Positions 1 to 64,000 of a DNA stretch of 64,000 nucleotides are shown here, one piece after another; the first letter of the stretch is position 1, and each line of letters starts with the position of its first letter. The stretch is taken from assembly GCA_044224185.1 (NCBI GenBank), contig JBGAKW010000015.1, positions 55,603 through 119,602 of the forward strand, in the 5' to 3' direction. A program made the translations under genes and the position numbers. Source of the DNA: Gemmatimonadaceae bacterium. Lineage in GTDB: Bacteria > Gemmatimonadota > Gemmatimonadetes > Gemmatimonadales > Gemmatimonadaceae. Under the pieces are notes generated by a model. That model saw only the letters and a list, made by a program, of their open reading frames with translations. It had not been told where the DNA came from and searched no databases.

Positions 1-42
1 GCGGCACGAGATGCACGCAAGGCGATGAAGGGGGGAGGCGAG

Positions 43-64
43 GCCTAACGAAAGAGCGTTAGGC
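43..64. repeat. Inverted pair of the 8-mer: GCCTAACG-aaagag-CGTTAGGC (8-bp stem, 6-nt loop), overlapping the stop codon of the 59..478 gene. Possible terminator hairpin.
   Basis: Perfect complementarity is read directly. The TTA at 59-61 is the minus-strand TAA stop. Confidence 0.8.
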
Positions 65-478
65 GCTTTGCCTGTCAGGCGCGATGTCCGGAAGCGTGTA
101 CGTGAACGCGTAGGCGTGCTTTCCTTCGGTGATCTCGATGGTCATTGAACCGGCGAGTCCTGCGAGCTCGCCGGAGCCGGAGTCGGGAACGACAGTGAGA
201 GCGAGGTGCGCAGCGCCCCGGTTCATCGTCCCGCTGTGCTGCAGGACGAACGATCCTGTGCGACCATGGAGCGTTCCGGTCACGCGTTCAAGGGCGACAT
301 AGCCGGCCGAGCCCTTGGTGCCGGTGACGGCGCTCAACATCTCGCCTTTGCTTGTGGCGGCGAGATCGCCCCGAAATTCCTTGTCGATGGAGAGTCGGGC
401 GAGTTTCGTCCCGTCGGCGTGTTCTTCTGCCCACATCGGGGCGAGCTTGACGTTGAACGGACCGTTGGCGTTAGGCAT
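59..478 (-). CDS. DUF3224-like small protein (140 aa from MPNANGPF...)
   Basis: The ORF 59..748 is trimmed to the internal ATG at 478. The part upstream of it is low-complexity and overlaps the start of the next gene. The C-terminal 140 aa (KLAPMWAEEH...GTLHGRTGSFVLQHSG...) resemble DUF3224 proteins from memory. Confidence 0.65.
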   Translation of the reverse strand: MPNANGPFNVKLAPMWAEEHADGTKLARLSIDKEFRGDLAATSKGEMLSAVTGTKGSAGYVALERVTGTLHGRTGSFVLQHSGTMNRGAAHLALTVVPDSGSGELAGLAGSMTIEITEGKHAYAFTYTLPDIAPDRQSA

Positions 479-741
479 GTCGTGTGTCAGCGAGTGCAGA
501 AGTCGAAACGAGGCCGGTGCGCCGGTAGGGTGTAGGATCGATGAGGACCGGATAGCGCCCCGGAATCTTGGGGTGACAGAAGCGCTGATCAGCCCCTGGC
601 GGGCACGACATAGCTGCATTTCACATTCGGAGCAACGCCGTCTATCGATGCCGCGTACCTTCGACGAGGGTCGTTCCGCATGCGCCCGCACCAAAACAAA
701 AACCAACACCAGCACCTGCACCAGCGATTGGGAGAATACTG

Positions 742-3700
742 ATGACATTCATTGTCCGTTCAGAATCGCCGACGCGCCAGATGAGTTGGCGAATGTTTGC
801 GATCGCGGCTGTCTCGTTAGGCAGCGTCGTCACCACAGCCGCCTCTGGCCAGGCGGCGCGAAAGCCGTCCGCGGCCGCAGCGACAGCCCGTGTGCCAATG
901 ATGGTCGCCGATACTGCCCTGTTTGCCGCATTGCGATGGCGTGAGGTAGGGCCGGCACGCGGAGGACGATCCGTCGCCGTGGCTGGCTCGGCGCAACGGC
1001 CGCTCGAATACTGGATGGGGACCACCGGCGGCGGCGTATTCAAGACGACCGACGGGGGCATGAACTGGGCCCCTGCTTCGGATCGTTATTTCGGCGGAAC
1101 GGTTGGCGCGATCGCCGTCGACAACACGAATGCAGATGTCGTGTGGGTCGGCGGCGGCGAAACCGACATTCGCGGCAACGTCTCGAGCGGCGACGGACTC
1201 TGGAAGACGACCGACGCCGGCAAGACGTGGAATCTCCTCGGCTTCCGCAACGACTACATCTCGACCATTCGCATTCATCCGAGCATCGCCAACGTCGCAT
1301 ACATCGGCGTGTTCGGCGATCCATTCAAACCGACGCAGGATCGCGGACTCTACAAGACCACAGACGGCGGAAAGACGTTCAAGAAGGTCTTGTTCGAGAG
1401 CGACTCCGCTGGCGTCATCGACATTTCGATGGACATGAACAACCCCGAAGTGCTCTACGTCGCCACGTGGCAGGCGTGGCGCGCGCCATGGGGGATGTCA
1501 TCGGGAGGCGTGCACTCCGCGCTCTTCAAGACGACCGATGGCGGTGCGACCTGGACCAACCTGACGAAGACGGCGAAAGGGATTCCGTCGGGAGTTGTCG
1601 GGAAGATCGGTGTGGCCGCTTCGCCGGTGCGTTCGGGGTTGGTGTGGGCGCTCATTGAGCATGACTCCGGCGGCGTGTATCGGTCGAACGATGGCGGCGC
1701 GACGTGGTCCTACATCAACCGCGAACGGAAACTGCGCCAGCGCGCCTGGTATTACACGCAGATCTACGCCGATCCGAAAGACACGAACGTTGTGTACGCG
1801 CTGAACACCGGAGCCTACAAGTCGACAGACGGCGGAAAGTCGTTCCCGATTTCCTTTCAGGTGCCCCACGGGGACAATCATGATCTGTGGATCGCGCCTA
1901 ACGATCCTAGCCGGATGATCAACGGCAACGACGGTGGCGCCAACGTGAGTTATACGGCGGGACGCACGTGGACCGAGCAGCGCTTTGCGACGGCGCAGTT
2001 CTATCACGTTGCGACCACGGCGGAATGGCCCTACAACATCTGCGGCGCACAGCAGGACAACTCGACGCTGTGCGGACCGAGTCGCAAGAGTGGCAGCATT
2101 CAGATCGGCGACTGGTACGATGCCGGAGGCTGCGAATCGGGGTACATCGCAACACATCCGCTTAAGCCTAACGTGACCTTTGCCGGATGTTACGGTGGCA
2201 ATCTTGACCGGAAGGATCGTTCGACTGACTTCACGCGCGACGTGACCGTCTATCCGCGCAATCCGATGGGGCATTCATCGGAAGACATCAAGATTCGTTT
2301 TCAGTGGACATTCCCGATCGTCTTCTCGCGTCACAATCCGAATGTCCTGTATGCCGGTGGCTCGCGCCTCTTCCGCTCGACGAACGAAGGAGAAAGCTGG
2401 ACCGCCGTATCGCCTGACTTGGCGCGCAAGGATCCCCGCACCATGGGACCATCGGGTGGCCCAATCACGAAGGACCAGACAGGGGTCGAGACCTACGCGC
2501 TGATCTTTGCGTTTGACGAATCGCCGGTGACACCCGGGCTTCTCTGGATTGGGACCGACGACGGATTGGTCTGGATTTCGCGCAACAACGGCGTGACGTG
2601 GGACAACGTGACGCCGAAAGACATGGGCGATTTCACGCGCGTCTCGATCATCGAGCCATCGCACTACTCGGCGGGAACGGCGTACATGGCGGCGAACCGG
2701 TACGCGTTAGGCGACAACCGCCCCATCCTCTACAAGACGACGGACTACGGCAAGACGTGGACCCACATCGAGACGGGCATCGCCGCTGACCATTTCACGC
2801 GCACCATCCGCGAAGATCCCGTTAGGCGCGGTCTGCTGTTCGCGGGCACCGAGCGAGGCGTGTACGTCTCGTTCGACGATGGCGGGCACTGGCAGTGGCT
2901 GCAGCGAAATCTCCCGCTCGTTCCCGTGCACGACCTGACGATTCGTGACAACGACGTCATCCTCGCAACGCACGGGCGCTCGTTCTGGGTGATGGACGAC
3001 ATCTCGGCTCTTCGTCAGTACACGCCGCAGATGGCCGAGCAGAGTGCGCACCTGTTCAAGCCCACCGATGCGTATCGCACGCAGTGGAGTGGTGGTGGCG
3101 GCGGTGGCGGACGCCCGGCAAACGGCATGGTCGGGGCGAATCCACCGTCAGGCGCAATCGTCTACTACATGCTCAAGTCGCCGAACCAGAAGGTCTCGCT
3201 CGACTTCATGGACGCGAAGGGCGACGTCATTCAGTCGTTCACCAGCGACATGGATCCCGAAGCGGCGGCGGACTCCGTGCGTCAGCAAACGCTGCGCGCC
3301 GGCCGCATCGACTCGTTGGTGAAGGCTGGGCTGTCGCGCGACAGCGCGACGCGCGTGGCCAGCGCACGCGGAGCCCGCGCGGGAGGCGGTGGTGACGACG
3401 AAGACGCGCCGCGTCGTCCGACGCGTCCTCGCGTGCCGAACAAGGCCGGACTCAACATGTTTGCGTGGAACCTGCGCTACCCCGACGCGGTGTCGTTCGA
3501 TCGCCTGATCATGTGGGCGGCGAACACGGCCGGTCCCGTTGCTCCTCCGGGCACGTATGCCGTGCGCCTAACGAGTGGTGGCGAGAGCCAAACCCAGCGC
3601 TTTGTCGTCAAACGCGATCCGCGCGGCTCAGCGACCGATGCGGACTTGCTCGAGCAGTTCAAGCTCCTCATCGCCATTCGCGACAAGACCTCGGAAGCCA

Positions 3701-4134
3701 ACAACGCGGTCCGCACCGTGCGCAACATGCGCTGGCAGGTGGGCGATCGCACGCCGAAGCTCACCGGTGCCAACGCCGACGAGTTCAAGAAGCTGTCCGG
3801 CGAAATGATGGGCGAATTGAAGCAGGGCGAGGAATCGGTCTATCAGGTGCGGAACGAGAGCGGTCAGGACCCACTCAACTTCCCGATTCGCCTCAACAAC
3901 GAGATTGCTGGCGTCGCGTCGTTCGTGGGGCAGGGAGAGTACCGTCCGACGAAACAGGCGTATCAGGTCTTTGACGAGCTGAAGGTCGAACTGGACGCGC
4001 AGCTCAAGGCCATCAAGGGTGCGATAGACAAGCGATTGCCACGTCTCAATGAAATTCTCCGCGCGGCGGGGCTGCAGGAGCTCAAGCCAAGCACCGAAGA
4101 GATCAAACCGAACAAGCCTAACGTCGCGATGTAG
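742..4134 (+). CDS. Secreted BNR/Asp-box repeat protein, sortilin/VPS10-like (glycosyl-hydrolase-like beta-propellers)
   Basis: 1130-aa ORF with repeated Asp-box-like motifs (TTDGGMNW, TTDAGKTW, TTDGGKTF, TTDGGATW, SNDGGATW, STDGGKSF, STNEGESW, TTDYGKTW, FDDGGHWQ) and an N-terminal signal-like segment. The start could be 742 or the ATG at 781. Confidence 0.85.
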   Translation: MTFIVRSESPTRQMSWRMFAIAAVSLGSVVTTAASGQAARKPSAAAATARVPMMVADTALFAALRWREVGPARGGRSVAVAGSAQRPLEYWMGTTGGGVFKTTDGGMNWAPASDRYFGGTVGAIAVDNTNADVVWVGGGETDIRGNVSSGDGLWKTTDAGKTWNLLGFRNDYISTIRIHPSIANVAYIGVFGDPFKPTQDRGLYKTTDGGKTFKKVLFESDSAGVIDISMDMNNPEVLYVATWQAWRAPWGMSSGGVHSALFKTTDGGATWTNLTKTAKGIPSGVVGKIGVAASPVRSGLVWALIEHDSGGVYRSNDGGATWSYINRERKLRQRAWYYTQIYADPKDTNVVYALNTGAYKSTDGGKSFPISFQVPHGDNHDLWIAPNDPSRMINGNDGGANVSYTAGRTWTEQRFATAQFYHVATTAEWPYNICGAQQDNSTLCGPSRKSGSIQIGDWYDAGGCESGYIATHPLKPNVTFAGCYGGNLDRKDRSTDFTRDVTVYPRNPMGHSSEDIKIRFQWTFPIVFSRHNPNVLYAGGSRLFRSTNEGESWTAVSPDLARKDPRTMGPSGGPITKDQTGVETYALIFAFDESPVTPGLLWIGTDDGLVWISRNNGVTWDNVTPKDMGDFTRVSIIEPSHYSAGTAYMAANRYALGDNRPILYKTTDYGKTWTHIETGIAADHFTRTIREDPVRRGLLFAGTERGVYVSFDDGGHWQWLQRNLPLVPVHDLTIRDNDVILATHGRSFWVMDDISALRQYTPQMAEQSAHLFKPTDAYRTQWSGGGGGGGRPANGMVGANPPSGAIVYYMLKSPNQKVSLDFMDAKGDVIQSFTSDMDPEAAADSVRQQTLRAGRIDSLVKAGLSRDSATRVASARGARAGGGGDDEDAPRRPTRPRVPNKAGLNMFAWNLRYPDAVSFDRLIMWAANTAGPVAPPGTYAVRLTSGGESQTQRFVVKRDPRGSATDADLLEQFKLLIAIRDKTSEANNAVRTVRNMRWQVGDRTPKLTGANADEFKKLSGEMMGELKQGEESVYQVRNESGQDPLNFPIRLNNEIAGVASFVGQGEYRPTKQAYQVFDELKVELDAQLKAIKGAIDKRLPRLNEILRAAGLQELKPSTEEIKPNKPNVAM

Positions 4135-4166
4135 GGCGTTAGGCGATCGATATATCATTTGCGGAT

Positions 4167-4203
4167 GAGCGCCCGAACGCGTTATTTGCGCGCTCGGGCG
4201 CTC
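4167..4203 (+). terminator. GC-rich hairpin between the BNR gene and the sulfotransferase gene (15-bp stem with one mismatch, loop ttatttg)
   Basis: gagcgcccgaacgcg / cgcgctcgggcgctc is read directly. No clear U-tract follows, so terminator function is uncertain. Confidence 0.45.
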
Positions 4204-4235
4204 AGCACATCGATGTCATCTCTTTCTGCACTCCG

Positions 4236-5360
4236 ATGTTCGTACTCTGGTGGATCCTCGGACTCGTTATCCTCGCCTTCGTCGCCTGGATGGTGATGGG
4301 GACGTATCTCGCCGGTGTGCTCAAGTGGGAAGATGAGCACAGTGTCGGGTTGGCATATTACGGACTTCCCCCTGAGGGGCGCGCACAGTTCAAGGAGACG
4401 CTCCGCAAACACGCCAGGCGTCTGGCGCCAATCATCGCCCTCAACTCCAAGCTTGCGAAGCTCGACTTCAACAAGTCGCGCATTTCGTACAAGGGCGTGT
4501 CAGGCCCGATGGGGAGTTGCAGCGAGGAGACGTTCGCCAAGGCGAACGCTTACACGCCGCGCCCCGAAGACGTCTTCGTCGTGACGCAGATGAAGTGTGG
4601 CACCACGTGGATGCAACACGTCGTCTACGAGGTGTTGAATCGCGGTGCCGGCAATCTGGTCGAGACAGGAACGGCGATGTACGCCATCGCCCCATGGATC
4701 GAAGGGCGCCGGTCGGTATCGATCGAGGACGCACCACTCATCGGGAACGAGCGCCCCTCGCGCATCATCAAGACGCACCTTCCCGCACAACTCCTCCCGT
4801 TCTCTCGTCAGGCAAAATACATCTACGTCGCTCGGCACCCGGTGTCGTGTTTTGCGTCGTGCATCGACTTTGTGGACACCAACGTCGGTGAGATGTCGCC
4901 TGACATTCCCGCGTTCGAAGCCTGGTTCACGAATCCGAGCACGATGTGGTGGGGGACGTGGACCGATCACGTGAAGGGATGGTGGGAGAAATCGAAGGCC
5001 GAGCCTAACGTGTTGTTCGTGCACTTCGAGGAGATGAAGAAGGATCTGCCCGGCGTCACGCAGCGCGTCGCTGACTTTCTCGGTGTGGCTCCGCTGAGCG
5101 ACGCGGAACTCGCGAGCGCCGTGCACAAGTGCGGCTTTGACTATATGCAGGAACATCAGGACAACTTCGAAATGCATCCGCCGCACATTCTGCAGACCAA
5201 GGCAGAGCTCTTCGTGTCGGGGACGGCCGATCGTTACAAGAACGTCCCAGCCGATGTGCGTGCGCGCGTGGCCACATGGGTCGTGCGCGAAATGGCGTCG
5301 AGCGACTATCCGCTCGCCGTGCGATACCCGGACGTCGCGGCGGCCGGTGCACGCTCGTGA
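4236..5360 (+). CDS. Membrane-anchored sulfotransferase-domain protein
   Basis: N-terminal TM helix, PAPS 5'-phosphosulfate loop TQMKCGTTWMQHVV, and YIYVARHPVS as the 3'-phosphate-binding region. Confidence 0.8.
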   Translation: MFVLWWILGLVILAFVAWMVMGTYLAGVLKWEDEHSVGLAYYGLPPEGRAQFKETLRKHARRLAPIIALNSKLAKLDFNKSRISYKGVSGPMGSCSEETFAKANAYTPRPEDVFVVTQMKCGTTWMQHVVYEVLNRGAGNLVETGTAMYAIAPWIEGRRSVSIEDAPLIGNERPSRIIKTHLPAQLLPFSRQAKYIYVARHPVSCFASCIDFVDTNVGEMSPDIPAFEAWFTNPSTMWWGTWTDHVKGWWEKSKAEPNVLFVHFEEMKKDLPGVTQRVADFLGVAPLSDAELASAVHKCGFDYMQEHQDNFEMHPPHILQTKAELFVSGTADRYKNVPADVRARVATWVVREMASSDYPLAVRYPDVAAAGARS

Positions 5361-6156
5361 CGTCGACGTTCGCGTCGGGACGGCGACGCTGCGCGTGCGC
5401 CGCCTCTCGCACGCGGCAATACCGGAGCCCGATCGCCTAACGATTGTCTTCCTGCACGACTCGTTAGGGTGCATTGCGCTCTGGCGCGACTTCCCCGAGC
5501 AACTCGCCCTCGCTACGCAGTGCGACGCACTCGTCTACGACCGGCAGGGGTACGGCGAGTCGTCGCCGTTCGACGCTCCTCCGCGCACAACGCAATACCT
5601 CGAGGAGGAAGCCGATCGTCTTCCCGATCTCCTCGGCGCCTGCGGCGTGGAACGCGCCATCCTGTTCGGACACAGCGACGGCGGTTCGATCGCACTCGTT
5701 GCAGCTGCCAAGCACCCCACGGGCATTCAGGCGGTCGTCAGCGAAGGGGCGCACGTCTTTGTAGAAGACATCACGCTCGATGGAATCCGGCACGCGCGTG
5801 AATTGATGCGTACCACCGATCTCCGCTCGCGTGTCGCGCGCTACCACGGCACGCGCACCGACGACGTCATCGCACGGTGGATCGAGACCTGGCTCCGCCC
5901 AGAATTTCGCGACTTCAACATCGAGCACTTTCTGCGCGGCATACGCGTGCCAACACTCGTGTTGCAGGGCATGCGCGATGAATTCGGGAGCGAGGCCCAG
6001 GTCCGGGCGATCGCCGGTGGCGTTGCCGCGGCGAGCGAAGCGCACATGATCCCCGGCGCGGCGCACAATCCGCACAAGGAAGCGACCGAGGACACGCTGC
6101 GAATCACGGTCGCGTTCCTGCGAAAGCACGGAGTGATTGCGTCGCCTAACGACTAA
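5347..6156 (+). CDS. Alpha/beta-fold hydrolase
   Basis: Nucleophile elbow GHSDGGSIAL, LQGMRDEF, and a C-terminal His (AAHNPHKE). The ORF opens at 5137, but that extension overlaps the sulfotransferase. The GTG at 5347 is my best guess for the start. Confidence 0.7.
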   Translation: MHARDVDVRVGTATLRVRRLSHAAIPEPDRLTIVFLHDSLGCIALWRDFPEQLALATQCDALVYDRQGYGESSPFDAPPRTTQYLEEEADRLPDLLGACGVERAILFGHSDGGSIALVAAAKHPTGIQAVVSEGAHVFVEDITLDGIRHARELMRTTDLRSRVARYHGTRTDDVIARWIETWLRPEFRDFNIEHFLRGIRVPTLVLQGMRDEFGSEAQVRAIAGGVAAASEAHMIPGAAHNPHKEATEDTLRITVAFLRKHGVIASPND

Positions 6157-6172
6157 ACCAGCGGCGATAGCA

Positions 6173-8854
6173 TTACTTCCTGATGGCCGCGGCGGTATCG
6201 GCCAGCTCGCGCCGGAAGCGCTGCGCGTCAGCGGTTCGCCCCAGCGAGTCGTACTCGGCGGCGAGATCGGTGCGCGCGAACTTCATCCACGTCGCTGGCT
6301 GTTCCTTCTGCTTCGCCATCACGTCGTAGCCGGCGCGCGTTTCCTTTTCCGCGTCGCCCGCCCGCCCCTGGCGCAACACCGCCCGCCCCAGGCGGATGCG
6401 CGCGATCGCCACCAGCTGATGATCGGGGGCGAGTACATCTGAGTAACGCCGCAGTACCTCCCGAAAAATCCGCTCCGCCCCCGCGTTGTCACCTCTCTCC
6501 TGCCTAACGCCGGCAAGGTTGGACAGCGCGATCCCGATGAGGTAGTGCTTGTCGTTGTACACCTTCTTGTACACGTCAGCCATGCGGGTGAAGTCGTGCT
6601 CCGCCTCGTCGAGTTGTCCGCGCTGTTGCGCGATGCGCCCCAGCTCATTGAGCGCCGATGCGACGCGAGGGTGCACCGGGCCGTACACTCGTTCGGTGAT
6701 CCCCACCGCACGCGACAGGAGCGTCTGCGCCTCGTCCAACCGCTTCTGCGAGACGAGGACGCGGCCAAGCATCGTTAGGCTCGACGCGGTTTCCGGATTG
6801 TCTTCGCCGTACCAGTTGCGGAAGATGTCGAGTGCCTCGCGGTAGTACTTCTCCGCCTCTGGCAAATGCCCCCACTCGAACTGCACCGCGCCCAGGTTGA
6901 TCAAGTCGTCGCCGACATTGGGATGACGTTCGCCGTGCAGCGCGCGATCGAGTGCGAGCACCCGGCGATTGATCGAATCCGAAATCGCGTAACGCCCTTC
7001 GTAGAAATGGCAGTTGGCGAGTTCGGTCAGTGTTTCTGCCAAGTCCGCGGTGGTGTCTCCCTGGATGGCGAAGCGCGCGGCGGCGTCTTCGAGGACCGGA
7101 ATCGCCGCTGCGTAGTCGCCGCGATTCTCCAGAATGCGTCCGAGCGCGGTGGTGGCGCGGGCGATGGCGGGGTGGGTGGGGGGAAGGGTGCGTTTGCTCG
7201 TCTCGAGGGCAGCCCGCACGAGCGATTCGGCGGGTGCATACTCTGCCTGTGCATCGCGCAACAAGCCCAGCGCCACCATTCCTCGCGCAACGTCAGGTGA
7301 CTCGGCGGGGAGTGCACTGCGGCGCCTAACGAGCGAGGCGCGGAGGAGGGAATCGGCCTTTGGGAGTTGCCCCAACTGCATGTAAACGGAGCCGAGTGTC
7401 TCGAGCAGCTCGCCTTGAACGACCGGCTCCCCGCTGAGGGCGCCCGCCTCGTGTACACCTCGTGCGAGAAGTTCCACGACGCGCAGTGATTCCGCCGGTG
7501 CCGCCATCGCGTCGCCCGCATCGAACAGCGACAGCATGAACCGCTGGATGCGCTGCGAGCGCGCGGCCTCGGCCACCGCTTCATTCCGTGCCCGCGTGAG
7601 GCGAATCGTATAGAACGCCGTCAACCCGATGAGCAGCGTGAGCGCCAGCGACGCCAGTGTGACGTCCCGCGCATTGCGCCGCACGAACTTGCTGGCGCGA
7701 TATCGCAGCGAGTCCGGACGCGCTTCGAGCGGCTCCGCTGCCACGAAGTGGTCGATGTCGCGGATGAGCGCTTCGACCGACCGATAGCGCCGTGCGGGAT
7801 CCTTGTGCATTGCCGTTAGGCACAGCACATCGAGGTCACTCCAGCTCGTCGGGCTGACGTTCGGGAGCGGGGTGCGCTCGCGGTGCGCCGCCATCACCGA
7901 CGGGCGCTCTGCGTCGCTCCCGGTGATCATCGCCGCCGCTTCGGCTGGTGTGTGTCCCGCGACCTCGAACGGCACGCGCCCGGCCAGCAACTCGTACAAC
8001 ACCACGCCTAACGCATAGACGTCGGTGTGGACGCCGACGTCGCCGCCTTGCACCTGCTCCGGTGCCGCGTACGCGGGTGTCATCAGGCGCAGCCCGGTGC
8101 GCGTTGCCTCTTCACTCCCCAGCGTTTCGAGCTGCTTCGCGATGCCGAAGTCGAGGAGCTTCACGCTCCCTTCGTTCGTGACAAGGATGTTCGACGGCTT
8201 GAGGTCGCGATGCACCACGAGATGCTGATGGGCGTGTCGTACCGCCTCACACACCTCGCGAAAGAGGCGCAGCCGCTCCTGCAATCCACAGTTAGTTACG
8301 CGACAGTGCTCGGTGAGCGAACGCCCTTCCACGTACTCCATCACGAACCACGGCGTCCCTTCGGGGAGTGTCCCGGCGTCGTAGAGCCGCGCGATCCCGG
8401 GATGAAGGAGCCGGGCGAGGGTGCGCTGCTCGTCGGCAAAGCGGCGCCGTCGCGCCGGCGAGAGCCACGCATCGCGCAGGACCTTTACCGCCGCCGCACT
8501 CCCCAGATCGTCGCGGGTGGCGAGGTACACGACGCCCATCCCGCCTTCGCCGAGTCGCCGCGTGACGCGCCACGCCCCAAAGGGATGCGTGGGGAGGTGG
8601 TCGCCGTCGCTGTGCTCGAGAATCGCCTGCGCGGCGTGTTCGATTCCTCCGTCCAGAATCGCCACGTCACGCGCATCATCCTCGAGCAGCTCGAGCACCT
8701 CGCGCACCAATGACTCATCGCCGCCACTTGCACGGGCCACGATCTCGCGCCACTCGTTAGGCGGCTGCTCCGCCGCCAGGTGAAAGAGCGCCTGCACGCG
8801 CTCCCAGCGCGCTGCCCGTGCCTCGCGGTCGGTGAGCGGCGCGTTCGCCATCAC
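6173..8854 (-). CDS. Ser/Thr protein kinase with TM segment and C-terminal TPR repeats
   Basis: HRDLKPSNIL catalytic loop, DFGIAK, TPAYAAPEQ, and a long TPR-like C-terminal half. The start is GTG 8854 or ATG 8851, directly abutting the sigma-factor stop. Confidence 0.9.
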   Translation of the reverse strand: MMANAPLTDREARAARWERVQALFHLAAEQPPNEWREIVARASGGDESLVREVLELLEDDARDVAILDGGIEHAAQAILEHSDGDHLPTHPFGAWRVTRRLGEGGMGVVYLATRDDLGSAAAVKVLRDAWLSPARRRRFADEQRTLARLLHPGIARLYDAGTLPEGTPWFVMEYVEGRSLTEHCRVTNCGLQERLRLFREVCEAVRHAHQHLVVHRDLKPSNILVTNEGSVKLLDFGIAKQLETLGSEEATRTGLRLMTPAYAAPEQVQGGDVGVHTDVYALGVVLYELLAGRVPFEVAGHTPAEAAAMITGSDAERPSVMAAHRERTPLPNVSPTSWSDLDVLCLTAMHKDPARRYRSVEALIRDIDHFVAAEPLEARPDSLRYRASKFVRRNARDVTLASLALTLLIGLTAFYTIRLTRARNEAVAEAARSQRIQRFMLSLFDAGDAMAAPAESLRVVELLARGVHEAGALSGEPVVQGELLETLGSVYMQLGQLPKADSLLRASLVRRRSALPAESPDVARGMVALGLLRDAQAEYAPAESLVRAALETSKRTLPPTHPAIARATTALGRILENRGDYAAAIPVLEDAAARFAIQGDTTADLAETLTELANCHFYEGRYAISDSINRRVLALDRALHGERHPNVGDDLINLGAVQFEWGHLPEAEKYYREALDIFRNWYGEDNPETASSLTMLGRVLVSQKRLDEAQTLLSRAVGITERVYGPVHPRVASALNELGRIAQQRGQLDEAEHDFTRMADVYKKVYNDKHYLIGIALSNLAGVRQERGDNAGAERIFREVLRRYSDVLAPDHQLVAIARIRLGRAVLRQGRAGDAEKETRAGYDVMAKQKEQPATWMKFARTDLAAEYDSLGRTADAQRFRRELADTAAAIRK

Positions 8855-9454
8855 TCACACATGGCGCCGAAGCTCGCGCGCCAGCCACGCGCGCGCCGCG
8901 CGCCAGTCGCGCAATACCGTCGCTTCCGAAACCCCAAGCAGCGCCGCCGTCTCCGATACCTCCAAGCCACCAAAAAATCGCGACTCCACCATCAGCGCCT
9001 GACGCGGATTGAGCCTCGCCAACTCTTCGAGCGCCGCATCCAACGCGAGCAGGTCGTGACTCGCCGTCGCCGGCTGCGCCAGCGCGTCGTCAAACGTCAC
9101 GAAGGCAACGTCGCCCCCTCCGCGCTTCTCCGCGCTCCGGCGCCGCGCCGCTTCGACCAACACCTGCCGCATCGCACGCGCCGCTATACGCTTGAAGTGC
9201 AGCGGCGACGTCGATGCCAACTCAGGCGACCCGGCCAACTTGAGCCACGCCTCGTTGACCAACGCCGTCGGCGTGATCGTCGCACTGGGATCGCCGCGCT
9301 TCACGCTCGACGCGAGGCGTCGCAGCTCCTCGTACGTCACGCTGAATAAATGATCCAACGCCGCCCGGTCTCCACGTCCATCAACGCCATCGGTGGACGG
9401 GAGTGCCAGGCCGGGATCAGTCTCGCGCTGCTTGTCCGAACTACCTAACGACAT
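8855..9454 (-). CDS. ECF-type RNA polymerase sigma factor (Sigma70_ECF-like, kinase-associated type)
   Basis: Region 2-like FSVTYEELRRLA, and region 4 HTH EVSETAALLGVSEATVLRDWRAARAWL. Its stop codon is adjacent to the kinase start. Confidence 0.85.
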   Translation of the reverse strand: MSLGSSDKQRETDPGLALPSTDGVDGRGDRAALDHLFSVTYEELRRLASSVKRGDPSATITPTALVNEAWLKLAGSPELASTSPLHFKRIAARAMRQVLVEAARRRSAEKRGGGDVAFVTFDDALAQPATASHDLLALDAALEELARLNPRQALMVESRFFGGLEVSETAALLGVSEATVLRDWRAARAWLARELRRHV

Positions 9455-9756
9455 GTCGCTTCATCCGGCGCATCCAGGAATGCGATATGAGAGGAGGGCG
9501 GCGAATCCGCGCGATGGACACGAAGATCGTGCGGGGGAAGCGAGGGAGGAATTGTCGTCGGGTTGGACGACGTAGCATACGACGCGCGCCGAGCCGAACA
9601 ACTGCGCGCTAGCCTAGCACGCGAAGCGCCACTCGTGCAACACCGCGCGAGCAATTCGCCGGACTCGTCAGGCAGCGGTGGGCATGTCAGTTGCACCAGC
9701 AGAGCCACGAGCATTCGTCGTGCGTGCCTGCACCTCTCTCTTACGTAGGAGGCGCC

Positions 9757-9933
9757 GTGTCATTCTCTCTTTTTCTCGTCGGCTTCATAATTCTCATTGC
9801 TGGGGTGGCGTGGGGACTGACGGTCGCCGGTCTCTCGCAGACGTACGTCATGATCGCGTGCCTCATCTTGCTTGGGCTGGGCATCACGATGGGGGTAACG
9901 CGCACTCGCCCCAAGGATCCGCCCGCCGCCTGA
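9757..9933 (+). CDS. Small two-TM membrane protein (58 aa), hypothetical
   Basis: GTG at 9757 lies 4 nt after a strong AGGAGG (9747-9752). Two hydrophobic helices: FSLFLVGFIILIAGVAWGL and VMIACLILLGLGITMGV. Confidence 0.45.
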   Translation: MSFSLFLVGFIILIAGVAWGLTVAGLSQTYVMIACLILLGLGITMGVTRTRPKDPPAA

Positions 9934-10281
9934 CCCGATCGAAGCGTCGCGAAGTAACACGGCATTTTCTGCCGGAAATCACCGCTGATTTCGCGTCGTC
10001 GAACCTCGCAAGTCATTCTGCCGTGACCACCTAGCGCGCGCCGCGTCGTCAGGAGTGTAACCCTGGGACGCCGCGCGCCGCTCGGCAGCTTTGGCCGCTC
10101 GCGCACCACGCGATCGATCGCGTGTCGTTTGCCGTCCCGGATTTCGTGATGAGGGAACGGAAACGTACGTGACGGCGCAGCACCGAACTCTGAGACACCG
10201 CCGATGGACGCGTCGGCGCGTTTCGCGCACCCTGGCGCGCTGTTCGGCGTTTTTATATCCGTCAGCTGCAATTCCGGCAGT

Positions 10282-10322
10282 CGCGCGCGCGCGCGTCGTT
10301 TTTTACGCGCGCGCGTTTATTA
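10282..10322 (+). promoter_or_regulatory. Alternating-GC hairpin followed by TTTATTA, 10 nt before the ATG of the HPt/GGDEF gene (terminator/attenuator-like)
   Basis: cgcgcgcgcgcgcg - tcgtttttta - cgcgcgcgcg - tttatta is read directly. Confidence 0.4.
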
Positions 10323-10332
10323 CAGGCGCGCC

Positions 10333-12381
10333 ATGACCTCGCCCCCGCGCCCCCCCGAAGTGGCGTCACCAGCCTCGTTGTTAGGCGCGCAGGGGGCGGA
10401 GCTCTGGGCGCGATCACTCGAGCGCCACACGCGCCGCGTCGAGGTCCTCGAGCGCGCGGTGCTCGCGCTCATGGACGGTGAACTCGACAACGAGCTGCGC
10501 GAACTCGCCGAGTCGGAGGCGCACCTCCTCGCCGGCTCCATCGGATCGTTTGGGCTTCGCGCCGGCTCGCGCCTCGCCCGCGCGCTGGAGCAGTCGTTCG
10601 GCGCCCCGCACACGTTAGGCAGGGTCTTCGCCGCTCGCCTCGCCGATCAGGTCCTTGCGCTCCGCCGGGAGTTGGAGCGCCCGCTGGTCCTCGACGCCGG
10701 CGCCGCCCTCGGCGCCGAACACCGCCGGCTCCTGCTCATCTCCGACGACGCCGAACGCGCCGAGCAGTACGTGGCGGAGGGAGTCGCGTTAGGGTACGCG
10801 CTGACCATTCACTCGGTGCGAAATGCCGCTCGCGTCATCGCCGAGCTGCCTAACGACGCACGTCCTCATGCCGTGGTCGTCGAACTCTCGGAAGCCACGT
10901 GCGACGAGGGCATCGCACTCCTCGGCGAGATCGAACGCCTGCGCGGTACGCTACCGACGCTCGTCGTCTCCGCCGTCGACGGCATGGCACTGCGACTGGC
11001 CATCGCGCGCTCGCAAGCCACCGGGCCGCTCGCCCTCTCGCACGCGCCATCGGACGTCCTGCAGCGCGCCACGCCACTCCTCGACGTCCAGCACACGCTC
11101 CAAGGCTCGATTCTCGTGGTCGACACCGATCCGTGGGCGCTGGAATCGACGCGCCTAACGCTGGAGCACGAAGGACACACGGTGCACACGCTCCCCGACC
11201 CGATGCGCTTCTGGGAAACGCTCGAATCTGTCGCTCCCGATCTCGTCATCTCGGGCATCGCGATGACGTCGCTCTCCGGGCTCGACTTGTGCCGCGCCAT
11301 GCGCGCCGATCCGCGCTGGCGCGAACTCCCGCTCATTTTCGTCGCCGCCACCGACGACGCGCCGTTCGTTCGTGACGCATATCTCGCCGGTGCCGATGAC
11401 GTCGTCCGCAAACCGGTCGAGATGCGCGAACTCGCCACGCGCGTCGGGAATCGCATGCGCCGTTCGCGATTACTGCGCCGTCACGCCGAAGCCGACGTCC
11501 TCACCGGTCTTGCCAATCGCCGCAAGGCTGAGCGCGACCTCGATCGCTTTCTGCGCCTCGCGCGTCGCCATCGCCACCAGGTCTCGCTCGCGTTGTTCCG
11601 CATCGATCGCTTCGAGCACGTCACCGAGTTGCACGGCCAGGGCGCCGCCGATCACGCCGCGCGGTGGTTCGCCCACCTCCTGCAGCAATCGTTTCGCGCC
11701 GAGGATATCGTCTCGCGATGGAGCGCGGACGACTTCGTCGTCGGTCTGTTCGATGCGGGAAGTGACGATGCGGTCGCGCGCGTGCGCGAAGTCATGGCGG
11801 CGCTCCGTGACGAACGCTTCACCGCGCCCAACGGTGATTCGTTCGCGCTGACCTGCAGCGCCGGCGTTGCCACGTTTCCCGACGACGCGGCCGACCCGGT
11901 TTCGCTCTACGCCAGCGCCGACGCCGCGTTGGTGAGCGCGCGCGTCACCATGCCCGACGACGCGTTAGGCATCGCGTCTGCGCCCCACATGCGCGTCAAT
12001 GGTCGCGTCGACGTCGTCCTCGTCGAAGACGACCCGGCGGTTGCCGCCCTCGTCATTCACGCCCTCGAATCGCGTCAATATGCCGTCCGCTGGCTGCGCG
12101 ACGGACACGAGGCTGCTGCTGCCTTGCTCGGCGAAAGCCCCGAGCTCCGCGCCCGGCTGGTGTTGCTGGAAGTCAACCTCCCTGCATTCGACGGTTTGTC
12201 CATTCTCCGCGCGCTCTCCGCGCAAGGCAAGCTGCGGCAGACGCGCGCCATCATGCTCAGCGTCCGCTCATCCGAAGCCGAAGTCGTGCAGGCCTTCGAG
12301 ATGGGAGCGTTCGACTACGTCGCCAAGCCGTTCTCCGTCTCCATCCTCGTCGAACGTATCCGGAGGGCACTCACCACATGA
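10333..12381 (+). CDS. Multidomain signalling protein: HPt, receiver-like domains, degenerate GGDEF (SADDF) with intact RxxD I-site, C-terminal receiver-like domain
   Basis: HPt signature EAHLLAGSIGSFG (His codon 10522-10524). GGDEF-domain start DVLTGLANRRKAERDL. RAED (11695-11706) lies five residues before SADDF (11722-11736). Receiver-like segments show E or G where the phospho-Asp is expected (VVVELSE, DLVISGIAMTSLSG, LVLLEVNLPAFDG). Confidence 0.85.
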   Translation: MTSPPRPPEVASPASLLGAQGAELWARSLERHTRRVEVLERAVLALMDGELDNELRELAESEAHLLAGSIGSFGLRAGSRLARALEQSFGAPHTLGRVFAARLADQVLALRRELERPLVLDAGAALGAEHRRLLLISDDAERAEQYVAEGVALGYALTIHSVRNAARVIAELPNDARPHAVVVELSEATCDEGIALLGEIERLRGTLPTLVVSAVDGMALRLAIARSQATGPLALSHAPSDVLQRATPLLDVQHTLQGSILVVDTDPWALESTRLTLEHEGHTVHTLPDPMRFWETLESVAPDLVISGIAMTSLSGLDLCRAMRADPRWRELPLIFVAATDDAPFVRDAYLAGADDVVRKPVEMRELATRVGNRMRRSRLLRRHAEADVLTGLANRRKAERDLDRFLRLARRHRHQVSLALFRIDRFEHVTELHGQGAADHAARWFAHLLQQSFRAEDIVSRWSADDFVVGLFDAGSDDAVARVREVMAALRDERFTAPNGDSFALTCSAGVATFPDDAADPVSLYASADAALVSARVTMPDDALGIASAPHMRVNGRVDVVLVEDDPAVAALVIHALESRQYAVRWLRDGHEAAAALLGESPELRARLVLLEVNLPAFDGLSILRALSAQGKLRQTRAIMLSVRSSEAEVVQAFEMGAFDYVAKPFSVSILVERIRRALTT

Positions 12382-12388
12382 ACCACAC

Positions 12389-13456
12389 ATGAGCCATACA
12401 TGGCCGTCGTTCGCCGACGTCTGTCGCGCGTTGCTCGCCATCGAGTCGGTGATTGCCTGTGCCCTGACCATCCTGCTCGCGGTCAGTGCGAGCATCACCC
12501 GCACGCGCAAGGCGCGCGTCGAAGCGCGTCTGATTCGCGGTCGCGCCACGATGGCTCGCGTCCTGGCCGATGACCGGCGCGAGGACGACATCGCGGCACT
12601 CGCCGCGCTCCCGGAGTCCACGCGTGTTGCACTGATCCTCGAGTTTGCGCCGTCACTCGCCGGCCGCGAACGGGCGCGCCTAACGAGCATCGGAGCGCGC
12701 ATCGGCATCGTCGATCGCGCCGCCTCACTCTGTGCATCGCGGCTCTGGTGGCGCCGCCTCCGTGGCGCGCGTCTGGTAACTGCCCTCGATCACGACACGC
12801 CGGCCATGCGCCCGCTGCTGCGAGACCGTTCACCCGCCGTCCGCGCCCAGGCCCTCGTCTGGGCGGCCGGACGCGTCGACGAGGACATCATCGACGAACT
12901 CGTTAGGCACTTGGTCGATCCGGAGCGACTCTGCCGCTTTACCGTCCAGGACTCGCTCCTCCGACTCGGGAATCCCGCCGCCGCTGCGCTGGCGCGCTTC
13001 CTTCGCTCCCTCGATTCCGCGGGACTCGAAGATGCGCTCGCCGTCGCCAAGGGACTCGCGCAGCCCGAGCTGCTCGAACCGGTCATTGCCCTCGCGAGTC
13101 ACCACGACGATCGCGTGCGCGCACACGCCGTCGCCGTCCTCGGGGTCCTGGGCGGCGAGGTTGCAGTGCGCATTCTCACCACGCGCCTTCACGATACGTC
13201 GCCCCTCGTGCGCGCCGCCGCCGCGCACGCAACGGGCGAACTGGGATACTGGCAGGCGTCGAGCGACATCGCGCGATTGTTAGGCGATCCGAATTGGCCT
13301 GTCCGCCGCGAGTCGGCGCTCGCGCTGCGGCGACTCGGCGGCGCTGGCCAGCTCTCGCTGCGCCGCGCCCTTGGCGACAAGAATCCGTTCGCCGCCGACA
13401 TGGCGCGCCAGGTCCTCGACCTTCCCGATCCCGTCTACAACAGGATCGCCGGATGA
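12389..13456 (+). CDS. HEAT/PBS-lyase-repeat protein with N-terminal TM helix
   Basis: Repeated xxVRxxAxxALGxxG units (SPAVRAQALVWAAG, DRVRAHAVAVLGVLGG, SPLVRAAAAHATGELG, NWPVRRESALALRRLGG). The ATG at 12389 lies 8 nt after the upstream stop. Confidence 0.7.
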   Translation: MSHTWPSFADVCRALLAIESVIACALTILLAVSASITRTRKARVEARLIRGRATMARVLADDRREDDIAALAALPESTRVALILEFAPSLAGRERARLTSIGARIGIVDRAASLCASRLWWRRLRGARLVTALDHDTPAMRPLLRDRSPAVRAQALVWAAGRVDEDIIDELVRHLVDPERLCRFTVQDSLLRLGNPAAAALARFLRSLDSAGLEDALAVAKGLAQPELLEPVIALASHHDDRVRAHAVAVLGVLGGEVAVRILTTRLHDTSPLVRAAAAHATGELGYWQASSDIARLLGDPNWPVRRESALALRRLGGAGQLSLRRALGDKNPFAADMARQVLDLPDPVYNRIAG

Positions 13457-14946
13457 TCGACGTGCTCCGCCCCTTGGTCTCCACCGCGCTGCGCATCCTC
13501 GACGAGGGTGTGCTCGCGTATTTCCTCATCATCAACGCTGCCTATCTCGCGCTCCTCGTCTCGGCAACGATCGAGATGATCGTACACAAGCTCCGCATCT
13601 GGGGCGAGAGCCGCTTTCGCGTGTTAGGCTCGGCGGTCACACCAAGTATCTCGATGCTGGCGCCGGCGTACAACGAAGAAGCAACAATCGCCGAGAGTAT
13701 CACCGCGCTCCTGGCGCTCCACTATCCCAATCTCGAAGTCGTCGTCATCAATGACGGCTCGCCCGACAACACGTTAGGCGTGTTGACGCAGCGCTTCGGC
13801 CTTCAACCCATCCATCCCATCGTCTGGAAACGGATCGAGACCAAGCCGGTGCGCGGCCTCTATCGCTCGCGGTCGCACCCCAACCTCCTCGTCGTCGACA
13901 AGGTGAACGGCGGCAAGGCGGACGCCCTCAATGTCGGATTGAACATGGCGACCGGTGATCTCGTCTGCGTGGTCGATGCCGACACCATCATCGAAGCCGA
14001 TTCGCTCCAGCGCCTCGCGCGCCCGTTCCTCAGCGATCACGACGTCCTTGCGGCTGGCGGGACGATTCGCCTGGTCAACGGATCAACCGTCCAAGGCGGA
14101 CGTGTGGTCGAAGCGCGTGCGCCGCGCAACTTCCTCGCCGGCGTGCAAGTCGTCGAGTATTTCCGCGCCTTCCTCTTCGGACGCCTCGGATGGAACCGGC
14201 TCGGCGGAAACCTCATCATCTCCGGCGCATTCGGGCTTTTTCGGCGCGACGAAGTCATCGATGTCGGCGGCTACACGCACGACACGGTCGGCGAAGACAT
14301 GGAACTCGTGTTCAAGCTTCGGCGACGTGCGTACGAACAGAAGCGCCGCCATTTCATTGCGTTCGTCCCCGACGCCGTCGCCTGGACCGAAGCCCCCGAG
14401 ACCACGCGCGTCCTCGGGCGACAGCGTGACCGCTGGCACCGTGGCCTGTTCGATGTCCTCTGGCGCCACCGCGCCATGTTCTGCAACCCGCGCTATGGTG
14501 TGCTCGGCCTGTTCTGCATTCCGTACTTTGTCTTCGTCGAGCTGCTCGCCCCGGTGGTGGAGGTCCTTGGCTGGATTGCGCTCACGCTGAGCGTCGCATT
14601 CGGATTTCTCGACGCATCGGTTGCCGCGCTCTTCTTCCTCGTTGCCTACGGAATCGGTCTCGTGCTCGGCACCTACGCGCTCTTGATGGAAGAATGGAGT
14701 TTCGGACGCTATCACCATCTGCGCGATCGCTTTGTCCTGCTCGCCTATTTGTTGGGAGAGTCGTTCGGCTACCGGCAGCTCACCACCGTCTGGCGCTTGC
14801 GTGGCATCTGGAAGTACCTGCGCGGGCGCACCGACTGGGGAAAGATGGAGCGGCGCGGATTCGCCAAGCCCCCAGCCGCACCTCCGACGAGTGGGACATT
14901 GCGCGTCGTCAATGGCGCCGAGCCCTCACAACGAGCGAGCGCCTAA
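13453..14946 (+). CDS. Processive family-2 glycosyltransferase (PNAG/cellulose/chitin-synthase-like exopolysaccharide synthase)
   Basis: D,D,D,QxxRW signature: VINDGSPD, VVDADT, GEDMEL, QRDRWHRG. TM helices at both ends. ATGA start/stop overlap with the HEAT gene. Confidence 0.85.
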   Translation: MIDVLRPLVSTALRILDEGVLAYFLIINAAYLALLVSATIEMIVHKLRIWGESRFRVLGSAVTPSISMLAPAYNEEATIAESITALLALHYPNLEVVVINDGSPDNTLGVLTQRFGLQPIHPIVWKRIETKPVRGLYRSRSHPNLLVVDKVNGGKADALNVGLNMATGDLVCVVDADTIIEADSLQRLARPFLSDHDVLAAGGTIRLVNGSTVQGGRVVEARAPRNFLAGVQVVEYFRAFLFGRLGWNRLGGNLIISGAFGLFRRDEVIDVGGYTHDTVGEDMELVFKLRRRAYEQKRRHFIAFVPDAVAWTEAPETTRVLGRQRDRWHRGLFDVLWRHRAMFCNPRYGVLGLFCIPYFVFVELLAPVVEVLGWIALTLSVAFGFLDASVAALFFLVAYGIGLVLGTYALLMEEWSFGRYHHLRDRFVLLAYLLGESFGYRQLTTVWRLRGIWKYLRGRTDWGKMERRGFAKPPAAPPTSGTLRVVNGAEPSQRASA

Positions 14947-15072
14947 CGCGATGCAACGCCCGCGGCCAATCCCGTTAACGCTGCTTTCACCCGCTGCAAT
15001 TTTCCGGCTCGCTGGCTGGCGCGACTATCCCGCCGAGCGCAATTTTGTCGTGCAGCTGCGTGCGTCATCCTG

Positions 15073-17703
15073 GTGCGACTGCGCAAACTGGCGTCTCGCA
15101 CTTCATCGAACAGGCTCGCGACACAGGTGACAGCAAGCGTTCCACCAACCGTTTCAAGAAGCGCGACGCCTCCCTCCCCCCCCGCCAGCGCGTCGCCTTC
15201 GCAGTCAGCGCGTCGCGCCGACTCGCCGCGGTCGCATCATCTCCTCAACCTCGCGGTGGCCGCGTCATGGATCTACGCTGCCACCTTCGCGTGGTGGGTA
15301 GTGATGGGAAAGGAACCTGTCTCGAAGTTCGAACAGGATCTCCTCTTTCTCCCGTTCTATCTCCTCGCCGGGTTCGGCGCGATGGCAGGCGCATGGCAGG
15401 AGCGCTCGTCAGCGCGCGAAGCCCTCGGCTGGCGACTGATTGGCGTCGGATGGATTTTCTCCTTTGCTGGCGCCGCGCTTTGGATCGTTCCGCAATTTGC
15501 GCCGACGGTGAAGTGGGTCGATGCGCCGGCCACGCTGCTGTATAACGCGTATTATCCGTTCGCGGTGGCCGGCTTCGTACTGCTCTCGTCCTTTCCGCAG
15601 TCGCGCTTGGCGCGTGTTCGCCTCATTCTCGATGTCGCCGTTGTCATGGCGGCGTGCGCGACCATCTCGTGGTATTTCGTGCACGGTGTCGGCCCCGCGC
15701 CGTCTAGCATCGAGGCGTTGTTAGGCATCAATGGCATCACCGTCGTAGGTGAACTGACCATCGTGATGGTGGCCGCCGTTGCGCTGCATCGTCCGGCGCA
15801 GCTCGGTGGAAAGGTCGCGCTGCAGGTGCTTGCCATCGGCGCCTTTGCCGCATCGTTAGGCGATCTGGTGCTCCTGCACGCCTCCGTATCGAGGATGGAG
15901 GGGTTCCGCACCTTCGGAAACATCGTGCTGACCGTGGCCGCGGCGACCTTCGCGACCGCTGGCATGCTTCGCGCCCGGGTAGTGCGAAGCCAGCCGTGGC
16001 CCACGGGTGAAACACTCCCGATCGTCGCCATCATCACCTTCTTCGGGCTCCTCCTGTGGGAGCTCACCTCGCGGCACGGCGGAGCGCTCGCCCTCGGCGG
16101 CCTCGCATTCGGCTCCATGGTGCTGACCGCGCTCTTGGTAGCGCGCCTAACGATTGCGCAGTACGAAGCGCGTGCCGAAGCAGAGGCACGCAACGTCCAG
16201 CAAACGCGTTTCATGCACCTGGCGCAGCGGAGTTCCGAAGCGCTCCTCGTCGTCGATGCGCGCGGCGTCGCCGTCTACGTCAGTCCGGCGACGGAACAGA
16301 TGCTCGGCATCGATGCTGCGAGATTGGCGTCGGCGCCCTTGTCCTCACTCTTCGCTGACGAGGCGCAAGCACCACTCCGCGAAGCGCTGGCGGCCCCCGT
16401 CGATGGTCTGGCGACGAGTTGGTCGGTCGTCGTCGACGGGCGTCGCCGAGAGCTCGAGACCGTGCTCACTGACCTGCGCAAGGATCCAGCGGTCGAGGGC
16501 ATGGTGCTCAACACGCGCGACGTCAGCGACCGGACGCGCCTCGAAGAGCAGTTGCGCATGTCGCAGAAGCTCGACTCGTTAGGTCTGCTCGCTGGTGGCA
16601 TCGCGCACGACTTCAACAACATTCTCGCCGCCGTTCGCGCCAACGCCGACTTCCTGCTCTACACGCAGCCCGAACACACCGAGTTCGAGTTGCAGGAGAT
16701 TCGGAAGGCCACCGATCGGGGCGCCGCATTGTGTGCGCAACTCCTTGCCTTCTCGCGCGCGGAGCCGGGGCGTCTCGAGCCGCTCAACCTCACCGACGTC
16801 GTCGATAACGTCATCCCGATGCTGCGTCGTGTTGTTCCGCGCACCATCGAGCTCGTCGTTCGCTCCGGAGGCGAGGCGCTCTTCATGCTCGGCGATCGCG
16901 TGCAGTTGGAAATTGCACTGCTCAACCTCGTGGTGAACGCGCGCGATGCAATGCCCGATGGCGGCGGGATCACCATCGGCACCGGGAGTCGCGTTGTCGT
17001 GCCTAACGATGGATGGTCGCGCGACGGCATTCCGACCGGCGCCTACGTCACCGCCTCGGTGCACGACACCGGCGTGGGAATGGATGAAACCACACGCCTG
17101 CGCGTCCTCGAACCGTTCTTCACCACGAAGCCGGTGGGGCAGGGAACGGGGCTGGGACTGTCGACCGTGTACGGCATCGTGACCGGGGCCGGCGGTTACC
17201 TGCGCATCGCCTCGCATCTTGGCGCGGGCACAACGGTCACGATGTTCTTTCCCGTCTCGTCGCAGCGCCCTCCCTCTTCAACGCCGCCCGAATCACATCG
17301 CAGCATCGATGGGCATCAGGCGGCCATCCTGGTCGTCGATGATGAAGAGATGGTCCGCGCAGCGGTGTCGCGGTATCTCGAATCGTGCGGCTTCACCGTT
17401 GCCAACGCGGCGGATGGCGTCGAGGCGCTGGAGGTGTTGGAGCGCTTGGAATGGCGCGTCGATGCCATCGTCACTGACGTGACGATGCCGCGCATGGACG
17501 GAATCGCGCTCGCGAACCGCGTACACGCGCAGCGCCCCACCATCCCCGTCATCTTCGTGACGGGAAACGCCGCCCTCCGCGATTCGCCGCCGACACACGC
17601 ATTGTCGCGCCGAGTGGATTGGCTGCTCAAACCGTTTAGTCTGGAGGACTTGGTGATCGTGATCAACAAGCGCCTCGCGCGCACGCCGGCGTCTCGCGCC
17701 TAA
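15073..17703 (+). CDS. Membrane-bound hybrid sensor histidine kinase (multi-TM sensor, PAS, HisKA, HATPase, receiver)
   Basis: H-box HDFNNILAAV, N-box NLVVNARDAM, G-boxes DTGVGMD / GTGLGLS, and receiver ILVVDDEEMV...DAIVTDVTMPRMDG. The exact start is uncertain. Confidence 0.85.
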   Translation: MRLRKLASRTSSNRLATQVTASVPPTVSRSATPPSPPASASPSQSARRADSPRSHHLLNLAVAASWIYAATFAWWVVMGKEPVSKFEQDLLFLPFYLLAGFGAMAGAWQERSSAREALGWRLIGVGWIFSFAGAALWIVPQFAPTVKWVDAPATLLYNAYYPFAVAGFVLLSSFPQSRLARVRLILDVAVVMAACATISWYFVHGVGPAPSSIEALLGINGITVVGELTIVMVAAVALHRPAQLGGKVALQVLAIGAFAASLGDLVLLHASVSRMEGFRTFGNIVLTVAAATFATAGMLRARVVRSQPWPTGETLPIVAIITFFGLLLWELTSRHGGALALGGLAFGSMVLTALLVARLTIAQYEARAEAEARNVQQTRFMHLAQRSSEALLVVDARGVAVYVSPATEQMLGIDAARLASAPLSSLFADEAQAPLREALAAPVDGLATSWSVVVDGRRRELETVLTDLRKDPAVEGMVLNTRDVSDRTRLEEQLRMSQKLDSLGLLAGGIAHDFNNILAAVRANADFLLYTQPEHTEFELQEIRKATDRGAALCAQLLAFSRAEPGRLEPLNLTDVVDNVIPMLRRVVPRTIELVVRSGGEALFMLGDRVQLEIALLNLVVNARDAMPDGGGITIGTGSRVVVPNDGWSRDGIPTGAYVTASVHDTGVGMDETTRLRVLEPFFTTKPVGQGTGLGLSTVYGIVTGAGGYLRIASHLGAGTTVTMFFPVSSQRPPSSTPPESHRSIDGHQAAILVVDDEEMVRAAVSRYLESCGFTVANAADGVEALEVLERLEWRVDAIVTDVTMPRMDGIALANRVHAQRPTIPVIFVTGNAALRDSPPTHALSRRVDWLLKPFSLEDLVIVINKRLARTPASRA

Positions 17704-17866
17704 CGACTGCGGTTTATCCGCACGACCATTCTCGGGTTTTGCGGCAGCTTGGAGCGCGGCGCGAGAACTTTGCACAGGCGCTATTGGGATTTCTGCCCTG
17801 AGCACCCGCGAGCGCCTCACGCATCTCCGTGAAATGCCTAACGACCGGGATCGCGGTGCTGGGCGA

Positions 17867-18301
17867 TCATCCCTCGATGGTCTTGCCCAAGAGTGAAACC
17901 GTACCCCCATCCTCTTCACCGCCAAAGAATCGACGCAACACATCGTCGCAGATCGGGGCCTTCGTGGCGCGCCAGAAGAGCGTGGCACACGATCGCAGCT
18001 TCATGTCGTCCGGATCACCCAGGATGTCGTGCGCGCTGAGTGTCTGGTGCGCAAGGAGAAGCGCAAAACACTCGCGCAGCCGCGTTCCCAGCACCGGATG
18101 CTTCCAATACGCGTGCGCCTCCGCGAGATCCTGCAACCCGTAGAACTGCGATCGGCTCGACACGCCCAGCCCCTTCAACTGCGGGAATATGAACCAGATC
18201 CAGTGCGAACGCTTGTGACCCGCCCGCAGCTCCGACACGACGACGTCGTAGCAGCCTGCCTGCGCGGACACAAAGCGCTCCAAGTTGAAGGGATCGGCCA
18301 C
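17867..18301 (-). CDS. DUF1810-family protein
   Basis: ERFVSAQAGCYDVVVSELRAGHKRSHWIWFIFPQLKGLG matches my recollection of the DUF1810 signature. Confidence 0.7.
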   Translation of the reverse strand: MADPFNLERFVSAQAGCYDVVVSELRAGHKRSHWIWFIFPQLKGLGVSSRSQFYGLQDLAEAHAYWKHPVLGTRLRECFALLLAHQTLSAHDILGDPDDMKLRSCATLFWRATKAPICDDVLRRFFGGEEDGGTVSLLGKTIEG

Positions 18302-18309
18302 GGATAAGC

Positions 18310-18498
18310 CTAACGACGTCGGCGTGCGGCACGCTGCGCCTTGACCTCAACTGCACGCACGAGTTTGTCTCGCATGTCGGACGTGAACGGGCGACATCCA
18401 CACTCCTTCGCGTGCGCCTCATGCCACTGCAGGCGTTCCTGCGGCGTCGGGTTCTTGGGCATTCGGTGCGTCTGGTGCCACTCAGCGTTGATCGCCAT
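18310..18498 (-). CDS. Small basic hypothetical protein (62 aa, MAINAEWHQTHRMPKNPTPQERLQWHEAHAKECGCRP...)
   Basis: This is only the non-low-complexity distal part of ORF 18310..18840. It fits the gap between neighbouring genes. No family recognised. Confidence 0.35.
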   Translation of the reverse strand: MAINAEWHQTHRMPKNPTPQERLQWHEAHAKECGCRPFTSDMRDKLVRAVEVKAQRAARRRR

Positions 18499-18554
18499 CG
18501 AGCGCGTGTGAAGAAAAGGTGTCGGAATCGCCGGAGCCGGAGTGGTCGCGTTAC

Positions 18555-19778
18555 TTACGCCTCTTGTTCCTCCACCGGAGCAATTTCGCGGACCGCCGCC
18601 GCCCGCTCCACGGGCACGCCCGCGCCTAACGCGCGCACCTTGCGCAACGTGATCTCGCGCGACTTCTCCAGGTCGCTGAGGAACATATCCTCGGCCTGTT
18701 GCCCCAACGCCGCGTCCTCGATCACCGCATCCAACTCGAAGTTGATGACGACCCCTAACGGGTTGAAGTCCGTCGATCCGACGCGCACCCAGCGCCCATC
18801 CACCACATTGGTCTTGGCGTGCATCATCTCGCCCCGCCATTCCCAGATGCGCACGCCGTTCATCAGGAGCTTCTGATAGAACGGTGTGAGAAACGTCCGG
18901 AGCCAGGGGTGATCATACCGCGACGGCACCAGCACGCGGACGTCCACGCCATCGCGCGCCGCACCCGCCAGCGCCTCGATAACTCCCCACGACGGCGCGA
19001 AATACGCACTGGCAATCCAGATGGTCTTTTCCGCGCCTAACGATTGCATCTGGAGCGCGCGCTCGACCCGCAGTCGCCCCGGTTCGCCCTCGATGATGCC
19101 AACGAGCGACGGTGGGTCGAGTTGTGGATCCAGGTGCGACGCCCGCGCACTCCGCACGAGTCGTGGGCGCTTGGGACGAAGGCCACCGGCGCGCGCCCAC
19201 ATATGCTCGAATGAATCGAGCATGTCGCTCGCCGCAGGGCCTTCGATGCTCACCGCGGTGTCGCGCCACGGCGAGCGCTTGCGCCGAAGAACGCCGTGCT
19301 TCCACTCCTTTCCGATCCCGATTCCACCCGTGACCCCGCACTTCTTGTCGACCACCAACAACTTGCGGTGGTCGCGTGGAAGGACGCCCAGCCAGCGACG
19401 GAATCCCGGCGGATTGAAGATTCGCACATCGATACCGGCCTCGCGCATGGGACGAAAGAAGCTCTTCGACGTCCCCATTCGTCCCACCCAGTCCACCATC
19501 AGGCGCACCTGCACGCCGCGTGTAGCCGCCTCGATCAGCGCATCGCGAAACCGCAGGCCGACTTCATCGTTGCGGAAAATGTATCCCTCAAACGCAATCG
19601 CGTCGCGCGCGCCCGCAATGAGGTTCAGTTGCGCGTCAAAGGTCGCGGCGCCGTCGCGCAGCAAGCGCACCTTGTTGCCACACGACACGTCGGCAGCCGC
19701 AATGCGCCAGAGCGCACGCGCAAAGGTGCGCGTGCGCATGATCGGCGTGTTGGGTGTGTCGGCGTCGAGCGTCGTCAC
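18555..19778 (-). CDS. Phospholipase D-family protein, cardiolipin-synthase-like (two HKD motifs)
   Basis: HRKLLVVD and HAKTNVVDG HKD motifs. GTG start at 19778. Confidence 0.85.
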   Translation of the reverse strand: MTTLDADTPNTPIMRTRTFARALWRIAAADVSCGNKVRLLRDGAATFDAQLNLIAGARDAIAFEGYIFRNDEVGLRFRDALIEAATRGVQVRLMVDWVGRMGTSKSFFRPMREAGIDVRIFNPPGFRRWLGVLPRDHRKLLVVDKKCGVTGGIGIGKEWKHGVLRRKRSPWRDTAVSIEGPAASDMLDSFEHMWARAGGLRPKRPRLVRSARASHLDPQLDPPSLVGIIEGEPGRLRVERALQMQSLGAEKTIWIASAYFAPSWGVIEALAGAARDGVDVRVLVPSRYDHPWLRTFLTPFYQKLLMNGVRIWEWRGEMMHAKTNVVDGRWVRVGSTDFNPLGVVINFELDAVIEDAALGQQAEDMFLSDLEKSREITLRKVRALGAGVPVERAAAVREIAPVEEQEA

Positions 19779-19785
19779 GTGCCTC

Positions 19786-21081
19786 TCAGCGGCGCTTTCG
19801 CATCATCGCACCAAGCTCCAGCGTCATCACCGGACGCAACGCCACACGAGCAAGCAGCGCACCAATCGACAACGACAAGGCAACCATCAACATCTGAAAC
19901 CCTGTCTGCACCGCCTTGTCCACATTGTTCGAGACTAACGATCCGAAACTCAAAAAGCCAATCGTCCCGGGCACGAGGAGTACCGTCGCCGGCTGCTGCA
20001 AGACGGCATATGGCAACCGCAGACTCTTGGCGACAAGCGAACTCACCGCCATCGCCGTAAAGGACCCGACAAATGCACCAGCCGTCGAACCAAGCCACTT
20101 ACCGCCCCCGAACGCCGCCAATGACGTCACGACGCAAATCAACACGATCCACATCGCGTCGCGGCGACGCGCCACGAACAGCTCCGTCATCGCAAGCCCC
20201 GCCGCCACCGGTGACAAAATGCGGATCCACGTCGGCACCGAAACCACGTTCGGCAGCACCAGCGGCGGTGCCCCCCGAGTCTCGACAAGCTGCTGCCCAA
20301 CCACTACTCCAACGACCAAAAGCAGCAGCGTCACCACCGCGGACAAGAATCTCCCGCTCCCGGCCGTCCAATGCCCCTGCGCCAATTCCGCCATCGACAC
20401 CGTGAGGCGCCAACCAGGAAAGAGAATCACGAGTGATGCCACCAACGCCGGAACCGGACGCACCTGAGACCAACCGAACGAATCGGCGCCGAATGCGGCC
20501 GACGACCCCACCGCCGCCAGCAACACAATCGCCAACGGCATCAGCTGCTGTCGTCCACCCACCAGATGCAAAACACCGCCCACCAGCGCGCCTAACGCCG
20601 ACACCATCGCCAATTCGCGCGCTTGCGCGTGCAGCAGAAGCGCCGCCGAGGCGCTCAATAACGCGCTCGCCAGAATCGTCCGCCAGGGCGATGAGGCGTG
20701 CTGCCACGCCAGGAGCTGCACCAGCCTCTCCGACGCGTCAAGCGGCGTGATCTCGTCATTGCCAACCCTCTCCAGCAATCGATGCAACGCCACCGCCCGC
20801 GTAAAGTCGGGCGACGACACGCGCACGCGAATCACTTCGGTCCAGCGCCTGTCCCCGCGCGCAACGGTCAGAAAAATCGCCGTCGCCGTCGCCGTGCAAT
20901 CCGCCGAAAAGCCAAGGCCGCGTGCCAGTAACTCGATCGCCTCTTCGATGCGCGCCGGCATCTCGTCGACGACGGCGTAAGCCCTCGCAGCGAGAGAAAT
21001 AAAGCGAACGACGTCCTCGTCAGTCGTCGGCTCCAACCTCGGCGGCGCCTCATAAAGCGCAGTGAGCGAGGAAACGGTCAT
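19786..21081 (-). CDS. ThrE-type threonine/serine exporter family membrane protein
   Basis: Soluble-like N-terminal part followed by about 10 TM helices in two blocks, typical of DUF1212+DUF3815 (ThrE) architecture. Confidence 0.7.
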
Positions 21082-21134
21082 GCAGCGTGCATCTCCCTTG
21101 TTTTACGCATCCACCTCCAACATATACCGTCCCC

Positions 21135-22061
21135 ATGCTCCCGATCGACCTTACAGGACGCCGAGCCCTCGTCGCTGGCGTCGCCGACGATGGCGGCTTC
21201 GGCTTTGCCATCGCGAAAGCCTTCGCTGAAGCAGGTGCCTCAGTATGTGTGGCGACCTGGCCGCCGGCGCTCACCATCTTCAAGAATCTGCTCGAACGCG
21301 GAAAGCTCGACACCTCGCGCGTTCTGGCGAACGGTCAGCGCTTTGAGTTCGAGCGGATTTACCCCCTCGACGCCGCCTTCGACACCCTCGAAGATGCGCC
21401 GCACGACGTGCGCGAGAGCAAGCGCTATCGGGAGACGGGAGATTTCTCCATCGACGGGCTCGCGACGGCGATGCGCAATGACTTTGGCGAACCGGCGTTC
21501 GACATTCTGGTGCACTCGCTCGCTAACGGCCCGGAGGTCAAGAAACCGCTCCTCGAGGTGTCGCGCGCCGGCTATCTCTCCGCAGTTTCGGTCTCGGCGT
21601 ACTCGCTTATCGGGTTGTTGCAGCGGCTGGGTCCACTCATGCGCCGTGGCGGATCGGTGCTCTCGCTCACCTACATGGCGAGTGAACGCGTCGTTCCCGG
21701 CTACGGCGGCGGGATGTCCTCCGCGAAGGCGGCGTTGGAGAGCGACACGCGCACTCTCGCCTTCGAGAGCGGACGTCAGTGGGGAATCCGCGTCAACACA
21801 ATCTCCGCCGGTCCCTACGCATCGCGCGCCGCGAGCGCGATTGGGATCATCGAACGCATGGTGCAATACTGCACCATCAACACCCCGCTGCCGGAAGAAC
21901 TGTCGGCTGAGGAGGTCGGGCACGCAGCCGCCTTCTTGTCGTCTCCGCTCGCCAGCGGAATCACCGGAAGCACAGTTTACGTCGACAAGGGATACCACGC
22001 GATGGGGATGGCTGTGGCCGTCCCCGACTGGATGGCTGCCGGCGAGACCGCGCGTCGTTAG
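21135..22061 (+). CDS. fabI: Enoyl-[acyl-carrier-protein] reductase (NADH), long FabI type
   Basis: [20 protein letters not shown] dinucleotide-binding region and the [14 protein letters not shown] catalytic Tyr/Lys segment. The ORF is trimmed to the ATG at 21135. Confidence 0.8.
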
Positions 22062-22087
22062 GCGCTGCAACGATAATTGCGAAGCGA

Positions 22088-22117
22088 AGAGGCCCCGCGA
22101 TCGCTCCCGGGGCCTCT
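22088..22117. terminator. Perfect 10-bp GC-rich hairpin between the convergent fabI and TonB-like genes
   Basis: agaggccccg - cgatcgctcc - cggggcctct is read directly. Confidence 0.5.
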
Positions 22118-22147
22118 CGCTCGTCTGTCGTTAGGCTCTCCGAGCGC

Positions 22148-23323
22148 TCAGCGGCGGCGCACGAGGTTGGAGTCGGGAATGAAGTTGAACGGCTGATGCA
22201 CCACCTGCTGCACCGCCTTCCCGTCCTTCCGCGCCGGGATGTACTGCTGATCCTTGACCGCTCGACGCACGGCCTCCGTCAGCTCGCGATGCGTTGTCGT
22301 CACAACACTGAACGTGTCCATGATGACCTCACCACCCTGCGTCACCACGAACTCGGCGACCACGTTTCCCGGAATGCCATAGCGCAGCAGCGAATCGGGG
22401 TAAATGGGACGGACAATCGACGACGAATCCACTCGCGCCGCCTGATCGACTTGATCGGCAGTGAAAACCGAATGTTGCTCCACCAGCCGCGCAATCATCG
22501 CTGCCGGCGTGAGGTCTGTGGGCTTTTTCTTTTTAGGGCGAAGCTCGCCTTGCCGGCTCCACAGAATCACCGTACCACACGAGGACGAGATATTGCGGTC
22601 GCCCTGAAACTCGGCCGGAACGCCGGCCGGGCCGCTGTAGACCTCAACTCCCTCAAGCGATCGTGGATCGATCGAGTCGAGGTCGAACTCACCGGCGTAG
22701 AGCGGCGTTCCATCGAGCCAGGTAAGCGGGGCACAACGTGCTCCGCGGAATCGGATCTGCGACCGGAAACCGCGCGACTCGACGCGCGCTCCCGGAATCA
22801 TTCGGAACATGTCGGTGGTGTTGACCGGGTTCCGCTTCTCGATTTCGCTGCGCGTGATAAAGTGTCCCGCCCCTCGAAGCTGCCGGTCGTAGAAGCCGGC
22901 CATCCGCCCGGTCAGGTTGCGCCGTCCGACGATGACTACTGGGCGGAGATCGATGGCCAGCCGGGCGACGACGATATCCACGCTCACGCTCTGACCGGCG
23001 AGGATGTTCACCTTGACGGAATCCGGGCGAAAGCCGAGTCGCCTAACGTGGATCGTCATTGGTCCGGCGGTCGCCTTCGCGAGAATGAATCGCCCCGACT
23101 CATCGCTCTCGCCGACGAGCGGCGCACCGACGACGCCAATCTGCGCTCCCTCGACCGGGATGCCTAACGAATCCTTGACGGTCCCGTTGACTCCGCCCGT
23201 TCCGACCGCGCCTTCCTGCGCGCCGAGCGACGCGGCGGCCGCCAGTTGAAGCATGGCTACGCCCACCAGCGCGCGCGTCGCGGCGCTCACGCGCCCGACA
23301 CTCCTGACCTGTTTCTGGATCAC
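22148..23323 (-). CDS. Secreted carboxypeptidase-regulatory-like / plug-like protein with TonB C-terminal domain
   Basis: Signal peptide, CarboxypepD_reg-like GTVKDSLGIPVEGAQIGV...GRFIL, and C-terminal TonB-like GNVVAEFVVTQGGEV...ARKDGKAV. Confidence 0.65.
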   Translation of the reverse strand: MIQKQVRSVGRVSAATRALVGVAMLQLAAAASLGAQEGAVGTGGVNGTVKDSLGIPVEGAQIGVVGAPLVGESDESGRFILAKATAGPMTIHVRRLGFRPDSVKVNILAGQSVSVDIVVARLAIDLRPVVIVGRRNLTGRMAGFYDRQLRGAGHFITRSEIEKRNPVNTTDMFRMIPGARVESRGFRSQIRFRGARCAPLTWLDGTPLYAGEFDLDSIDPRSLEGVEVYSGPAGVPAEFQGDRNISSSCGTVILWSRQGELRPKKKKPTDLTPAAMIARLVEQHSVFTADQVDQAARVDSSSIVRPIYPDSLLRYGIPGNVVAEFVVTQGGEVIMDTFSVVTTTHRELTEAVRRAVKDQQYIPARKDGKAVQQVVHQPFNFIPDSNLVRRR

Positions 23324-23789
23324 ATGTCCTCCCGCGCCTGCGGGTCAGCCAAGCCTCGGGGGTGCGAGCACTCGAGCAGTGGGTCTATCCTACCCCGTTC
23401 GGTCGAATTTCGCACCACCCGCCGAACACTTCCGCTCCATTCGGCAACGACGTGGGACAAAACGTCCGTAGATGTGATTCATCCGTGCACGTCGTTGAAA
23501 ATGCGTTGATGAGCGCTGGCGACACCTTGGGTGGGGACAGACCGCGAAAAGCGCAGGGTCGCTAGCGTCACTTTGCTGCCAAATTCACTCCACTCTCCTT
23601 TCCCGACAGGTGACGAGACCGCAATTTTATGGTCGCCCCGACACAGCGCTTCACCGGCCGCACCGCCGGTCTCTCCCCCGCCACCACCGACGGCGCCGCA
23701 TCCGCCGGTGCCACAGCATGTCGTAGCTAGCACGGCCTTAACTTTGCTCGTGCAATCCGAGATGTCCCTTCGCGTGCCTCCATTCGATC

Positions 23790-26747
23790 GTGGCTGACGA
23801 GAAAATCTGTCCCCAGTGTGGCCGCTCGTATGGCGCCAATGACCGCTTTTGCACGGTCGATGGCGCTACGCTGGTGAACGCTGGGAACTCTGGTTCTCTC
23901 ATCGGCACGGTGTTGGCCGAGCGCTATCTGGTGAGCGAGCGCTTGGGCGAAGGGGGAATGGGCGAGGTCTACTTGGCTGAACACGTGCGCATGAAGCGCA
24001 AAGTGGCGGTCAAGATTATGCGTCGATGGATGGCGGGCGACCCGGTCGCGGTGTCGCGCTTTCATCGCGAGGCGGAAAACGCCTCACAGATCACGCATCC
24101 CAACGTCGCGCAGGTCTATGACTTCGGCGAGACATCGGATGGGACGATCTACCTCGCAATGGAGTTCGTTCCTGGCGAACCGCTTTCGAAGATTCTCGAG
24201 CGTGAGGGAAAGCTTCACGCGGTGCGCTCGCAGGAGATCGTCAGGCAGACGGCCGACGCGCTCGTGGCGGCGCACGGGATGGGCATCCTGCATCGCGACC
24301 TAAAGCCTGACAACGTCATGGTCGCGCGGTCGCGCGCTGGCACCGACATCGTCAAGCTCGTGGACTTCGGCATTGCACGCGTCATGACGCGCGGGACGCA
24401 GCAGTTCACCTCGACGGGAATGATCGTTGGTACGCCCGAGTACATGTCGCCGGAACAACTCGCCAACGACAATCTCGACGAACGCTCCGACCTGTACGCG
24501 TTAGGCCTCATCGCGTTCCGGACGCTCACCGGCCACGGCGCGTTTCCCGACGGGACAACGGGCGACGCACTCCTCGCCCGCCTAACAAATCGCGCCCGAA
24601 AGCTTGCCGACGTGGCGCCTGACGTCGCCTGGCCAGAGTCCTTGCAGGCGGCGTTCGACAAAGTACTGGCTGCCGACCCGACCGAGCGGTTCGCCGATGC
24701 CCTGGAGTTCGCCGCTGAACTCGACGGAGCGGTGTCGCAGATGCCGCTCTCCGATGAGGAGCAGGCGTATCTCGTCGCGCTGACGCAACGGTCGGCGACG
24801 CCGGTGCGCCTCGGCACGATCGATGGTGTCACGCCATCGATTGCGATGAAGGCGGCAAACCTGAACACTCCTGCCGTTCCGCGGCCGTCAGTTGCACTTC
24901 GCACGCCGCCGAGTGAGCAGCTCCCAGCGCTCACAGGTGATACGGCGCCGTTCAAACCCCCCGCGCCCCCGACCTCGTTCGGAAGTGGCGACACCGGCGA
25001 GAGAGAACCGCCGATCATGTCGCTGCCGGAGAGTGCAGAACAGGAGCCTCCGCATGCGGCGAGTCCGGAGACGGCGGAGCCAACGCCTCCGCGCAAGCCA
25101 ACGCCGACCGTTGAGCGTCCCGCCATCATCATCGAACTCCCCCCCGAATCGGGAGAATACGCGACGCCGGGGCCTGCGTTTGACGAAGTCGGAACGACGA
25201 CTCCGTCGGTGGCGATGCCGGCATACACCGAGCCGTCAGCCGCAACACGCACGCCACCGATCGATGCGACGGCGGCTGCCGACGCCGGGCTGCCAAAGCG
25301 CAAGAGCGGGTCGAACAAGAAGTTGATGATCGCCGGCGGCGTGTTCGGCATCGCCATCATTGCGGCGCTCGCGATGAACATGAGTGGCGGCAGCGCGCCC
25401 ACCACGACTGCGCCGACGGCAGTAGCGCCGACAACGACACCGACTGACAAACCAACCGCAGCAGACAGCATCGCTGCGCCGTCAGCAGCAACAGCACCAG
25501 CGACTGACTCCGCTGCTGGCGCCGGTGGCCCTGCGGCTGACTCACAGCGTGTGGCGCGCGTGCGAAACGCGGTGCTGGTCGCACAGTCGGCCAATGGGAC
25601 GTCGAGCGCGCTCCTGGTGGATGGCCAGGGACTCCTCGTCACCGCGGCGAGTGCGGTGCCGCGCGATCGCCGCGTCGATCTGTTCGTTGACGGCGATCAG
25701 AAGGTGAAGGCGACGGTCGTGAAAGTTGATGATGCGAGCGGAATTGCCGTGCTGCTCGCCTCTGTTGGGCCATGCAAGCGATGCCGTGCTGTGGATGTGG
25801 CGCCGGACGATGCTACCCCGACCATCGCAGCGAAGGACTCCGTGGTGATCCTCGCTGCCAGCCGTCGGGGCGTACAGTCGCTCGTGCGCGAGGTGCAATC
25901 CGCGCCAGGCGCGTCGAGCAACTCCGTCGCCATGAGCGGGACGATTCCGAGTGCGAACATCGGCGCTCCCGTCATCGCGCCGCACACGGGAGCAGTCGCC
26001 GGACTCGTGGTACGACGTGGCGGGTCCGTGAGCGTTGCCTCGGCGGCAACCGTCGCCGCGGTGGTCAAGAGCGCGCGCAGCGCTGCCGCCTCCATGACGC
26101 CTAACGATTCGCTCTTCTGGTCTTGGCCTACGAGACCGGTGCCACAGGACGCGATCGATGCGGGCGGAAAATTATCCGACTCCGCCATCGCGCCGTACAA
26201 GGTGACGAAGGACGGCTTCACAGTCTTCGCGGTGACGCCGCCTGTGCTTGCGTGGCGCTATGTGAAATCGGGAGCCGCCGCGGCCGACGCAGCCAACCCG
26301 TTTGTTATTCCGGGAGCCGCAACGCCCAAACCCGCCGATCCTGCGGCCGAGTGGAAGCAGTGGGGGCGTTACCTCTCCGAGCGGCGCGCAGTTGTCATCT
26401 TCGACATCTCGCCCGAACAGGCGTCGTTCCCCGAGGTTCCGAAAAAGCTTCTCGACCCCAAGGACGGCGACTTCTTCTCCATGGAGCTCAAGCGCGACGG
26501 CACGACGCTGATCCCGATCGAGAGCCAGCGCGTTGCCTCGGTTGTGAAGCAGGACGAGTATGGCCGGAAGAATCGGCGTGTGCCTAACGCGGGACTCTAC
26601 GTCTATCACCCCATGGACTTCGCGTCGACGACGGCGAAGTACACCATGGAGATTGCCGATCAGTCGGGACGGCGCGTGAGCGTGGCGCTACCGGCGGCGA
26701 TGATCGAGGGAATTGCGAAGGACTTGGGGGGGTGGCAGAAGCGTTAG
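23790..26747 (+). CDS. Ser/Thr protein kinase with N-terminal zinc-ribbon, Pro/Ala/Thr-rich linker, TM helix and large extracytoplasmic domain
   Basis: CPQCGRSYGANDRFC, HRDLKPDNVM, DFGIAR, GTPEYMSPEQ. TM LMIAGGVFGIAIIAALAM. Confidence 0.85.
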   Translation: MADEKICPQCGRSYGANDRFCTVDGATLVNAGNSGSLIGTVLAERYLVSERLGEGGMGEVYLAEHVRMKRKVAVKIMRRWMAGDPVAVSRFHREAENASQITHPNVAQVYDFGETSDGTIYLAMEFVPGEPLSKILEREGKLHAVRSQEIVRQTADALVAAHGMGILHRDLKPDNVMVARSRAGTDIVKLVDFGIARVMTRGTQQFTSTGMIVGTPEYMSPEQLANDNLDERSDLYALGLIAFRTLTGHGAFPDGTTGDALLARLTNRARKLADVAPDVAWPESLQAAFDKVLAADPTERFADALEFAAELDGAVSQMPLSDEEQAYLVALTQRSATPVRLGTIDGVTPSIAMKAANLNTPAVPRPSVALRTPPSEQLPALTGDTAPFKPPAPPTSFGSGDTGEREPPIMSLPESAEQEPPHAASPETAEPTPPRKPTPTVERPAIIIELPPESGEYATPGPAFDEVGTTTPSVAMPAYTEPSAATRTPPIDATAAADAGLPKRKSGSNKKLMIAGGVFGIAIIAALAMNMSGGSAPTTTAPTAVAPTTTPTDKPTAADSIAAPSAATAPATDSAAGAGGPAADSQRVARVRNAVLVAQSANGTSSALLVDGQGLLVTAASAVPRDRRVDLFVDGDQKVKATVVKVDDASGIAVLLASVGPCKRCRAVDVAPDDATPTIAAKDSVVILAASRRGVQSLVREVQSAPGASSNSVAMSGTIPSANIGAPVIAPHTGAVAGLVVRRGGSVSVASAATVAAVVKSARSAAASMTPNDSLFWSWPTRPVPQDAIDAGGKLSDSAIAPYKVTKDGFTVFAVTPPVLAWRYVKSGAAAADAANPFVIPGAATPKPADPAAEWKQWGRYLSERRAVVIFDISPEQASFPEVPKKLLDPKDGDFFSMELKRDGTTLIPIESQRVASVVKQDEYGRKNRRVPNAGLYVYHPMDFASTTAKYTMEIADQSGRRVSVALPAAMIEGIAKDLGGWQKR

Positions 26748-27928
26748 GCGTCCGCCAACCGCTCCGACGCCACCCGCGCGCACTCCGCCAGCACCGCCGC
26801 TCCCACAAAAATCGCTTCCTCCGCCGCAAAGAAACGCGGCGAATGCGCGGCGGTGCGCTCTCCGCCAGGCTCCCGCGCCCCAAAACGCAGAAAGCAGCCA
26901 GGGATGCGCTCCATGTAGAACGCGAAGTCCTCGCCCCCCATGTTGGTGATGCCAAAGGGGACGACGGCGTCGCTGCCTAACGTCGCGACGGTTGCCTCGC
27001 GCGCCCATGACGCTTGCACCGCGGGATTCACGATCGGCGGCGTTCCGAGTTCGATACGCACGTCCGCATGCACTCCATGCGCCGAGGCGATGCCACTTGC
27101 GATGTGGCTCACGTCGTCGCAGAGACGCTTCCGCGTGACGGGATCCATCGCGCGGAGTGTCCCGGTGAGCGTCGCCTTCTCGGGTATGACGTTGTTGGCC
27201 ACACCCGCGTGAATGCTCCCGACAGTACACACCGCGGGTGCCGCGGGGTCGATGTGGCGCGAGACGATGGTCTGGAGCGCGGTCACGATCGCCGCCGCCG
27301 CCACAATAGGATCGGCGGATTCGTGCGGACGTGCGCCATGAGCGCCGCGCCCTATCACTTCTATGGTGAACGAATCGGCACTCGCGGCGAGTGCCCCCGC
27401 TTCGGCGATCACTTCACCAACGGCGAAACGGCGATCGACGTGACCGCCGAAAATCGCGGCCACGTTATCCAAGGCACCACTCGCGAGAATGGCGGGAGCG
27501 CCAGCGCCGACTTCTTCCGCCGGTTGCAACACCACGAGCACATCGCCGCGCGCCGGGCGCCTAACGAGATCCATCGCTGCGCCAACGGCCCACGTCGCGT
27601 GTACGTCGTGCCCGCAGGCGTGCATGACGCCGTCCACAGTCGAGGCGTACGGAAGCCCCGTCGCCTCGTGAATGGGAAGCGCATCGATATCACCCCGCAC
27701 GGCCACCAGTGGCGCGTTGGGATCGCGCCCGCGGAAACGCGCAACCACGCCGGTGCCCGCCACGCGCAGCACATCCACAGCGCCTAACGACCGCACCGCC
27801 TCTTCGAGCCGGGCCGCCGTGCGATGTTCCTTCCACGACAGCTCGGGATGTGCATGCAGCTCGCGGCGCAACGCCACGAGCTGCTCGACTTCACTGGCCG
27901 GAAATTTCGCGACCGCGGGATGCGCCAT
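26744..27928 (-). CDS. M20-family amidohydrolase (N-acyl-L-amino acid amidohydrolase / desuccinylase-like)
   Basis: LRRELHAHPELSWKE, MHACGHDVH, and GGEDFAFY are typical of the M20D aminoacylase/hippuricase group. Confidence 0.85.
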   Translation of the reverse strand: MAHPAVAKFPASEVEQLVALRRELHAHPELSWKEHRTAARLEEAVRSLGAVDVLRVAGTGVVARFRGRDPNAPLVAVRGDIDALPIHEATGLPYASTVDGVMHACGHDVHATWAVGAAMDLVRRPARGDVLVVLQPAEEVGAGAPAILASGALDNVAAIFGGHVDRRFAVGEVIAEAGALAASADSFTIEVIGRGAHGARPHESADPIVAAAAIVTALQTIVSRHIDPAAPAVCTVGSIHAGVANNVIPEKATLTGTLRAMDPVTRKRLCDDVSHIASGIASAHGVHADVRIELGTPPIVNPAVQASWAREATVATLGSDAVVPFGITNMGGEDFAFYMERIPGCFLRFGAREPGGERTAAHSPRFFAAEEAIFVGAAVLAECARVASERLADA

Positions 27929-27946
27929 GGCGACGTCGCCTAACGA

Positions 27947-29065
27947 TCAGCTCAGGACTTCGGTGCGCGCGGTCAGTGCGTGAATCCGCTCGACGTCGAT
28001 GTCGACGCCAAGTCCCGGGCGTTCGAGCGGAACCTTGACCATCCCTTCGGACGTCATCGTCCACTCGGGGTGCACGACGTCGCGAGCCCAGTAACGCGCA
28101 CTCGGACTCACATCCCCCGGCTTTGTGAAGTTCGGGAGCGACGCGAGCGCCACGTTGTACGCGCGCCCCACACCGCTCTCCAACATCCCGCCGCACCACA
28201 CGGGAATCCCATTCGCCTCACAGTAGTCGTGAATGGCGATGGATGACGCAAATCCCCCGACGCGCCCCGGCTTGATGTTGATAATGCGCCCACTCCCGAG
28301 CGTCACCATGTCCTGCGCGCGCTCGAGCGACGTGATCGACTCGTCGAGACAGATGGGAGTCTTCATTCGCTTCTGGAGCGATGCGTGGCGCACGATGTCG
28401 TCCCAGGCGAGCGGCTGCTCGATCATCATCAGGTTGAGATCGTCCATCGCAAGCAACGCGTCGACGTCATCAAGGACGTACGCATTGTTGGCATCAGCCA
28501 TGAGTGGCGCATCGGGAAAGGCTTTCCGTGCTGCCCGCACGAAGTCGATGTCTTTTCCCGGTTTGATCTTGATCTTGACCTTCTTGTAACCCTCGCCAAG
28601 CGCCTTGCCGACTTTCTCCACCAGCTTCTCGGGAGCGCTCTGGATGCCCAGCGAGATTCCCACGGGAATCTCCGTGCGCGTTCCACCAATGAGGCGTGAG
28701 AGCGGGAGACCAACGCGTTCGGCCTCGAGTCCCCACATTCCCATCTCCACCGCTGCTTTCGCCATTTGGTGTCCGCGGAAGTCTTTCTCCAACTCTGCGT
28801 ACACCGCGCCGGGACCATCGAAGTCGCGATGCAACACGCGCGGCGCCACCCACTTCGTGATCGCCGTCCACGCCGTCTCGATCGTCTCCGACGTGTAGTT
28901 CGGCGTGTCATCGGCGACACACTCCGACCAGGTCGACGCCCCAGATGCGTCGTGCAGTTCGAGGAGGGCGATACGCCGTTCGGTCATTGTCCCCGAGGAG
29001 ATCTGAAACGGCTCGACGAGGGGGAGGCGGATTTCGCGGAGCGTGAGGCGGGAAAGTCGAAGCAT
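27947..29065 (-). CDS. Enolase-superfamily o-succinylbenzoate synthase / N-acyl(succinyl)amino acid racemase
   Basis: KKVKIKIKPG (KxK), metal-ligand acidic residues, and the second catalytic Lys in INIKPGRVGG. Confidence 0.85.
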   Translation of the reverse strand: MLRLSRLTLREIRLPLVEPFQISSGTMTERRIALLELHDASGASTWSECVADDTPNYTSETIETAWTAITKWVAPRVLHRDFDGPGAVYAELEKDFRGHQMAKAAVEMGMWGLEAERVGLPLSRLIGGTRTEIPVGISLGIQSAPEKLVEKVGKALGEGYKKVKIKIKPGKDIDFVRAARKAFPDAPLMADANNAYVLDDVDALLAMDDLNLMMIEQPLAWDDIVRHASLQKRMKTPICLDESITSLERAQDMVTLGSGRIINIKPGRVGGFASSIAIHDYCEANGIPVWCGGMLESGVGRAYNVALASLPNFTKPGDVSPSARYWARDVVHPEWTMTSEGMVKVPLERPGLGVDIDVERIHALTARTEVLS

Positions 29066-29100
29066 GGGTCGGTGAGAGAGACTAAAGAGTCAAAGAAGAA

Positions 29101-30054
29101 TCAGTGTGACGCTTCGACGACGTAGTACGGATTGCCGCTCTCCACGTCGCGCACGAAGCGCGTGACGGCGGCTCCGCGACTAAAGAGAGTTTGCATCGCC
29201 TCACGCACGGTGAGACGCCAGCGCATGCGGGCATCGCTCGATGAAATCGCGACGTCGTTCATCTCGCGCGGAATCTGGACGCGCGCCCGCCGCACATCGC
29301 CGCCCAAGGCAAGCGTCGGGAGTTGGTCGCGGTCCAATGGGTTGATGATCGGAATCTCAGCGTCGCCCCTGGCGGGGCGGTCGGCACCGACGATCGGCGA
29401 AAATTCCTTATCGAGCTTCCACCCGACGACAAAACGATCGGTGGGAACGGTACCGTGCAGCGTGCTCCCCGTGTTGTCGCCGTACATGTTGGGGATGTAC
29501 TCGACCGGGCGAGCTCCGAGACGATTGATGTTGAAGTGCGCATTGCGTGATACGAGCGGGTCGCACGTCCACAACATCAGGTCGACGCCGAGCTCGCGTA
29601 CACGTTGCCGCTGGTAGTGCTTGAGGCGATCGCCGATGTGATGCCCGCGCGCTTCCTCGCGCACCGCAAGCATGTCCGACCAGTGCGCCGGTCGACCCTC
29701 GCGAATCCCGGTCATTCCAAAAACGAACCCGATCATGCGTCCGTGCGCATCGAAGGCGCCGGCGGTGACGCCGCCAATCTTCTGCGAGACGCGCAGAATG
29801 GCCGCCGGGACGCGCTCGGAGAATCCCTTCCCCCAGGTTTCTTCCTGGAGGAGGCAACACTCCGTGTATTCCTCGAGTGTTTCGAGATCACGGATGGTGA
29901 TGCCGTCGATGTGGTCGTTCAGATGACCACCGGAGTGGGCGTGCGGATGCGTGTTTGCGTCAACGTGCGCCGTTGCCTGATTCGCCGAATGCTGCGTGTC
30001 GCCCACGGGAGACTGGGAAGAGTCGTGCGTGCAATCGATTGAGAGCCGGAGCAC
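29101..30054 (-). CDS. GNAT-family acyltransferase-like protein
   Basis: Acyl-CoA-binding-like RGHHIGDRL segment. Sits directly upstream of, and co-oriented with, the racemase gene. The start is uncertain because the His-rich N-terminal extension may not be translated. Confidence 0.55.
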   Translation of the reverse strand: MLRLSIDCTHDSSQSPVGDTQHSANQATAHVDANTHPHAHSGGHLNDHIDGITIRDLETLEEYTECCLLQEETWGKGFSERVPAAILRVSQKIGGVTAGAFDAHGRMIGFVFGMTGIREGRPAHWSDMLAVREEARGHHIGDRLKHYQRQRVRELGVDLMLWTCDPLVSRNAHFNINRLGARPVEYIPNMYGDNTGSTLHGTVPTDRFVVGWKLDKEFSPIVGADRPARGDAEIPIINPLDRDQLPTLALGGDVRRARVQIPREMNDVAISSSDARMRWRLTVREAMQTLFSRGAAVTRFVRDVESGNPYYVVEASH

Positions 30055-30099
30055 TCTTGCGTGTGCTCCCAGCGCTCAATAGATAATGGGTGTCGCACA

Positions 30100-30115
30100 A
30101 AATTGTATACAATTT
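30100..30115. promoter_or_regulatory. Perfect 16-bp palindrome AAATTGTATACAATTT, candidate GntR-family operator in the divergent GNAT/gntR promoter region
   Basis: Read directly. It fits the GntR/FadR-type GT-Nx-AC palindrome. Confidence 0.6.
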
Positions 30116-30335
30116 CACCGCGAATCATGCGGGGAATGAAGCACATGCGCAAGTGCGGTCAGCTCGCCGCCTCGTCCCTCCGGCACGAAAAGGCCACCGC
30201 ATAAAACGGTCGCCGGAACGCTGGCGCCGTGCACCGGCCAGGAGTCGTCGACGTCACGAGATTGCCCGTAGTCGCTTGCGCAATCCACAACACGCTACAC
30301 TGTTCGCGTCCAACTTCTCACGGAGAGCGTAGCTA

Positions 30336-31052
30336 GTGAGCCCCAACACGCGTACCCCTTCTGCGCGCCGCGGCGCCCGTCCAGAACTCGTCTATCGCAA
30401 ACTCCGCGAACTGATCGTGCGCGGACAACTCGCTCCCGGCACGCGCATCGTCGAAACCGACGTCGCCAACCGGCTCGGCGTCAGCCGAACTCCCGTGCGC
30501 GGCGCGCTGCAACGCCTGCAACAAGAGGGGTACATCGTCGGGTCGCCGACGTTGCAGCAGTCACGTCCCATGGTCTCGCCCCTCACACGTGACGACGCCC
30601 GCGAACTCTTCTCCATCGTCGCCGAAATCGAAGGGTTGGCCGCTCGTTTTGCGTCGCAGCACCCAAAGGACGTGCGGGAAAAACTCGCCGACGAGCTCAC
30701 GACCATCAACGATCAGTTTCGCAAAGCGGCCGAGGCGAAGCAGCAAAACCACAATCGCCTCTGGGAACTCGATGAGAAGTTCCACCGGCATCTCGTGGAG
30801 TCTGGTGCCGGACCTCGCCTTCTGGCACTGCACGACGCGGTCAAGCCGCAAGCCGAGCGATACGAACGTCTCTATGTGTCCCTGCTTGCGCGCGATCTCT
30901 CAACGTCGGTCAGCGAGCACGTGGGAATCATTCGCGCGGTGAAGAGTGGAATCGCGGACAGTGCGCAGAGCGCTGTGCAGAACAACTGGCGAAATGCGGC
31001 GCTCCGACTCGGGAGTGTCATCGACAACGTTGGCGAACGCGGGCAGTGGTAG
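30336..31052 (+). CDS. GntR-family transcriptional regulator (FadR/FCD subfamily)
   Basis: wHTH YRKLRELIVRGQLAPGTRIVETDVANRLGVSRTPVRGAL followed by an all-helical FCD-like C-terminal domain. GTG start. Confidence 0.85.
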   Translation: MSPNTRTPSARRGARPELVYRKLRELIVRGQLAPGTRIVETDVANRLGVSRTPVRGALQRLQQEGYIVGSPTLQQSRPMVSPLTRDDARELFSIVAEIEGLAARFASQHPKDVREKLADELTTINDQFRKAAEAKQQNHNRLWELDEKFHRHLVESGAGPRLLALHDAVKPQAERYERLYVSLLARDLSTSVSEHVGIIRAVKSGIADSAQSAVQNNWRNAALRLGSVIDNVGERGQW

Positions 31053-31096
31053 CTCCGCGTGACGCCCTTCTGACCCATACGCTCGGACCCTGGACC

Positions 31097-32263
31097 ATGA
31101 CAACACGACGCGATGTCCTGAAGCAACTCGGAGTGGCCGCACTCGGCGCGCCGTTCATCAACCTCAATCGCGTCCGCCCGTTTGCATGGTCAAATGCCGA
31201 GTACTCGGCGCGTGCCGTCAAGCTGGTGACGGAGTCGATTGTCATCGACATGCTCGGACTTCTGTCGCTTGGTCCGGCGGGTGACAAGTGGATCACCAAT
31301 CCCGATTCATTCACCGCCACCGATCTCGAACGCTTCAAGAGTTCGGGAATCAATGTCTTTCACCCCGCGACCGGGACGGGTGGGCCGGACGTCTACGAGC
31401 AGACGTTCTGGTTCCTGAGCGGCTTCAATGGATTTATCGCGGCGCACACTGATGCGTTTCAGCGCATCGACAGCCCGGACGACTTCGCGATCGCGAAGAA
31501 GGCGGGAAAGATCGGTCTCATTCTGGGCGTTCAGAATTCCGAGCATTTCCGCACGTTGAAAGACGTGGAGAATTTCTATGCGTTAGGTCAGCGCGTGTCG
31601 CAACTGACGTACAACTCGCGCAACCTCTACGGCAACGGCTCGACCGAACGGCGCGACGAGGGATTGAGTGATCGTGGCGTTGCCCTCGTGCACAAGATGA
31701 ACGAGCTCGGCATGGCGGTCGACACGGGGCACTGCGGTGATCGCACGACGCTCGACGCGTTCGAGGTCTCGAAGAAGCCAGTGCTCATCACGCACTCCAA
31801 CGTGCGCGCGCTCAACCCCGGACATCCGCGTTGCAAGCCGGACGAAGTCATCAAGGCGTGCGGCAAGGCGGGGAGCGTCATGGGGATCACGGGCGTGCGC
31901 AACTTCGTGAAGGGGAGCGAACCGACAACGATCGAAGATGTGCTCGATCACTTCGACTACGTGGCGAAGATGATCGGTCCCGATCACGTCGGCGTGGGGA
32001 GCGACATCGATCTCGATGGTTACGACAAGATGCCGCCGGACCAATACAAGGCGCTCAAGGCATCGTACAAGGGATCGTATGCCTTCCGCGACAAGATCGA
32101 TGTGGACGGCTTGAACCATCCGAAGCGGATGTACGATCTCACCGAGGGGCTTATTCGTCGGAAGTACACGGACGCGCAGATCACGGGCATTCTGGGCGGC
32201 AACTTCGTGCGCGTGCTGAGTGAGGTCTGGCAGCCGATGCCAGCGGCGGCCGGCGCGAAGTAG
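31097..32263 (+). CDS. Tat-signal M19 (renal-type) membrane dipeptidase family protein
   Basis: Twin-arginine leader MTTRRDVLKQLGVAALGAPF, plus VDTGHCGDRT, LITHSNVRAL and VGVGSDIDLDG. Confidence 0.8.
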   Translation: MTTRRDVLKQLGVAALGAPFINLNRVRPFAWSNAEYSARAVKLVTESIVIDMLGLLSLGPAGDKWITNPDSFTATDLERFKSSGINVFHPATGTGGPDVYEQTFWFLSGFNGFIAAHTDAFQRIDSPDDFAIAKKAGKIGLILGVQNSEHFRTLKDVENFYALGQRVSQLTYNSRNLYGNGSTERRDEGLSDRGVALVHKMNELGMAVDTGHCGDRTTLDAFEVSKKPVLITHSNVRALNPGHPRCKPDEVIKACGKAGSVMGITGVRNFVKGSEPTTIEDVLDHFDYVAKMIGPDHVGVGSDIDLDGYDKMPPDQYKALKASYKGSYAFRDKIDVDGLNHPKRMYDLTEGLIRRKYTDAQITGILGGNFVRVLSEVWQPMPAAAGAK

Positions 32264-32336
32264 GCGGCACGGAGGGGGCGCGAGCGCGCCTCCTTCAGCG
32301 GCCGCGCCTCGTGTGTGGCGTTAGGCAGATCATCCC

Positions 32337-34244
32337 ATGGCGACAATCGTTAGGCGAATCGCGGTAGGCGCGCTGGTCCTCGTGCTGGTGCTCGTGCTGG
32401 TGCTTGCGTGCGGAGTGGTGGCGCTGGGGGTGTGGACGCGCCCCGCGGGGAGCGAGCGCATTCCCGCCGGGATGAAGCGGAATGAGAGCGTGTACGTCCC
32501 GATGCGGGATGGTGTGCGGATTGCCGTCGATGTCTGGTATCCGCCGACGCTCACGCGCGGCGAGCGCGCGCCGACGTTGTTCAAGGCCACGCGCTATGTG
32601 CGCGCCGTGCAACCTGCATGGTTAGGCAGGACGCTCGGCGCATTGCGGCGCTTTCCGCTCGATACGATGGAGATCGGCGCCTTGAATCGCGCGGGGTATG
32701 TCGTCGTGCTGGTCGATGCACGGGGGAGCGGCGCGTCCTTTGGCGTGCGTCCAGTGGAGTGGTCGCACGATGAAGTCCGCGACTACGGCGAACTGGCCGA
32801 GTGGGCCGCGAAGCAGGCGTGGTCCAATGGGCGCGTTGGTGCGTGGGGTGTCTCGTACGATGGCAACACCGCGGAGATGTTTGCGACGACGGGGAGCAGC
32901 GCCGTGCGGGCGGTGGCGCCGCTGTACGATGACTTTGACCCCGCGCTCAACCTCGTGATGCCCGGTGGTGTGCTGACGGCGGGCTTCATGAAGGACTGGG
33001 GCGCTGTCACGGCGGCGATGGACGCCAACGATTTCTGCCGGGTGACCGGCGTGTCGGGGGCAAAGTGCGTGATGCAGCGATGGGTGCTCAAAGGAACGAA
33101 GCCCGTCGATGCCGACAGCCATGGGACGCTGCTCGACAGCGCCGTGGCCTCGCATCGCCCTAACTACGATGTGTATAAGGAGATCTCCACGTTAGGCTTT
33201 CCACGCGATACGTTGCCCTCGGCGAAGGAGACGCTGAGTGCCTTTAGTCCGTTCGCCCATGCGGCAGAGTTGGAGCGTGGTGGGGCGCAGATGCTCGTGC
33301 GCGTGGGATGGCTCGACGCGGGAACGGCCAACGTCGCGCTGGGACGGTTTTTCTCCGTCGGGGCGCCGCAGCGATTGGAGATAGGACCATGGAGTCACGG
33401 CGGCGGGCATCATACCGATCCGTTTCTTCCGGAGCGCACGCCGACCGTCCCGAGTCGCGACGAGCAGTTCCGGCAGATGATTCGATTCTTTGACGGGACG
33501 CTCAAGGGCGCGTCGTCGGCGCCGCTCACGCGCGAGATTCGCTACTACGTCATGAACAAGGGAGAGTGGCGGACGACGACGGTGTGGCCGCCGGCGGAGA
33601 TGAAGGGGACGCGTTGGTACTTCGCGAACGCACAGCGCCTAACGACCAGCAACGAGCCAGGCGTCGGTGAGGACCGCTATACGGTCGACACAACGGTGAC
33701 GACCGGGCAGCGTACGCGATGGCACACGCAGCTCGGGGGGAATGACGTCGTCTACGCGGATCGAGCGGCGACGGACAAGCAGTTGCTCACCTACACAAGC
33801 GACCCGCTGGCGAGTGACATCGAAATCACCGGCGTGCCGGTTGTGTCACTCCAGGTCGCGTCGACGCACGACGACCAGTCGTTCCATGTCTATCTCGAGG
33901 ACGTGGCTCCCGACGGTCGGGTGACCTATGTGACGGAGGGGATTTTCCGGGCGATCAATCGTCGCGTCTCGACGGCGGTGCCACCCTATCGCGTCTTTGG
34001 ACCGTACCACACGTATGCCAAGGCGGATGCGATGCCTCTGGTTCCCGGGGAATTTGCGACGTTGGGGTTCGAGCTCTTCGCGACATCGGTGCGACTGGAA
34101 AAGGGGCATCGCGTGCGAATCGCGTTGGCGGGAGCTGACCGATCGATGTTTGCGCCGATTCCGGCGCATGCGACACCGACGTGGCGGGTGCAGCACGGAG
34201 GGGCGGAGGGGAGTTATGTGGAACTTCCGATGGTAGCGCGTTAG
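32337..34244 (+). CDS. CocE/NonD-family (S15 X-Pro dipeptidyl-peptidase-like) hydrolase
   Basis: GYVVVLVDARGSGASFG, WSNGRVGAWGVSYDG nucleophile region, and a C-terminal jelly-roll-like domain. Confidence 0.8.
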   Translation: MATIVRRIAVGALVLVLVLVLVLACGVVALGVWTRPAGSERIPAGMKRNESVYVPMRDGVRIAVDVWYPPTLTRGERAPTLFKATRYVRAVQPAWLGRTLGALRRFPLDTMEIGALNRAGYVVVLVDARGSGASFGVRPVEWSHDEVRDYGELAEWAAKQAWSNGRVGAWGVSYDGNTAEMFATTGSSAVRAVAPLYDDFDPALNLVMPGGVLTAGFMKDWGAVTAAMDANDFCRVTGVSGAKCVMQRWVLKGTKPVDADSHGTLLDSAVASHRPNYDVYKEISTLGFPRDTLPSAKETLSAFSPFAHAAELERGGAQMLVRVGWLDAGTANVALGRFFSVGAPQRLEIGPWSHGGGHHTDPFLPERTPTVPSRDEQFRQMIRFFDGTLKGASSAPLTREIRYYVMNKGEWRTTTVWPPAEMKGTRWYFANAQRLTTSNEPGVGEDRYTVDTTVTTGQRTRWHTQLGGNDVVYADRAATDKQLLTYTSDPLASDIEITGVPVVSLQVASTHDDQSFHVYLEDVAPDGRVTYVTEGIFRAINRRVSTAVPPYRVFGPYHTYAKADAMPLVPGEFATLGFELFATSVRLEKGHRVRIALAGADRSMFAPIPAHATPTWRVQHGGAEGSYVELPMVAR

Positions 34245-34373
34245 GTGGGCGGCGCTCGAAGGGGTGCGGGCGCGCGCGCCGGGAAGGGGAGGAGGGGGCG
34301 GCGAGGCGGGCGAGAGGTCTGACCTCCGGCGGGCATCGGGAAGTCCGTCCGCATGACTCACGCGGGAATACGA

Positions 34374-34387
34374 AAATGTATACAATT
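34374..34387. promoter_or_regulatory. Second copy of the TGTATACA-centred operator-like palindrome (AAATGTATACAATT) upstream of the D-aminoacylase-like gene
   Basis: The right half-site TACAATT is identical to the 30100-30115 palindrome, with one mismatch in the left half. It lies about 120 nt upstream of the ATG at 34508. Confidence 0.5.
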
Positions 34388-34507
34388 GTAGCAGGCTCCA
34401 CTCGGCCTCACACCGCAGCGCCGGCCAGCGCCTGCCACACGCGCTTACATGCGTAACTCGCGCGCATCAGCGCGACGCGATTCTCTCACGCTTTAGGCTG
34501 CATCAGC

Positions 34508-36196
34508 ATGCGACACACCTTGATCCTCCTCGCCGCGCTCGCGGCATGTTCACACTCCGCGGCGTCACCTGGGCCCGCCCCCTCACCCGCCATCGTGCGC
34601 GATGCAACGCGCGAGGCGATCGACGGTCATGCGCGCACCGGGGCCAATGAGTACGACCTGGTCATCCGCAACGGGCGCGTATTCGACGGGATGGGAAACC
34701 CGTGGATCCTTGCCGACGTCGCCATTCGCGACGGACGCTTCGCCAAGATCGGCAAAGTACTCGGCCAAGGGACCCGTGAAATCGACGCACGAGGACTGTA
34801 CGTCTCGCCGGGGTGGATCGACATGATGGACCAGTCGGGCGGCGTCCTCCCGCGAAACGGGTTAGCCGAGAACAAGCTCCGCCAGGGAGTAACGACGGCA
34901 ATTGGCGGAGAAGGAGGGTTTCCCGTCAGCGCGTCACAGGTGCCGAACTATTTCGCTAACCTGGAAAAGCAGGGAATCTCGATCAACTTCGGCAACTATT
35001 ACTCCGCCACGCAGGCGCGTGTGGCCGCGTTAGGCTACGTGGCGCGCAAGCCGACGCCAGCGGAGTTGGACAAGGAGCGCGCAAGCGTCGATAGCGCCAT
35101 GCGCGCCGGCGCCATGGGACTCACGACAGCGCTGATCTATCCGCCCAGCTCCTACGCGACGACCGAGGAGCTGATCGAGTTGGCCAAGGTGGCGTCGAAG
35201 TATGGTGGCACCTACGCCTCTCACATTCGCGGAGAAGGAAAGGAAGTCGTCGAATCGGTGTCGGAACTCATACGCATTGCCGAAGAAGGGCACGTGCAGG
35301 GCGAAGTCTTCCACCTGAAGGTCGCGTACAAGCCAGGGTGGGGCATCCTGATGGATTCTGTACGAACGGTCGTGGACGCTGCGCGCGCACGTGGGGTAGA
35401 TGTTGCCGCTGATTTGTATGTCTACACCGCCGGCGGAACCGGACTCGAAGCAACGATTCCGAGTTGGGCGCAGGAAGGTGGGCGCGATTCGCTGATGGCG
35501 CGGCTGGCCAAGCCGGAGATTCGCGAACGACTGAAGCGCGAGCAGCAGACTGGCGTTGCGGGATGGTGGAACATCATCGAGGCTGCCGGCGGTTGGGATG
35601 GGATCGTGCTCGTGAATGCGCAGAACCCAGCCAACGCGAAGTACGAGCGCAAATCCATGACGCAGGTGGCGAAGGAGATGGGGAAGGATCCCGCCGATGC
35701 AGCGTTCGATCTCGTGTCGCAAGGGAAAGGGCGCGTGATGGCGATCTACCACATGATGGGCGAACAAGACATCGAGACCGCGCTGCGCTTTCCGTGGACA
35801 AGCATCGGAAGTGATGCTGGTGCCGCACTCGTTGCCGGACAGATCGATCAGACGGGACTTCCGCATCCGCGCATGTATGGCAATGCGGTGCGCGTTGTCG
35901 CTCGTTATGCGCGCGATCGCAAGGTGCTCTCGGTCGAGGAGGCGATTCGCAAACAGACCTCGTGGCCGGCCACGCGCATGCGTCTCGCGAATCGTGGCTC
36001 GATCAAGGAAGGCAACTGGGCTGACGTCACCGTCTTCAATCTCGAAACGCTGAACGACAAGTCGACGTACGATGATCCGCTCGCGTATCCGACGGGGATC
36101 GAATACGTGCTGGTGAACGGCACGGTGACGATCGAGAAGGGCAAACACACCGGCGTTCGCGCTGGTCGCATCCTGTACGGCCCGGGAAAGCAATAA
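34508..36196 (+). CDS. N-acyl-D-amino-acid deacylase (D-aminoacylase)-like amidohydrolase, lipoprotein/secreted
   Basis: DLVIRNGRVFDGMGNPWILADVAIRDGRFAKIG N-terminal barrel, plus YASHIRGEG, VFHLKV and SIGSDAG. Signal/lipobox-like LLAALAACS. Confidence 0.75.
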   Translation: MRHTLILLAALAACSHSAASPGPAPSPAIVRDATREAIDGHARTGANEYDLVIRNGRVFDGMGNPWILADVAIRDGRFAKIGKVLGQGTREIDARGLYVSPGWIDMMDQSGGVLPRNGLAENKLRQGVTTAIGGEGGFPVSASQVPNYFANLEKQGISINFGNYYSATQARVAALGYVARKPTPAELDKERASVDSAMRAGAMGLTTALIYPPSSYATTEELIELAKVASKYGGTYASHIRGEGKEVVESVSELIRIAEEGHVQGEVFHLKVAYKPGWGILMDSVRTVVDAARARGVDVAADLYVYTAGGTGLEATIPSWAQEGGRDSLMARLAKPEIRERLKREQQTGVAGWWNIIEAAGGWDGIVLVNAQNPANAKYERKSMTQVAKEMGKDPADAAFDLVSQGKGRVMAIYHMMGEQDIETALRFPWTSIGSDAGAALVAGQIDQTGLPHPRMYGNAVRVVARYARDRKVLSVEEAIRKQTSWPATRMRLANRGSIKEGNWADVTVFNLETLNDKSTYDDPLAYPTGIEYVLVNGTVTIEKGKHTGVRAGRILYGPGKQ

Positions 36197-36263
36197 TCGG
36201 GTCCGCGCCTAACGACTCATCTCGCATGTTCCACTACGCGGTACTCTTCTAATCACACCTCCC

Positions 36264-38108
36264 ATGTCTCGGCTCGCTCGACGTTGGTCACGCTCCATGC
36301 TGGGCGTTACAGCGCTGGTGGCGGTTTCGGCTGGATCTGCAACTGCACAAAAGAAGGCTGCTGGTCCGTCATTTCCGGCGCTCGACACGTACGTCGCCAC
36401 GGCGATGAAAGAGTTTCATGTCCCGGGTGTCGCCATCGCGATCGTCAAGAACGATTCCATCGTGTATGCCAAGGGTTACGGCACTCGAACCATCGACAAG
36501 AACGAGCCGGTCGATCCGAACACGATCTTTGCCATCGGTTCGGCGTCGAAGGCGTTCACGACAGCGCTCATCGCCATGGCGGTGGACGAAGGGAAGATGA
36601 AGTGGAACGAAAAGGTCACGGCGTACCTTCCCTCGTTCCAGATGTATGATGGATACGCTTCGCGCGACCTAACGATTCGCGACGCGACGTCGCACCGGAG
36701 TGGTTTGGCGCGTGGCGATCTCGCGTGGTACATCGCTGGCTTCCCGCGCGATGAGATTTTGCGTCGGGTCCGCTATCTCGAGCCGAGCTGGGGGTTCCGG
36801 TCTCAGTTCGGTTACCAAAACCTGATGTTTCTCGCCGCCGGCCAGGCCGTTGCGGCTGCCGAAGGGCGTTCGTGGGATGCGTTGGTCCAGTCGAAGATCT
36901 TTGCCCCGTTAGGCATGACGTCATCATCGACGTCGATTACGGCGCTGGCGGAGCGTCCGAACGTTGCGTCGCCGCACGCCGAGTGGGACGACACGGTCCA
37001 CGCCATCCCGTACAAGAACATCGACAACATTGCACCTGCCGGATCGATCAATTCGAATGTCCGCGACATGGCGCAGTGGGTGCGCATGCAACTCGGGCAC
37101 GGGAAGTTCGGATCTCAACAACTCATGTCGACCGGGAACCACGATGAGATGTGGCTCCCGAACATCCACATTCGGCTCGAGGGGCCAACGGCTCATTTCC
37201 TGGCGCCGGGTGCCAACCTCGCGTCGTACGGAATGGGGTGGTTCCTGCAGGATTTCAATGGGCGTCTCGCTGTGCATCACGGCGGAAACATCGACGGAAT
37301 GTCGGCGATGGTCGCGATGCTCCCGGACGAGAAGCTCGGCGTTGTGGTGTTGACGAATCTCGATGGAACGCCAGCGCCAGAAGCGATCTTCCCCTACGTC
37401 TTCGACATGTACACGCGTGACACGCCGCGTGACTGGGTTGGCGAGTACACGAAGATGTTGGAGCCGGCGAAGAAGATGGCGAAGGCGGCGCAGGATGCCG
37501 TCGAGAAGGCGCGTGTCGTTGGTACGAAGCCATCGCTCGAGTTGGCGAAGTATGCTGGCACCTACAACGACTCGCTCTACGGCGACATCAAGATCGTCGA
37601 CAACGGTGGGACGTTGCGCATGCAGTGGGGAGGTTTTGGCGGAACGCTGGAGCATTGGAACTACGATGCCTTCCGCGTCGCGCTCGACGTGCGCCGGATG
37701 GGGAAGCCGATGGCAACGTTCGTACTCGGCTCGAATGGCAAGCCGGCGGAGCTACGCCTCGACATCGCTCCCGAAGGGAAGTTCCGCTACACACCGCCAG
37801 CTGCTGATACCAAGGCGGCGGTGTCGTTGTCGACGGAGCAGCTGCAAGGGCTTGTTGGGAAGTACAAGCCCGACGGAATTCCGCTCGACGTTGATGTGCA
37901 GCTGGTGGGCGATGCGCTCAAGCTCAGCGTGCCGGGACAGCCTACCTACACACTTGTTGCAGTAACCCCAACGCGTTTCAGAATGACGGGGCCACCGGGG
38001 ATGCCCGATGGGTTCTTTGTGGACTTTGAGATGACTGGTGGCAAGGCGACTGGGGCGACGCTGGTGCAGCCGGCGCCTCAGCCGGCACTCAAGCTGAAGA
38101 GGCAATAG
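36264..38108 (+). CDS. Secreted serine hydrolase, beta-lactamase/D-aminopeptidase (S12) family with C-terminal lipocalin-like extension
   Basis: SxxK GSASKAFT, YxN YQNLMF, and HHGGNIDG. Confidence 0.8.
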   Translation: MSRLARRWSRSMLGVTALVAVSAGSATAQKKAAGPSFPALDTYVATAMKEFHVPGVAIAIVKNDSIVYAKGYGTRTIDKNEPVDPNTIFAIGSASKAFTTALIAMAVDEGKMKWNEKVTAYLPSFQMYDGYASRDLTIRDATSHRSGLARGDLAWYIAGFPRDEILRRVRYLEPSWGFRSQFGYQNLMFLAAGQAVAAAEGRSWDALVQSKIFAPLGMTSSSTSITALAERPNVASPHAEWDDTVHAIPYKNIDNIAPAGSINSNVRDMAQWVRMQLGHGKFGSQQLMSTGNHDEMWLPNIHIRLEGPTAHFLAPGANLASYGMGWFLQDFNGRLAVHHGGNIDGMSAMVAMLPDEKLGVVVLTNLDGTPAPEAIFPYVFDMYTRDTPRDWVGEYTKMLEPAKKMAKAAQDAVEKARVVGTKPSLELAKYAGTYNDSLYGDIKIVDNGGTLRMQWGGFGGTLEHWNYDAFRVALDVRRMGKPMATFVLGSNGKPAELRLDIAPEGKFRYTPPAADTKAAVSLSTEQLQGLVGKYKPDGIPLDVDVQLVGDALKLSVPGQPTYTLVAVTPTRFRMTGPPGMPDGFFVDFEMTGGKATGATLVQPAPQPALKLKRQ

Positions 38109-38116
38109 CTCAGAAC

Positions 38117-39661
38117 ATGATGACCCTTACTGTCGTTAGGCGCGCGACGTTCGTGGCGGCGCTTTGCGCGAGCAGCGTTGCAGCGCCGCGTGCGGGCGCG
38201 CAGAAGGCGCCGGCACGCGGACTCCCTGCAGACTTCGATGCCGTAGTCGCCCGGGCGATGTCGACCTTCAAAGTCCCCGGGCTCGCGGTCGCGATCGTCA
38301 AGAATGACTCAGTTGTCTTTGCCAAGGGATACGGCGTACGCAAACTCGGCGCGCCCGAGCCCGTCACACCGAATACGCTTTTTGCCATCGGGTCCACGAC
38401 GAAGGCATTTACCGTGGCGGCGTTGCAGATGCTCGAGCAGGAGGGGAAGCTCAAGCTCGACGACCCCGTCACGAAGTACCTCCCGTGGTTCCAGATGTAC
38501 GACCCATGGGTGACGCGCGAGATCACCCTGCGCGATCTCGTGACGCATCGCAGCGGACTCCCCACGGCGAATGCGGTGTGGTATGGAACTCCGTATTCGC
38601 GCGACGAAGTGCTGCGCAGAGTTAGGTATCGCAAGCCTTCAACGTCATTCCGCTCCACCTGGCAGTACCAGAACGAGATGTTCCTGACGGCGGGGCAGGT
38701 CATTGCAGCTGTCGATGGCCGAAGCTGGGACGATGCCATCAAGGCACGGCTCTTTACGCCGTTAGGCATGGCGAGCTCGGGAACGAGCATCAAGGCCCTT
38801 CCGCAAATGCCCGATGTGGCGCAGCCGCACTTCGAGCACGACGGAAAGTTGAGCGTAATTCCGTATCGCGACATCGACAACATCGGCCCAGCGGGTTCGA
38901 TCAACTCGAGTGTGCGCGACATGGCGCAGTGGGTCCGCTTTCAGCTGGCGAAGGGCAAGTGGAACGGAACACAGCTGCTCAACGCCGCCGCATTCGATGA
39001 CGCGCGCCGCCCGCACATGATGATGCCGGCGTCGCCGTTCGATGACTTCACCTCGCCGGGATCGGCGTTGCACGCGTACGGCATGGCGTGGATGACGTAC
39101 GCATGGAACGGGCATGTGATCGTCGAGCACTCCGGTGGAATCGACGGCATGTCGACGGAAGTGGCACTCGTGCCTGACGAGAATCTGGGACTCATTGTTC
39201 TTTCGAATCTCTCGACGCTCGCGCCGCAGGTGCTGCAGAACTACATCCTCGACGGATACTTCGGTCGCCCCAGAACTGATTGGATCGGGAACGTTGCGAC
39301 CGCGCTCGCGAAGTTCGAGGCGATGGGAAAGGCGGAGGAGGAGAAGGCGGCGCGCGAGCGGGTGAAAGATTCGCGTCCATCACTTCCGCTGGCATCGTAT
39401 ACCGGGACGTACTCAGATTCACTCTACGGCGACGTCGTCGTGCGCGAAGCCGAAGGCGGCCTTCAACTCAACTTCCTCGGCAACCGGCAGGCGCAGCTCG
39501 AACACTGGCAGTTCGATACGTTTCGCGCGCACTGGGACGACGTCGTTCTCGACAAGTCGATGGTGCAGTTCTTCCTCGATACGAGCGGAAAGGTCGAGCG
39601 AGTGCGAATCGGGATGTTCGGCGGCGAGGAGGGCGAATTCGGCAAGCGCGCTCCTCGTTAG
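38117..39661 (+). CDS. Secreted serine hydrolase, beta-lactamase/D-aminopeptidase (S12) family (tandem paralogue)
   Basis: GSTTKAFT, YQNEMF, and EHSGGIDG. Collinear similarity to the upstream gene. Confidence 0.8.
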   Translation: MMTLTVVRRATFVAALCASSVAAPRAGAQKAPARGLPADFDAVVARAMSTFKVPGLAVAIVKNDSVVFAKGYGVRKLGAPEPVTPNTLFAIGSTTKAFTVAALQMLEQEGKLKLDDPVTKYLPWFQMYDPWVTREITLRDLVTHRSGLPTANAVWYGTPYSRDEVLRRVRYRKPSTSFRSTWQYQNEMFLTAGQVIAAVDGRSWDDAIKARLFTPLGMASSGTSIKALPQMPDVAQPHFEHDGKLSVIPYRDIDNIGPAGSINSSVRDMAQWVRFQLAKGKWNGTQLLNAAAFDDARRPHMMMPASPFDDFTSPGSALHAYGMAWMTYAWNGHVIVEHSGGIDGMSTEVALVPDENLGLIVLSNLSTLAPQVLQNYILDGYFGRPRTDWIGNVATALAKFEAMGKAEEEKAARERVKDSRPSLPLASYTGTYSDSLYGDVVVREAEGGLQLNFLGNRQAQLEHWQFDTFRAHWDDVVLDKSMVQFFLDTSGKVERVRIGMFGGEEGEFGKRAPR

Positions 39662-40638
39662 GCGAAGAGCCCCACTTGCCCGCCGGTGTGCCAGAACATC
39701 ACCGTTTGGCCGTCGCGGAATTCGCCCGCTCGCGCCTTGCCGATGAGTCCCGAGAGCGCTTTGGCTGTGTACCAGTGGTCGGTGAAGAGCGCTTCGTTGC
39801 GCGCGGCCAGCGATTGCGCTTCGCGCGAAGCCTCGGTCGGAATGCCGTATCCCTCACCGACGAACGAGGCGTCCGCCTCGAAGCGTGGTGCGGCTTCGAG
39901 CTCGCCGGTGCTCAGCCCTAGACGCTCTTCGATTCCACCACAAATGTCGAGCACGACGCGGCGAATCTCATCGACGGGATCGTCGGCGCTGATGCCGATG
40001 ATGCGCGTCTTGAGCTTGAACAGCGCACAACCGGCGATGAGTCCCGCCTGTGTCCCGCCAGACGACGTCGCGTGCACGATCACGTCAGGGATCACCCCTT
40101 GTCGCACGACCTCGGCGATGCCTAACGCGAGACCCATGGCGCCTAACGGGTTGGAGGCGCCGAGGGGAATCACCAGCGGTCGCTTTCCCCGATTGCGGAG
40201 ATCGTCAGCGACGCGATCCATGGTTGGCGCACGCGCGGCGCGATCAGCGACATACGTGATCTCGGCGCCGAGTAGTGAGTCGAGCAAGGCATTGCCCGTC
40301 AAACGCTCTGGAGGCGTTCCATTGGCGATGATGTGGCACGCCATCCCGAGTCGCGCCGCGGTCGCCGCTGTCGCTCGACAATGATTCGATTGTACTCCGC
40401 CACACGTGATGAGGGTGTCGACCCCTTCTGTGCGCGCGGCGGCTGCGACGAGACCGAGCTTGCGGACCTTGTTCCCCCCAAAGCCGAATGGGAGTGCGTC
40501 ATCTCGCTTGATCAGGAGGCGCGCCCCCATGCCGATCGCGTCACGAAGGCGAGAAGCTTCGTCGATGGGCGTGGGGAGCGCGCCCAGCGCGACGTGCGGG
40601 AGTGATAACAGCGTATCACGTGCAGTGGCGAGAGACAT
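39658..40638 (-). CDS. PLP-dependent D-cysteine desulfhydrase / ACC deaminase family protein
   Basis: KRDDALPFGFGGNKVRKLG (PLP lysine) and a Gly-rich phosphate loop ATSSGGTQAG. Confidence 0.8.
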   Translation of the reverse strand: MSLATARDTLLSLPHVALGALPTPIDEASRLRDAIGMGARLLIKRDDALPFGFGGNKVRKLGLVAAAARTEGVDTLITCGGVQSNHCRATAATAARLGMACHIIANGTPPERLTGNALLDSLLGAEITYVADRAARAPTMDRVADDLRNRGKRPLVIPLGASNPLGAMGLALGIAEVVRQGVIPDVIVHATSSGGTQAGLIAGCALFKLKTRIIGISADDPVDEIRRVVLDICGGIEERLGLSTGELEAAPRFEADASFVGEGYGIPTEASREAQSLAARNEALFTDHWYTAKALSGLIGKARAGEFRDGQTVMFWHTGGQVGLFA

Positions 40639-40671
40639 GTGCGGGAGTAGTTAGGCGTCGAGAAACTGCGC

Positions 40672-41352
40672 GTGAGGATATCGACCGGACGGGACAAGTG
40701 CCACCACCCAAGTGCGCTCGCTAGTTTTCGCGCGATTTCTCGACTGCATGTGAGCAGAGGCTTGTCGTCTTCTATCGATTCCGAACTCTCCGACAAATGG
40801 CGGCGCGGCCCGGGCATCTTTGTGGTGACCGATGTGCGCGGCGACGTGGGGGAGCGCATACAGCAGATCCAGCGCAGGTACGATCCGAAGCTGGCGAACT
40901 ATCTCCCGCCGCACATCACGCTCGCCGGATCGTCTGGCGTCGGGCCGATCGACGCGTCGACCGATCGTGTGATACTCCGAGACGTGATGGAGGAGATTGC
41001 GGAGACGACCGCGCCGCTCTCGCTCAAATTCGGCGCACCGATTCGCTTCATGCAGACCGATATCATCGTGCTGCCGCTCGATCCGCACGGTGCACTGCGC
41101 GAGTTGCACGAGCGCATCGCGCGAAGCGGGCTGTCGTTTCAGGCGGCGCGGTTTGCATTTACGCCACACGTGACGCTGTCATTCTTCCGCACGTTGACCG
41201 CGGAGATGCGCCGCGAGCTCCTCGCCATTCGCGAGGACGGGTTCTTCGAACTCGACCACATCCGCTGCTCGCTCACCGATGAACCGATGCCGCCGCGAGC
41301 CATCTTCGAGCTTCCGTTAACCGGAGCGCGCGGAGAAGCAAACGATCGTTAG
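40672..41352 (+). CDS. 2H phosphoesterase (LigT / 2'-5' RNA ligase-like) family protein
   Basis: Two HxT motifs (PPHITLAG, TPHVTLSF). The true start may be downstream of 40672. Confidence 0.6.
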   Translation: MRISTGRDKCHHPSALASFRAISRLHVSRGLSSSIDSELSDKWRRGPGIFVVTDVRGDVGERIQQIQRRYDPKLANYLPPHITLAGSSGVGPIDASTDRVILRDVMEEIAETTAPLSLKFGAPIRFMQTDIIVLPLDPHGALRELHERIARSGLSFQAARFAFTPHVTLSFFRTLTAEMRRELLAIREDGFFELDHIRCSLTDEPMPPRAIFELPLTGARGEANDR

Positions 41353-41391
41353 GTTAAGCAAAGCGGGAAAGGAAACGTTTCAAGGATCCCG

Positions 41392-42846
41392 ATGAATCTC
41401 GACCAATTGCTGGCTGCAATCGAGGAGGACGCGAGCCGCGACTCGGCCGCGTTGTTCAGTGGTATCGCCGCGGACTATCTGGCGGCGGCGGGTAAGGACG
41501 ATGTTCCCGTATCGCCGTGGGAGGATCCGCGCGAGACGGCCGCTCGCTACGACGAAGCGCTGCCTAACGGGGGCCAGCCACTGGAGACCGTCGCCGCGTT
41601 CGTGCGCGACCGCGTGATTCAGGGCGCAAACTGGCTCGCGCATCCCATGGCGATGGGGCATCAAGTCTCGCCGCCAGTGCCAGCATCTATCTGGACTGAC
41701 GCGATCATCTCGGCGCTCAACAACTCGCTTGCTGTGCGCGAGATGTCGCCGACGCTCACCCACGTCGAGCGGCGGGTCGTGCGTTGGATGTGCGACGCGA
41801 TCGGGTTGGGTGCGGGGAGTGGAGGAACCTTCACGTCGGGCGGGACGGAAGCGACGCTGACCGCGTTACTGGCTGCGCGCGCCGCGTGCCTGCCTAACGC
41901 GTGGGAAGAAGGCATGGGTGGCAGTCTCCCCGTCGTGCTGTGCGGTGCGCACGCGCACTACGCGGTCTCTCGCGCGGCCGGAGTGATTGGACTCGGGGTG
42001 CGTCAGCTCGTCGCCGTGCCGTCGACAAACTATCGAATGGATGTGCGCGCCCTTGGGCGTCGCATGCGCGCGCTGCGAGCCGAGGGACGGACAATTCTCG
42101 CGGTTGTTGGAACGGCTGGACACACGGCGACCGGCGCGTTCGACGACTTTGGCGCATTGGCCGACCTTTGCGCTGCGCACAAGACGTGGTTGCACGTCGA
42201 CGGTGCGCACGGAGCGTCGGCGATCTTCTCCTCGGCGCACCGGCATCGCCTACGCGGAATCGATCGCGTCGATTCGCTCGCGTGGGATCCCCATAAGATG
42301 ATGCTCACGCCCCTGGCGTCAGGAATGATTCTGGTGCGCGACGAGCGGTCGCTGGAGCGAGCCTTCGCGCAAAAGGCACCCTATCTCTTTCACGCGACCG
42401 ATGAGGGCGTTTCGCCCGACATCGGTGTGAGGTCGCTCCAGTGTTCGCGACGCGGTGATGCACTGAAGGTCTGGGTCGCGCTGCAGCGCTATGGAGCCGA
42501 TGGACTCGCGCTGCTGTACGACCATCTCTGTGCGCTGGCCTCGGCCCTGCACGCCATTCTTGAGGCGCACCCAAGATTCAGGGTGCTGCACACGCCCGAG
42601 AGCAACATTCTGTGCTTTCGATTTGTTGATGACGGAACGCTTACGCCCGAAGCGCTCGACGCACTCAACCTCGAGCTACGCACGACGTACAATCGTTCGG
42701 GCATTGGGTGGATCACGACGACAATGCTCGAAGGCGAGCGTGTGCTGCGCGTGACGATCATGAATCCGCGCACCACCGAAGGGCACCTTGAGCGAATGGT
42801 GAACCACCTCGACGCGATGGGGCGCGAACTGGTCAGGCAGCGTTAG
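41392..42846 (+). CDS. Group II pyridoxal-dependent amino-acid decarboxylase
   Basis: SGGTEATLTAL, HVDGAHGA, and WDPHKMM (PLP lysine). Confidence 0.8.
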   Translation: MNLDQLLAAIEEDASRDSAALFSGIAADYLAAAGKDDVPVSPWEDPRETAARYDEALPNGGQPLETVAAFVRDRVIQGANWLAHPMAMGHQVSPPVPASIWTDAIISALNNSLAVREMSPTLTHVERRVVRWMCDAIGLGAGSGGTFTSGGTEATLTALLAARAACLPNAWEEGMGGSLPVVLCGAHAHYAVSRAAGVIGLGVRQLVAVPSTNYRMDVRALGRRMRALRAEGRTILAVVGTAGHTATGAFDDFGALADLCAAHKTWLHVDGAHGASAIFSSAHRHRLRGIDRVDSLAWDPHKMMLTPLASGMILVRDERSLERAFAQKAPYLFHATDEGVSPDIGVRSLQCSRRGDALKVWVALQRYGADGLALLYDHLCALASALHAILEAHPRFRVLHTPESNILCFRFVDDGTLTPEALDALNLELRTTYNRSGIGWITTTMLEGERVLRVTIMNPRTTEGHLERMVNHLDAMGRELVRQR

Positions 42847-42852
42847 GCACTA

Positions 42853-43371
42853 TCAAATCGCTTTCTTTAGTGCTGCCTCGATGTCCTGGTCGCCCCCAGC
42901 CCCGGCGTAGACGATCTTTCCCGCCTTGTTGACGACAATCACGGTGGACGTCGCCTTGACGCCATAGACCTCGTCGGCTTCACCTAAACGATCATAGTAG
43001 GTCTCGATGTCGAAGCCGTGCTTCTCCATGTGCAGCTTGACGCGCTGGGGCGACTGATTGAACGAGACAGCGAGGCCGACAAATTTCACCTGCGAGCCGT
43101 ACTTCTTCTTGGCGGCGATGACCTTGGGGGCCAGCGCTTCGCAGTTCTCGCACCACGTCGCCCACACCTCGATGAACATCGGAGTCTTGCCGATGTACTG
43201 GGCGAGCGACGCCGGCTTTCCGTCGAGCGTCTCGACCTTCAGGTCCGGGAGTTGAGCGCCGATAGGAAGATCGATGGCTTTTTGCGCGCGCGCGAGCGAG
43301 GGAACGAATGCCACCGCGGCGATAATGACGCCCAGAGACAAACGACGGCGTGCCGGTGTGCCTAACGTCAT
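42853..43371 (-). CDS. TlpA/ResA-like periplasmic thiol:disulfide oxidoreductase
   Basis: WATWCENC CxxC motif and a signal peptide. The ATG at 43371 overlaps the ccdA stop (ATGA). Confidence 0.8.
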   Translation of the reverse strand: MTLGTPARRRLSLGVIIAAVAFVPSLARAQKAIDLPIGAQLPDLKVETLDGKPASLAQYIGKTPMFIEVWATWCENCEALAPKVIAAKKKYGSQVKFVGLAVSFNQSPQRVKLHMEKHGFDIETYYDRLGEADEVYGVKATSTVIVVNKAGKIVYAGAGGDQDIEAALKKAI

Positions 43372-44096
43372 ATCAGCAGTTGTCCCATCTTGATGAGGTA
43401 ATACTCGGCCACGGCGAGCATCAGGAAGCCGAACGCCTTCTTGACGCGAAGCATCCAGACCCCGGCCCGCGGAAGTCGCGAAAGCGCCCCGGATGATACC
43501 CCGACGATCACCAGCAGGGCGCACATCCCAAGGGAAAAGACGAACAAATAGATGAAGCCCAGAGCGGCGCTTTTCGTTTCACTCACCCAGGTAAGGACGG
43601 CGATCATGACTGGTGCCGAGCACGGTGCCGCGACCAGGCCCGACATCGCGCCCATCACGAACGTCCCCCCGAAACGCCCCCCTTCGCCCGCCGTCGAGGC
43701 GCGTTGCACGAGCGCGGTGGGGAGGCGGACTGGAATGACGTCGAACATCGAGAGGGCGGCGATGACGAGGAGGTTCGCCATCCCGAAGTACAACCACGGG
43801 TTGGTGCTGATGCGCCCGAACATCGTCCCGGTGAGTCCGGCAAAGAGGCCGAGCGCAGCGTAGACGAGCGCGAGTCCGAGGACGTAGGTGAGGGAGAGAA
43901 GCAAAGGCCGCAGCCGTCGCTGCGTTCCTCCCGCGGCAGACGCGTTGGCCTCGCCACCGCCGACGATCGCCGCGGTGATCGGGATCATCGGGTAGATGCA
44001 GGGCGTGAGCGACGTCAGGACTCCTGCAAAGAAGAGGAGTGGTAGCGCCGAGAGGGGGGAGCCGGAGAGGCGGCTCGTGATCGACGAGAAATCCAT
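43368..44096 (-). CDS. ccdA: Cytochrome c biogenesis protein CcdA (DsbD transmembrane-domain family)
   Basis: Six TM helices with LTPCIYPMIP and a second Cys in VAAPCSAPV. Confidence 0.85.
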   Translation of the reverse strand: MDFSSITSRLSGSPLSALPLLFFAGVLTSLTPCIYPMIPITAAIVGGGEANASAAGGTQRRLRPLLLSLTYVLGLALVYAALGLFAGLTGTMFGRISTNPWLYFGMANLLVIAALSMFDVIPVRLPTALVQRASTAGEGGRFGGTFVMGAMSGLVAAPCSAPVMIAVLTWVSETKSAALGFIYLFVFSLGMCALLVIVGVSSGALSRLPRAGVWMLRVKKAFGFLMLAVAEYYLIKMGQLLI

Positions 44097-44190
44097 ACGT
44101 GGGGTGAAGGATATCGTCGGGGGAGGTGTCGCGCTGGAAGTGCGAGGAGTTAATTCGCACGATCTCGAAAAGAGATGCCCAGGGGGTGAG

Positions 44191-45810
44191 ATGGAGTCGA
44201 AGAGAGTTTCGCGCTGCGTGGCTGTGGACTGGTCAGGGGCGATTGAACGCGCTGAGAAAAGGATATGGCTCGCTCGAGTGCAGTCTGGTGTGGTGGAGCA
44301 ACTGGAGTGCGAGCGCGATCGCCAAAGTGTCGCAGACTATCTCATCACCCAAGCGCGAGTCGAACCCGATGTCATCGTTGGCCTCGACTTCGCCTTCTCT
44401 CTTCCGCAATGGTTCTTAGATGAGCGCGGCTTGTCGTCGGCACACGAGCTTTGGGCTCTTGCTGCGTCGGAGGGCGAAGGATGGCTATCCGATTGCAGCC
44501 CGCCGTTCTGGGGACGTCCTGGAAAGATGCGCCCATCGTTGCCTTCGCACTTCCGCCGCGCTGACGCCGAGGTACCGCCGATAGGTGGGATCAAACCAAA
44601 ATCAGTTTTTCAGATTGGCGGAGCGGGCGCGGTCGGCACCGGCTCATTGCGGGGAATGCCGATCTTGCGTCAACTGCGAGACGCTGGCTTCGCGATCTGG
44701 CCGTTTGATGAAGTCGGAAGGTCTACCGTCATCGAGATCTACCCACGTCTCCTCACTGGCGCGGTGGCGAAGTCGAGCGCTAGCGCGCGATGCGAGTATC
44801 TGGAGTCGCGATATCCCAACCTTGAGAGTCGCTTTCGGCAGTTAGGCGAGTCGTCAGAGGATGCATTCGATGCACTCGTGTCGGCTCTCGTGATGGACGA
44901 GAATCGTGCAGCGTTCTCGAATCTTCCCGTCGCACGCGACGACCAAGACCGAAAGGAGGGTAGGATCTGGTTCCCGATGAAGCGCCAACAGGGAGAGGTT
45001 AGACGCGAAAAAATTGCGTCCGCACTAAGGTTGGTGAGCGACACAGTAGTTGCGCCTACGGCCGTTCACATGAGCGCCACAGGGGTTCGACTTTTCGAAG
45101 ATTTTCGCGACAACCTCGTGGTGGATCGCTTTGATCCGCAGCTGGCCAAGATGAGCGGTGCAAAGCGCAACGCCCTGCGCAGCGAGAACAGCGAAGATGC
45201 GTTGACGTGGAATGCGTTTCGGGCTCTCCGGCGCGCAGATCCCAAACTGTGGATTCCGCAATTGTCGCGTCGAACGTTTGAAGGCAATGAGCTGGAAGTA
45301 GAGGGTGATTCCGAGCTTCACCTATGGAATAAAGTGGAACCTCCACCTTCTCTGAGGCGCGTTCAAAGAGATGAAGGGGCGATCGAGATCGACGTGATCG
45401 TAGAAACCGACACGTGGGTGTGGATGATCGAAGCGAAGCTGCACAGCGACATTAGTCTCATCACGACGAACAGCAATTCGCGTGACCAGCTTCTGCGGAA
45501 CTTGGACGTCGGAACGTACTACGCTGGCGTGCGACGCTTCTACTTCTCGTTCCTTACACTGGGCGGTGAGCACTCCCCGGTTGGAAATGCTCGCCTTGAA
45601 GTGTACCGACGGAATTTGGGTGGTATTCGCGACGCGCTTCGTCATCGCGCCGATCGACTTCCGAATCTGGCCCAGATCGGGAGTCTCACGTGGATGGATA
45701 TTCGCGACGTGCTTCGCGATGTCGCTCGACAGTCGCCCCACGAGGATGCGAGTGTTGCGGCAGTTCTCGCTTTGACGTGGATGGACGACAAGATCTCAAA
45801 AGATGAGTGA
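44191..45810 (+). CDS. Fusion protein: N-terminal DUF429-like (RNase H-fold) domain plus C-terminal PD-(D/E)xK nuclease-like domain. Candidate defence nuclease.
   Basis: The ATG at 44191 follows GGGGGTGAG. N-terminal part: AVDWSGA, IVGLDFAFSLP, VIEIYPRL, SEDAFDALVSALV. C-terminal part: EDALTWNAF ... IEIDVIVETDTWVWMIEAKL (D 45391-45393, E-x-K 45430-45438). GC is visibly lower than in the flanks. Confidence 0.6.
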   Translation: MESKRVSRCVAVDWSGAIERAEKRIWLARVQSGVVEQLECERDRQSVADYLITQARVEPDVIVGLDFAFSLPQWFLDERGLSSAHELWALAASEGEGWLSDCSPPFWGRPGKMRPSLPSHFRRADAEVPPIGGIKPKSVFQIGGAGAVGTGSLRGMPILRQLRDAGFAIWPFDEVGRSTVIEIYPRLLTGAVAKSSASARCEYLESRYPNLESRFRQLGESSEDAFDALVSALVMDENRAAFSNLPVARDDQDRKEGRIWFPMKRQQGEVRREKIASALRLVSDTVVAPTAVHMSATGVRLFEDFRDNLVVDRFDPQLAKMSGAKRNALRSENSEDALTWNAFRALRRADPKLWIPQLSRRTFEGNELEVEGDSELHLWNKVEPPPSLRRVQRDEGAIEIDVIVETDTWVWMIEAKLHSDISLITTNSNSRDQLLRNLDVGTYYAGVRRFYFSFLTLGGEHSPVGNARLEVYRRNLGGIRDALRHRADRLPNLAQIGSLTWMDIRDVLRDVARQSPHEDASVAAVLALTWMDDKISKDE

Positions 45811-45878
45811 CAACGACCGCTTGATGTGCTTGTAGCACGCGCTCATTTTCGCCCCGTGCTGCGATCCACCCTTATTCG

Positions 45879-48794
45879 GTGACCACTCCCGAGGCGCGCG
45901 CTCGTCAAAAGATCGATGCCCAACTGGCTCAAGCGGGTTGGGTCGTTCAAGACATGGACGCGCTCAACATCACTGCCGGACGTGGAATCGCGATCCGCGA
46001 ATTTCCCCTCGCGCGGGGCTTTGGCTTCGCTGACTACCTCCTCTACGTCGACCAAAAGGCGGTGGGTGTCGTCGAAGCGAAGCGAGAAGGGACGCCTCTC
46101 GTCGAGGTAGAGATTCAGTCTGAGAAGTACGGCGCAGGCGTACCCACGGGCATCGATGCGCCCGTGCGCCCATTGCCATTTCTGTACGAGAGCACAGGCG
46201 TCGAGACGCGCTTTACCAACCGGCTTGATCCTACTCCAAAGAGTCGCGACGTTTTTTCATTCCATCGCCCCGAGACTCTCGCTTCGTGGATTGAAGCCGA
46301 GCCGCTCTGGCTTCCGAGTGTGAAGGGCTCGCCTGATCCGCGATCACAGCGTCCCTCCACTTTTCGGTCTCGGCTCACGGCGATGCCATCGGTCGATGAG
46401 CGCGGACTCTGGCCAGCACAAGTCGATGCAGTGCGGAGGCTTGAAGTATCACTCGCGCACGATCGTCCGCGCGCACTCATTCAGATGGCGACAGGGAGTG
46501 GCAAGACGTGGACGGCGGTGAGCAGCATCTACCGACTGTTGAAGTTCGGTGGCGCGCGGAAGGTGTTGTTCCTCGTCGATCGCGCAAACCTCGCACGGCA
46601 GGCGCTAAAGGAGTTCCAGAGCTATCGCACGCCTGACGACGGCCGTCTGTTTACGGAGCTCTACAACGTCCAACGCCTAACGAGCAATCGCTTGGATCCC
46701 GTCGCAAACGTTGTGATCGGGACGGTGCAGCGGTTGTACTCGATGCTCAAGGGCGAAGCGGAACTCGCGGAAGACGCCGACGAAGCGACGGCGGGTGATG
46801 TCGCTGTCGCGTTAGGTGGACTTGAGGCGCTTCGTCGAGACCCGCTCCCGGTGGTGTACAGTGGCGAGCTGCCGATTGAGCTGTTCGATGTTGTGTTTGT
46901 GGACGAAGCGCATCGCAGCATCTACACCTTGTGGCGCCAGGTGGTGGAATACTGGGATGCGTTCCTTGTCGGTCTCACCGCGACGCCTTCCAAGCTGACG
47001 TACGGATTCTTTCAGGGAAACCTCGTGGCCGAGTATGGGCATGAGGAGGCGGTAGCTGACGGTGTGAATGTCGACTTCGACGTGTACCGCATTCGCACGC
47101 AAATCACGGAGCAGGGTTCGATCGTCGAGGCGGGACAGTGGGTCGACAAGCGCGATCGCGAGACGCGCGCAAAGCGTTGGGAGCGATTGGACGAGGAGCT
47201 GAGCTACGACGCGAACGCGCTTGACCGCGATGTGGTGGCGCCGGACCAGATTCGCACGGTGGTACGCGCTTTCCGCGACAAGTTCCTCCCCGATGTCTTT
47301 CACGAGCGTACGACGATTCCCAAGACGCTCGTGTTCGCGAAGGACGACAGCCACGCTGACGACATCGTCAAGCTTCTCCGTGACGAACTATCGTTAGGCA
47401 ATGATGGCGTGCAGAAGATCACATACAAAACGGGAACAGCGCGCATTGTCGAGCATGTGCCTGGGCCAAATGGCAGCGAGATAGAGCGCGTCACCTACAA
47501 GTCGAGCGGTGTGAAGCCGGAGGATTTGCTGCAGAGCTTTCGCAACTCGTACAATCCCCGCATTGCGGTGACGGTCGACATGATTGCGACGGGGACTGAT
47601 GTGAAACCGCTCGAAGTGCTCTGGTTTATGCGCACCGTGAAAAGTCGCACGCTCTTTGAGCAGATGAAGGGAAGGGGCGTCCGCGTCATCAAGCCCGATG
47701 ATTTGAAAGGTGTTACGCCCGACGCAACGTCAAAAACACGATTCGTCATTGTCGACTGTGTCGGCGTGAGCGAAGAAGAGTTCTCCGATACGCGCCCGCT
47801 CGATCGTCAGCCGACCGTGTCGCTCGAACGGCTCCTGCAGGCAGTGGCAATAGGCAACGTCGATCCGGACGTTGCCTCCACGCTCGCTTCTCGTTTGGCG
47901 CGACTCGACCGGCAACTTGGCCGCGACGAACACGCGAGTGTTGCGGATGCAACTGGTGGTTTGGGGTTGCGAGACATCACCCATAAAATCGTGGACGCCC
48001 TCGACCCAGATCGTCAGATCGGCGAGGCCAAAGCGCTTTTTGGTGTGCGCGCAGGCGGCGAGTCGGACGATCGCCAGATCATCGACGCTCGCTCGGCGCT
48101 CATTCGTGCGGCGATGGCGCCGCTGGCGAGCAATCCGCAGCTGCGGCAGCGGCTCGTGGATCTTAAACGATCGAAGGAGCAGGTGATCGACATCGTGAGT
48201 CGCGACGTCTTGCTCGGCGCCTCATTGTCGGCCGAAGCGCGCGAGCGCGCGGCGGCGTTGACCACCAGCTTCGAGCACTTTCTGGCATCACACCGTGAGG
48301 AATTCGTGGCGTTGCAGTTGATGTATGGAAGCGCGGCCGGGCGGCGCCTAACGCGGAGTGCTGTGCAGGAGCTGGCCGATACGCTTGCGGCGCAGAAGCC
48401 GCCATTGGCACTCGCCGATGTGTGGCAGGCTTACCAGACGCTCGACCAGGGGAGAGTGCGCGGCGCGCCGGCGAAGATCTTGACTGATGTTGTGTCGCTC
48501 GTGCGGTTCGCGCTGCAGCGTGATGCTGAGTTGGCGCCGTTTCCCAAAGTGGCGCGCGAGCGTTATGCGGCGTGGTTGGCCAAGATTGAATCGGGCGGTC
48601 GTCGGTTCAATCGCGACCAGGCGATGTGGCTCGATGCGATTGTCGATCATTTAGCCGCGAATTTGGAGATTGCAGCTGACGACTTTGAGTATCCACCGTT
48701 CGCGCAGCGTGGTGGGTTGGGGGCGGCGTATCGGGTGTTTGGGAAGGAGTTGACGAGTGTGTTGGATGAGGTGACAGGGGTGGTGGCGGCGTGA
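45879..48794 (+). CDS. hsdR: Type I restriction enzyme R subunit (HsdR)
   Basis: N-terminal nuclease region QKIDAQLAQAGW...ADYLLY...VVEAK. Helicase motifs QMATGSGKTW, VDEAHRS, and GLTATPS. Long helical C-terminal domain. Confidence 0.9.
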   Translation: MTTPEARARQKIDAQLAQAGWVVQDMDALNITAGRGIAIREFPLARGFGFADYLLYVDQKAVGVVEAKREGTPLVEVEIQSEKYGAGVPTGIDAPVRPLPFLYESTGVETRFTNRLDPTPKSRDVFSFHRPETLASWIEAEPLWLPSVKGSPDPRSQRPSTFRSRLTAMPSVDERGLWPAQVDAVRRLEVSLAHDRPRALIQMATGSGKTWTAVSSIYRLLKFGGARKVLFLVDRANLARQALKEFQSYRTPDDGRLFTELYNVQRLTSNRLDPVANVVIGTVQRLYSMLKGEAELAEDADEATAGDVAVALGGLEALRRDPLPVVYSGELPIELFDVVFVDEAHRSIYTLWRQVVEYWDAFLVGLTATPSKLTYGFFQGNLVAEYGHEEAVADGVNVDFDVYRIRTQITEQGSIVEAGQWVDKRDRETRAKRWERLDEELSYDANALDRDVVAPDQIRTVVRAFRDKFLPDVFHERTTIPKTLVFAKDDSHADDIVKLLRDELSLGNDGVQKITYKTGTARIVEHVPGPNGSEIERVTYKSSGVKPEDLLQSFRNSYNPRIAVTVDMIATGTDVKPLEVLWFMRTVKSRTLFEQMKGRGVRVIKPDDLKGVTPDATSKTRFVIVDCVGVSEEEFSDTRPLDRQPTVSLERLLQAVAIGNVDPDVASTLASRLARLDRQLGRDEHASVADATGGLGLRDITHKIVDALDPDRQIGEAKALFGVRAGGESDDRQIIDARSALIRAAMAPLASNPQLRQRLVDLKRSKEQVIDIVSRDVLLGASLSAEARERAAALTTSFEHFLASHREEFVALQLMYGSAAGRRLTRSAVQELADTLAAQKPPLALADVWQAYQTLDQGRVRGAPAKILTDVVSLVRFALQRDAELAPFPKVARERYAAWLAKIESGGRRFNRDQAMWLDAIVDHLAANLEIAADDFEYPPFAQRGGLGAAYRVFGKELTSVLDEVTGVVAA

Positions 48795-50143
48795 GAGCGC
48801 TCGATTTACCCGATCTCCGCCGAGGCTGGGCGTGGAGTACCGTTGAGGAAGTCGGAGAAGTGCAACTTGGTCGGCAGCGCTCGCCAAGGCATCACGCCGG
48901 AACGCATATGCGGCCCTACTTGCGTGTCGCCAACGTGTACGAGGATCGCATCGACACGAGTGACGTCGCGGAAATGAACTTCACGCCCGCGGAGTTCGAG
49001 AGGTATGCACTTACCGTCGGCGATGTCCTATTGAACGAGGGCCAAAGTCTCGAACTCGTTGGGAGACCCGCTTTGTATCGAGGTGAGGTCGAAGGAGCAT
49101 GCTTCCAAAATACGTTGGTGCGATTTCGGGCAGGTAAGGCAGTGCTTCCGAAGTTTGCTCTTCTCGTCTTCCGAAGCTATTTGCATAACCAACGTTTTCA
49201 GCGGATTGCGCGGTGGACGACAAACATTGCGCACTTAGGTGCGGAACGCTTTGCGAAGTTAGAGTTCCCTGTTCCTCCGATCCCCGAACAGCGGCGTATA
49301 GTAGCCGCGCTTGAGGAGCGCCTGTCGGAGCTTGATGCGGCAGTGGCGGGGTTGGAGCGGGCGCGGGCGAATGCTGGAAGAGTCGCGCTCGCAATCCGCA
49401 ATTCGGTACTTCGCGACCTGCCTACACGTGCCTTGGGAGAATTGCTGGCGGCTCCTTTGACCAACGGTCGATCCGTACCTACCGCTTCGATCGGCTTTCC
49501 TGTTCTTCGCCTGACATGCTTGAAGGCAGGTCGCGTCCTTCTCTCCGAACGAAAGATCGGCGATTGGACTGCCGCCGACGCCGCTCCATATCTCGTCAGC
49601 GAAGGCGAATTCCTTGTCTCTAGAGGAAATGGCTCGCGGTCCCTTGTCGGGCGCGGAGGACTTGTCGGTCGCGTGGAGCATCCGGTGGCATTCCCGGACA
49701 CGCTTATTCGCGTTCGGCCTGATTCCACACGTTTGCTGCCGCAGTTTCTTCGCATCGTATGGGAGAGCCGAGTCGTGAGACTCCAGATCGAGCAAGTCGC
49801 GCGTACAACGGCGGGGATCTACAAGATCAACCAGCAGGACATCGAGCGGATCCAACTAGCGTTGCCCGATTCCCTCGACAGGCAGGAGGAATTGGTGAGC
49901 GTCTTGGACGAGCAGCTTGGTGACGTTGACCGAGGCTTGAAAGCCATCGACTCGCAGCTTGCTCGCGCCGCCCGACTCCGCCAATCCATCCTGAAATCCG
50001 CCTTCGAAGGCACGCTCCTCCCGCAGGACCCTAACGACGAACCAGCATCTGTCCTGCTCGAGCGCATTCGCGCCGAACGAAAATCGTCAGCTGCAACTCC
50101 GAAACACTCTCGACGCTCAGCCGCCGTAAAGTCCAACTGCTGA
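48791..50143 (+). CDS. hsdS: Type I restriction enzyme specificity subunit (HsdS), two target-recognition domains
   Basis: GTGA overlap with hsdR. Duplicated TRD plus conserved helical spacers (PPIPEQRRIVAALEERLSELD, LPDSLDRQEELVSVLDEQLGDVD). Confidence 0.85.
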   Translation: MRALDLPDLRRGWAWSTVEEVGEVQLGRQRSPRHHAGTHMRPYLRVANVYEDRIDTSDVAEMNFTPAEFERYALTVGDVLLNEGQSLELVGRPALYRGEVEGACFQNTLVRFRAGKAVLPKFALLVFRSYLHNQRFQRIARWTTNIAHLGAERFAKLEFPVPPIPEQRRIVAALEERLSELDAAVAGLERARANAGRVALAIRNSVLRDLPTRALGELLAAPLTNGRSVPTASIGFPVLRLTCLKAGRVLLSERKIGDWTAADAAPYLVSEGEFLVSRGNGSRSLVGRGGLVGRVEHPVAFPDTLIRVRPDSTRLLPQFLRIVWESRVVRLQIEQVARTTAGIYKINQQDIERIQLALPDSLDRQEELVSVLDEQLGDVDRGLKAIDSQLARAARLRQSILKSAFEGTLLPQDPNDEPASVLLERIRAERKSSAATPKHSRRSAAVKSNC

Positions 50144-50162
50144 CACTCTCCCGCACTCCCTC

Positions 50163-51065
50163 ATGGCCGAAATCACCCGTCGTCGAACCGGAGAGCTACT
50201 TCGTGGGCTCTTCGAGATTCTCATGCAACATCCCGATGGACTACCGGCAGCGAAGGCGCTCGAACTGCTCGCGCAGAAGCTCCCACCGACGCCGTTCGAG
50301 AATGGGGATTTTGAGTCGGGCGGTCGTCGCTATGAGAAAATCGTCCGGTGGGGAACGGTCGATTGCGTGAAGGCCGAGTGGCTCATCAAAGCGCACGGTC
50401 GGTGGACGATTACAGACGAAGGAAAGAAGGCGTACGCTGCGTACCCTGACGACGAGGCGTTCTATAAACGCGCCGTCTTCTTGTATCACGAGTGGCGGAA
50501 GAGCACGCCGCCGAAAGAGACGAGTGGTGGAGTCAGCGCCGCTCCCATCGAATCGGACGCGGACGCCAAGGAGGCCAGCATCACTTTCGAGGAAGCCGAC
50601 GAACAAGCCTGGACCGAAATCGAGAAGCACCTAACGACGATGCCGCCGTACGATTTCCAGAACCTCGTAGCGTCGCTGCTCCGCGGCATGGGCTACTACG
50701 TCGGATGGATTGCTCCCCCTGGCAAGGACGGCGGCATCGACATCACCGCTTTCAACGACCCACTCGGCACGCGCCCACCGCGCATCAAAGTCCAGGTCAA
50801 GCGACAACAGAACAAAGTCGCTGTCGATGGCCTTCGTTCGTTCATGGCGTTGTTAGGCACAGATGATGTCGGGATCTTCGTGAATGCCGGTGGCTTCACG
50901 AGAGACGCCGAGGATGAGGCGCGCACGCAGCCGTCGCGCCGGGTGACGTTGGTGGACCTCGAGCGGCTGGTCGATCTGTGGACCGAGCACTATCACAAGA
51001 TCGACGACAAGGACAAGCGGAGGCTGCCACTCGTGCCGATCTACTTCCTGGCGCCTGAGGGATAG
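50163..51065 (+). CDS. Mrr-like restriction endonuclease (Mrr_N winged helix plus Mrr catalytic domain)
   Basis: N-terminal wHTH (YEKIVRWGTVDCVKAEWLIKAHGRWTITDEG). Catalytic core FQNLVASLLRGMGY...GKDGGIDITAF...IKVQVKRQ. Confidence 0.8.
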   Translation: MAEITRRRTGELLRGLFEILMQHPDGLPAAKALELLAQKLPPTPFENGDFESGGRRYEKIVRWGTVDCVKAEWLIKAHGRWTITDEGKKAYAAYPDDEAFYKRAVFLYHEWRKSTPPKETSGGVSAAPIESDADAKEASITFEEADEQAWTEIEKHLTTMPPYDFQNLVASLLRGMGYYVGWIAPPGKDGGIDITAFNDPLGTRPPRIKVQVKRQQNKVAVDGLRSFMALLGTDDVGIFVNAGGFTRDAEDEARTQPSRRVTLVDLERLVDLWTEHYHKIDDKDKRRLPLVPIYFLAPEG

Positions 51066-51070
51066 GAGAG

Positions 51071-51814
51071 ATGACCCTCACCTACGGCGACTACATCGTC
51101 TTCGTGGACGAAAGTGGTGATCACGGCCTGCAGTCAATCGATCCGCACTATCCCATCTTCGTCCTCGCGTTTGCCGTCTTTGCGAAGCACGACTACGCAA
51201 ACGTCTGCGTACCGGATCTCCTTCAATTCAAGTTCCGGTACTTCGGCCACGCTCAGACGATTCTTCACGAGCACGACATCAAGAAAGCCAAAGGACCATT
51301 TCGCATCCTCGTGGACTCATCACGACGTGCGTCCTTTCTGGCTGATCTAGGTTCGTTGATCGAACGAGTTCCTTTCACGCTTGTTGCCGTCGCTATTCAC
51401 AAGGCAGCGCTCAAGGAGAAGTACATCACGCCGAGCAATCCGTATGCGTTAGCGATGGAGTACGGGCTCGAGCGAGTCTGCGCGCTTCTCGAGGAAAAGG
51501 GGCAGACGGGACGACTCACTCACGTGATCTTCGAGTGCAGGGGCAGAAAGGAGGATCTCGAGTTGGAGGTGGAGTTCCGTCGAGTCACCGGAGGGGGAAA
51601 CGCCACGTGCAGCCGGGTCCCGCTCGAAATCGTGATGACAGACAAAAAATCAGTGTCGGCAGGACTCGAGATAGCCGATCTCGTCGCGCGGCCCATCGGG
51701 CTTCACGTGCTTCGTCCGGAACAACCGAATCGCACGTGGCCGGTCATCGAGCCGAAGTTTCGACGTGGGCGAAATGGCCGCTTGGACGGAATCGGTCTAA
51801 AGTGCTTCCCCTAA
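51071..51814 (+). CDS. DUF3800-family protein
   Basis: YIVFVDESGDHGL N-terminal signature, and LEIADLVARPIG near the C-terminus. RBS AGGAGAG. Only 5 nt after the mrr stop. Confidence 0.7.
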   Translation: MTLTYGDYIVFVDESGDHGLQSIDPHYPIFVLAFAVFAKHDYANVCVPDLLQFKFRYFGHAQTILHEHDIKKAKGPFRILVDSSRRASFLADLGSLIERVPFTLVAVAIHKAALKEKYITPSNPYALAMEYGLERVCALLEEKGQTGRLTHVIFECRGRKEDLELEVEFRRVTGGGNATCSRVPLEIVMTDKKSVSAGLEIADLVARPIGLHVLRPEQPNRTWPVIEPKFRRGRNGRLDGIGLKCFP

Positions 51815-51931
51815 CGCGCCTGAAAACGGAAGCGCCGGCCCTCGAGGATTCCCCCGAAGCCCGGCGCCGACCAGGATTCCCCAGTCCATTTGTACTCGAA
51901 TGATAGTTTTGCGGGACCCGAAGTCAACCGA

Positions 51932-51991
51932 CTCCAGCGGTCTCCAGCGGTCTCCAGCGGTCTCCAGCGGTCTCCAGCGGTCTCCAGCGGT
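51932..51991. repeat. Six perfect tandem copies of the 10-bp unit CTCCAGCGGT
   Basis: Read directly. Intergenic, between the DUF3800 stop (51814) and the HTH gene start (52072). Confidence 0.95.
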
Positions 51992-52009
51992 CTCCAGCGG
52001 TTCGCAACG
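51991..52009. promoter_or_regulatory. Palindrome TTCGCAA-cgatc-TTGCGAA immediately after the 10-bp repeat tract
   Basis: Read directly. Lies 63 nt upstream of the GTG at 52072. Confidence 0.4.
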
Positions 52010-52071
52010 ATCTTGCGAATGTTTCGATTGTTGCGTCTATTTCGTTTGGGACATTTGGCGGATAAGCGATC

Positions 52072-52527
52072 GTGAGCGCGACTCTCCAACTTCCGACGAC
52101 TGAAGAATCAGACGAGGCAAACCAAGCGCTGCGAGTCCTGACGCGACTGGCTACCGCTCGTGCCAAGAAGCACGTCCGTCTCCAAACGGATGGGCGCGAT
52201 GCGCGTACAATCATCGTACCTCGCAGAGCATTCAATCTGTTTCTTGAGGTTCTCGGGCAGATGGCAAGCGGCAACGCGGTCACGATTGTCCCCGTGCGCT
52301 CCGAGTTGACGACGCAGCAAGCGGCTGACCTTCTCAACGTCTCTCGTCCCCATCTGGTGTCTTTGCTCGAACGCGGCGAGCTCACCTATCGGAAGGTTGG
52401 CACGCATCGTCGCGTTCTCTTTACCGACCTCCAAGCATACAAGCGCAGCCACGATGCGAGTTCGCGCGACGCAGTCGCGGAGGTCACCCGACAGTCGCAG
52501 GAACTCGGGCTCGACGCGGAGTCCTGA
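52072..52527 (+). CDS. Excisionase-family (MerR-like) helix-turn-helix DNA-binding protein
   Basis: LTTQQAADLLNVSRPHLVSLLERGELTYRKVGTHRRVLFTDLQAY. GTG start. Confidence 0.65.
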   Translation: MSATLQLPTTEESDEANQALRVLTRLATARAKKHVRLQTDGRDARTIIVPRRAFNLFLEVLGQMASGNAVTIVPVRSELTTQQAADLLNVSRPHLVSLLERGELTYRKVGTHRRVLFTDLQAYKRSHDASSRDAVAEVTRQSQELGLDAES

Positions 52528-52594
52528 TGGTTTGCCTCGAGCATGAGCTACTCAGCGGTGCTCGCCCGCTGTGCCTAACGTGGATTGAGATTGA

Positions 52595-54100
52595 ATGACC
52601 GCACAACAAATCGTCGCGAAGCTCTGGAATTACTGCAACGTTCTGCGAGATGACGGGCTTTCGTACGGAGACTACGTAGAGCAGCTCACGTATCTCCTCT
52701 TCCTCAAAATGGCCCATGAACGCACGCAGGCTCCGTGGTCGCAAGCTTCAATCATTCCGCGCGGCTTCGACTGGCCAGCACTCCTCACGAAGGAAGGTGA
52801 CGCACTCGAGACGCAGTACCGGCACACCCTCGAGCGACTCGGCCGCGAGCCTGGAATGCTCGGGCTCATCTTCAGAAAAGCGCAGAACAAAATTCAGGAC
52901 CCTTCAAAGTTGCGCCGACTCATCGCTGACCTGATTGATCGCGAAGAATGGGTGTCTCTCGACGCGGACGTAAAAGGAGATGCGTACGAGGGGCTTCTCG
53001 AGAAGAACGCGCAGGATACAAAGGGCGGAGCAGGACAGTACTTCACACCACGTGCGCTCATTCAGGCAATCGTCGCGTGCATTTCGCCGCGACCGGGTGA
53101 GACGATCTGTGATCCTGCATGTGGTACAGGCGGATTTCTACTCGCGGCACACGACTACATCGTCGGCGAAAACAAAACACTCGATAAAAAGGCGAAGAAG
53201 CACCTAAAGCTCGAAGCACTCCACGGTGTAGAGCTCGTAGACGGTGTGGCGCGTTTGTGCGCGATGAACCTTCTCCTTCACGGAATCGGCCCGACCGCAG
53301 GAGAACAATCAGAGCCAGCGGTGACGGCTGACGACGCACTTCGTGCCGATCCCGGAGACCGCTTCGACGTAATTCTCACCAATCCACCGTTCGGTCGGAA
53401 ATCGAGCGTACGAATGGTGAACGCCGAGGGTGACGAAGAGCGACAGGATCTCACGGTGGTGCGGGACGATTTCTGGACCAGCACGGGCAACAAGCAACTC
53501 GCCTTCGTGCAGCACGTAAAGACGCTCCTGAAAATCGGCGGGCGCGCGGCGGTCGTAGTGCCCGACAACGTCTTATTTGAGGGTGGCGCTGGCGAAATCG
53601 TTAGGCGGAAGTTGCTGCACGAATGCGATGTGCACACCATGCTGCGTCTTCCAACTGGCATCTTCTACGCCCAGGGTGTGAAAGCCAACGTGCTCTTCTT
53701 CGATCGTCGCGCCGCGAGCCAAGCTCCGCAAACGAAGAAGTTGTGGATCTACGATCTTCGGACAAATGAGCACTTTACCCTGAAGACGAATCCGCTGAAG
53801 CGCGCGGCTCTCGACGAGTTCGTGAACTGCTACAATCCCTCCAACCGGCATGTCCGGAAGGCGACGTGGAGCGAGATGAAGTCGCCTGATGGACGGTGGC
53901 GAGCGTACGACTATGCGGAGTTGGTTGCGCGGGACAAAGCTTCGCTCGACGTATTTTGGCTTCGAGACGAAGCGCTCGAGGCTTCGGCAAATCTTCCCGC
54001 TCCCGAACTGATCGCGGCCGAAATTGTTGAGGATCTGCGCGCTGCGCTGGAAGCGTTCGAGGGCCTTGAGAGTGCACTGGCGGCGAGGGGAAAGACGTAA
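52595..54100 (+). CDS. hsdM: Type I restriction-modification N6-adenine DNA methyltransferase subunit (HsdM)
   Basis: HsdM_N-like LWNYCNVLRDDGLSYGDYVEQLTYLLFLK, motif I ICDPACGTGGFLL, and motif IV ILTNPPFG. Confidence 0.9.
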   Translation: MTAQQIVAKLWNYCNVLRDDGLSYGDYVEQLTYLLFLKMAHERTQAPWSQASIIPRGFDWPALLTKEGDALETQYRHTLERLGREPGMLGLIFRKAQNKIQDPSKLRRLIADLIDREEWVSLDADVKGDAYEGLLEKNAQDTKGGAGQYFTPRALIQAIVACISPRPGETICDPACGTGGFLLAAHDYIVGENKTLDKKAKKHLKLEALHGVELVDGVARLCAMNLLLHGIGPTAGEQSEPAVTADDALRADPGDRFDVILTNPPFGRKSSVRMVNAEGDEERQDLTVVRDDFWTSTGNKQLAFVQHVKTLLKIGGRAAVVVPDNVLFEGGAGEIVRRKLLHECDVHTMLRLPTGIFYAQGVKANVLFFDRRAASQAPQTKKLWIYDLRTNEHFTLKTNPLKRAALDEFVNCYNPSNRHVRKATWSEMKSPDGRWRAYDYAELVARDKASLDVFWLRDEALEASANLPAPELIAAEIVEDLRAALEAFEGLESALAARGKT

Positions 54101-54127
54101 GCTCTTGATGGATTCGCACTGAACGCA

Positions 54128-54162
54128 AAAGAGGTGGAATCAAAGTCCGATTCCACCTCTTT
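54128..54162. terminator. Perfect 14-bp hairpin after hsdM (aaagaggtggaatc - aaagtcc - gattccacctcttt) with flanking A/T runs. Probable bidirectional intrinsic terminator.
   Basis: Read directly. It lies between the convergent hsdM (+) and ADOP permease (-) genes. Confidence 0.65.
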
Positions 54163-54207
54163 CGTTTCCGGCGTCCGACTCAACTAGTTCGTCGGCATCA
54201 GATCACA

Positions 54208-56646
54208 TCACTCTGTCCGCAATGCCCGAATCGGATCAACCCCCGACGCACGGCGAGCCGGAATCCACACGGCCAGCAGCGCCACACTAATCAGCACAAG
54301 CGAGACGACGCCAATCGTGATTGGATCCGCGGAACTCCCGCCATACAGGAGACCGCGCACCAATCGCGCGGCGCCTAACGCCCCCACCAGCCCAAGGGCC
54401 ATCCCGATGCCGACGAGGCGCATCCCCTGTCCGATGACGAGCCGGACGACTTCACCTCGTGATGAACCAATGGCCATGCGAATGCCGATTTCACGCGTGC
54501 GTTGCGCGACGGAGTAGGACATGACGCCGTACATGCCAACGGCCGCCAGCAAGAGCCCTAACAATCCGAAGACGCCAAGCGCGGTGCCGGCGATGCGCGA
54601 CGGGAGAAGGGCGAGTCCCAAGTGCGTGGTGAGCGACTTGATATTCCCCAACGGGAGCGTCGGGTCCATTGCGGCCACCTCGCTCCGAAGCGTCGGCACC
54701 AGATTCATCGGATCGCCCGCGGTGCGCACGACGATGTTCATGCCGGAACTCCAGTTCTGAAGCTGCGGAAAATAGATGAAGGCCGTGGGCTCCTCGCCTA
54801 ACGAGCGATACTTGCCGGTGGTCGTCACGCCGACGATGATGCACTCTTTCGCTCCATGCTTGACCTTGGCGCCGATGGGGTCGCGTCCCTGCAGGAAACG
54901 ATCGACGAAGCGCTGGTTGACGATGATGGCAGGAGCGGCGGTACTATCGTCCTGCAGCGTGAAGGTCCGCCCCTTGAGCAATGGGACCTGCAATGCCTCG
55001 AAGTATCCGGGCGAGACCACGCCGTACTGAATGGACATGCTCTCCTCGGGCGCGGGAACATAGCCATCGACTTCCACACCGGTGTCACTGTTGCTGAGGC
55101 CGAGTTGCGGATTGTCGATGAGGCCGACGCCTTCGACGCCGGGGAGTGCTTTCACGCGCTCCATGAGTCGGTTGTAGAATTGCTCCGTCCGGGCGCGCGT
55201 GTATCCCTGCAGCTGCGGGTCGACATCGGCCATCAGGACGTTTTGCGCTGCGAACCCTTTGTCGAGATTCGTGGCAAGGCGGATGTTGCGGAGGAAGAGC
55301 CCCGCGCAGGTGAGGAGCATGAGCGAGAGCGCCATTTGCGCGACGACGAGCGGCGCGCTGAGGCGCGAGCGCGAACCACCGGCGGGCGCTTCACCTTTGA
55401 GGGCGGGGACGAGCGAGGGACGCGTGGCTTGCAAGGCGGGGGCGAGACCGAAGAGCATGCCGACTGCCAGCGAGATTGCCAACGAAAACGCAAGCACCGG
55501 TATCGACAGCTGCAAATTCGGCTGCATGTCGATGTCCATCGGAATGCGAACGCCGTTGGCAATGCTGATGGCCCACGATGCAATGAGAAGCCCGACGACG
55601 CCGGAGACGATGGCGAACAGGATACTCTCGGTGAGGAGCTGCCGAATGAGCCGCGCGCGGCGCGCGCCGATGCTCAAGCGCACCGCCATTTCGCGTGAGC
55701 GCTCGCTCGCACGGGCGAGGAAGAGATTGGCGACGTTGACGCAGGCGATGAGGAGCAGCATGGCGACGACCGCCATGATGAGCGACGACATCTGCACCTG
55801 TGTCTGGCGAAACATCGGATGAATGCCGGCGTCACTCTGCCTAACGAGCAGCATCCCAGATCCCTTGTACTGCCGCGGGTACTGCTCGGCGATTTGCCGG
55901 TTGATCGCCGTGAGACGCGCCTGTGCCTGCTCCGCGGTTACCCCCGGCTTCAGGCGTGCGATCATGTTCATGAAGTTGTTGTCGCGCTTCTCGAATACGT
56001 CATTGCCGCGCCCCGAGATGTGCACGAGCTGCATGAGCGGGACAAACACGGTGGGTGCGACCATCGGCATCGCGCCGACGAACTCCTTGGCGGTGATCCC
56101 GACAATCGTGTACGCCTGTCCGTTGATGATCATCTGCTTGCCGACGATGGCCGGATCGCCCCCAAACTTTCGCTGCCACGACGAGTAGGAGAGAATGGCA
56201 ACAGGATGCGCACCGTAGCCGACGTCTTCATCTGCCGTGAAGCTGCGGCCGTGGGCCATCTCGACGCCTAACGTGGGGAAGTATGAGGCAGACACCACCG
56301 ACGCCATGGCGCGCTCGTTCTGGCCGTTGAACGACAGGTTGATGAACTCGTAGTCCCAGATGGCGGCATTCTGGAAGAGATCCTGACCGCGCTCCTTCAC
56401 GTCGACATAGTGCGGCACGTTCGACGAGCCATAGCTCATGCCGGGCCATGAACGATAGATCTGCACGACTTCTTCGGGGGCGCGCGTCCCGGGTAGCGGG
56501 CGCAATAGCAGCGCTTCGATGGCCGAAAAGACGGCGGTGTTGAGACCGATGCCTAACGCCAACGTCAGGACGCCGATGGCCGTGAAGAGTGGGCGCCGCA
56601 AGAGCGAGCGGACCGCGAACCGGATGTCTTGAAACAGCGTCCCCAT
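54208..56646 (-). CDS. ADOP-family duplicated orphan ABC permease (MacB-like, two FtsX-type modules)
   Basis: 812 aa, N-terminal MGTLFQDIRFAVRSLLRRPLFTAIGVLTLALGIG, duplicated 4-TM modules with a large periplasmic domain, and no adjacent ATPase gene. Confidence 0.85.
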   Translation of the reverse strand: MGTLFQDIRFAVRSLLRRPLFTAIGVLTLALGIGLNTAVFSAIEALLLRPLPGTRAPEEVVQIYRSWPGMSYGSSNVPHYVDVKERGQDLFQNAAIWDYEFINLSFNGQNERAMASVVSASYFPTLGVEMAHGRSFTADEDVGYGAHPVAILSYSSWQRKFGGDPAIVGKQMIINGQAYTIVGITAKEFVGAMPMVAPTVFVPLMQLVHISGRGNDVFEKRDNNFMNMIARLKPGVTAEQAQARLTAINRQIAEQYPRQYKGSGMLLVRQSDAGIHPMFRQTQVQMSSLIMAVVAMLLLIACVNVANLFLARASERSREMAVRLSIGARRARLIRQLLTESILFAIVSGVVGLLIASWAISIANGVRIPMDIDMQPNLQLSIPVLAFSLAISLAVGMLFGLAPALQATRPSLVPALKGEAPAGGSRSRLSAPLVVAQMALSLMLLTCAGLFLRNIRLATNLDKGFAAQNVLMADVDPQLQGYTRARTEQFYNRLMERVKALPGVEGVGLIDNPQLGLSNSDTGVEVDGYVPAPEESMSIQYGVVSPGYFEALQVPLLKGRTFTLQDDSTAAPAIIVNQRFVDRFLQGRDPIGAKVKHGAKECIIVGVTTTGKYRSLGEEPTAFIYFPQLQNWSSGMNIVVRTAGDPMNLVPTLRSEVAAMDPTLPLGNIKSLTTHLGLALLPSRIAGTALGVFGLLGLLLAAVGMYGVMSYSVAQRTREIGIRMAIGSSRGEVVRLVIGQGMRLVGIGMALGLVGALGAARLVRGLLYGGSSADPITIGVVSLVLISVALLAVWIPARRASGVDPIRALRTE

Positions 56647-56690
56647 GAGCTAGACCTCGAGTGCAGGTGATTCGCCTAACAATTCCGAGA

Positions 56691-56747
56691 AACCGTGGTG
56701 GTGCTGAGAACCCGCAGTGGTGCCGACATACCGTAGCGGTGCCGACG
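56691..56747. repeat. Three imperfect tandem 19-bp repeats (aaccgtggtggtgctgaga / acccgcagtggtgccgaca / taccgtagcggtgccgacg) in the spacer between the two ADOP genes
   Basis: Aligned by eye, about 14/19 identities between neighbouring units. Confidence 0.5.
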
Positions 56748-56785
56748 CACCCTAACGCTGCCGAGCCTTCGTAGAACGCCAGCGA

Positions 56786-59227
56786 TCATTCGGCGCGCAA
56801 CGCGACGATCGGATCGACGCTGGCGGCGCGTCGCGCCGGAATCCAGACGGCGAGGAGCGCTACGCTGGCGAGCACCGTCGTCACGACGACGATGGTCAAT
56901 GGATCGGTGGCGCCTCCGCCGTAGAGCAGTCCGCGTACGAGTTGCGCCGCGCCTAACGCGCCGGCCACGCCGATGGCCGTCCCGATCCAGACCAGGCGCA
57001 TCCCCTGTGAAATGACGAGGCGCACGACGCCGGTCTGGCTCGAGCCAACGGCCATGCGAATCCCGATCTCACGAGTGCGTTGGGCGACCGAATACGACAT
57101 GACGCCGTAGACGCCGACGGCTGCAAGGATGAGCCCAAGAACTCCGAAGACGCCTAACGCCGTTCCGGCAATCCGCGACGGAAGCAGCGCGATACCCAGG
57201 TGCTCCTCCATTGACTTGACATCGGAGAGGGGCATGTCGGCATCGAGCGCCGCAACTTCGGTACGCAACTGCGGAATCAGGGTTGAGGGATCGCCGCTGG
57301 TGCGGATGATGAGATTCGTCCACGACGAATAGTTCTGGGCGAGCGGGATGAACATGTAGGCCTTGGGATCCTCGCCTAACGAGCGATACTTCCCCGTCGT
57401 GGTAACGCCGACGATCGTACGGTCCACGCCCATCACTTTCACTTTGGCGCCAATCGGATCGCGTCCCTGATAAAACCGATCCACAAAACGTTGGTTCACC
57501 ACCATCACCTGCGCCGCAGCACTATCGTCGCGCGCCGTAATGGTGCGTCCCTTGACCATCGGGATGCGCAACACCTCGAAGTAGCCCGGGGAGACAATCG
57601 AATACGTGATGCTCATGTTCTCGTCGGGCGACCGCGTGTAGCCGGCAACGTCGACACCGCCATCGCTGTTGGTGAGTCCGAGCGGAAGATCGTTGGCAAA
57701 TGCGACGTCGACGACTCCGCGCTGAGCGCGCAGTCGTTCGCTCAAGCGTGCAAAAAGTTGCTCACCTCGCGCGCGGTTGTACCCTTGCAACGATGGATCG
57801 ATGGCGGCCAGCAGGATGTGATCGGACGCGAATCCTTTCTCGACGGCAGCGGCATTTCCGATGTTGCGCAGAAACAGGCCGGCGCACGCGAGGAGGACGA
57901 GCGAGAGCGCGACCTGCGCAACGACGAGAGCGGACGAGAGTCGCGACCGCGACTGCCCGGCGGGGAGCTCTCCCTTGAGCGCGGGAATCAGCTGTGGCCG
58001 CGTCGCTTGCAGCGCGGGTGCGAGTCCGAACAAGACGCCGACTGCCACCGAGATAGCGAGGGAGAACGCCAGGACAGGCATCGACAGCTGCAAATTCGGG
58101 CGCAACGCGACATCCATCGGGATGCTCACCGCGTTGGCGATGCCAATGGCCCACGCAGCGACGAGAAGACCGACAATGCCGGCGATGACGGCGAAGAGAA
58201 TACTCTCCGTAAGCAGTTGGCGAACGAGTCGGCTTCGCTCAGCCCCGATGCTCAACCGCACTGCCATCTCCCGCGACCGCTCGCTCGCGCGCGCGAGAAA
58301 GAGGTTGGCGACGTTGACGCAGGCAATGAGCAGGAGCATGCCGACCACCGCCATGATGAGCGCGGACATTTGCACCTGCGTCTGTCGGAAGGAGGGATGA
58401 ATGCCAGCCTCCGACTGCCTAACGAGCGTAATGCCGCTGCGTCGATACTGATCGGGGTGCGACTCGGCGAGCTGAGCATTGATTTGCTCGAGCCGCGCCT
58501 TGGCCTGTTCGAGCGATACGCCCGCCTTGATGCGCGCGATGAGCGTGAGGAACGACTCGCTCCAGTTGTCGTCCAGCTTTCCGCGTTCGGGGGCGATCTC
58601 GGGATATTGCGTGAGCGGAACGTAGAGCGCGGGGACGATCATCGGCATCAGTCCCGCGAAGCCTCGTCCGGCGATTCCGATGACGCTGTAGCTGCGCCCA
58701 TTTAGGATTACGTCACGTCCCACGAGAAGCGGATCGGCGCCGAATTGTCGCTGCCAGGTGTCGTAACTCAACACCGCCACACGATGCGCGTTCAGTCCAT
58801 TCTCTTCGTCGGCGCTGAAGCCGCGACCACGTTCCATACGCACGCCGAGCGTGGAAAACGTTGACGCGGACGCCAAGACGCCCATGACCCGCGCGCTCTT
58901 GCCGCCAAAGGAGAGACTCATTGGGGTAAAGGCCCACGCGCCGACATCGGCGAGAACGTCGTTGCTTCGCTCCCGCAGCGCGCGAAAGTGCGGCAGCGAC
59001 GAGGAGTTATAGCGCTCCCCGCCCGGCGAACTGCGGTAGACCTGCACCAACTCCTCCGGAGCGCGTACGCCGCCTAACGGGCGAAGGAGCATTGCCTCGA
59101 TGGCCGAGAAAACGGCCGTGTTGAGCCCGATGCCCAGCGCGAGCGTCAAAAGACCAACGGCGGTGAAGAGCGGGTGCCGAAGAAGGGACCGAACCGCAGA
59201 CCGCAGGTCTTGGACTAGCGTGGACAT
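56786..59227 (-). CDS. ADOP-family duplicated orphan ABC permease (tandem paralogue)
   Basis: 813 aa, collinear with the downstream paralogue (MSTLVQDLRSAVRSLLRHPLFTAVGLLTLALGIG...). Confidence 0.85.
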   Translation of the reverse strand: MSTLVQDLRSAVRSLLRHPLFTAVGLLTLALGIGLNTAVFSAIEAMLLRPLGGVRAPEELVQVYRSSPGGERYNSSSLPHFRALRERSNDVLADVGAWAFTPMSLSFGGKSARVMGVLASASTFSTLGVRMERGRGFSADEENGLNAHRVAVLSYDTWQRQFGADPLLVGRDVILNGRSYSVIGIAGRGFAGLMPMIVPALYVPLTQYPEIAPERGKLDDNWSESFLTLIARIKAGVSLEQAKARLEQINAQLAESHPDQYRRSGITLVRQSEAGIHPSFRQTQVQMSALIMAVVGMLLLIACVNVANLFLARASERSREMAVRLSIGAERSRLVRQLLTESILFAVIAGIVGLLVAAWAIGIANAVSIPMDVALRPNLQLSMPVLAFSLAISVAVGVLFGLAPALQATRPQLIPALKGELPAGQSRSRLSSALVVAQVALSLVLLACAGLFLRNIGNAAAVEKGFASDHILLAAIDPSLQGYNRARGEQLFARLSERLRAQRGVVDVAFANDLPLGLTNSDGGVDVAGYTRSPDENMSITYSIVSPGYFEVLRIPMVKGRTITARDDSAAAQVMVVNQRFVDRFYQGRDPIGAKVKVMGVDRTIVGVTTTGKYRSLGEDPKAYMFIPLAQNYSSWTNLIIRTSGDPSTLIPQLRTEVAALDADMPLSDVKSMEEHLGIALLPSRIAGTALGVFGVLGLILAAVGVYGVMSYSVAQRTREIGIRMAVGSSQTGVVRLVISQGMRLVWIGTAIGVAGALGAAQLVRGLLYGGGATDPLTIVVVTTVLASVALLAVWIPARRAASVDPIVALRAE

Positions 59228-59361
59228 GCCGGGCGCTCCGTTGGACTCGCGGGGGGCAAGGGCGTAAGGACCTTCCCCGTACGGCGCTACAGGGTTGAAG
59301 GTGTCAATCGGCGTTGGACACGACTACCTCGGCTCGCTCAGAACGGTCTGTTTGTTTCGTC

Positions 59362-60534
59362 CTATCCCCAAACTTCGCTCAGAAGTCGCATCCAGTTCTT
59401 GCCAATCACCTTCTCGATCCGCGCCGACGAGTGCCCCGCCTTGGCCATGAGGTCGGCGATGACGTCGAGGCGACGCGGTGAGTTGATGTCGGGGACGAAA
59501 GTGAAGACCTCCGGATCTTCACCCGGTGCCGAGATGCCGCGCGCTCGCCGCGCCATGATCGACTCGCGGTGAATCGCTCGGAATTCGGGGGTAAGGTCGA
59601 TGGGGGTGATCGAGTTGTCGCTCCCAACTCCGACATGATCCTCGCCACAGACATCGATCGCATGCGACAAGTGGCGCATGAAATCCTCGGCCATCGGCTG
59701 TCCCGAGACTCGCAGGAATGGCATGAGGTAGATGCCCACCACGCCCCCGCGGTCGGCCAGTCGTTTGAGAATCTCGTCCGGCTTGTTGCGCGGGACGTCG
59801 GCGACGGCGCTGCATCCGGAATGTGTGATGGCAACCGGTTTGGCCGACGTCATGATGCCGTCGGTCGTCGTCTGGCGCCCGCAGTGCGACAAGTCGACCA
59901 GCGAGCCTAACGAGTTGAGCCGCTCGACGACCGCCCGGCCGACGGTACTGAGGCCAGCGTTGGCCCGCTCGAGGCAACCATCGCCTAACAAGTTGCGCAC
60001 GTTGTACGTGAGCTGGACGATGCGCACGCCCAGGTCATGGAAGAGATCGACGCGGGTGAGGTCGTTCTCGTACATCGTGCCGTCCTGAAAGCCGAGCACG
60101 ATGCCGAGTCGCTTTGAGCCTTTAGCGGCGCGGAGGTCGGCGACGGAGCGTACCTGGGTCCAGACGTCGGGGTGGGCGGCGAGCTCGCGATTCCAGAAGG
60201 CGATGGCGCGTACGGTCTGTTCGAATGCAGTCGCGCCGACACCGTTGCCGTTGACGGTGACATTGACGGCGGTCATTCCAGACGCCTTGGCATTTGCCAC
60301 CATCGCCGCCGAGAGGGGCTTCGCGAACATCCCTTCGACGTTGAACGGCCCCGGCGTGGCGAGCATGTCGATCGCGATGGCATTGTCGTAGCCGGGCCAC
60401 ATCGCGCGCGTCCTGTCCATCGGCTCCGGCGCGACGCTCGCGGCAACGGCGTCGAGTCCGCCTAACGACGGAAGTATTGCAGCTGCCGAGGCGTGCCGGG
60501 CAAAGTCGCGGCGTGAGATGGGGTCGTTAGGCAT
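59362..60534 (-). CDS. Tat-signal M19 membrane dipeptidase family protein (second copy)
   Basis: MPNDPISRRDFARHASAAAILPSLGG leader, plus VDLSHCGRQT, AITHSGCSAV and VGVGSDNSITP. The ORF is trimmed to the ATG at 60534. Confidence 0.8.
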   Translation of the reverse strand: MPNDPISRRDFARHASAAAILPSLGGLDAVAASVAPEPMDRTRAMWPGYDNAIAIDMLATPGPFNVEGMFAKPLSAAMVANAKASGMTAVNVTVNGNGVGATAFEQTVRAIAFWNRELAAHPDVWTQVRSVADLRAAKGSKRLGIVLGFQDGTMYENDLTRVDLFHDLGVRIVQLTYNVRNLLGDGCLERANAGLSTVGRAVVERLNSLGSLVDLSHCGRQTTTDGIMTSAKPVAITHSGCSAVADVPRNKPDEILKRLADRGGVVGIYLMPFLRVSGQPMAEDFMRHLSHAIDVCGEDHVGVGSDNSITPIDLTPEFRAIHRESIMARRARGISAPGEDPEVFTFVPDINSPRRLDVIADLMAKAGHSSARIEKVIGKNWMRLLSEVWG

Positions 60535-60605
60535 GTGGGAGGCGGAAAAAGTGCTCGGGGGTGTGACGGTGTGCGGCCGGCGCCGCCGCCGCATCGCGGG
60601 GCGTC

Positions 60606-63605
60606 TTAGCGGCGTGCCGGCGTTCCCAGCCGCCCCACAGCCTCGAGAAGTTCGGTCGAGGAGAAGGGCTTTTCCAGAAGGGAAACACCTTGATCGAGCA
60701 CGCCATGCCGCGAGACGATGTCGGCGGTGTAGCCCGACACGAACAACACGCGAAGCGACGGATGAGCCGCCAGCAAGCGATCCGCGAGCTCACGCCCGCT
60801 CATTCCAGGCATGATGACATCGGCGACGAGGATGTCGATGGTGCCAAGGTGCGCCGCCAGCTCCAGCGCGCGCTCGCCCGACTCCGCGGCGTGCACATTG
60901 TAGCCCCCACGTTGAAGAAAGCGCGTGCTCAGCTCTCGTACCAGCGCATCATCCTCGGCCACGAGGACCACACCGGACGTCGTGCGCGTATCCGGTTCCA
61001 GCGCCTGATCGTTAGGCGGTGACGGTACGCGTTCCCGCTGTGGGAGGTACACGGTAAACGTGGAACCAACGCCCGGCGTGGACTCGACCTCGATCGTCCC
61101 ACCGCTCTGTGTGACGAAGCCGTACACCGTGGCGAGTCCGAGTCCCGTCCCTTTTCCGACTTCCTTGGTGGTGAAGAATGGCTCGAAGAGTCGCGCGCGC
61201 GATGCTTCGTCGATGCCTTTGCCCGTGTCGCTCACGGCGAGCGAGACGTACGACGTTGGTGCCTCGTTAGGCTCGCGCGAACGCTGCACCGATGACGTCG
61301 TGATTCGTAGCGCCCCGCCCGTTGGCATGGCATCGCGTGCGTTGAGCGCCAGGTTGACCAACACCGTATGCATCTGCGCCTGGTCGACGAAGGTTGTGAG
61401 TACGCCAGGCGCCAGCGAGATGTCGATTTGAATATCCTCGCCTATCAAGCGATGCAGCATGCGCGCGGCCTCGCGCACGACATCGTTGAGGTCGAGCTGC
61501 TCCGGCTGCAAGACTTGCTTCCGGCTGTAGGCGAGGAGTTGGCGCGTGAGCGACGCGGCGCGGTCGCTCGCTCGCATGACCTGCTCCAATTCGTCGCGTA
61601 CGTCCTCGCCCGTTTCGAGGCGAGCGCGCGCCACCTGCGCGAAGCCAGAGATGACGGTGAGGATGTTGTTGAAATCGTGCGCGATGCCGCCGGCCAGACG
61701 TCCCACCGCTTCGGTCTTCTGCGACTGGAGGAGTTGCGCGGCGAGTTGCCGCTTCGCGGTCACGTCGATCGCGTAGACAAGTCGAGCCTCTATTCCCTGA
61801 TACAGGAATTGGGCGCCGTACACTTCAACATCGATCAAGGAGCCATCTCGCTTGCGATGACGACTTGCCGTGACGAGCACCTGCGCGGAGTCGCGGTCTG
61901 GGAGTCGCTGCGTGAACAGATGCACGTCCTCCGGGCGCCGAAGATCAAGCATCGTGAGCTTGACGAACTCTTCTCGCGACCAGCCGTACTTCTCGATTGC
62001 TGCGTCGTTTACTTCCAGTATCTGCAGGGAATCTCGCGCATACACCCACATCGGAACGGGTGAGGCGCTGAAGAGGACGCGATAGCGTGCTTCCGACTCC
62101 GCTAACGCGCGCAAGGCGCGCTCACGCTTCGTGACGTCGTGCGTGTTGACGAGGATGTGCGTGAGCGATTCGTCGATTCCCAGAATGGGTGTCATGCTCG
62201 ACTCGAGCAGGCGCGGTTCACCGGCGACGATTATTTCCGCTGCCGGGAGCTGCACGCGCTGCTTTGACGTGACGGCCCGATCAAGCGCACGTAGCGCTTC
62301 GTCGCGAAGTTGCGGCGGCGCCACGTCCTCGAAAAGGCGTCCGATCAACGCCTTACGGGGGAGCCCCGTGGTGATCGTGAGCTGCGTGTTGAGCTCTACA
62401 CATCGAAAGCAGCCGTTCCCTTCGTTGCGAAACAAGATCAACCCACTCGGCGCTGAATCCAGGACCAGCGAGACGCGCCGCTCGCGGTCGATGATCTCCG
62501 ACCGCGCGATATTTCGCTCTGTGACATCGCGCGAGACTGAGACAACACCGAACACCACGCCACGCTCGTCGCGAAGTGGTGCTTTCACCGTGTGGAATTC
62601 GCGAGCGCCGTCTGGCAAGGTGTAGTTGCGCTCGAGTGAGACCGGTTCTCCAATACGAATCACACGTTCATCGGCGTCGGCAATACGTTGCGCCGCTTCG
62701 GGTGGCACGAAGTCGTCCAGTACACGTCCGAGAAGTTCTTCGCGCTCGCGTCCGAGAATCTCGGCGCCCGCTCGGTTTGCAATGATTGTGCGCCCTTCAC
62801 GATCGCGCGCGTAAATCAAGTCGGGCGAGGCATCGATGAGGGTGCGGAGAAGCTGGTCGGAGGCTCGGAGCGACTGTTCCATGGCTCGCCGTTCGGCGAG
62901 TTCACGTTCACGGTCGGCGAGGAGACGTGCGTTGTAGATCGCAAGCGCGAGTCGTTGCGCGACCGCACTCGCAATGGTCGCTGCTTCCTCGTCATACGTC
63001 CGCCGTCCCTCGATTGAACAGATTTGTACAACGCCCAGCAACTCGTCGCGCGCGATGAGGGGACAGAAGATCGCCGAGATCGGCGACATCTGTCTCGTTA
63101 GGGCGAGATGCGTCGGACAGTAGGCGTTTCGCTGCTGGAATTCTTCTGTGAGTTCCGGGAGCAGCACGATGCGTCGCGTGCGAAGGACTTCGGCAAATGG
63201 CGATTCTGGTAGCGCCATTGCGTCGCCGACGCGTTCCCGCACGGCGAGTAAAAGCTCAGGCCAAATCGGGTGCGAGGAGTGCGCGATGGCGACGCGTTCA
63301 AGGCGTCCGGCACTCGAGAGGAGATCGATGGTGCAGTAATCGCCGAAATCGGGAACGGCAATTTCGGCAGCAGCGCGCACGGTCGCATCGAGATCTGAGG
63401 CGGACTCGAAGAGCGTCGTCATCCGCGCCAGGAGCGCGAGCCCAATATCGATGTCGCGCGCAGAGGTGTCGGCGGATGTCACGTCGCTGCGTAGCTCACG
63501 ATATAAGGAAGTGCAGGCGAGCGGATCCACGCTCGAACAAGCGGAGAATAGCGCCGTGCCGAACTCTTGGCGAGCGGCATTAGATTGAAAGGCTGCACGG
63601 CACAA
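60606..63605 (-). CDS. Cytoplasmic hybrid sensor histidine kinase (GAF, several PAS domains, HisKA, HATPase, receiver)
   Basis: H-box HDFNNILTVI, NLALNARDAM, DTGKGID, GTGLGLA, and receiver VLVAEDDALV...DILVADVIMPGMSG. The start may instead be the ATG at 63422. Confidence 0.85.
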   Translation of the reverse strand: MCRAAFQSNAARQEFGTALFSACSSVDPLACTSLYRELRSDVTSADTSARDIDIGLALLARMTTLFESASDLDATVRAAAEIAVPDFGDYCTIDLLSSAGRLERVAIAHSSHPIWPELLLAVRERVGDAMALPESPFAEVLRTRRIVLLPELTEEFQQRNAYCPTHLALTRQMSPISAIFCPLIARDELLGVVQICSIEGRRTYDEEAATIASAVAQRLALAIYNARLLADRERELAERRAMEQSLRASDQLLRTLIDASPDLIYARDREGRTIIANRAGAEILGREREELLGRVLDDFVPPEAAQRIADADERVIRIGEPVSLERNYTLPDGAREFHTVKAPLRDERGVVFGVVSVSRDVTERNIARSEIIDRERRVSLVLDSAPSGLILFRNEGNGCFRCVELNTQLTITTGLPRKALIGRLFEDVAPPQLRDEALRALDRAVTSKQRVQLPAAEIIVAGEPRLLESSMTPILGIDESLTHILVNTHDVTKRERALRALAESEARYRVLFSASPVPMWVYARDSLQILEVNDAAIEKYGWSREEFVKLTMLDLRRPEDVHLFTQRLPDRDSAQVLVTASRHRKRDGSLIDVEVYGAQFLYQGIEARLVYAIDVTAKRQLAAQLLQSQKTEAVGRLAGGIAHDFNNILTVISGFAQVARARLETGEDVRDELEQVMRASDRAASLTRQLLAYSRKQVLQPEQLDLNDVVREAARMLHRLIGEDIQIDISLAPGVLTTFVDQAQMHTVLVNLALNARDAMPTGGALRITTSSVQRSREPNEAPTSYVSLAVSDTGKGIDEASRARLFEPFFTTKEVGKGTGLGLATVYGFVTQSGGTIEVESTPGVGSTFTVYLPQRERVPSPPNDQALEPDTRTTSGVVLVAEDDALVRELSTRFLQRGGYNVHAAESGERALELAAHLGTIDILVADVIMPGMSGRELADRLLAAHPSLRVLFVSGYTADIVSRHGVLDQGVSLLEKPFSSTELLEAVGRLGTPARR

Positions 63606-63634
63606 TCACGCTTACCGAACACGCACAGGACTGA

Positions 63635-64000
63635 ATGGCTCCCCAGTTCATCTATGTCATGAAAGCGCTCACGAAGGTCGTACCCCCTTCGCGAGTGATC
63701 CTTAATAACATTTGGCTTTCCTTTTATCCCGGCGCCAAAATCGGCGTACTGGGAAGTAATGGCGCCGGTAAGTCGTCGATCCTGAAGATCATGGCCGGCG
63801 TCGACAGCGATTGGAACGGTGAGGCGTGGGCCGCCCAGGGGACCAAGATCGGCTACCTGGCCCAGGAGCCACAGCTCGACGCATCGCTCAACGTGCAACA
63901 GAACGTGGAACTCGCGGTGAAGGAGCAGCGCGGTCTCCTCGATCGGTTCAACGCGATATCCAACGAGTTCGCCGATCCCGATCTCGATGACGTGAAGATG
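63635..64000 (+). CDS. ettA: ABC-F ATPase EttA (energy-dependent translational throttle), 5' partial, runs off the window
   Basis: My own translation is MAPQFIYVMKALTKVVPPSRVILNNIWLSFYPGAKIGVLGSNGAGKSSILKIMAGVDSDWNGEAWAAQGTKIGYLAQEPQLD..., closely resembling the E. coli EttA N-terminus including Walker A. It is missing from the ORF track because no stop falls inside the window. Confidence 0.85.
   Translation, partial: MAPQFIYVMKALTKVVPPSRVILNNIWLSFYPGAKIGVLGSNGAGKSSILKIMAGVDSDWNGEAWAAQGTKIGYLAQEPQLDASLNVQQNVELAVKEQRGLLDRFNAISNEFADPDLDDVKM

What the first reader, a model, noticed from the sequence alone, without database searches (positions are those of the whole stretch)
44191..45810. Uncharacterised fusion of a DUF429 (RNase H-fold) domain with a PD-(D/E)xK nuclease domain at the head of the R-M island
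The 539-aa protein starts with the DUF429-type catalytic-looking pattern: AVDWSGA, GLDFAFSLP, EIYPRL and EDAFDALVSALV. After a linker it carries a restriction-endonuclease-like core: EDALTWNAF...AIEIDVIVETDTWVWMIEAKLHSD, that is D-x13-E-x-K. Two different nuclease folds in one polypeptide sit 68 nt upstream of hsdR, in the lowest-GC and motif-free part of the island. This is the profile of a stand-alone defence effector or an R-M accessory nuclease. I do not recognise this architecture from any named defence system.
Basis: partly seen in the sequence, partly recalled or inferred. Interest (0 to 1): 0.7.

Follow-up and report, generated by a model that had tools for sequence, protein, structure and literature searches.

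The report
Two-nuclease protein heading a restriction island
The gene is real and encodes one protein with two different, apparently intact nuclease domains; relatives with this design sit mostly among anti-phage genes in other bacteria, so it is a credible but untested new defence nuclease.

Summary
The ORF 44191-45810 (+), 539 aa, and all the quoted motifs are present. The spacing is D-x12-E-x-K, not x13.

Residues 1-265 form a high-confidence RNase H-like fold. It is a divergent DUF429 branch that falls below Pfam's cut-off. The acidic residues D13, D66, E182, D224 and D227 are kept in about 330 relatives.

Residues ~290-535 form a PD-(D/E)xK nuclease with no Pfam family. E335, D401, E414 and K416 are kept in about 124 relatives.

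New context:
- The N-domain clade occurs in at least 388 species. It usually stands alone or is fused to HIT, NUDIX, HD, MazG or ADP-ribosylhydrolase domains, in housekeeping-like neighbourhoods.
- The nuclease belongs to two sister families (v1, v2) of mostly stand-alone ~250-aa proteins.
- The fusion is rare. The window protein is the only 50%-identity representative of the v1 form.
- Five of eight fusion loci lie within 10 kb of R-M or DISARM-like genes, and a sixth lies beside nuclease-helicases. Only 2 of 77 non-nuclease loci do.
- Neither domain was found on viral contigs.

Best reading: a host-encoded, stand-alone dual-nuclease defence effector, not a dedicated Type I accessory. The function is inferred and untested.

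The parts
44191..45810 (+). Gene for the 539-aa two-domain protein (stop codon included)
   Evidence: Identical protein on 5 public contigs with the same neighbours.
44182..44189 (+). Shine-Dalgarno-like GGGGGTGA just upstream of ATG 44191. It supports this start over ATG 43996.
   Evidence: read from the sequence. Homologue N-termini.
44191..44985 (+). N-terminal RNase H-like domain (residues 1-265), a divergent DUF429 branch. It carries a conserved insert: PPFWGRPG (104-111) and KSVFQIGGAGAVGTGSLRG (137-155).
   Evidence: pLDDT 94.9. Foldseek hits RuvX, terminase, integrase and Tex. Pfam DUF429 E 0.0064, 16.7 bits, below the cut-off of 23. Conservation.
44227..44229 (+). Codon for D13 (strand 1, AVDWSG), a putative catalytic Asp
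   Evidence: D in 324 of 325 aligned relatives. Strand E8-13 in the model.
44386..44388 (+). Codon for D66 (strand 4, GLDFAFS), a putative catalytic Asp
   Evidence: D in 332 of 333. Strand E61-65.
44734..44736 (+). Codon for E182 (strand 5, VIEIYPR), a putative catalytic Glu
   Evidence: E in 336 of 336. Strand E178-183.
44860..44871 (+). Codons for D224 to D227 (C-terminal helix, EDAFDA), putative catalytic Asp residues
   Evidence: D224 in 320 of 333 and D227 in 332 of 333. Helix H223-237.
44986..45057 (+). Poorly conserved linker (residues ~266-289)
   Evidence: Variable and gapped in alignment A3. Lower pLDDT, 64-75, at the start of the C-domain model.
45058..45795 (+). C-terminal PD-(D/E)xK nuclease domain (residues ~290-535), variant v1. 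No Pfam family covers it.
   Evidence: pLDDT 91.6. Foldseek PDB and BFVD hits are nearly all PD-(D/E)xK nucleases. The C1 HMM covers residues 290-535. No Pfam hit for this protein.
45391..45438 (+). Core D401-x12-E414-x-K416 motif on two adjacent strands
   Evidence: D401 124/124, E414 123/124, K416 124/124. Strands E129-136 and E140-146 of the C-domain model.
45193..45198 (+). Codons for E335-D336 (helix SENSEDALTWN), a conserved acidic pair ahead of the core
   Evidence: E335 123/124 and D336 124/124. Helix H66-78 of the model.
45879..48794 (+). Context: hsdR (ResIII, EcoEI_R_C). Its start is uncertain.
48791..50143 (+). Context: hsdS
50163..51065 (+). Context: Mrr-type (Type IV) restriction endonuclease
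51071..51814 (+). Context: DUF3800 protein
52595..54100 (+). Context: hsdM. It marks the right end of the low-GC island.

Best explanation
The gene encodes a host-borne, stand-alone dual nuclease that is part of a horizontally acquired defence island.

Shown here:
- The protein joins an RNase H-like (RuvC/RuvX-type, DUF429-related) domain to a PD-(D/E)xK endonuclease domain.
- Both domains keep complete, strictly conserved catalytic-type residue sets.
- Proteins with this design are found mainly among restriction-modification and other anti-phage genes.

Inferred:
- The PD-(D/E)xK domain is the DNA-cutting effector. The same nuclease family also occurs alone and fused to a PUA/ASCH-like reader domain.
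- The DUF429-like domain supplies a second active site and the substrate choice. By analogy with the one studied DUF429 protein (M. smegmatis RelZ/RnhD), it would recognise and cut RNA:DNA hybrids, R-loops or branched DNA made by invading replicons.
- The two unlike active sites would each cut one strand and so make a double-strand break, in the manner of RuvC plus HNH in Cas9.
- The protein probably acts on its own beside the Type I R-M system and Mrr, not as a subunit of them.
For: Folds and active sites:
- Models have pLDDT 94.9 and 91.6.
- Fold matches are to RNase H-like nucleases for the N-domain and almost only to PD-(D/E)xK nucleases for the C-domain.
- D13, D66, E182, D224 and D227 are kept in at least 96% of 336 N-domain sequences. 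E335, D401, E414 and K416 are kept in about 99% of 125 C-domain sequences.

Context of the nuclease fusions:
- window: Type I R-M, Mrr and DUF3800.
- L016: HsdS, HsdM, HsdR, DUF4209 and DUF4357.
- L008: Type III R-M, NmeDI, HEPN, GIY-YIG and SNIPE.
- L096: two Dam methylases, AlwI, AIPR and Mrr.
- P0033 locus: helicase, MZB, C5 methylase and Vsr.
- L094: PLD-helicase and HNH-helicase.

Controls:
- Only 2 of 77 non-nuclease N-domain loci hit a defence-protein panel. Rough Fisher p = 3e-5 for 5/8 against 2/77.
- PADLOC census: 317 families hit among 110 neighbours of fusion loci, including Type I methylase, endonuclease and specificity subunits and mREase_IV. The matched control gave 53 families among 110 neighbours.

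Other support:
- The gene lies inside a low-GC island, 0.59 against 0.63.
- Neither domain was found in 2.9 million viral contigs.
- Nuclease partnership recurs. Two sister nuclease families (v1, v2) are both fused to this N-domain. Ten loci carry a DUF429-like-HIT gene with an overlapping HNH gene.
- P0343 carries, by eye, an ASCH/PUA-like domain fused to the v2 nuclease.
- PUA-like neighbours that are 60% identical to each other sit next to a v1 fusion and a v2 fusion.
- RelZ/RnhD hydrolyses RNA:DNA hybrids and R-loops (PMC7591505 and PMC5224475).
Against: - There is no experimental evidence, and no nuclease activity has been shown for this clade.
- Fold matches are weak. The best E-values are 0.025 (N-domain) and 0.0045 (C-domain) against the PDB, so only the fold class is established.
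- The N-domain clade as a whole sits in housekeeping-like, syntenic contexts and is mostly fused to nucleotide hydrolases. Its core job may therefore not be defence, or even DNA cutting.
- Two fusion loci look more like DNA repair: AddAB-like genes, NucS and SbcD, or WYL/PafBC regulators and Exo_endo_phos.
- Only 8 fusion loci were examined. The controls were annotated by a cruder method.
- The stand-alone v1 nucleases that were examined lie in unremarkable contexts.
- The substrate preference and the one-cut-per-strand idea are pure analogy.
Confidence: 0.5

Rival explanations
1. It is a DNA repair or recombination nuclease. The RuvC/RuvX-like domain and the PD-(D/E)xK domain would process stalled forks, R-loops or damaged ends in the host's own genome. 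Its place beside R-M genes would be incidental, or would reflect repair of restriction damage.
For: L003 has AddAB-like helicase-nucleases, NucS and SbcD, with an ADP-ribosylhydrolase-phosphatase directly upstream. L094 has AddAB-like genes, WYL/PafBC-type regulators and an overlapping Exo_endo_phos gene. Sister architectures carry end-healing-type domains such as HIT/DcpS_C, NUDIX, HD and ARH-PTP. RelZ is linked to UV and R-loop stress.
Against: Five of eight fusion loci are in clear R-M or DISARM-type islands. The gene lies in a low-GC acquired island. The fusion is rare and patchy, with about 3-4 clusters at 50% identity among 1.84 billion representatives, which is unlike a core repair enzyme.
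Confidence: 0.17
2. It is a dedicated accessory of the adjacent Type I R-M system, co-transcribed with hsdR. It would, for example, degrade DNA after HsdR cleavage or alleviate restriction.
For: It has the same orientation as hsdR and lies 68 nt upstream. No convincing terminator or promoter lies between them. A second, independent fusion (L016, variant v2) lies just downstream of another Type I R-M system.
Against: Only 2 of 8 fusion loci have Type I R-M. The others have Type II, Type III or DISARM-like systems, or none. The two Type I systems belong to different HsdR families, and the gene lies on opposite sides of them. No conserved partner gene exists across the loci.
Confidence: 0.08
3. 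The N-terminal domain is not a nuclease. It would be a nucleotide- or ligand-binding regulator that gates the C-terminal PD-(D/E)xK effector, as CARF and SAVED domains gate Can2, Card1 and Cap4.
For: The C-domain's structural neighbours include Can2, Cap4, VC1899 and Cdn1. The N-domain has an invariant glycine-rich insert, GGAGAVGTGS, with conserved Arg and Lys residues. Its usual fusion partners act on nucleotides: HIT, NUDIX, HD/SpoT-like, MazG and ARH. A stand-alone v2 nuclease lies beside a type III-A CRISPR-Cas locus.
Against: The acidic residues at the canonical RNase H-fold catalytic positions (strands 1, 4 and 5 and the C-terminal helix) are nearly invariant. No cyclase or other signal-producing gene is conserved nearby. 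A DUF429 protein has measured RNase H activity.
Confidence: 0.15
4. It is a toxin or addiction module, or a selfish nuclease of the mobile island, with no direct anti-phage role.
For: The low-GC island carries an Xis-like HTH_17 ORF. A stand-alone v2 nuclease lies within a Rep_1/SLT mobile element. A stand-alone v1 nuclease lies next to a PIN toxin pair. Sister fusions carry DUF4160 and HEPN domains.
Against: No conserved small partner (antitoxin) gene lies next to the fusions. The neighbouring small ORFs are unrelated to each other.
Confidence: 0.07

Closest known systems
DUF429 (PF04250; COG2410, COG4328, COG4923), RNase H-like clade D of Majorek et al. 2014 (PMC3985635)
   Same: Predicted RNase H-like fold. 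Conserved acidic residues on strand 1, strand 4 and the C-terminal helix. Same motif order. Some close relatives and P0372 pass the Pfam cut-off.
   Different: This protein scores below the Pfam cut-off: 16.7 bits against 23, and no hit at all for the full-length protein at E <= 1. The clade has its own invariant insert (PPFWGRPG ... KSVFQIGGAGAVGTGS). Majorek et al. list only NUDIX and RelA/SpoT fusions, not a PD-(D/E)xK fusion.
M. smegmatis RelZ / RnhD / MS_RHII-RSD (MSMEG_5849)
   Same: A two-domain protein with an N-terminal DUF429 domain. It is the only DUF429 protein with measured activity, the hydrolysis of RNA:DNA hybrids and R-loops.
   Different: Its C-terminal domain is a (p)ppGpp synthetase, not a nuclease. 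It is linked to replication stress, not to defence islands. Sequence similarity to the window protein was not measured here.
PADLOC candidate PDC-S44
   Same: Weak partial match of the N-domain: E 4.1e-5, residues 149-265 against profile positions 139-250 of 257. Eleven of 14 relatives match. This implies a related fold family has already been flagged as a defence candidate.
   Different: Only the C-terminal half of the profile matches, at low score. PDC-S44 is about 257 aa with no second nuclease domain. No published characterisation was found.
PD-(D/E)xK effector nucleases of defence systems (Can2, Card1/VC1899, Cap4, McrC, LmuA, Mrr)
   Same: Same fold class, and they are top structural matches. 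D...ExK core on a beta-hairpin. N-terminal 'front end' plus C-terminal nuclease layout.
   Different: No significant sequence similarity. Only weak NERD, DUF4143, REase-ARP and UPF0102 hits appear in relatives. There is no CARF or SAVED sensor and no partner NTPase.
Cas9 and RRXRR proteins (RuvC-like RNase H-fold domain plus HNH in one polypeptide)
   Same: A clade-D RNase H-like nuclease is paired with a second, unrelated nuclease domain. In 10 sister loci an HNH gene overlaps the DUF429-like-HIT gene.
   Different: The second nuclease here is PD-(D/E)xK, not HNH. There is no guide RNA, no CRISPR array and no recognition lobe. The resemblance is one of design logic only.
Modification-dependent (Type IV) enzymes built as a PUA/ASCH/EVE reader plus a nuclease
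   Same: The sister v2 nuclease is fused to what looks, by eye, like an ASCH domain in P0343. PUA-like proteins neighbour two fusion loci.
   Different: The window protein itself has no PUA-like domain and no PUA-like neighbour.

Membership tests
DUF429 (Pfam PF04250) | Score at or above Pfam's gathering cut-off (23 bits) | tested here: not met
   The full-length protein has no hit at E <= 1. The isolated N-domain scores 16.7 bits, E 0.0064. Seven of 26 relatives match at E <= 0.01, best 5.2e-06. P0372 passes the cut-off with 27.8 bits.
DUF429 / RNase H-like superfamily, clade D | RNase H-like fold: five-stranded sheet with helices, and a C-terminal helix that carries catalytic residues | tested here: met
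   The model has pLDDT 94.9, with strands at 8-13, 26-31, 34-39, 61-65 and 178-183 and a helix at 223-237. The best PDB matches are RuvX, terminase nuclease, integrase, Tex and YqgF, but only at E 0.025-0.2.
DUF429 / RNase H-like superfamily, clade D | Conserved acidic residues on strand 1 and strand 4 (plus the C-terminal helix) | tested here: met
   D13 324/325, D66 332/333, E182 336/336, D224 320/333, D227 332/333.
DUF429 / RNase H-like superfamily, clade D | Metal-dependent nuclease activity | not testable with these tools
   The only precedent is RelZ/RnhD.
PD-(D/E)xK nuclease superfamily | D...(D/E)xK motif on two adjacent beta-strands of an alpha-beta-beta-beta-alpha-beta core | tested here: met
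   D401-x12-E414-x-K416 lies on model strands 129-136 and 140-146. The residues are kept in 123-124 of 124 relatives.
PD-(D/E)xK nuclease superfamily | Structural similarity to known members | tested here: met
   Nearly all of the best 50 PDB matches are PD-(D/E)xK nucleases, best E 0.0045. BFVD gives 3 matches at E <= 0.001, one of them annotated PD-(D/E)XK. The matches are weak, so only the fold class is established.
Any named PD-(D/E)xK Pfam family (NERD, DUF4143, REase-ARP, UPF0102, Mrr_cat) | Significant profile match | tested here: not met
   The window C-domain has 0 families at E <= 0.1. Relatives give only weak hits, best 0.003-0.004. No solved structure matches by sequence.
Known anti-phage systems (PADLOC-DB 2.0) | Match to a system's protein model | tested here: not met
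   The only hit is a partial PDC-S44 match at E 4.1e-5. Nothing matches the nuclease half.
Defence-island gene (guilt by association) | Homologues with the same architecture are enriched next to defence genes | tested here: met
   Five of eight fusion loci carry R-M or DISARM-like genes, and a sixth carries nuclease-helicases. Two of 77 control loci do. PADLOC census: 317 against 53 families. The sample is small.
Type I R-M accessory subunit | Constant linkage to hsdRMS across relatives | tested here: not met
   Type I R-M is adjacent in only 2 of 8 loci, the window and L016 (against 22, 23, 34, 44, 45, 46).
Phage-encoded nuclease or anti-defence gene | Presence on viral genomes | tested here: not met
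   No relative of either domain was confirmed in IMG/VR.

The most novel reading that the evidence does not exclude
A guide-free, single-polypeptide restriction enzyme of a new class. It would use a RuvC/RuvX-like DUF429 domain to recognise and nick RNA:DNA hybrids, R-loops or branched replication intermediates of invading DNA, and a PD-(D/E)xK domain to cut the other strand. The target would be defined by nucleic-acid structure, not by sequence or methylation. More broadly, the DUF429-like clade would be a constant nucleic-acid-sensing or nicking module that evolution has plugged into many different effector and nucleotide-processing domains.
Probability: 0.15. Interest if true: 0.8.

Novelty: new variant of a known kind. 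Interest (0 to 1): 0.55.

Why it matters
If the protein defends against phages, it adds a single-gene system built from two protein families that have no described function.
- The first is a conserved DUF429-like clade found in at least 388 species.
- The second is a pair of orphan PD-(D/E)xK families with roughly a thousand members and no Pfam model.

It would give the first handle on what the DUF429 fold does outside mycobacteria.

A compact enzyme with two unlike nuclease sites that may read nucleic-acid structure could also interest tool developers.

Even if it is not a defence gene, the modular pattern is a clear lead for assigning a biochemical role to DUF429. That pattern is one constant domain with HIT, NUDIX, HD, MazG, ARH or nuclease partners.

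Tried and rejected
- Sequence searches against solved structures, with the single protein and with both domain profiles, gave nothing significant.
- Pfam and NCBIfam on the whole protein gave only noise: GerPB, and a partial match to the MobB/unknown-domain fusion PRK14495.
- I looked for a conserved partner gene across seven fusion loci. None exists. The only recurrence is the PUA-like protein, in 2 loci, and the small flanking ORFs are unrelated and have no Pfam hit.
- I tested whether stand-alone nucleases sit next to stand-alone DUF429-like genes (a split version of the fusion). This was not seen in L005, L007, L097 or L098-100.
- I looked for phage carriage. None was found.
- The promoter and terminator scan between the gene and hsdR was uninformative. 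It found one weak hairpin, within chance expectation.
- I looked for island boundary marks. There is no tRNA and there are no convincing flanking direct repeats.
- N-domain identity clustering did not resolve whether the v1 and v2 fusions arose once or twice.
- A literature search for PDC-S44 found only an incidental mention.
- I could not inspect the 3D clustering of the catalytic residues, because model coordinates are not exposed.
Full report
**1. The observation**

The region 44191-45810 (+) is an uninterrupted ORF of 539 codons plus a stop.

- The nuclease core reads D401-x12-E414-x-K416.
- The frame is open from ATG 43996, but ATG 44191 is the better start. The longer form would overlap the divergent DsbD-type gene (43368-44096, minus strand).
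- Homologues start 8-10 residues before the DWSG motif.
- A GGGGGTGA element lies directly upstream of ATG 44191.
- Public gene calls of the identical protein on five contigs use 539 aa.
- The 68-nt gap to hsdR holds for the GTG 45879 start. One public call starts hsdR later.

The gene opens a low-GC block, 44.2-54.1 kb. Its GC is 0.591 against 0.627 on both flanks. The block carries hsdR, hsdS, an Mrr-type endonuclease, a DUF3800 gene, an HTH_17 ORF and hsdM. The gene's GC (0.577) is low but equals that of hsdM and is above that of the DUF3800 gene.

**2. The two halves**

*N-terminal half (residues 1-265)*

- The whole protein gives no Pfam hit at E <= 1.
- The isolated domain hits DUF429 below the cut-off: 16.7 bits against 23.
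- Seven of 26 close relatives match DUF429 at E <= 0.01. A more distant fusion protein, P0372, passes the cut-off with 27.8 bits.
- An AlphaFold2 model built on 26 sequences is confident (pLDDT 94.9, pTM 0.92). It shows the strand and helix order of an RNase H-like fold.
- Its best solved-structure matches are RuvX, phage terminase nuclease domains, retroviral integrase cores, Tex and YqgF. The matches are weak, with a best E of 0.025. The fold class is clear, but no close solved relative exists.
- In 336 distinct relatives the acidic residues at the expected catalytic positions are nearly invariant: D13 (strand 1), D66 (strand 4), E182 (strand 5), and D224 and D227 (C-terminal helix).
- The clade also has an invariant insert: PPFWGRPG, R122 and KSVFQIGGAGAVGTGSxRG.

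*C-terminal half (residues ~290-535)*

- It has no Pfam, NCBIfam or PADLOC match and no sequence match to any solved structure.
- The model is confident (pLDDT 91.6).
- Almost all of its structural matches are PD-(D/E)xK nucleases. Against the PDB they are the R2 endonuclease, AF1548, Can2, Cap4, VC1899, McrC, MGME1 and Bax1, with a best E of 0.0045. Against BFVD they are viral proteins annotated PD-(D/E)XK or restriction endonuclease, three of them at E <= 0.001.
- D401 and E414-x-K416 lie on adjacent strands of the model.
- E335, D336, E395, E399, Q433, R436 and D439 are invariant in about 124 relatives, as are D401, E414 and K416.

**3. What the relatives show**

- *The N-domain is a constant module.* It is 50-60% identical across Gemmatimonadota, Planctomycetota, Acidimicrobiia, Chloroflexota, Nitrospirota and other phyla. 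It was found in 388 GTDB species representatives.
- *Its partners vary.* It stands alone or is joined, at either end, to HIT/DcpS_C, NUDIX, HD/SpoT-type hydrolase, MazG-like, ADP-ribosylglycohydrolase-phosphatase, DUF4160, HEPN, methyltransferase, peptidase or zinc-ribbon domains.
- *The nuclease has a sister.* The window's form (v1) has a sister form (v2) with the same invariant core and reciprocal HMM hits. Both exist mostly as stand-alone proteins of about 250 aa with no annotation: 118 hits for v1 and 859 for v2.
- *The fusion is rare.* In my sample there were 7 N+v1 and 31 N+v2 proteins. Only 2 of the 80 best GTDB loci carry a nuclease fusion, and both are v2.
- *The window protein represents v1.* In a library of 1.84 billion representatives at 50% identity, the full-length architecture is covered by P0021 (v2), the window protein itself (v1), a truncated v2 form, and P0372, which has a canonical DUF429 domain plus v2.
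- *A nuclease partnership recurs in other forms.*
  - In ten loci a DUF429-like-HIT gene is followed by an overlapping HNH endonuclease gene.
  - The v2 nuclease is fused to what looks, by eye, like an ASCH/PUA-type domain in P0343.
  - PUA-like proteins that are 60% identical to each other flank a v1 fusion (L001) and a v2 fusion (L094).

**4. Genomic context**

Eight loci that encode nuclease fusions were examined.

| Locus | Neighbours within 10 kb |
|---|---|
| window | Type I R-M, Mrr, DUF3800 |
| L016 | HsdS, HsdM, HsdR, DUF4209, DUF4357 |
| L008 | Type III R-M, NmeDI-type enzyme, HEPN, GIY-YIG, SNIPE |
| L096 | two Dam methylases, AlwI, AIPR, a helicase, Mrr |
| P0033 locus | large helicase, MZB, C5 methylase, Vsr (DISARM-like) |
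| L094 | PLD-helicase (DUF3427), HNH-helicase; also AddAB-like genes, WYL/PafBC regulators, overlapping Exo_endo_phos |
| L003 | AddAB-like genes, NucS, SbcD, ARH-phosphatase |
| L001 | YbjN, PUA-like protein, Fic |

Two controls were run.

- A panel of 20 defence proteins from these loci hit only 2 of 77 loci that encode non-nuclease members of the N-domain clade. The rough Fisher p is 3e-5 for 5/8 against 2/77. The two groups were annotated by different methods.
- A like-for-like PADLOC census of 110 neighbours from each group gave 317 families hit for the fusion loci. These included Type I methylase, endonuclease and specificity subunits, mREase_IV, PDC-S02 and mad5. The control group gave 53 mostly single and housekeeping-type hits.

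Non-nuclease members lie in lineage-conserved, housekeeping-like settings. Examples are Pirin, branched-chain amino-acid ABC transporters, and a Btu/Fec-type transporter for a NUDIX fusion.

Stand-alone nucleases are mixed.
- Two v1 genes are in unremarkable places, one of them next to a PIN toxin.
- One v2 gene is inside a Rep_1/SLT mobile element beside UvrD and PDDEXK genes.
- One v2 gene lies 1.6 kb upstream of a type III-A CRISPR-Cas operon.

Neither domain was confirmed on IMG/VR viral contigs.

**5. Mechanism**

*Shown:*
- Two unrelated nuclease folds sit in one chain.
- Both have strictly conserved catalytic-type residues.
- The gene lies in an acquired island.
- The same architecture is enriched near defence genes.

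*From the literature:* the only studied DUF429 protein, M. smegmatis RelZ/RnhD, cleaves RNA:DNA hybrids and R-loops, and only as the full-length two-domain protein (PMC5224475 and PMC7591505). DUF429 is placed with RuvC, RuvX and YqgF in clade D of the RNase H-like superfamily (PMC3985635).

*Inferred:*
- The PD-(D/E)xK domain is a portable DNA-cutting effector.
- The DUF429-like domain gives a second cut and the substrate choice. Likely substrates are RNA:DNA hybrids or branched DNA from invading replicons.
- The two sites may each cut one strand.

I put about 0.5 on 'stand-alone defence nuclease'. I put about 0.15-0.3 on the specific reading in which the enzyme is directed by nucleic-acid structure and cuts with both sites.

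The rivals are a host DNA-repair nuclease, a dedicated Type I accessory, a regulator-gated nuclease and an addiction toxin. They are listed with their evidence in the rival-explanations section.

**6. Comparison and novelty**

- The protein is related to DUF429 but fails Pfam's own cut-off.
- Its nuclease half belongs to the PD-(D/E)xK superfamily but to no named family.
- PADLOC has no model for it. The only trace is a partial hit to the uncharacterised candidate PDC-S44.
- Published surveys of DUF429 list NUDIX and RelA/SpoT fusions only.
- It works like other nuclease effectors of defence islands. In design it resembles RuvC-plus-HNH proteins.

I class it as a new variant of a known kind. 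It is of moderate interest. The interest is raised by the size and modularity of the two uncharacterised families behind it. It is lowered by the lack of any functional data and by the small number of loci examined.

Noticed in passing
window 51925-52004: Tandem 10-nt repeat, CAGCGGTCTC, about 8 copies. It lies in the gap between the DUF3800 gene and the HTH_17 ORF and hsdM. It could be a slippage-prone tract that affects expression of hsdM or the HTH gene (phase variation), or simply intergenic.
   Followed up: no
window 52072-52527 (+): 151-aa ORF with an HTH_17 (excisionase/AlpA-like) domain, inserted between hsdS-mrr-DUF3800 and hsdM. It hints that the R-M island is or was mobile. No tRNA or flanking direct repeats were found.
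   Followed up: partly
window 54128-54162: Perfect 14-bp inverted repeat with a 7-nt loop, right after the hsdM stop and before the convergent MacB/FtsX gene. It is probably a bidirectional terminator that marks the right edge of the low-GC island.
   Followed up: no
window 50163-51814: An Mrr-type Type IV endonuclease and a DUF3800 gene are embedded inside the split Type I operon, in the order hsdR-hsdS-mrr-DUF3800-HTH-hsdM. The island therefore stacks several restriction activities.
   Followed up: partly
L027, L030, L031, L039, L042, L044, L047, L048, L064, L075 (for example L039:9980-12258): A DUF429-like-HIT fusion gene is followed by an overlapping gene for an HNH endonuclease of about 359 aa. 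This occurs in ten Gemmatimonadota-type and other genomes. It looks like a conserved, undescribed two-gene module.
   Followed up: partly
P0343; L001:1133-2296; L094:11592-12782: The v2 nuclease domain is fused to what looks, by eye, like an ASCH/PUA-type N-terminal domain in P0343. PUA-like (PF24405) proteins that are 60% identical to each other sit next to a v1 fusion and a v2 fusion. This may link the nuclease family to reading of modified bases.
   Followed up: partly
L098-L100 (gene at L098:8001-8783): A stand-alone v2 nuclease (P0462, seen on 24 or more contigs) lies about 1.6 kb upstream of a type III-A CRISPR-Cas operon, next to a trypsin-like protease gene. In L100, Nmad2 and Nmad3 genes are also nearby.
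   Followed up: no
L003:8271-9767 and proteins P0017, P0066: An ADP-ribosylglycohydrolase plus PTP-type phosphatase protein sits directly upstream of a v1 fusion. The same domain pair is fused to the DUF429-like domain in 860-aa proteins. This suggests a functional link between this clade and ADP-ribose or phosphate end chemistry.
   Followed up: no
L010-L013 (gene at 10001-11233): A NUDIX-DUF429-like fusion lies 50 nt downstream of a Btu/Fec-type ABC transporter and TonB-dependent receptor operon, on many contigs. This is a non-defence context for the same N-domain.
   Followed up: no
proteins P0159, P0179, P0226, P0228, P0232, P0235: v1 nucleases of about 400 aa, some from Bacillaceae (for example Litchfieldia and Neobacillus), carry an extra C-terminal region of about 150 aa with no Pfam match.
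   Followed up: no

What the first reader, a model, noticed from the sequence alone, without database searches (positions are those of the whole stretch)
54541..57180. Paralogue comparison shows the motif gained or lost purely by synonymous Leu codon choice
The two ADOP permease paralogues align residue-for-residue around SRIAGTALGVFG. At Ala-Leu-Gly-Val, paralogue 1 (complement of 54541-54600) reads GCG CTT GGC GTC. Paralogue 2 (complement of 57121-57180) reads GCG TTA GGC GTC, which creates CGTTAGGC at 57153. Four codons later the situation reverses: paralogue 1 has TTG TTA GGG CTC (a near-motif) where paralogue 2 has GTT CTT GGG CTC. Other copies sit at homologous positions in both genes, each encoding Leu-Gly or Val-Arg: 54374/56952, 54797/57375 and 55840/58428. 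CTT to TTA needs two substitutions toward a rare AT-rich codon. This is internal evidence that motif copies turn over through silent changes, as expected for DNA-level selection or a directed conversion process.
Basis: seen in the sequence. Interest (0 to 1): 0.6.

Follow-up and report, generated by a model that had tools for sequence, protein, structure and literature searches.

The report
Hyper-abundant 8-base word in Gemmatimonadaceae
The eight-letter DNA word CGTTAGGC is written into this wastewater bacterium's genome about once every 750 bases, mostly by choosing rare synonymous codons; the two duplicated permease genes show copies being gained one at a time, a pattern best known from the DNA-uptake signals of Neisseria and Haemophilus and apparently undescribed for this word.

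Summary
The two ADOP permease paralogues (54208-56646 and 56786-59227, minus strand; 66% aa identity) carry five CGTTAGGC copies each. Three lie at homologous codons. Three of the four unshared copies differ only in the Leu codon (TTA versus CTT/CTC/CTG).

The window holds 85 copies against 1.3 expected. 43% of [A/P/S/T]-Leu-Gly sites and 74% of permissive Pro-Asn sites are occupied. Sharing between the paralogues is therefore what near-saturation predicts. Outgroups show the unshared copies are gains, and some copies elsewhere cost amino-acid changes.

The same word is hyper-abundant in many other Gemmatimonadaceae. These include cultured Gemmatirosa kalamazoonensis, with 701 copies on a 1.04 Mb replicon. 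It is also hyper-abundant in Chthoniobacterales, a different phylum.

The word is strand-symmetric, nearly non-polar, more evenly spaced than random, sparse in low-GC segments, and not m6A-methylated in G. kalamazoonensis. The best reading is an uptake-signal-like DNA-level drive. That mechanism is inferred, not shown. I found no paper describing this word.

The parts
54208..56646 (-). ADOP duplicated permease, paralogue 1 (812 aa)
   Evidence: ORF. NCBIfam TIGR03434 at 876 bits, cutoff 622. 73% aa identity to the single ADOP of the syntenic relative L047.
56786..59227 (-). ADOP duplicated permease, paralogue 2 (813 aa)
   Evidence: ORF. TIGR03434 at 836 bits. 66% aa and 67% nt identity to paralogue 1; only 271 of 534 identical residues share the codon.
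54373..54380 (-). CGTTAGGC copy in p1 (GCG TTA GGC, Ala-Leu-Gly); homologous to 56951
   Evidence: L047 has TTA GGG here and L040 has the full word.
56951..56958 (-). CGTTAGGC copy in p2 (GCG TTA GGC); homologous to 54373
54796..54803 (-). CGTTAGGC copy in p1 (TCG TTA GGC, Ser-Leu-Gly); homologous to 57374
   Evidence: It sits in the longest identical run (23 nt) of the paralogue alignment. L047 has TCG TTA GGT.
57374..57381 (-). CGTTAGGC copy in p2 (TCG TTA GGC); homologous to 54796
55839..55846 (-). CGTTAGGC copy in p1 (CTC GTT AGG CAG, Val-Arg frame); homologous to 58417
   Evidence: Also present in L047. More distant ADOPs have Val-Pro (GTN CCG) here, so this copy cost an amino-acid change.
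58417..58424 (-). CGTTAGGC copy in p2 (CTC GTT AGG CAG); homologous to 55839
   Evidence: The homologous p1 site 54574-54581 reads GCG CTT GGC. Outgroups have TTG or CTN, so this is a gain in p2.
54574..54581 (-). p1 site homologous to 57152, without the word (CGCTTGGC: GCG CTT GGC)
56551..56558 (-). p1-only copy (GCG TTA GGC); p2 has GCG CTG GGC at 59132-59139
   Evidence: All 11 outgroups have a non-TTA codon here, so this is a gain in p1.
56266..56273 (-). p1-only copy (ACG TTA GGC); p2 has ACG CTC GGC at 58844-58851
   Evidence: Outgroups have CTN, so this is a gain in p1.
59072..59079 (-). p2-only copy (CCG TTA GGC, Leu-Gly); p1 has CCG CTA CCC (Leu-Pro) at 56491-56498
   Evidence: Most outgroups have Leu-Pro.
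54556..54563 (-). Near-copy TGTTAGGG in p1 (TTG TTA GGG); it differs at positions 1 and 8 only
   Evidence: T at position 1 and G or T at position 8 are the commonest one-off variants involving the word's outer positions in the window.
1..64000 (.). All 85 copies of CGTTAGGC/GCCTAACG (32 on +, 53 on -). Extended preference: K before and R after.
   Evidence: Density is 1.1/kb in coding DNA and 3.2/kb in non-coding DNA. All four open frames are used, plus the two stop-containing frames: 7 of 36 genes end inside a copy.
26742..26749 (+). One copy that supplies the stop codons of two convergent genes (TAG of 23742-26747 on +, TAA of 26744-27946 on -)
43400..54200 (.). Word-poor, lower-GC segment: a type I restriction-modification island (HsdR 45879-48794, HsdS 48791-50143, Mrr-like 50163-51065, DUF3800, HTH_17, HsdM 52595-54100)
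   Evidence: Pfam and PADLOC. 5 copies versus 18.7 expected; GC 59%.
28000..32300 (.). Second word-free, lower-GC segment
   Evidence: 0 copies versus 7.4 expected; GC 61.7%.

Best explanation
CGTTAGGC (extended form K-CGTTAGGC-R) is a hyper-abundant, strand-symmetric genomic signal. It is kept near saturation by a force that reads the DNA, not the protein.

Shown:
- Wherever a protein allows the word, it is written with otherwise rare codons (TTA, AGG, CTA, CCT). The permissive contexts are [A/P/S/T]-Leu-Gly, Pro-Asn, Val-Arg, Leu-Thr and stop codons.
- The word is about three times denser outside genes than inside.
- Copies arise independently in each ADOP paralogue by synonymous and occasionally non-synonymous change.
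- Copies erode by point mutation.

The paralogue pattern (three shared, four unshared copies) is the footprint of this gain-and-decay equilibrium.

Inferred (most likely mechanism): an uptake-signal-like molecular drive, as for Pasteurellaceae USS and Neisseriaceae DUS. A DNA-uptake or recombination component would prefer fragments carrying the word. Alleles with a copy would then replace alleles without it by homologous recombination until roughly every kilobase holds one. The recognising protein is unknown. It may have moved between Gemmatimonadaceae and Chthoniobacterales.
For: A DNA-level force is shown.
- 85 copies versus 1.28 expected.
- 63 versus 1.83 under the synonymous-shuffle null.
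- Site occupancy is 43% for [APST]LG and 74% for PN.
- Half of all TTA codons lie inside the word.
- Outgroups polarise the unshared copies as gains, and some copies involve amino-acid replacements.
- Non-coding density is 3.2/kb versus 1.1/kb in coding DNA, with the same flank preference in both.

Several properties resemble uptake signals.
- Density is 0.7-1.7/kb on both strands.
- Polarity against GC skew is only 54-57% on a complete 1.04 Mb replicon of G. kalamazoonensis with 701 copies.
- Spacing is more even than random. The CV is 0.908 versus 0.999 +/- 0.038 (P=0.0045), the dispersion index is 0.72, and gaps of 100-400 nt are deficient. In the window's rich segments the CV is 0.71.
- Lower-GC segments and the R-M island are word-poor.
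- The encoded peptides are enriched: obs/exp is 1.8 for [APST]LG and 2.6 for PN[ADEGV], versus 1.1 and 0.9 in word-free Acidobacteriota loci. USS genomes show approximately doubled tripeptides and word-free unique genes (PMC2817400).
- Transition-type one-off variants are enriched 3-83x, as mutation-drive balance predicts.
- None of 34 IMG/VR hits shows dispersed enrichment.
- The word is not among the m6A motifs of the KBS708 methylome (PMC3974934).
- Type IV pilus genes are reported in Gemmatimonadota from all environments but marine (PMC10581226).
Against: - No competence, transformation or uptake bias has been shown for any Gemmatimonadota or Chthoniobacterales, and no competence gene lies in the window.
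- The identical 8-mer in two phyla is not predicted by a lineage-specific uptake receptor and needs an added assumption of horizontal transfer.
- The R-M island is syntenic with relative L047. Its low word density is therefore not simply recent arrival.
- Close inverted pairs are not in excess, unlike Neisseria DUS.
- The strong excess of TGTTAGGC (83x) without CATTAGGC fits a strand-specific 5-methylcytosine as well as it fits tolerance of T at position 1.
- The window spacing result used segments chosen after seeing the data.
Confidence: 0.4

Rival explanations
1. The word is an asymmetrically modified site, for example 5-methylcytosine at the first C. It is maintained or spread by a cognate repair or nicking activity. 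This would be a non-palindromic counterpart of cyanobacterial HIP1, which may itself serve transformation or self-recognition.
For: - Specificity is sharp over eight positions, as for a restriction-modification-type reader.
- The word begins with CpG, and the C-to-T product TGTTAGGC is 83x enriched while the opposite-strand product CATTAGGC is absent. About 10% of copies are the T variant in the window, in G. kalamazoonensis and in Chthoniobacterales.
- HIP1 is a comparably abundant octamer recognised by methylases and now linked to transformation (bioRxiv 10.64898/2026.06.24.733823).
- A mobile methyltransferase would explain sharing between phyla.
Against: - SMRT sequencing of KBS708 found only RGATCY, ATGCAC and CCAGN7TCA, so the word's adenines are unmethylated.
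- The word is not palindromic.
- The only methyltransferase in the window is the HsdM of a type I system, and such sites are bipartite.
- No known short-patch repair produces 35- to 290-fold enrichment or multi-base codon replacements such as CCG to AGG.
Confidence: 0.2
2. The word is a recombination or nuclease-control signal of the Chi kind, or a 'self' tag that spares host DNA from a degradative or defence nuclease. Selection rather than drive keeps it dense.
For: - It is the most over-represented octamer of the genome, as Chi is in E. coli.
- It was not found enriched in viral contigs.
- There is a weak but significant leading-strand preference that flips with GC skew, chi-square about 7.4 computed by hand from the counts.
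Against: - Polarity is only 54-57%, and the strand ratio does not flip across the skew change in the window. Known Chi and KOPS words are strongly polar (my own knowledge).
- Density is several times that of an 8-base Chi.
- The word is built from rare codons rather than recruited from common ones.
- Even spacing with diminishing returns has no obvious basis in this model.
Confidence: 0.12
3. The word is the binding site of an abundant sequence-specific DNA-binding protein (nucleoid organisation or condensin-like loading). Selection favours a regular array.
For: - Spacing is regular and counts are under-dispersed.
- Specificity is sharp.
- The word is present on the two sampled replicons of KBS708, megaplasmids 1 and 2.
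Against: - I know of no nucleoid protein with an 8-9 bp asymmetric site used thousands of times inside genes at the cost of rare codons (my own knowledge).
- Word-poor segments of 4-10 kb are tolerated.
- This model gives no explanation for the peptide distortion beyond what the drive model offers.
Confidence: 0.1
4. There is no DNA-level signal. The pattern would come from codon usage, protein motifs, a decayed repeat element, or assembly artefact.
For: The word overlaps common dipeptides (Leu-Gly) in membrane proteins such as ADOP.
Against: - The synonymous shuffle keeps proteins and codon usage and gives 1.8 versus 63.
- The word occurs in six frames, on both strands and in non-coding DNA.
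- There is no conservation beyond about one base on either side.
- There are no indels at copies in alignments.
- The sequence is identical in independent assemblies from at least 20 sequencing runs.
Confidence: 0.01

Closest known systems
Uptake signal sequence (USS, 9-base core AAGTGCGGT) of Pasteurellaceae
   Same: - About one copy per kb, on both strands.
- Mostly inside genes, in several reading frames.
- Distorts tripeptide frequencies and sometimes protein sequence.
- Missing from lineage-specific genes.
- Spacing more even than chance.
- One-off variants present.
(PMC2817400; compared.)
   Different: - The word is different and has no AT-rich flank.
- The phyla are different, with no demonstrated competence.
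- Occupancy of permissive sites is very high (43-74%).
- The word relies on the rarest Leu codon.
- The same word occurs in two phyla.
DNA uptake sequence (DUS, GCCGTCTGAA and dialects) of Neisseriaceae, read by the minor pilin ComP
   Same: - A short non-palindromic word at roughly 1/kb.
- Denser outside genes than inside.
- Flank preferences differ between lineages (T before the word in 82 of 97 Chthoniobacterales copies), reminiscent of DUS dialects (PMC3630211, title and abstract listed).
   Different: - No excess of inverted pairs acting as terminators.
- No ComP-like receptor has been identified.
- The 8-base core is identical, not dialectal, across two phyla.
Highly Iterated Palindrome 1 (HIP1, GCGATCGC) of cyanobacteria
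   Same: An octamer at comparable density, conserved, quasi-regularly spaced, of long-unknown function and now linked to transformation.
   Different: HIP1 is palindromic and is the target of the known methylases DmtA and DmtC. This word is asymmetric and is not m6A-methylated in KBS708.
Chi (GCTGGTGG in E. coli) and polar words such as KOPS
   Same: It is the most over-represented octamer of its genome and is a candidate recombination signal.
   Different: Those words are strongly co-oriented with replication and much sparser (my own knowledge). Here polarity is 54-57% and density 0.7-1.7/kb.

Membership tests
DNA uptake signals (USS/DUS) | One specific short word present hundreds to thousands of times per genome (about 1/kb), on both strands | tested here: met
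   85 copies per 64 kb. 701 copies per 1.04 Mb, split 335/366 between strands.
DNA uptake signals (USS/DUS) | Competent cells take up DNA carrying the word in preference to DNA without it | not testable with these tools
   This needs an uptake or transformation assay. The cultured carrier G. kalamazoonensis KBS708 is available.
DNA uptake signals (USS/DUS) | The genome encodes DNA-uptake machinery and a sequence-specific receptor | not tested
   None is in the window. Type IV pilus genes are reported for Gemmatimonadota in general (PMC10581226). No receptor candidate is known.
DNA uptake signals (USS/DUS) | Accumulates in resident DNA and is sparse in recently acquired or lineage-specific DNA | tested here: inconclusive
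   The R-M island has 5 versus 18.7 expected, and two other lower-GC segments have 0 versus 7.4 and 0 versus 4.7. Low-GC bins are poorer in KBS708. However, part of the island is syntenic in L047.
DNA uptake signals (USS/DUS) | Coding copies sit in tolerated frames and raise the frequency of the encoded peptides | tested here: met
   Frames in the window are LG 31, PN 14, VR 8, LT 6. In KBS708 they are 245/126/30/31 in the same order. Peptide obs/exp is 1.8 and 2.6, versus 1.1 and 0.9 in controls.
Chi / KOPS-type polar words | Strong co-orientation with the direction of replication | tested here: not met
   57:43 and 54:46 on the two GC-skew arms of a complete replicon. The strand ratio is the same on both sides of the skew change in the window.
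HIP1-type methylated palindromes | Palindromic word | tested here: not met
   CGTTAGGC is not its own reverse complement.
HIP1-type methylated palindromes | The word is the target of resident DNA methyltransferases | tested here: inconclusive
   It is not among the three m6A motifs of the KBS708 SMRT methylome. 5mC is not assessable from that method or with these tools.
REP/MITE-type dispersed repeats | A conserved unit of tens of bases, mostly intergenic, often a hairpin | tested here: not met
   Conservation ends one base beyond the 8-mer. 74% of copies are in frame inside genes, without indels.
Restriction-modification recognition site of the adjacent type I system | Bipartite site specified by HsdS, usually avoided rather than enriched | tested here: not met
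   The word is contiguous and enriched. HsdR, HsdS and HsdM were identified, but the word is equally abundant in genomes sampled without this island.

The most novel reading that the evidence does not exclude
CGTTAGGC(R) is a third, previously unrecognised DNA-uptake or self-recognition signal. It operates in soil and wastewater Gemmatimonadaceae and, with the same core, in Chthoniobacterales (Verrucomicrobiota). That would imply sequence-specific natural transformation in two poorly cultured phyla and a recognition module exchanged between them.
Probability: 0.3. Interest if true: 0.85.

Novelty: new member of a known kind. Interest (0 to 1): 0.66.

Why it matters
Hyper-abundant uptake-type words are experimentally established in only two families, Pasteurellaceae and Neisseriaceae, with HIP1 in cyanobacteria a recent candidate.

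A third word at equal or higher density would:
- point to sequence-biased DNA exchange, or another genome-wide DNA-reading system, in abundant but little-studied soil and wastewater bacteria;
- give a simple marker for telling native from imported DNA, and for binning, in these groups;
- offer a natural experiment on how strongly such a drive can bend codon usage and protein sequence, since up to three quarters of permissive sites are occupied using the rarest codons.

The word is also present in the cultured, fully sequenced G. kalamazoonensis KBS708, so the mechanism is directly testable.

Tried and rejected
- Replication origin at the GC-skew switch near 31 kb: no dnaA there, and the neighbours are peptidases. 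The strand ratio of the word does not flip there.
I ran no further search on it.
- Gene conversion between the tandem paralogues as the source of shared copies: no tracts of raised identity.
- A different 'dialect' in word-free Gemmatimonadaceae (L033, AACGGTGG): it is an 8-bp tandem repeat at two sites, not a dispersed word.
- Genome scan for three copies within about 80 nt: it returned mostly tandem repeats in unrelated taxa. Only Gemmatimonadaceae loci (L181, L218) were clearly enriched in a dispersed way; one Bacteroidaceae-labelled locus (L190) also scored above background.
- Genome scan for inverted pairs: about half the rows were chance hits or repeat elements (Veillonella, Pelomonas KK5, Methylotenera). 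It was useful only after counting copies per locus.
- Viral scan: nothing enriched, but the probe was narrow.
- Literature: no paper in the library links either strand of the word to a genome feature.
- The exact 61-mer of the window is not in the species-representative genomes. The closest ADOP anywhere is 73% identical, so no close-strain comparison was possible.
- The 21-kb phage-like element of KBS708 could not be fetched.
- Rfam and tRNA scans of the window were empty.
Full report
THE OBSERVATION

The two long minus-strand ORFs at 54208-56646 and 56786-59227 are both ADOP duplicated permeases. They score 876 and 836 bits against TIGR03434, whose cutoff is 622.

A protein-guided codon alignment gives 66% amino-acid and 67% nucleotide identity. 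Only 271 of 534 identical residues use the same codon, so synonymous sites are close to saturated.

Each gene carries five copies of CGTTAGGC in the sense orientation.
- Three pairs are at homologous codons: 54373/56951 and 54796/57374 (x-CG TTA GGC, Leu-Gly), and 55839/58417 (C GTT AGG C, Val-Arg).
- Four copies are unshared.
- 57152 in p2 reads GCG TTA GGC, against GCG CTT GGC in p1.
- 56551 and 56266 in p1 have TTA, against CTG and CTC in p2.
- 59072 in p2 reads TTA GGC (Leu-Gly), against CTA CCC (Leu-Pro) in p1.

Its coordinates are one base high, '58428' should be 58417, and it missed three of the four unshared copies.

IS IT MORE THAN CHANCE?

The window has 85 copies, against 1.28 in dinucleotide-preserving shuffles with a maximum of 5.

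- Independent codon usage predicts about 1 TTA-GGC among the 59 Leu-Gly pairs whose flanks allow the word; 31 are observed. The other three frames show similar excesses. Half of all TTA codons (31 of 62) lie inside the word.
- Shuffling synonymous codons within each gene preserves proteins and per-gene codon usage. It gives 1.83 +/- 1.32 coding copies (maximum 7) against 63 observed.

The stated refutation criterion is therefore not met.

WHAT THE WORD LOOKS LIKE

It is sharply eight bases long. Each single-mismatch variant occurs 0-9 times against 85. There is a preference for T or G before it and for a purine after it. That preference is the same in coding and non-coding copies.

The word uses all four open reading frames. 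In my crude gene set the counts are Leu-Gly 31, Pro-Asn 14, Val-Arg 8 and Leu-Thr 6. The two stop-containing frames are used too: 7 of 36 genes end inside a copy, and one copy at 26742 terminates two convergent genes.

Density is 1.1/kb in coding DNA and 3.2/kb in non-coding DNA.

Measured against the peptide sites that could host the word without changing the protein, occupancy is 31/72 for [APST]-Leu-Gly, 14/19 for Pro-Asn, 8/37 for Val-Arg and 6/26 for Leu-Thr.

WHAT THE PARALOGUES SHOW

Five Leu-Gly sites are permissive in both genes. p1 fills four, p2 fills three, and both fill two, where independence predicts 2.4. Sharing therefore needs no common descent.

There are no conversion tracts. 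Identity in the 30 nt either side of shared copies is 0.55-0.78 against a gene-wide median of 0.67. The shared copies sit inside short identical runs, including the longest one in the alignment (23 nt), within otherwise diverged sequence.

The locus is syntenic with a metagenomic relative, L047, which has a single ADOP 73% identical to p1. With this and ten further Gemmatimonadaceae ADOPs as outgroups:
- the three unshared synonymous sites carry CTN or TTG in every outgroup, so they are gains in one paralogue;
- at the two shared Leu-Gly sites L047 keeps the rare TTA but has GGT or GGG, a one-off copy;
- several copies coincide with amino-acid replacements: Val-Pro to Val-Arg in p1, p2 and L047; Pro-Thr to Pro-Asn in L005 and L006; Arg-Gly to Leu-Gly in L035.

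WHERE ELSE THE WORD OCCURS

The window comes from a Gemmatimonadaceae bacterium that recurs nearly identically in at least 20 activated-sludge, wastewater and bioreactor metagenome runs from 2017-2025.

- The word is 15-65x enriched in many Gemmatimonadaceae MAG loci and absent from others.
- It is equally enriched in at least a dozen independent Chthoniobacterales (Verrucomicrobiota) MAGs, up to 2/kb. There it is preceded by T in 82 of 97 copies.
- The cultured Gemmatirosa kalamazoonensis KBS708 has it as well. I fetched its whole 1,040,503-bp megaplasmid 2. It holds 701 copies (335 on +, 366 on -) against 2.4-19 expected from Markov models of order 2-4.
- A 50-kb sample of KBS708 megaplasmid 1 holds 36 copies.

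WHAT THE COMPLETE REPLICON ADDS

- Polarity: on the two arms defined by cumulative GC skew the strand split is 43:57 and 54:46. This is significant (chi-square about 7.4, computed by hand from the counts) but far from the strong skew of Chi or KOPS. It is of the size expected from the 1.75:1 sense preference combined with gene orientation.
- Spacing: counts per 10 kb are under-dispersed (variance/mean 0.72). The spacing CV is 0.908 against 0.999 +/- 0.038 (P=0.0045), and gaps of 100-400 nt are deficient. The window shows the same (CV 0.71 within rich segments), but there I chose the segments after seeing the data.
- Composition: low-GC bins and the largest gaps are word-poor, although the word is AT-richer than the genome. 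In the window three lower-GC segments are depleted, including the type I R-M island at 43.4-54.2 kb with 5 copies against 18.7 expected. Part of that island (HsdM, HTH, Mrr) is syntenic in L047, and HsdM is more similar (86%) than the flanking core genes (79-80%). Recent exchange is plausible but not shown.
- Pairs: close inverted pairs are no more frequent than chance.
- One-off variants: against an order-3 Markov model, TGTTAGGC is 83x enriched and A or G at position 1 about 12x. The three AT-to-GC transitions in the central TTA are 3-7.5x enriched. Transversions, the G-to-A changes and the C-to-T change at position 8 are not enriched. This looks like erosion of copies by the substitutions most readily fixed in a 73% GC genome, together with either tolerance of T at position 1 or a hypermutable first cytosine.

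METHYLATION

The published SMRT methylome of KBS708 reports three m6A motifs, RGATCY, ATGCAC and CCAGN7TCA, each more than 99% modified (PMC3974934). The word is not among them, so its adenines are not methylated. 5mC is not assessed reliably by that method.

OTHER CHECKS

- Peptides that the word encodes are over-represented relative to amino-acid composition: 1.8x for [APST]LG and 2.6x for PN[ADEGV] in the window, against 1.1x and 0.9x in word-free Acidobacteriota loci. The word-free Gemmatimonadaceae sample is small and intermediate.
- A probe of IMG/VR for two T-prefixed copies within 30 nt gave 34 hits, none with dispersed enrichment.
- No Rfam family or tRNA is in the window.
- No paper in the library connects either strand of the word with a genomic feature.

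MECHANISM

It is shown that a DNA-level force writes the word into every tolerant position, on both strands, in genes and between them, against codon preference and sometimes against the protein. It is also shown that copies are gained independently and erode.

The mechanism itself is inferred. The combination of properties matches point for point what is described for uptake signal sequences (PMC2817400) and what a fragment-based uptake drive would produce. Those properties are:
- about 1/kb and no real polarity;
- spacing more even than chance;
- poverty in atypical DNA;
- peptide distortion;
- a cloud of one-off variants;
- absence of m6A.

I therefore rank an uptake-signal-like drive first, at 0.4.

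Against it: competence is undemonstrated in these phyla, and an identical core in two phyla needs a transferred receptor.

A strand-specifically modified site of the HIP1 kind (0.2) is kept alive by the CpG start and the TGTTAGGC excess. A Chi-like or self-tag signal (0.12) and a nucleoid-protein array (0.1) are weaker. Codon, protein, repeat-element or artefact explanations are excluded.

COMPARISON AND NOVELTY

The word behaves like USS or DUS. Membership cannot be claimed, because the defining property, biased uptake, is untested. It fails the defining tests for Chi/KOPS (polarity), HIP1 (palindromy, known methylation) and REP/MITE elements. I file it as a new member of the kind 'hyper-abundant short genomic signal words', apparently undescribed. 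Its unusual features are extreme occupancy, reliance on the rarest codons, and presence in two phyla.

VERDICT

The paralogue comparison is one local view of a genome-wide and lineage-wide phenomenon that merits experimental follow-up in G. kalamazoonensis.

Noticed in passing
window 43996-54100: A type I restriction-modification island with HsdR, HsdS, an Mrr-like nuclease, DUF3800, an HTH_17 protein and HsdM. It lies between DsbD/redoxin genes and the ADOP pair. The relative L047 has HsdM (86% identical, more than the flanking core genes at 79-80%), PIN, HTH_17 and Mrr at the same place but no HsdR or HsdS. This looks like a defence-island hotspot with changing content.
   Followed up: partly
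window 60606-63605: A 999-aa hybrid histidine kinase lies between the ABC-ATPase gene (63635 onward) and the M19-like dipeptidase gene (59362-60594). In L047 those two genes are adjacent, so this is an insertion or deletion difference between the lineages.
   Followed up: no
window about 31000: Cumulative GC skew reaches a minimum here, with negative skew to the left and positive to the right. It does not simply follow gene orientation. No dnaA or other replication gene is nearby, and the cause is unexplained.
   Followed up: partly
window 26742-26749: A single copy of the word provides the TAG stop of the plus-strand kinase gene and the overlapping TAA stop of the convergent minus-strand M20 peptidase gene.
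   Followed up: yes
L058, L120, L085, L145, L158, L152, L139, L011, L015, L079 (Chthoniobacterales/Verrucomicrobiota MAG loci): These loci have the same 8-base core at 0.4-2 copies per kb in a different phylum, there as the 9-mer TCGTTAGGC (T before the word in 82 of 97 copies). The link between the two phyla is unexplained.
   Followed up: partly
NZ_CP007130.1 (L316-L336) and window: The variant TGTTAGGC makes up about 10% of copies (85 versus 701; 8 versus 85), while the opposite-strand CpG product CATTAGGC is absent. This could be a strand-specific hypermutable cytosine or tolerance of T at position 1.
   Followed up: partly
NZ_CP007130.1 (for example L315): G. kalamazoonensis megaplasmid 2 also holds families of longer repeat units, built from tandem and inverted GGACTGAAGAAGGA-type and GAGTCCCGAGTCCC-type units. 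They look REP/MITE-like and are absent from the window.
   Followed up: no
L033 1426-1540 and 9245-9320: Two arrays of the octanucleotide tandem repeat (GGAACGGT)n occur in a word-free Gemmatimonadaceae MAG.
   Followed up: partly
L052-L156 (Veillonella loci), L068/L076/L110/L162 (Pelomonas sp. KK5), L121 (Methylotenera oryzisoli): Inverted pairs of the same 8-mer recur in these unrelated genomes. They are probably part of longer repeat elements or small repeat-rich contigs.
   Followed up: no
whole window: Nearly identical sequence is present in at least 20 activated-sludge, wastewater and bioreactor metagenome runs from 2017 to 2025. The organism is a widespread treatment-plant Gemmatimonadaceae. 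The species-representative genomes held no exact match to a 61-mer of the window, and the closest ADOP anywhere is 73% identical.
   Followed up: partly
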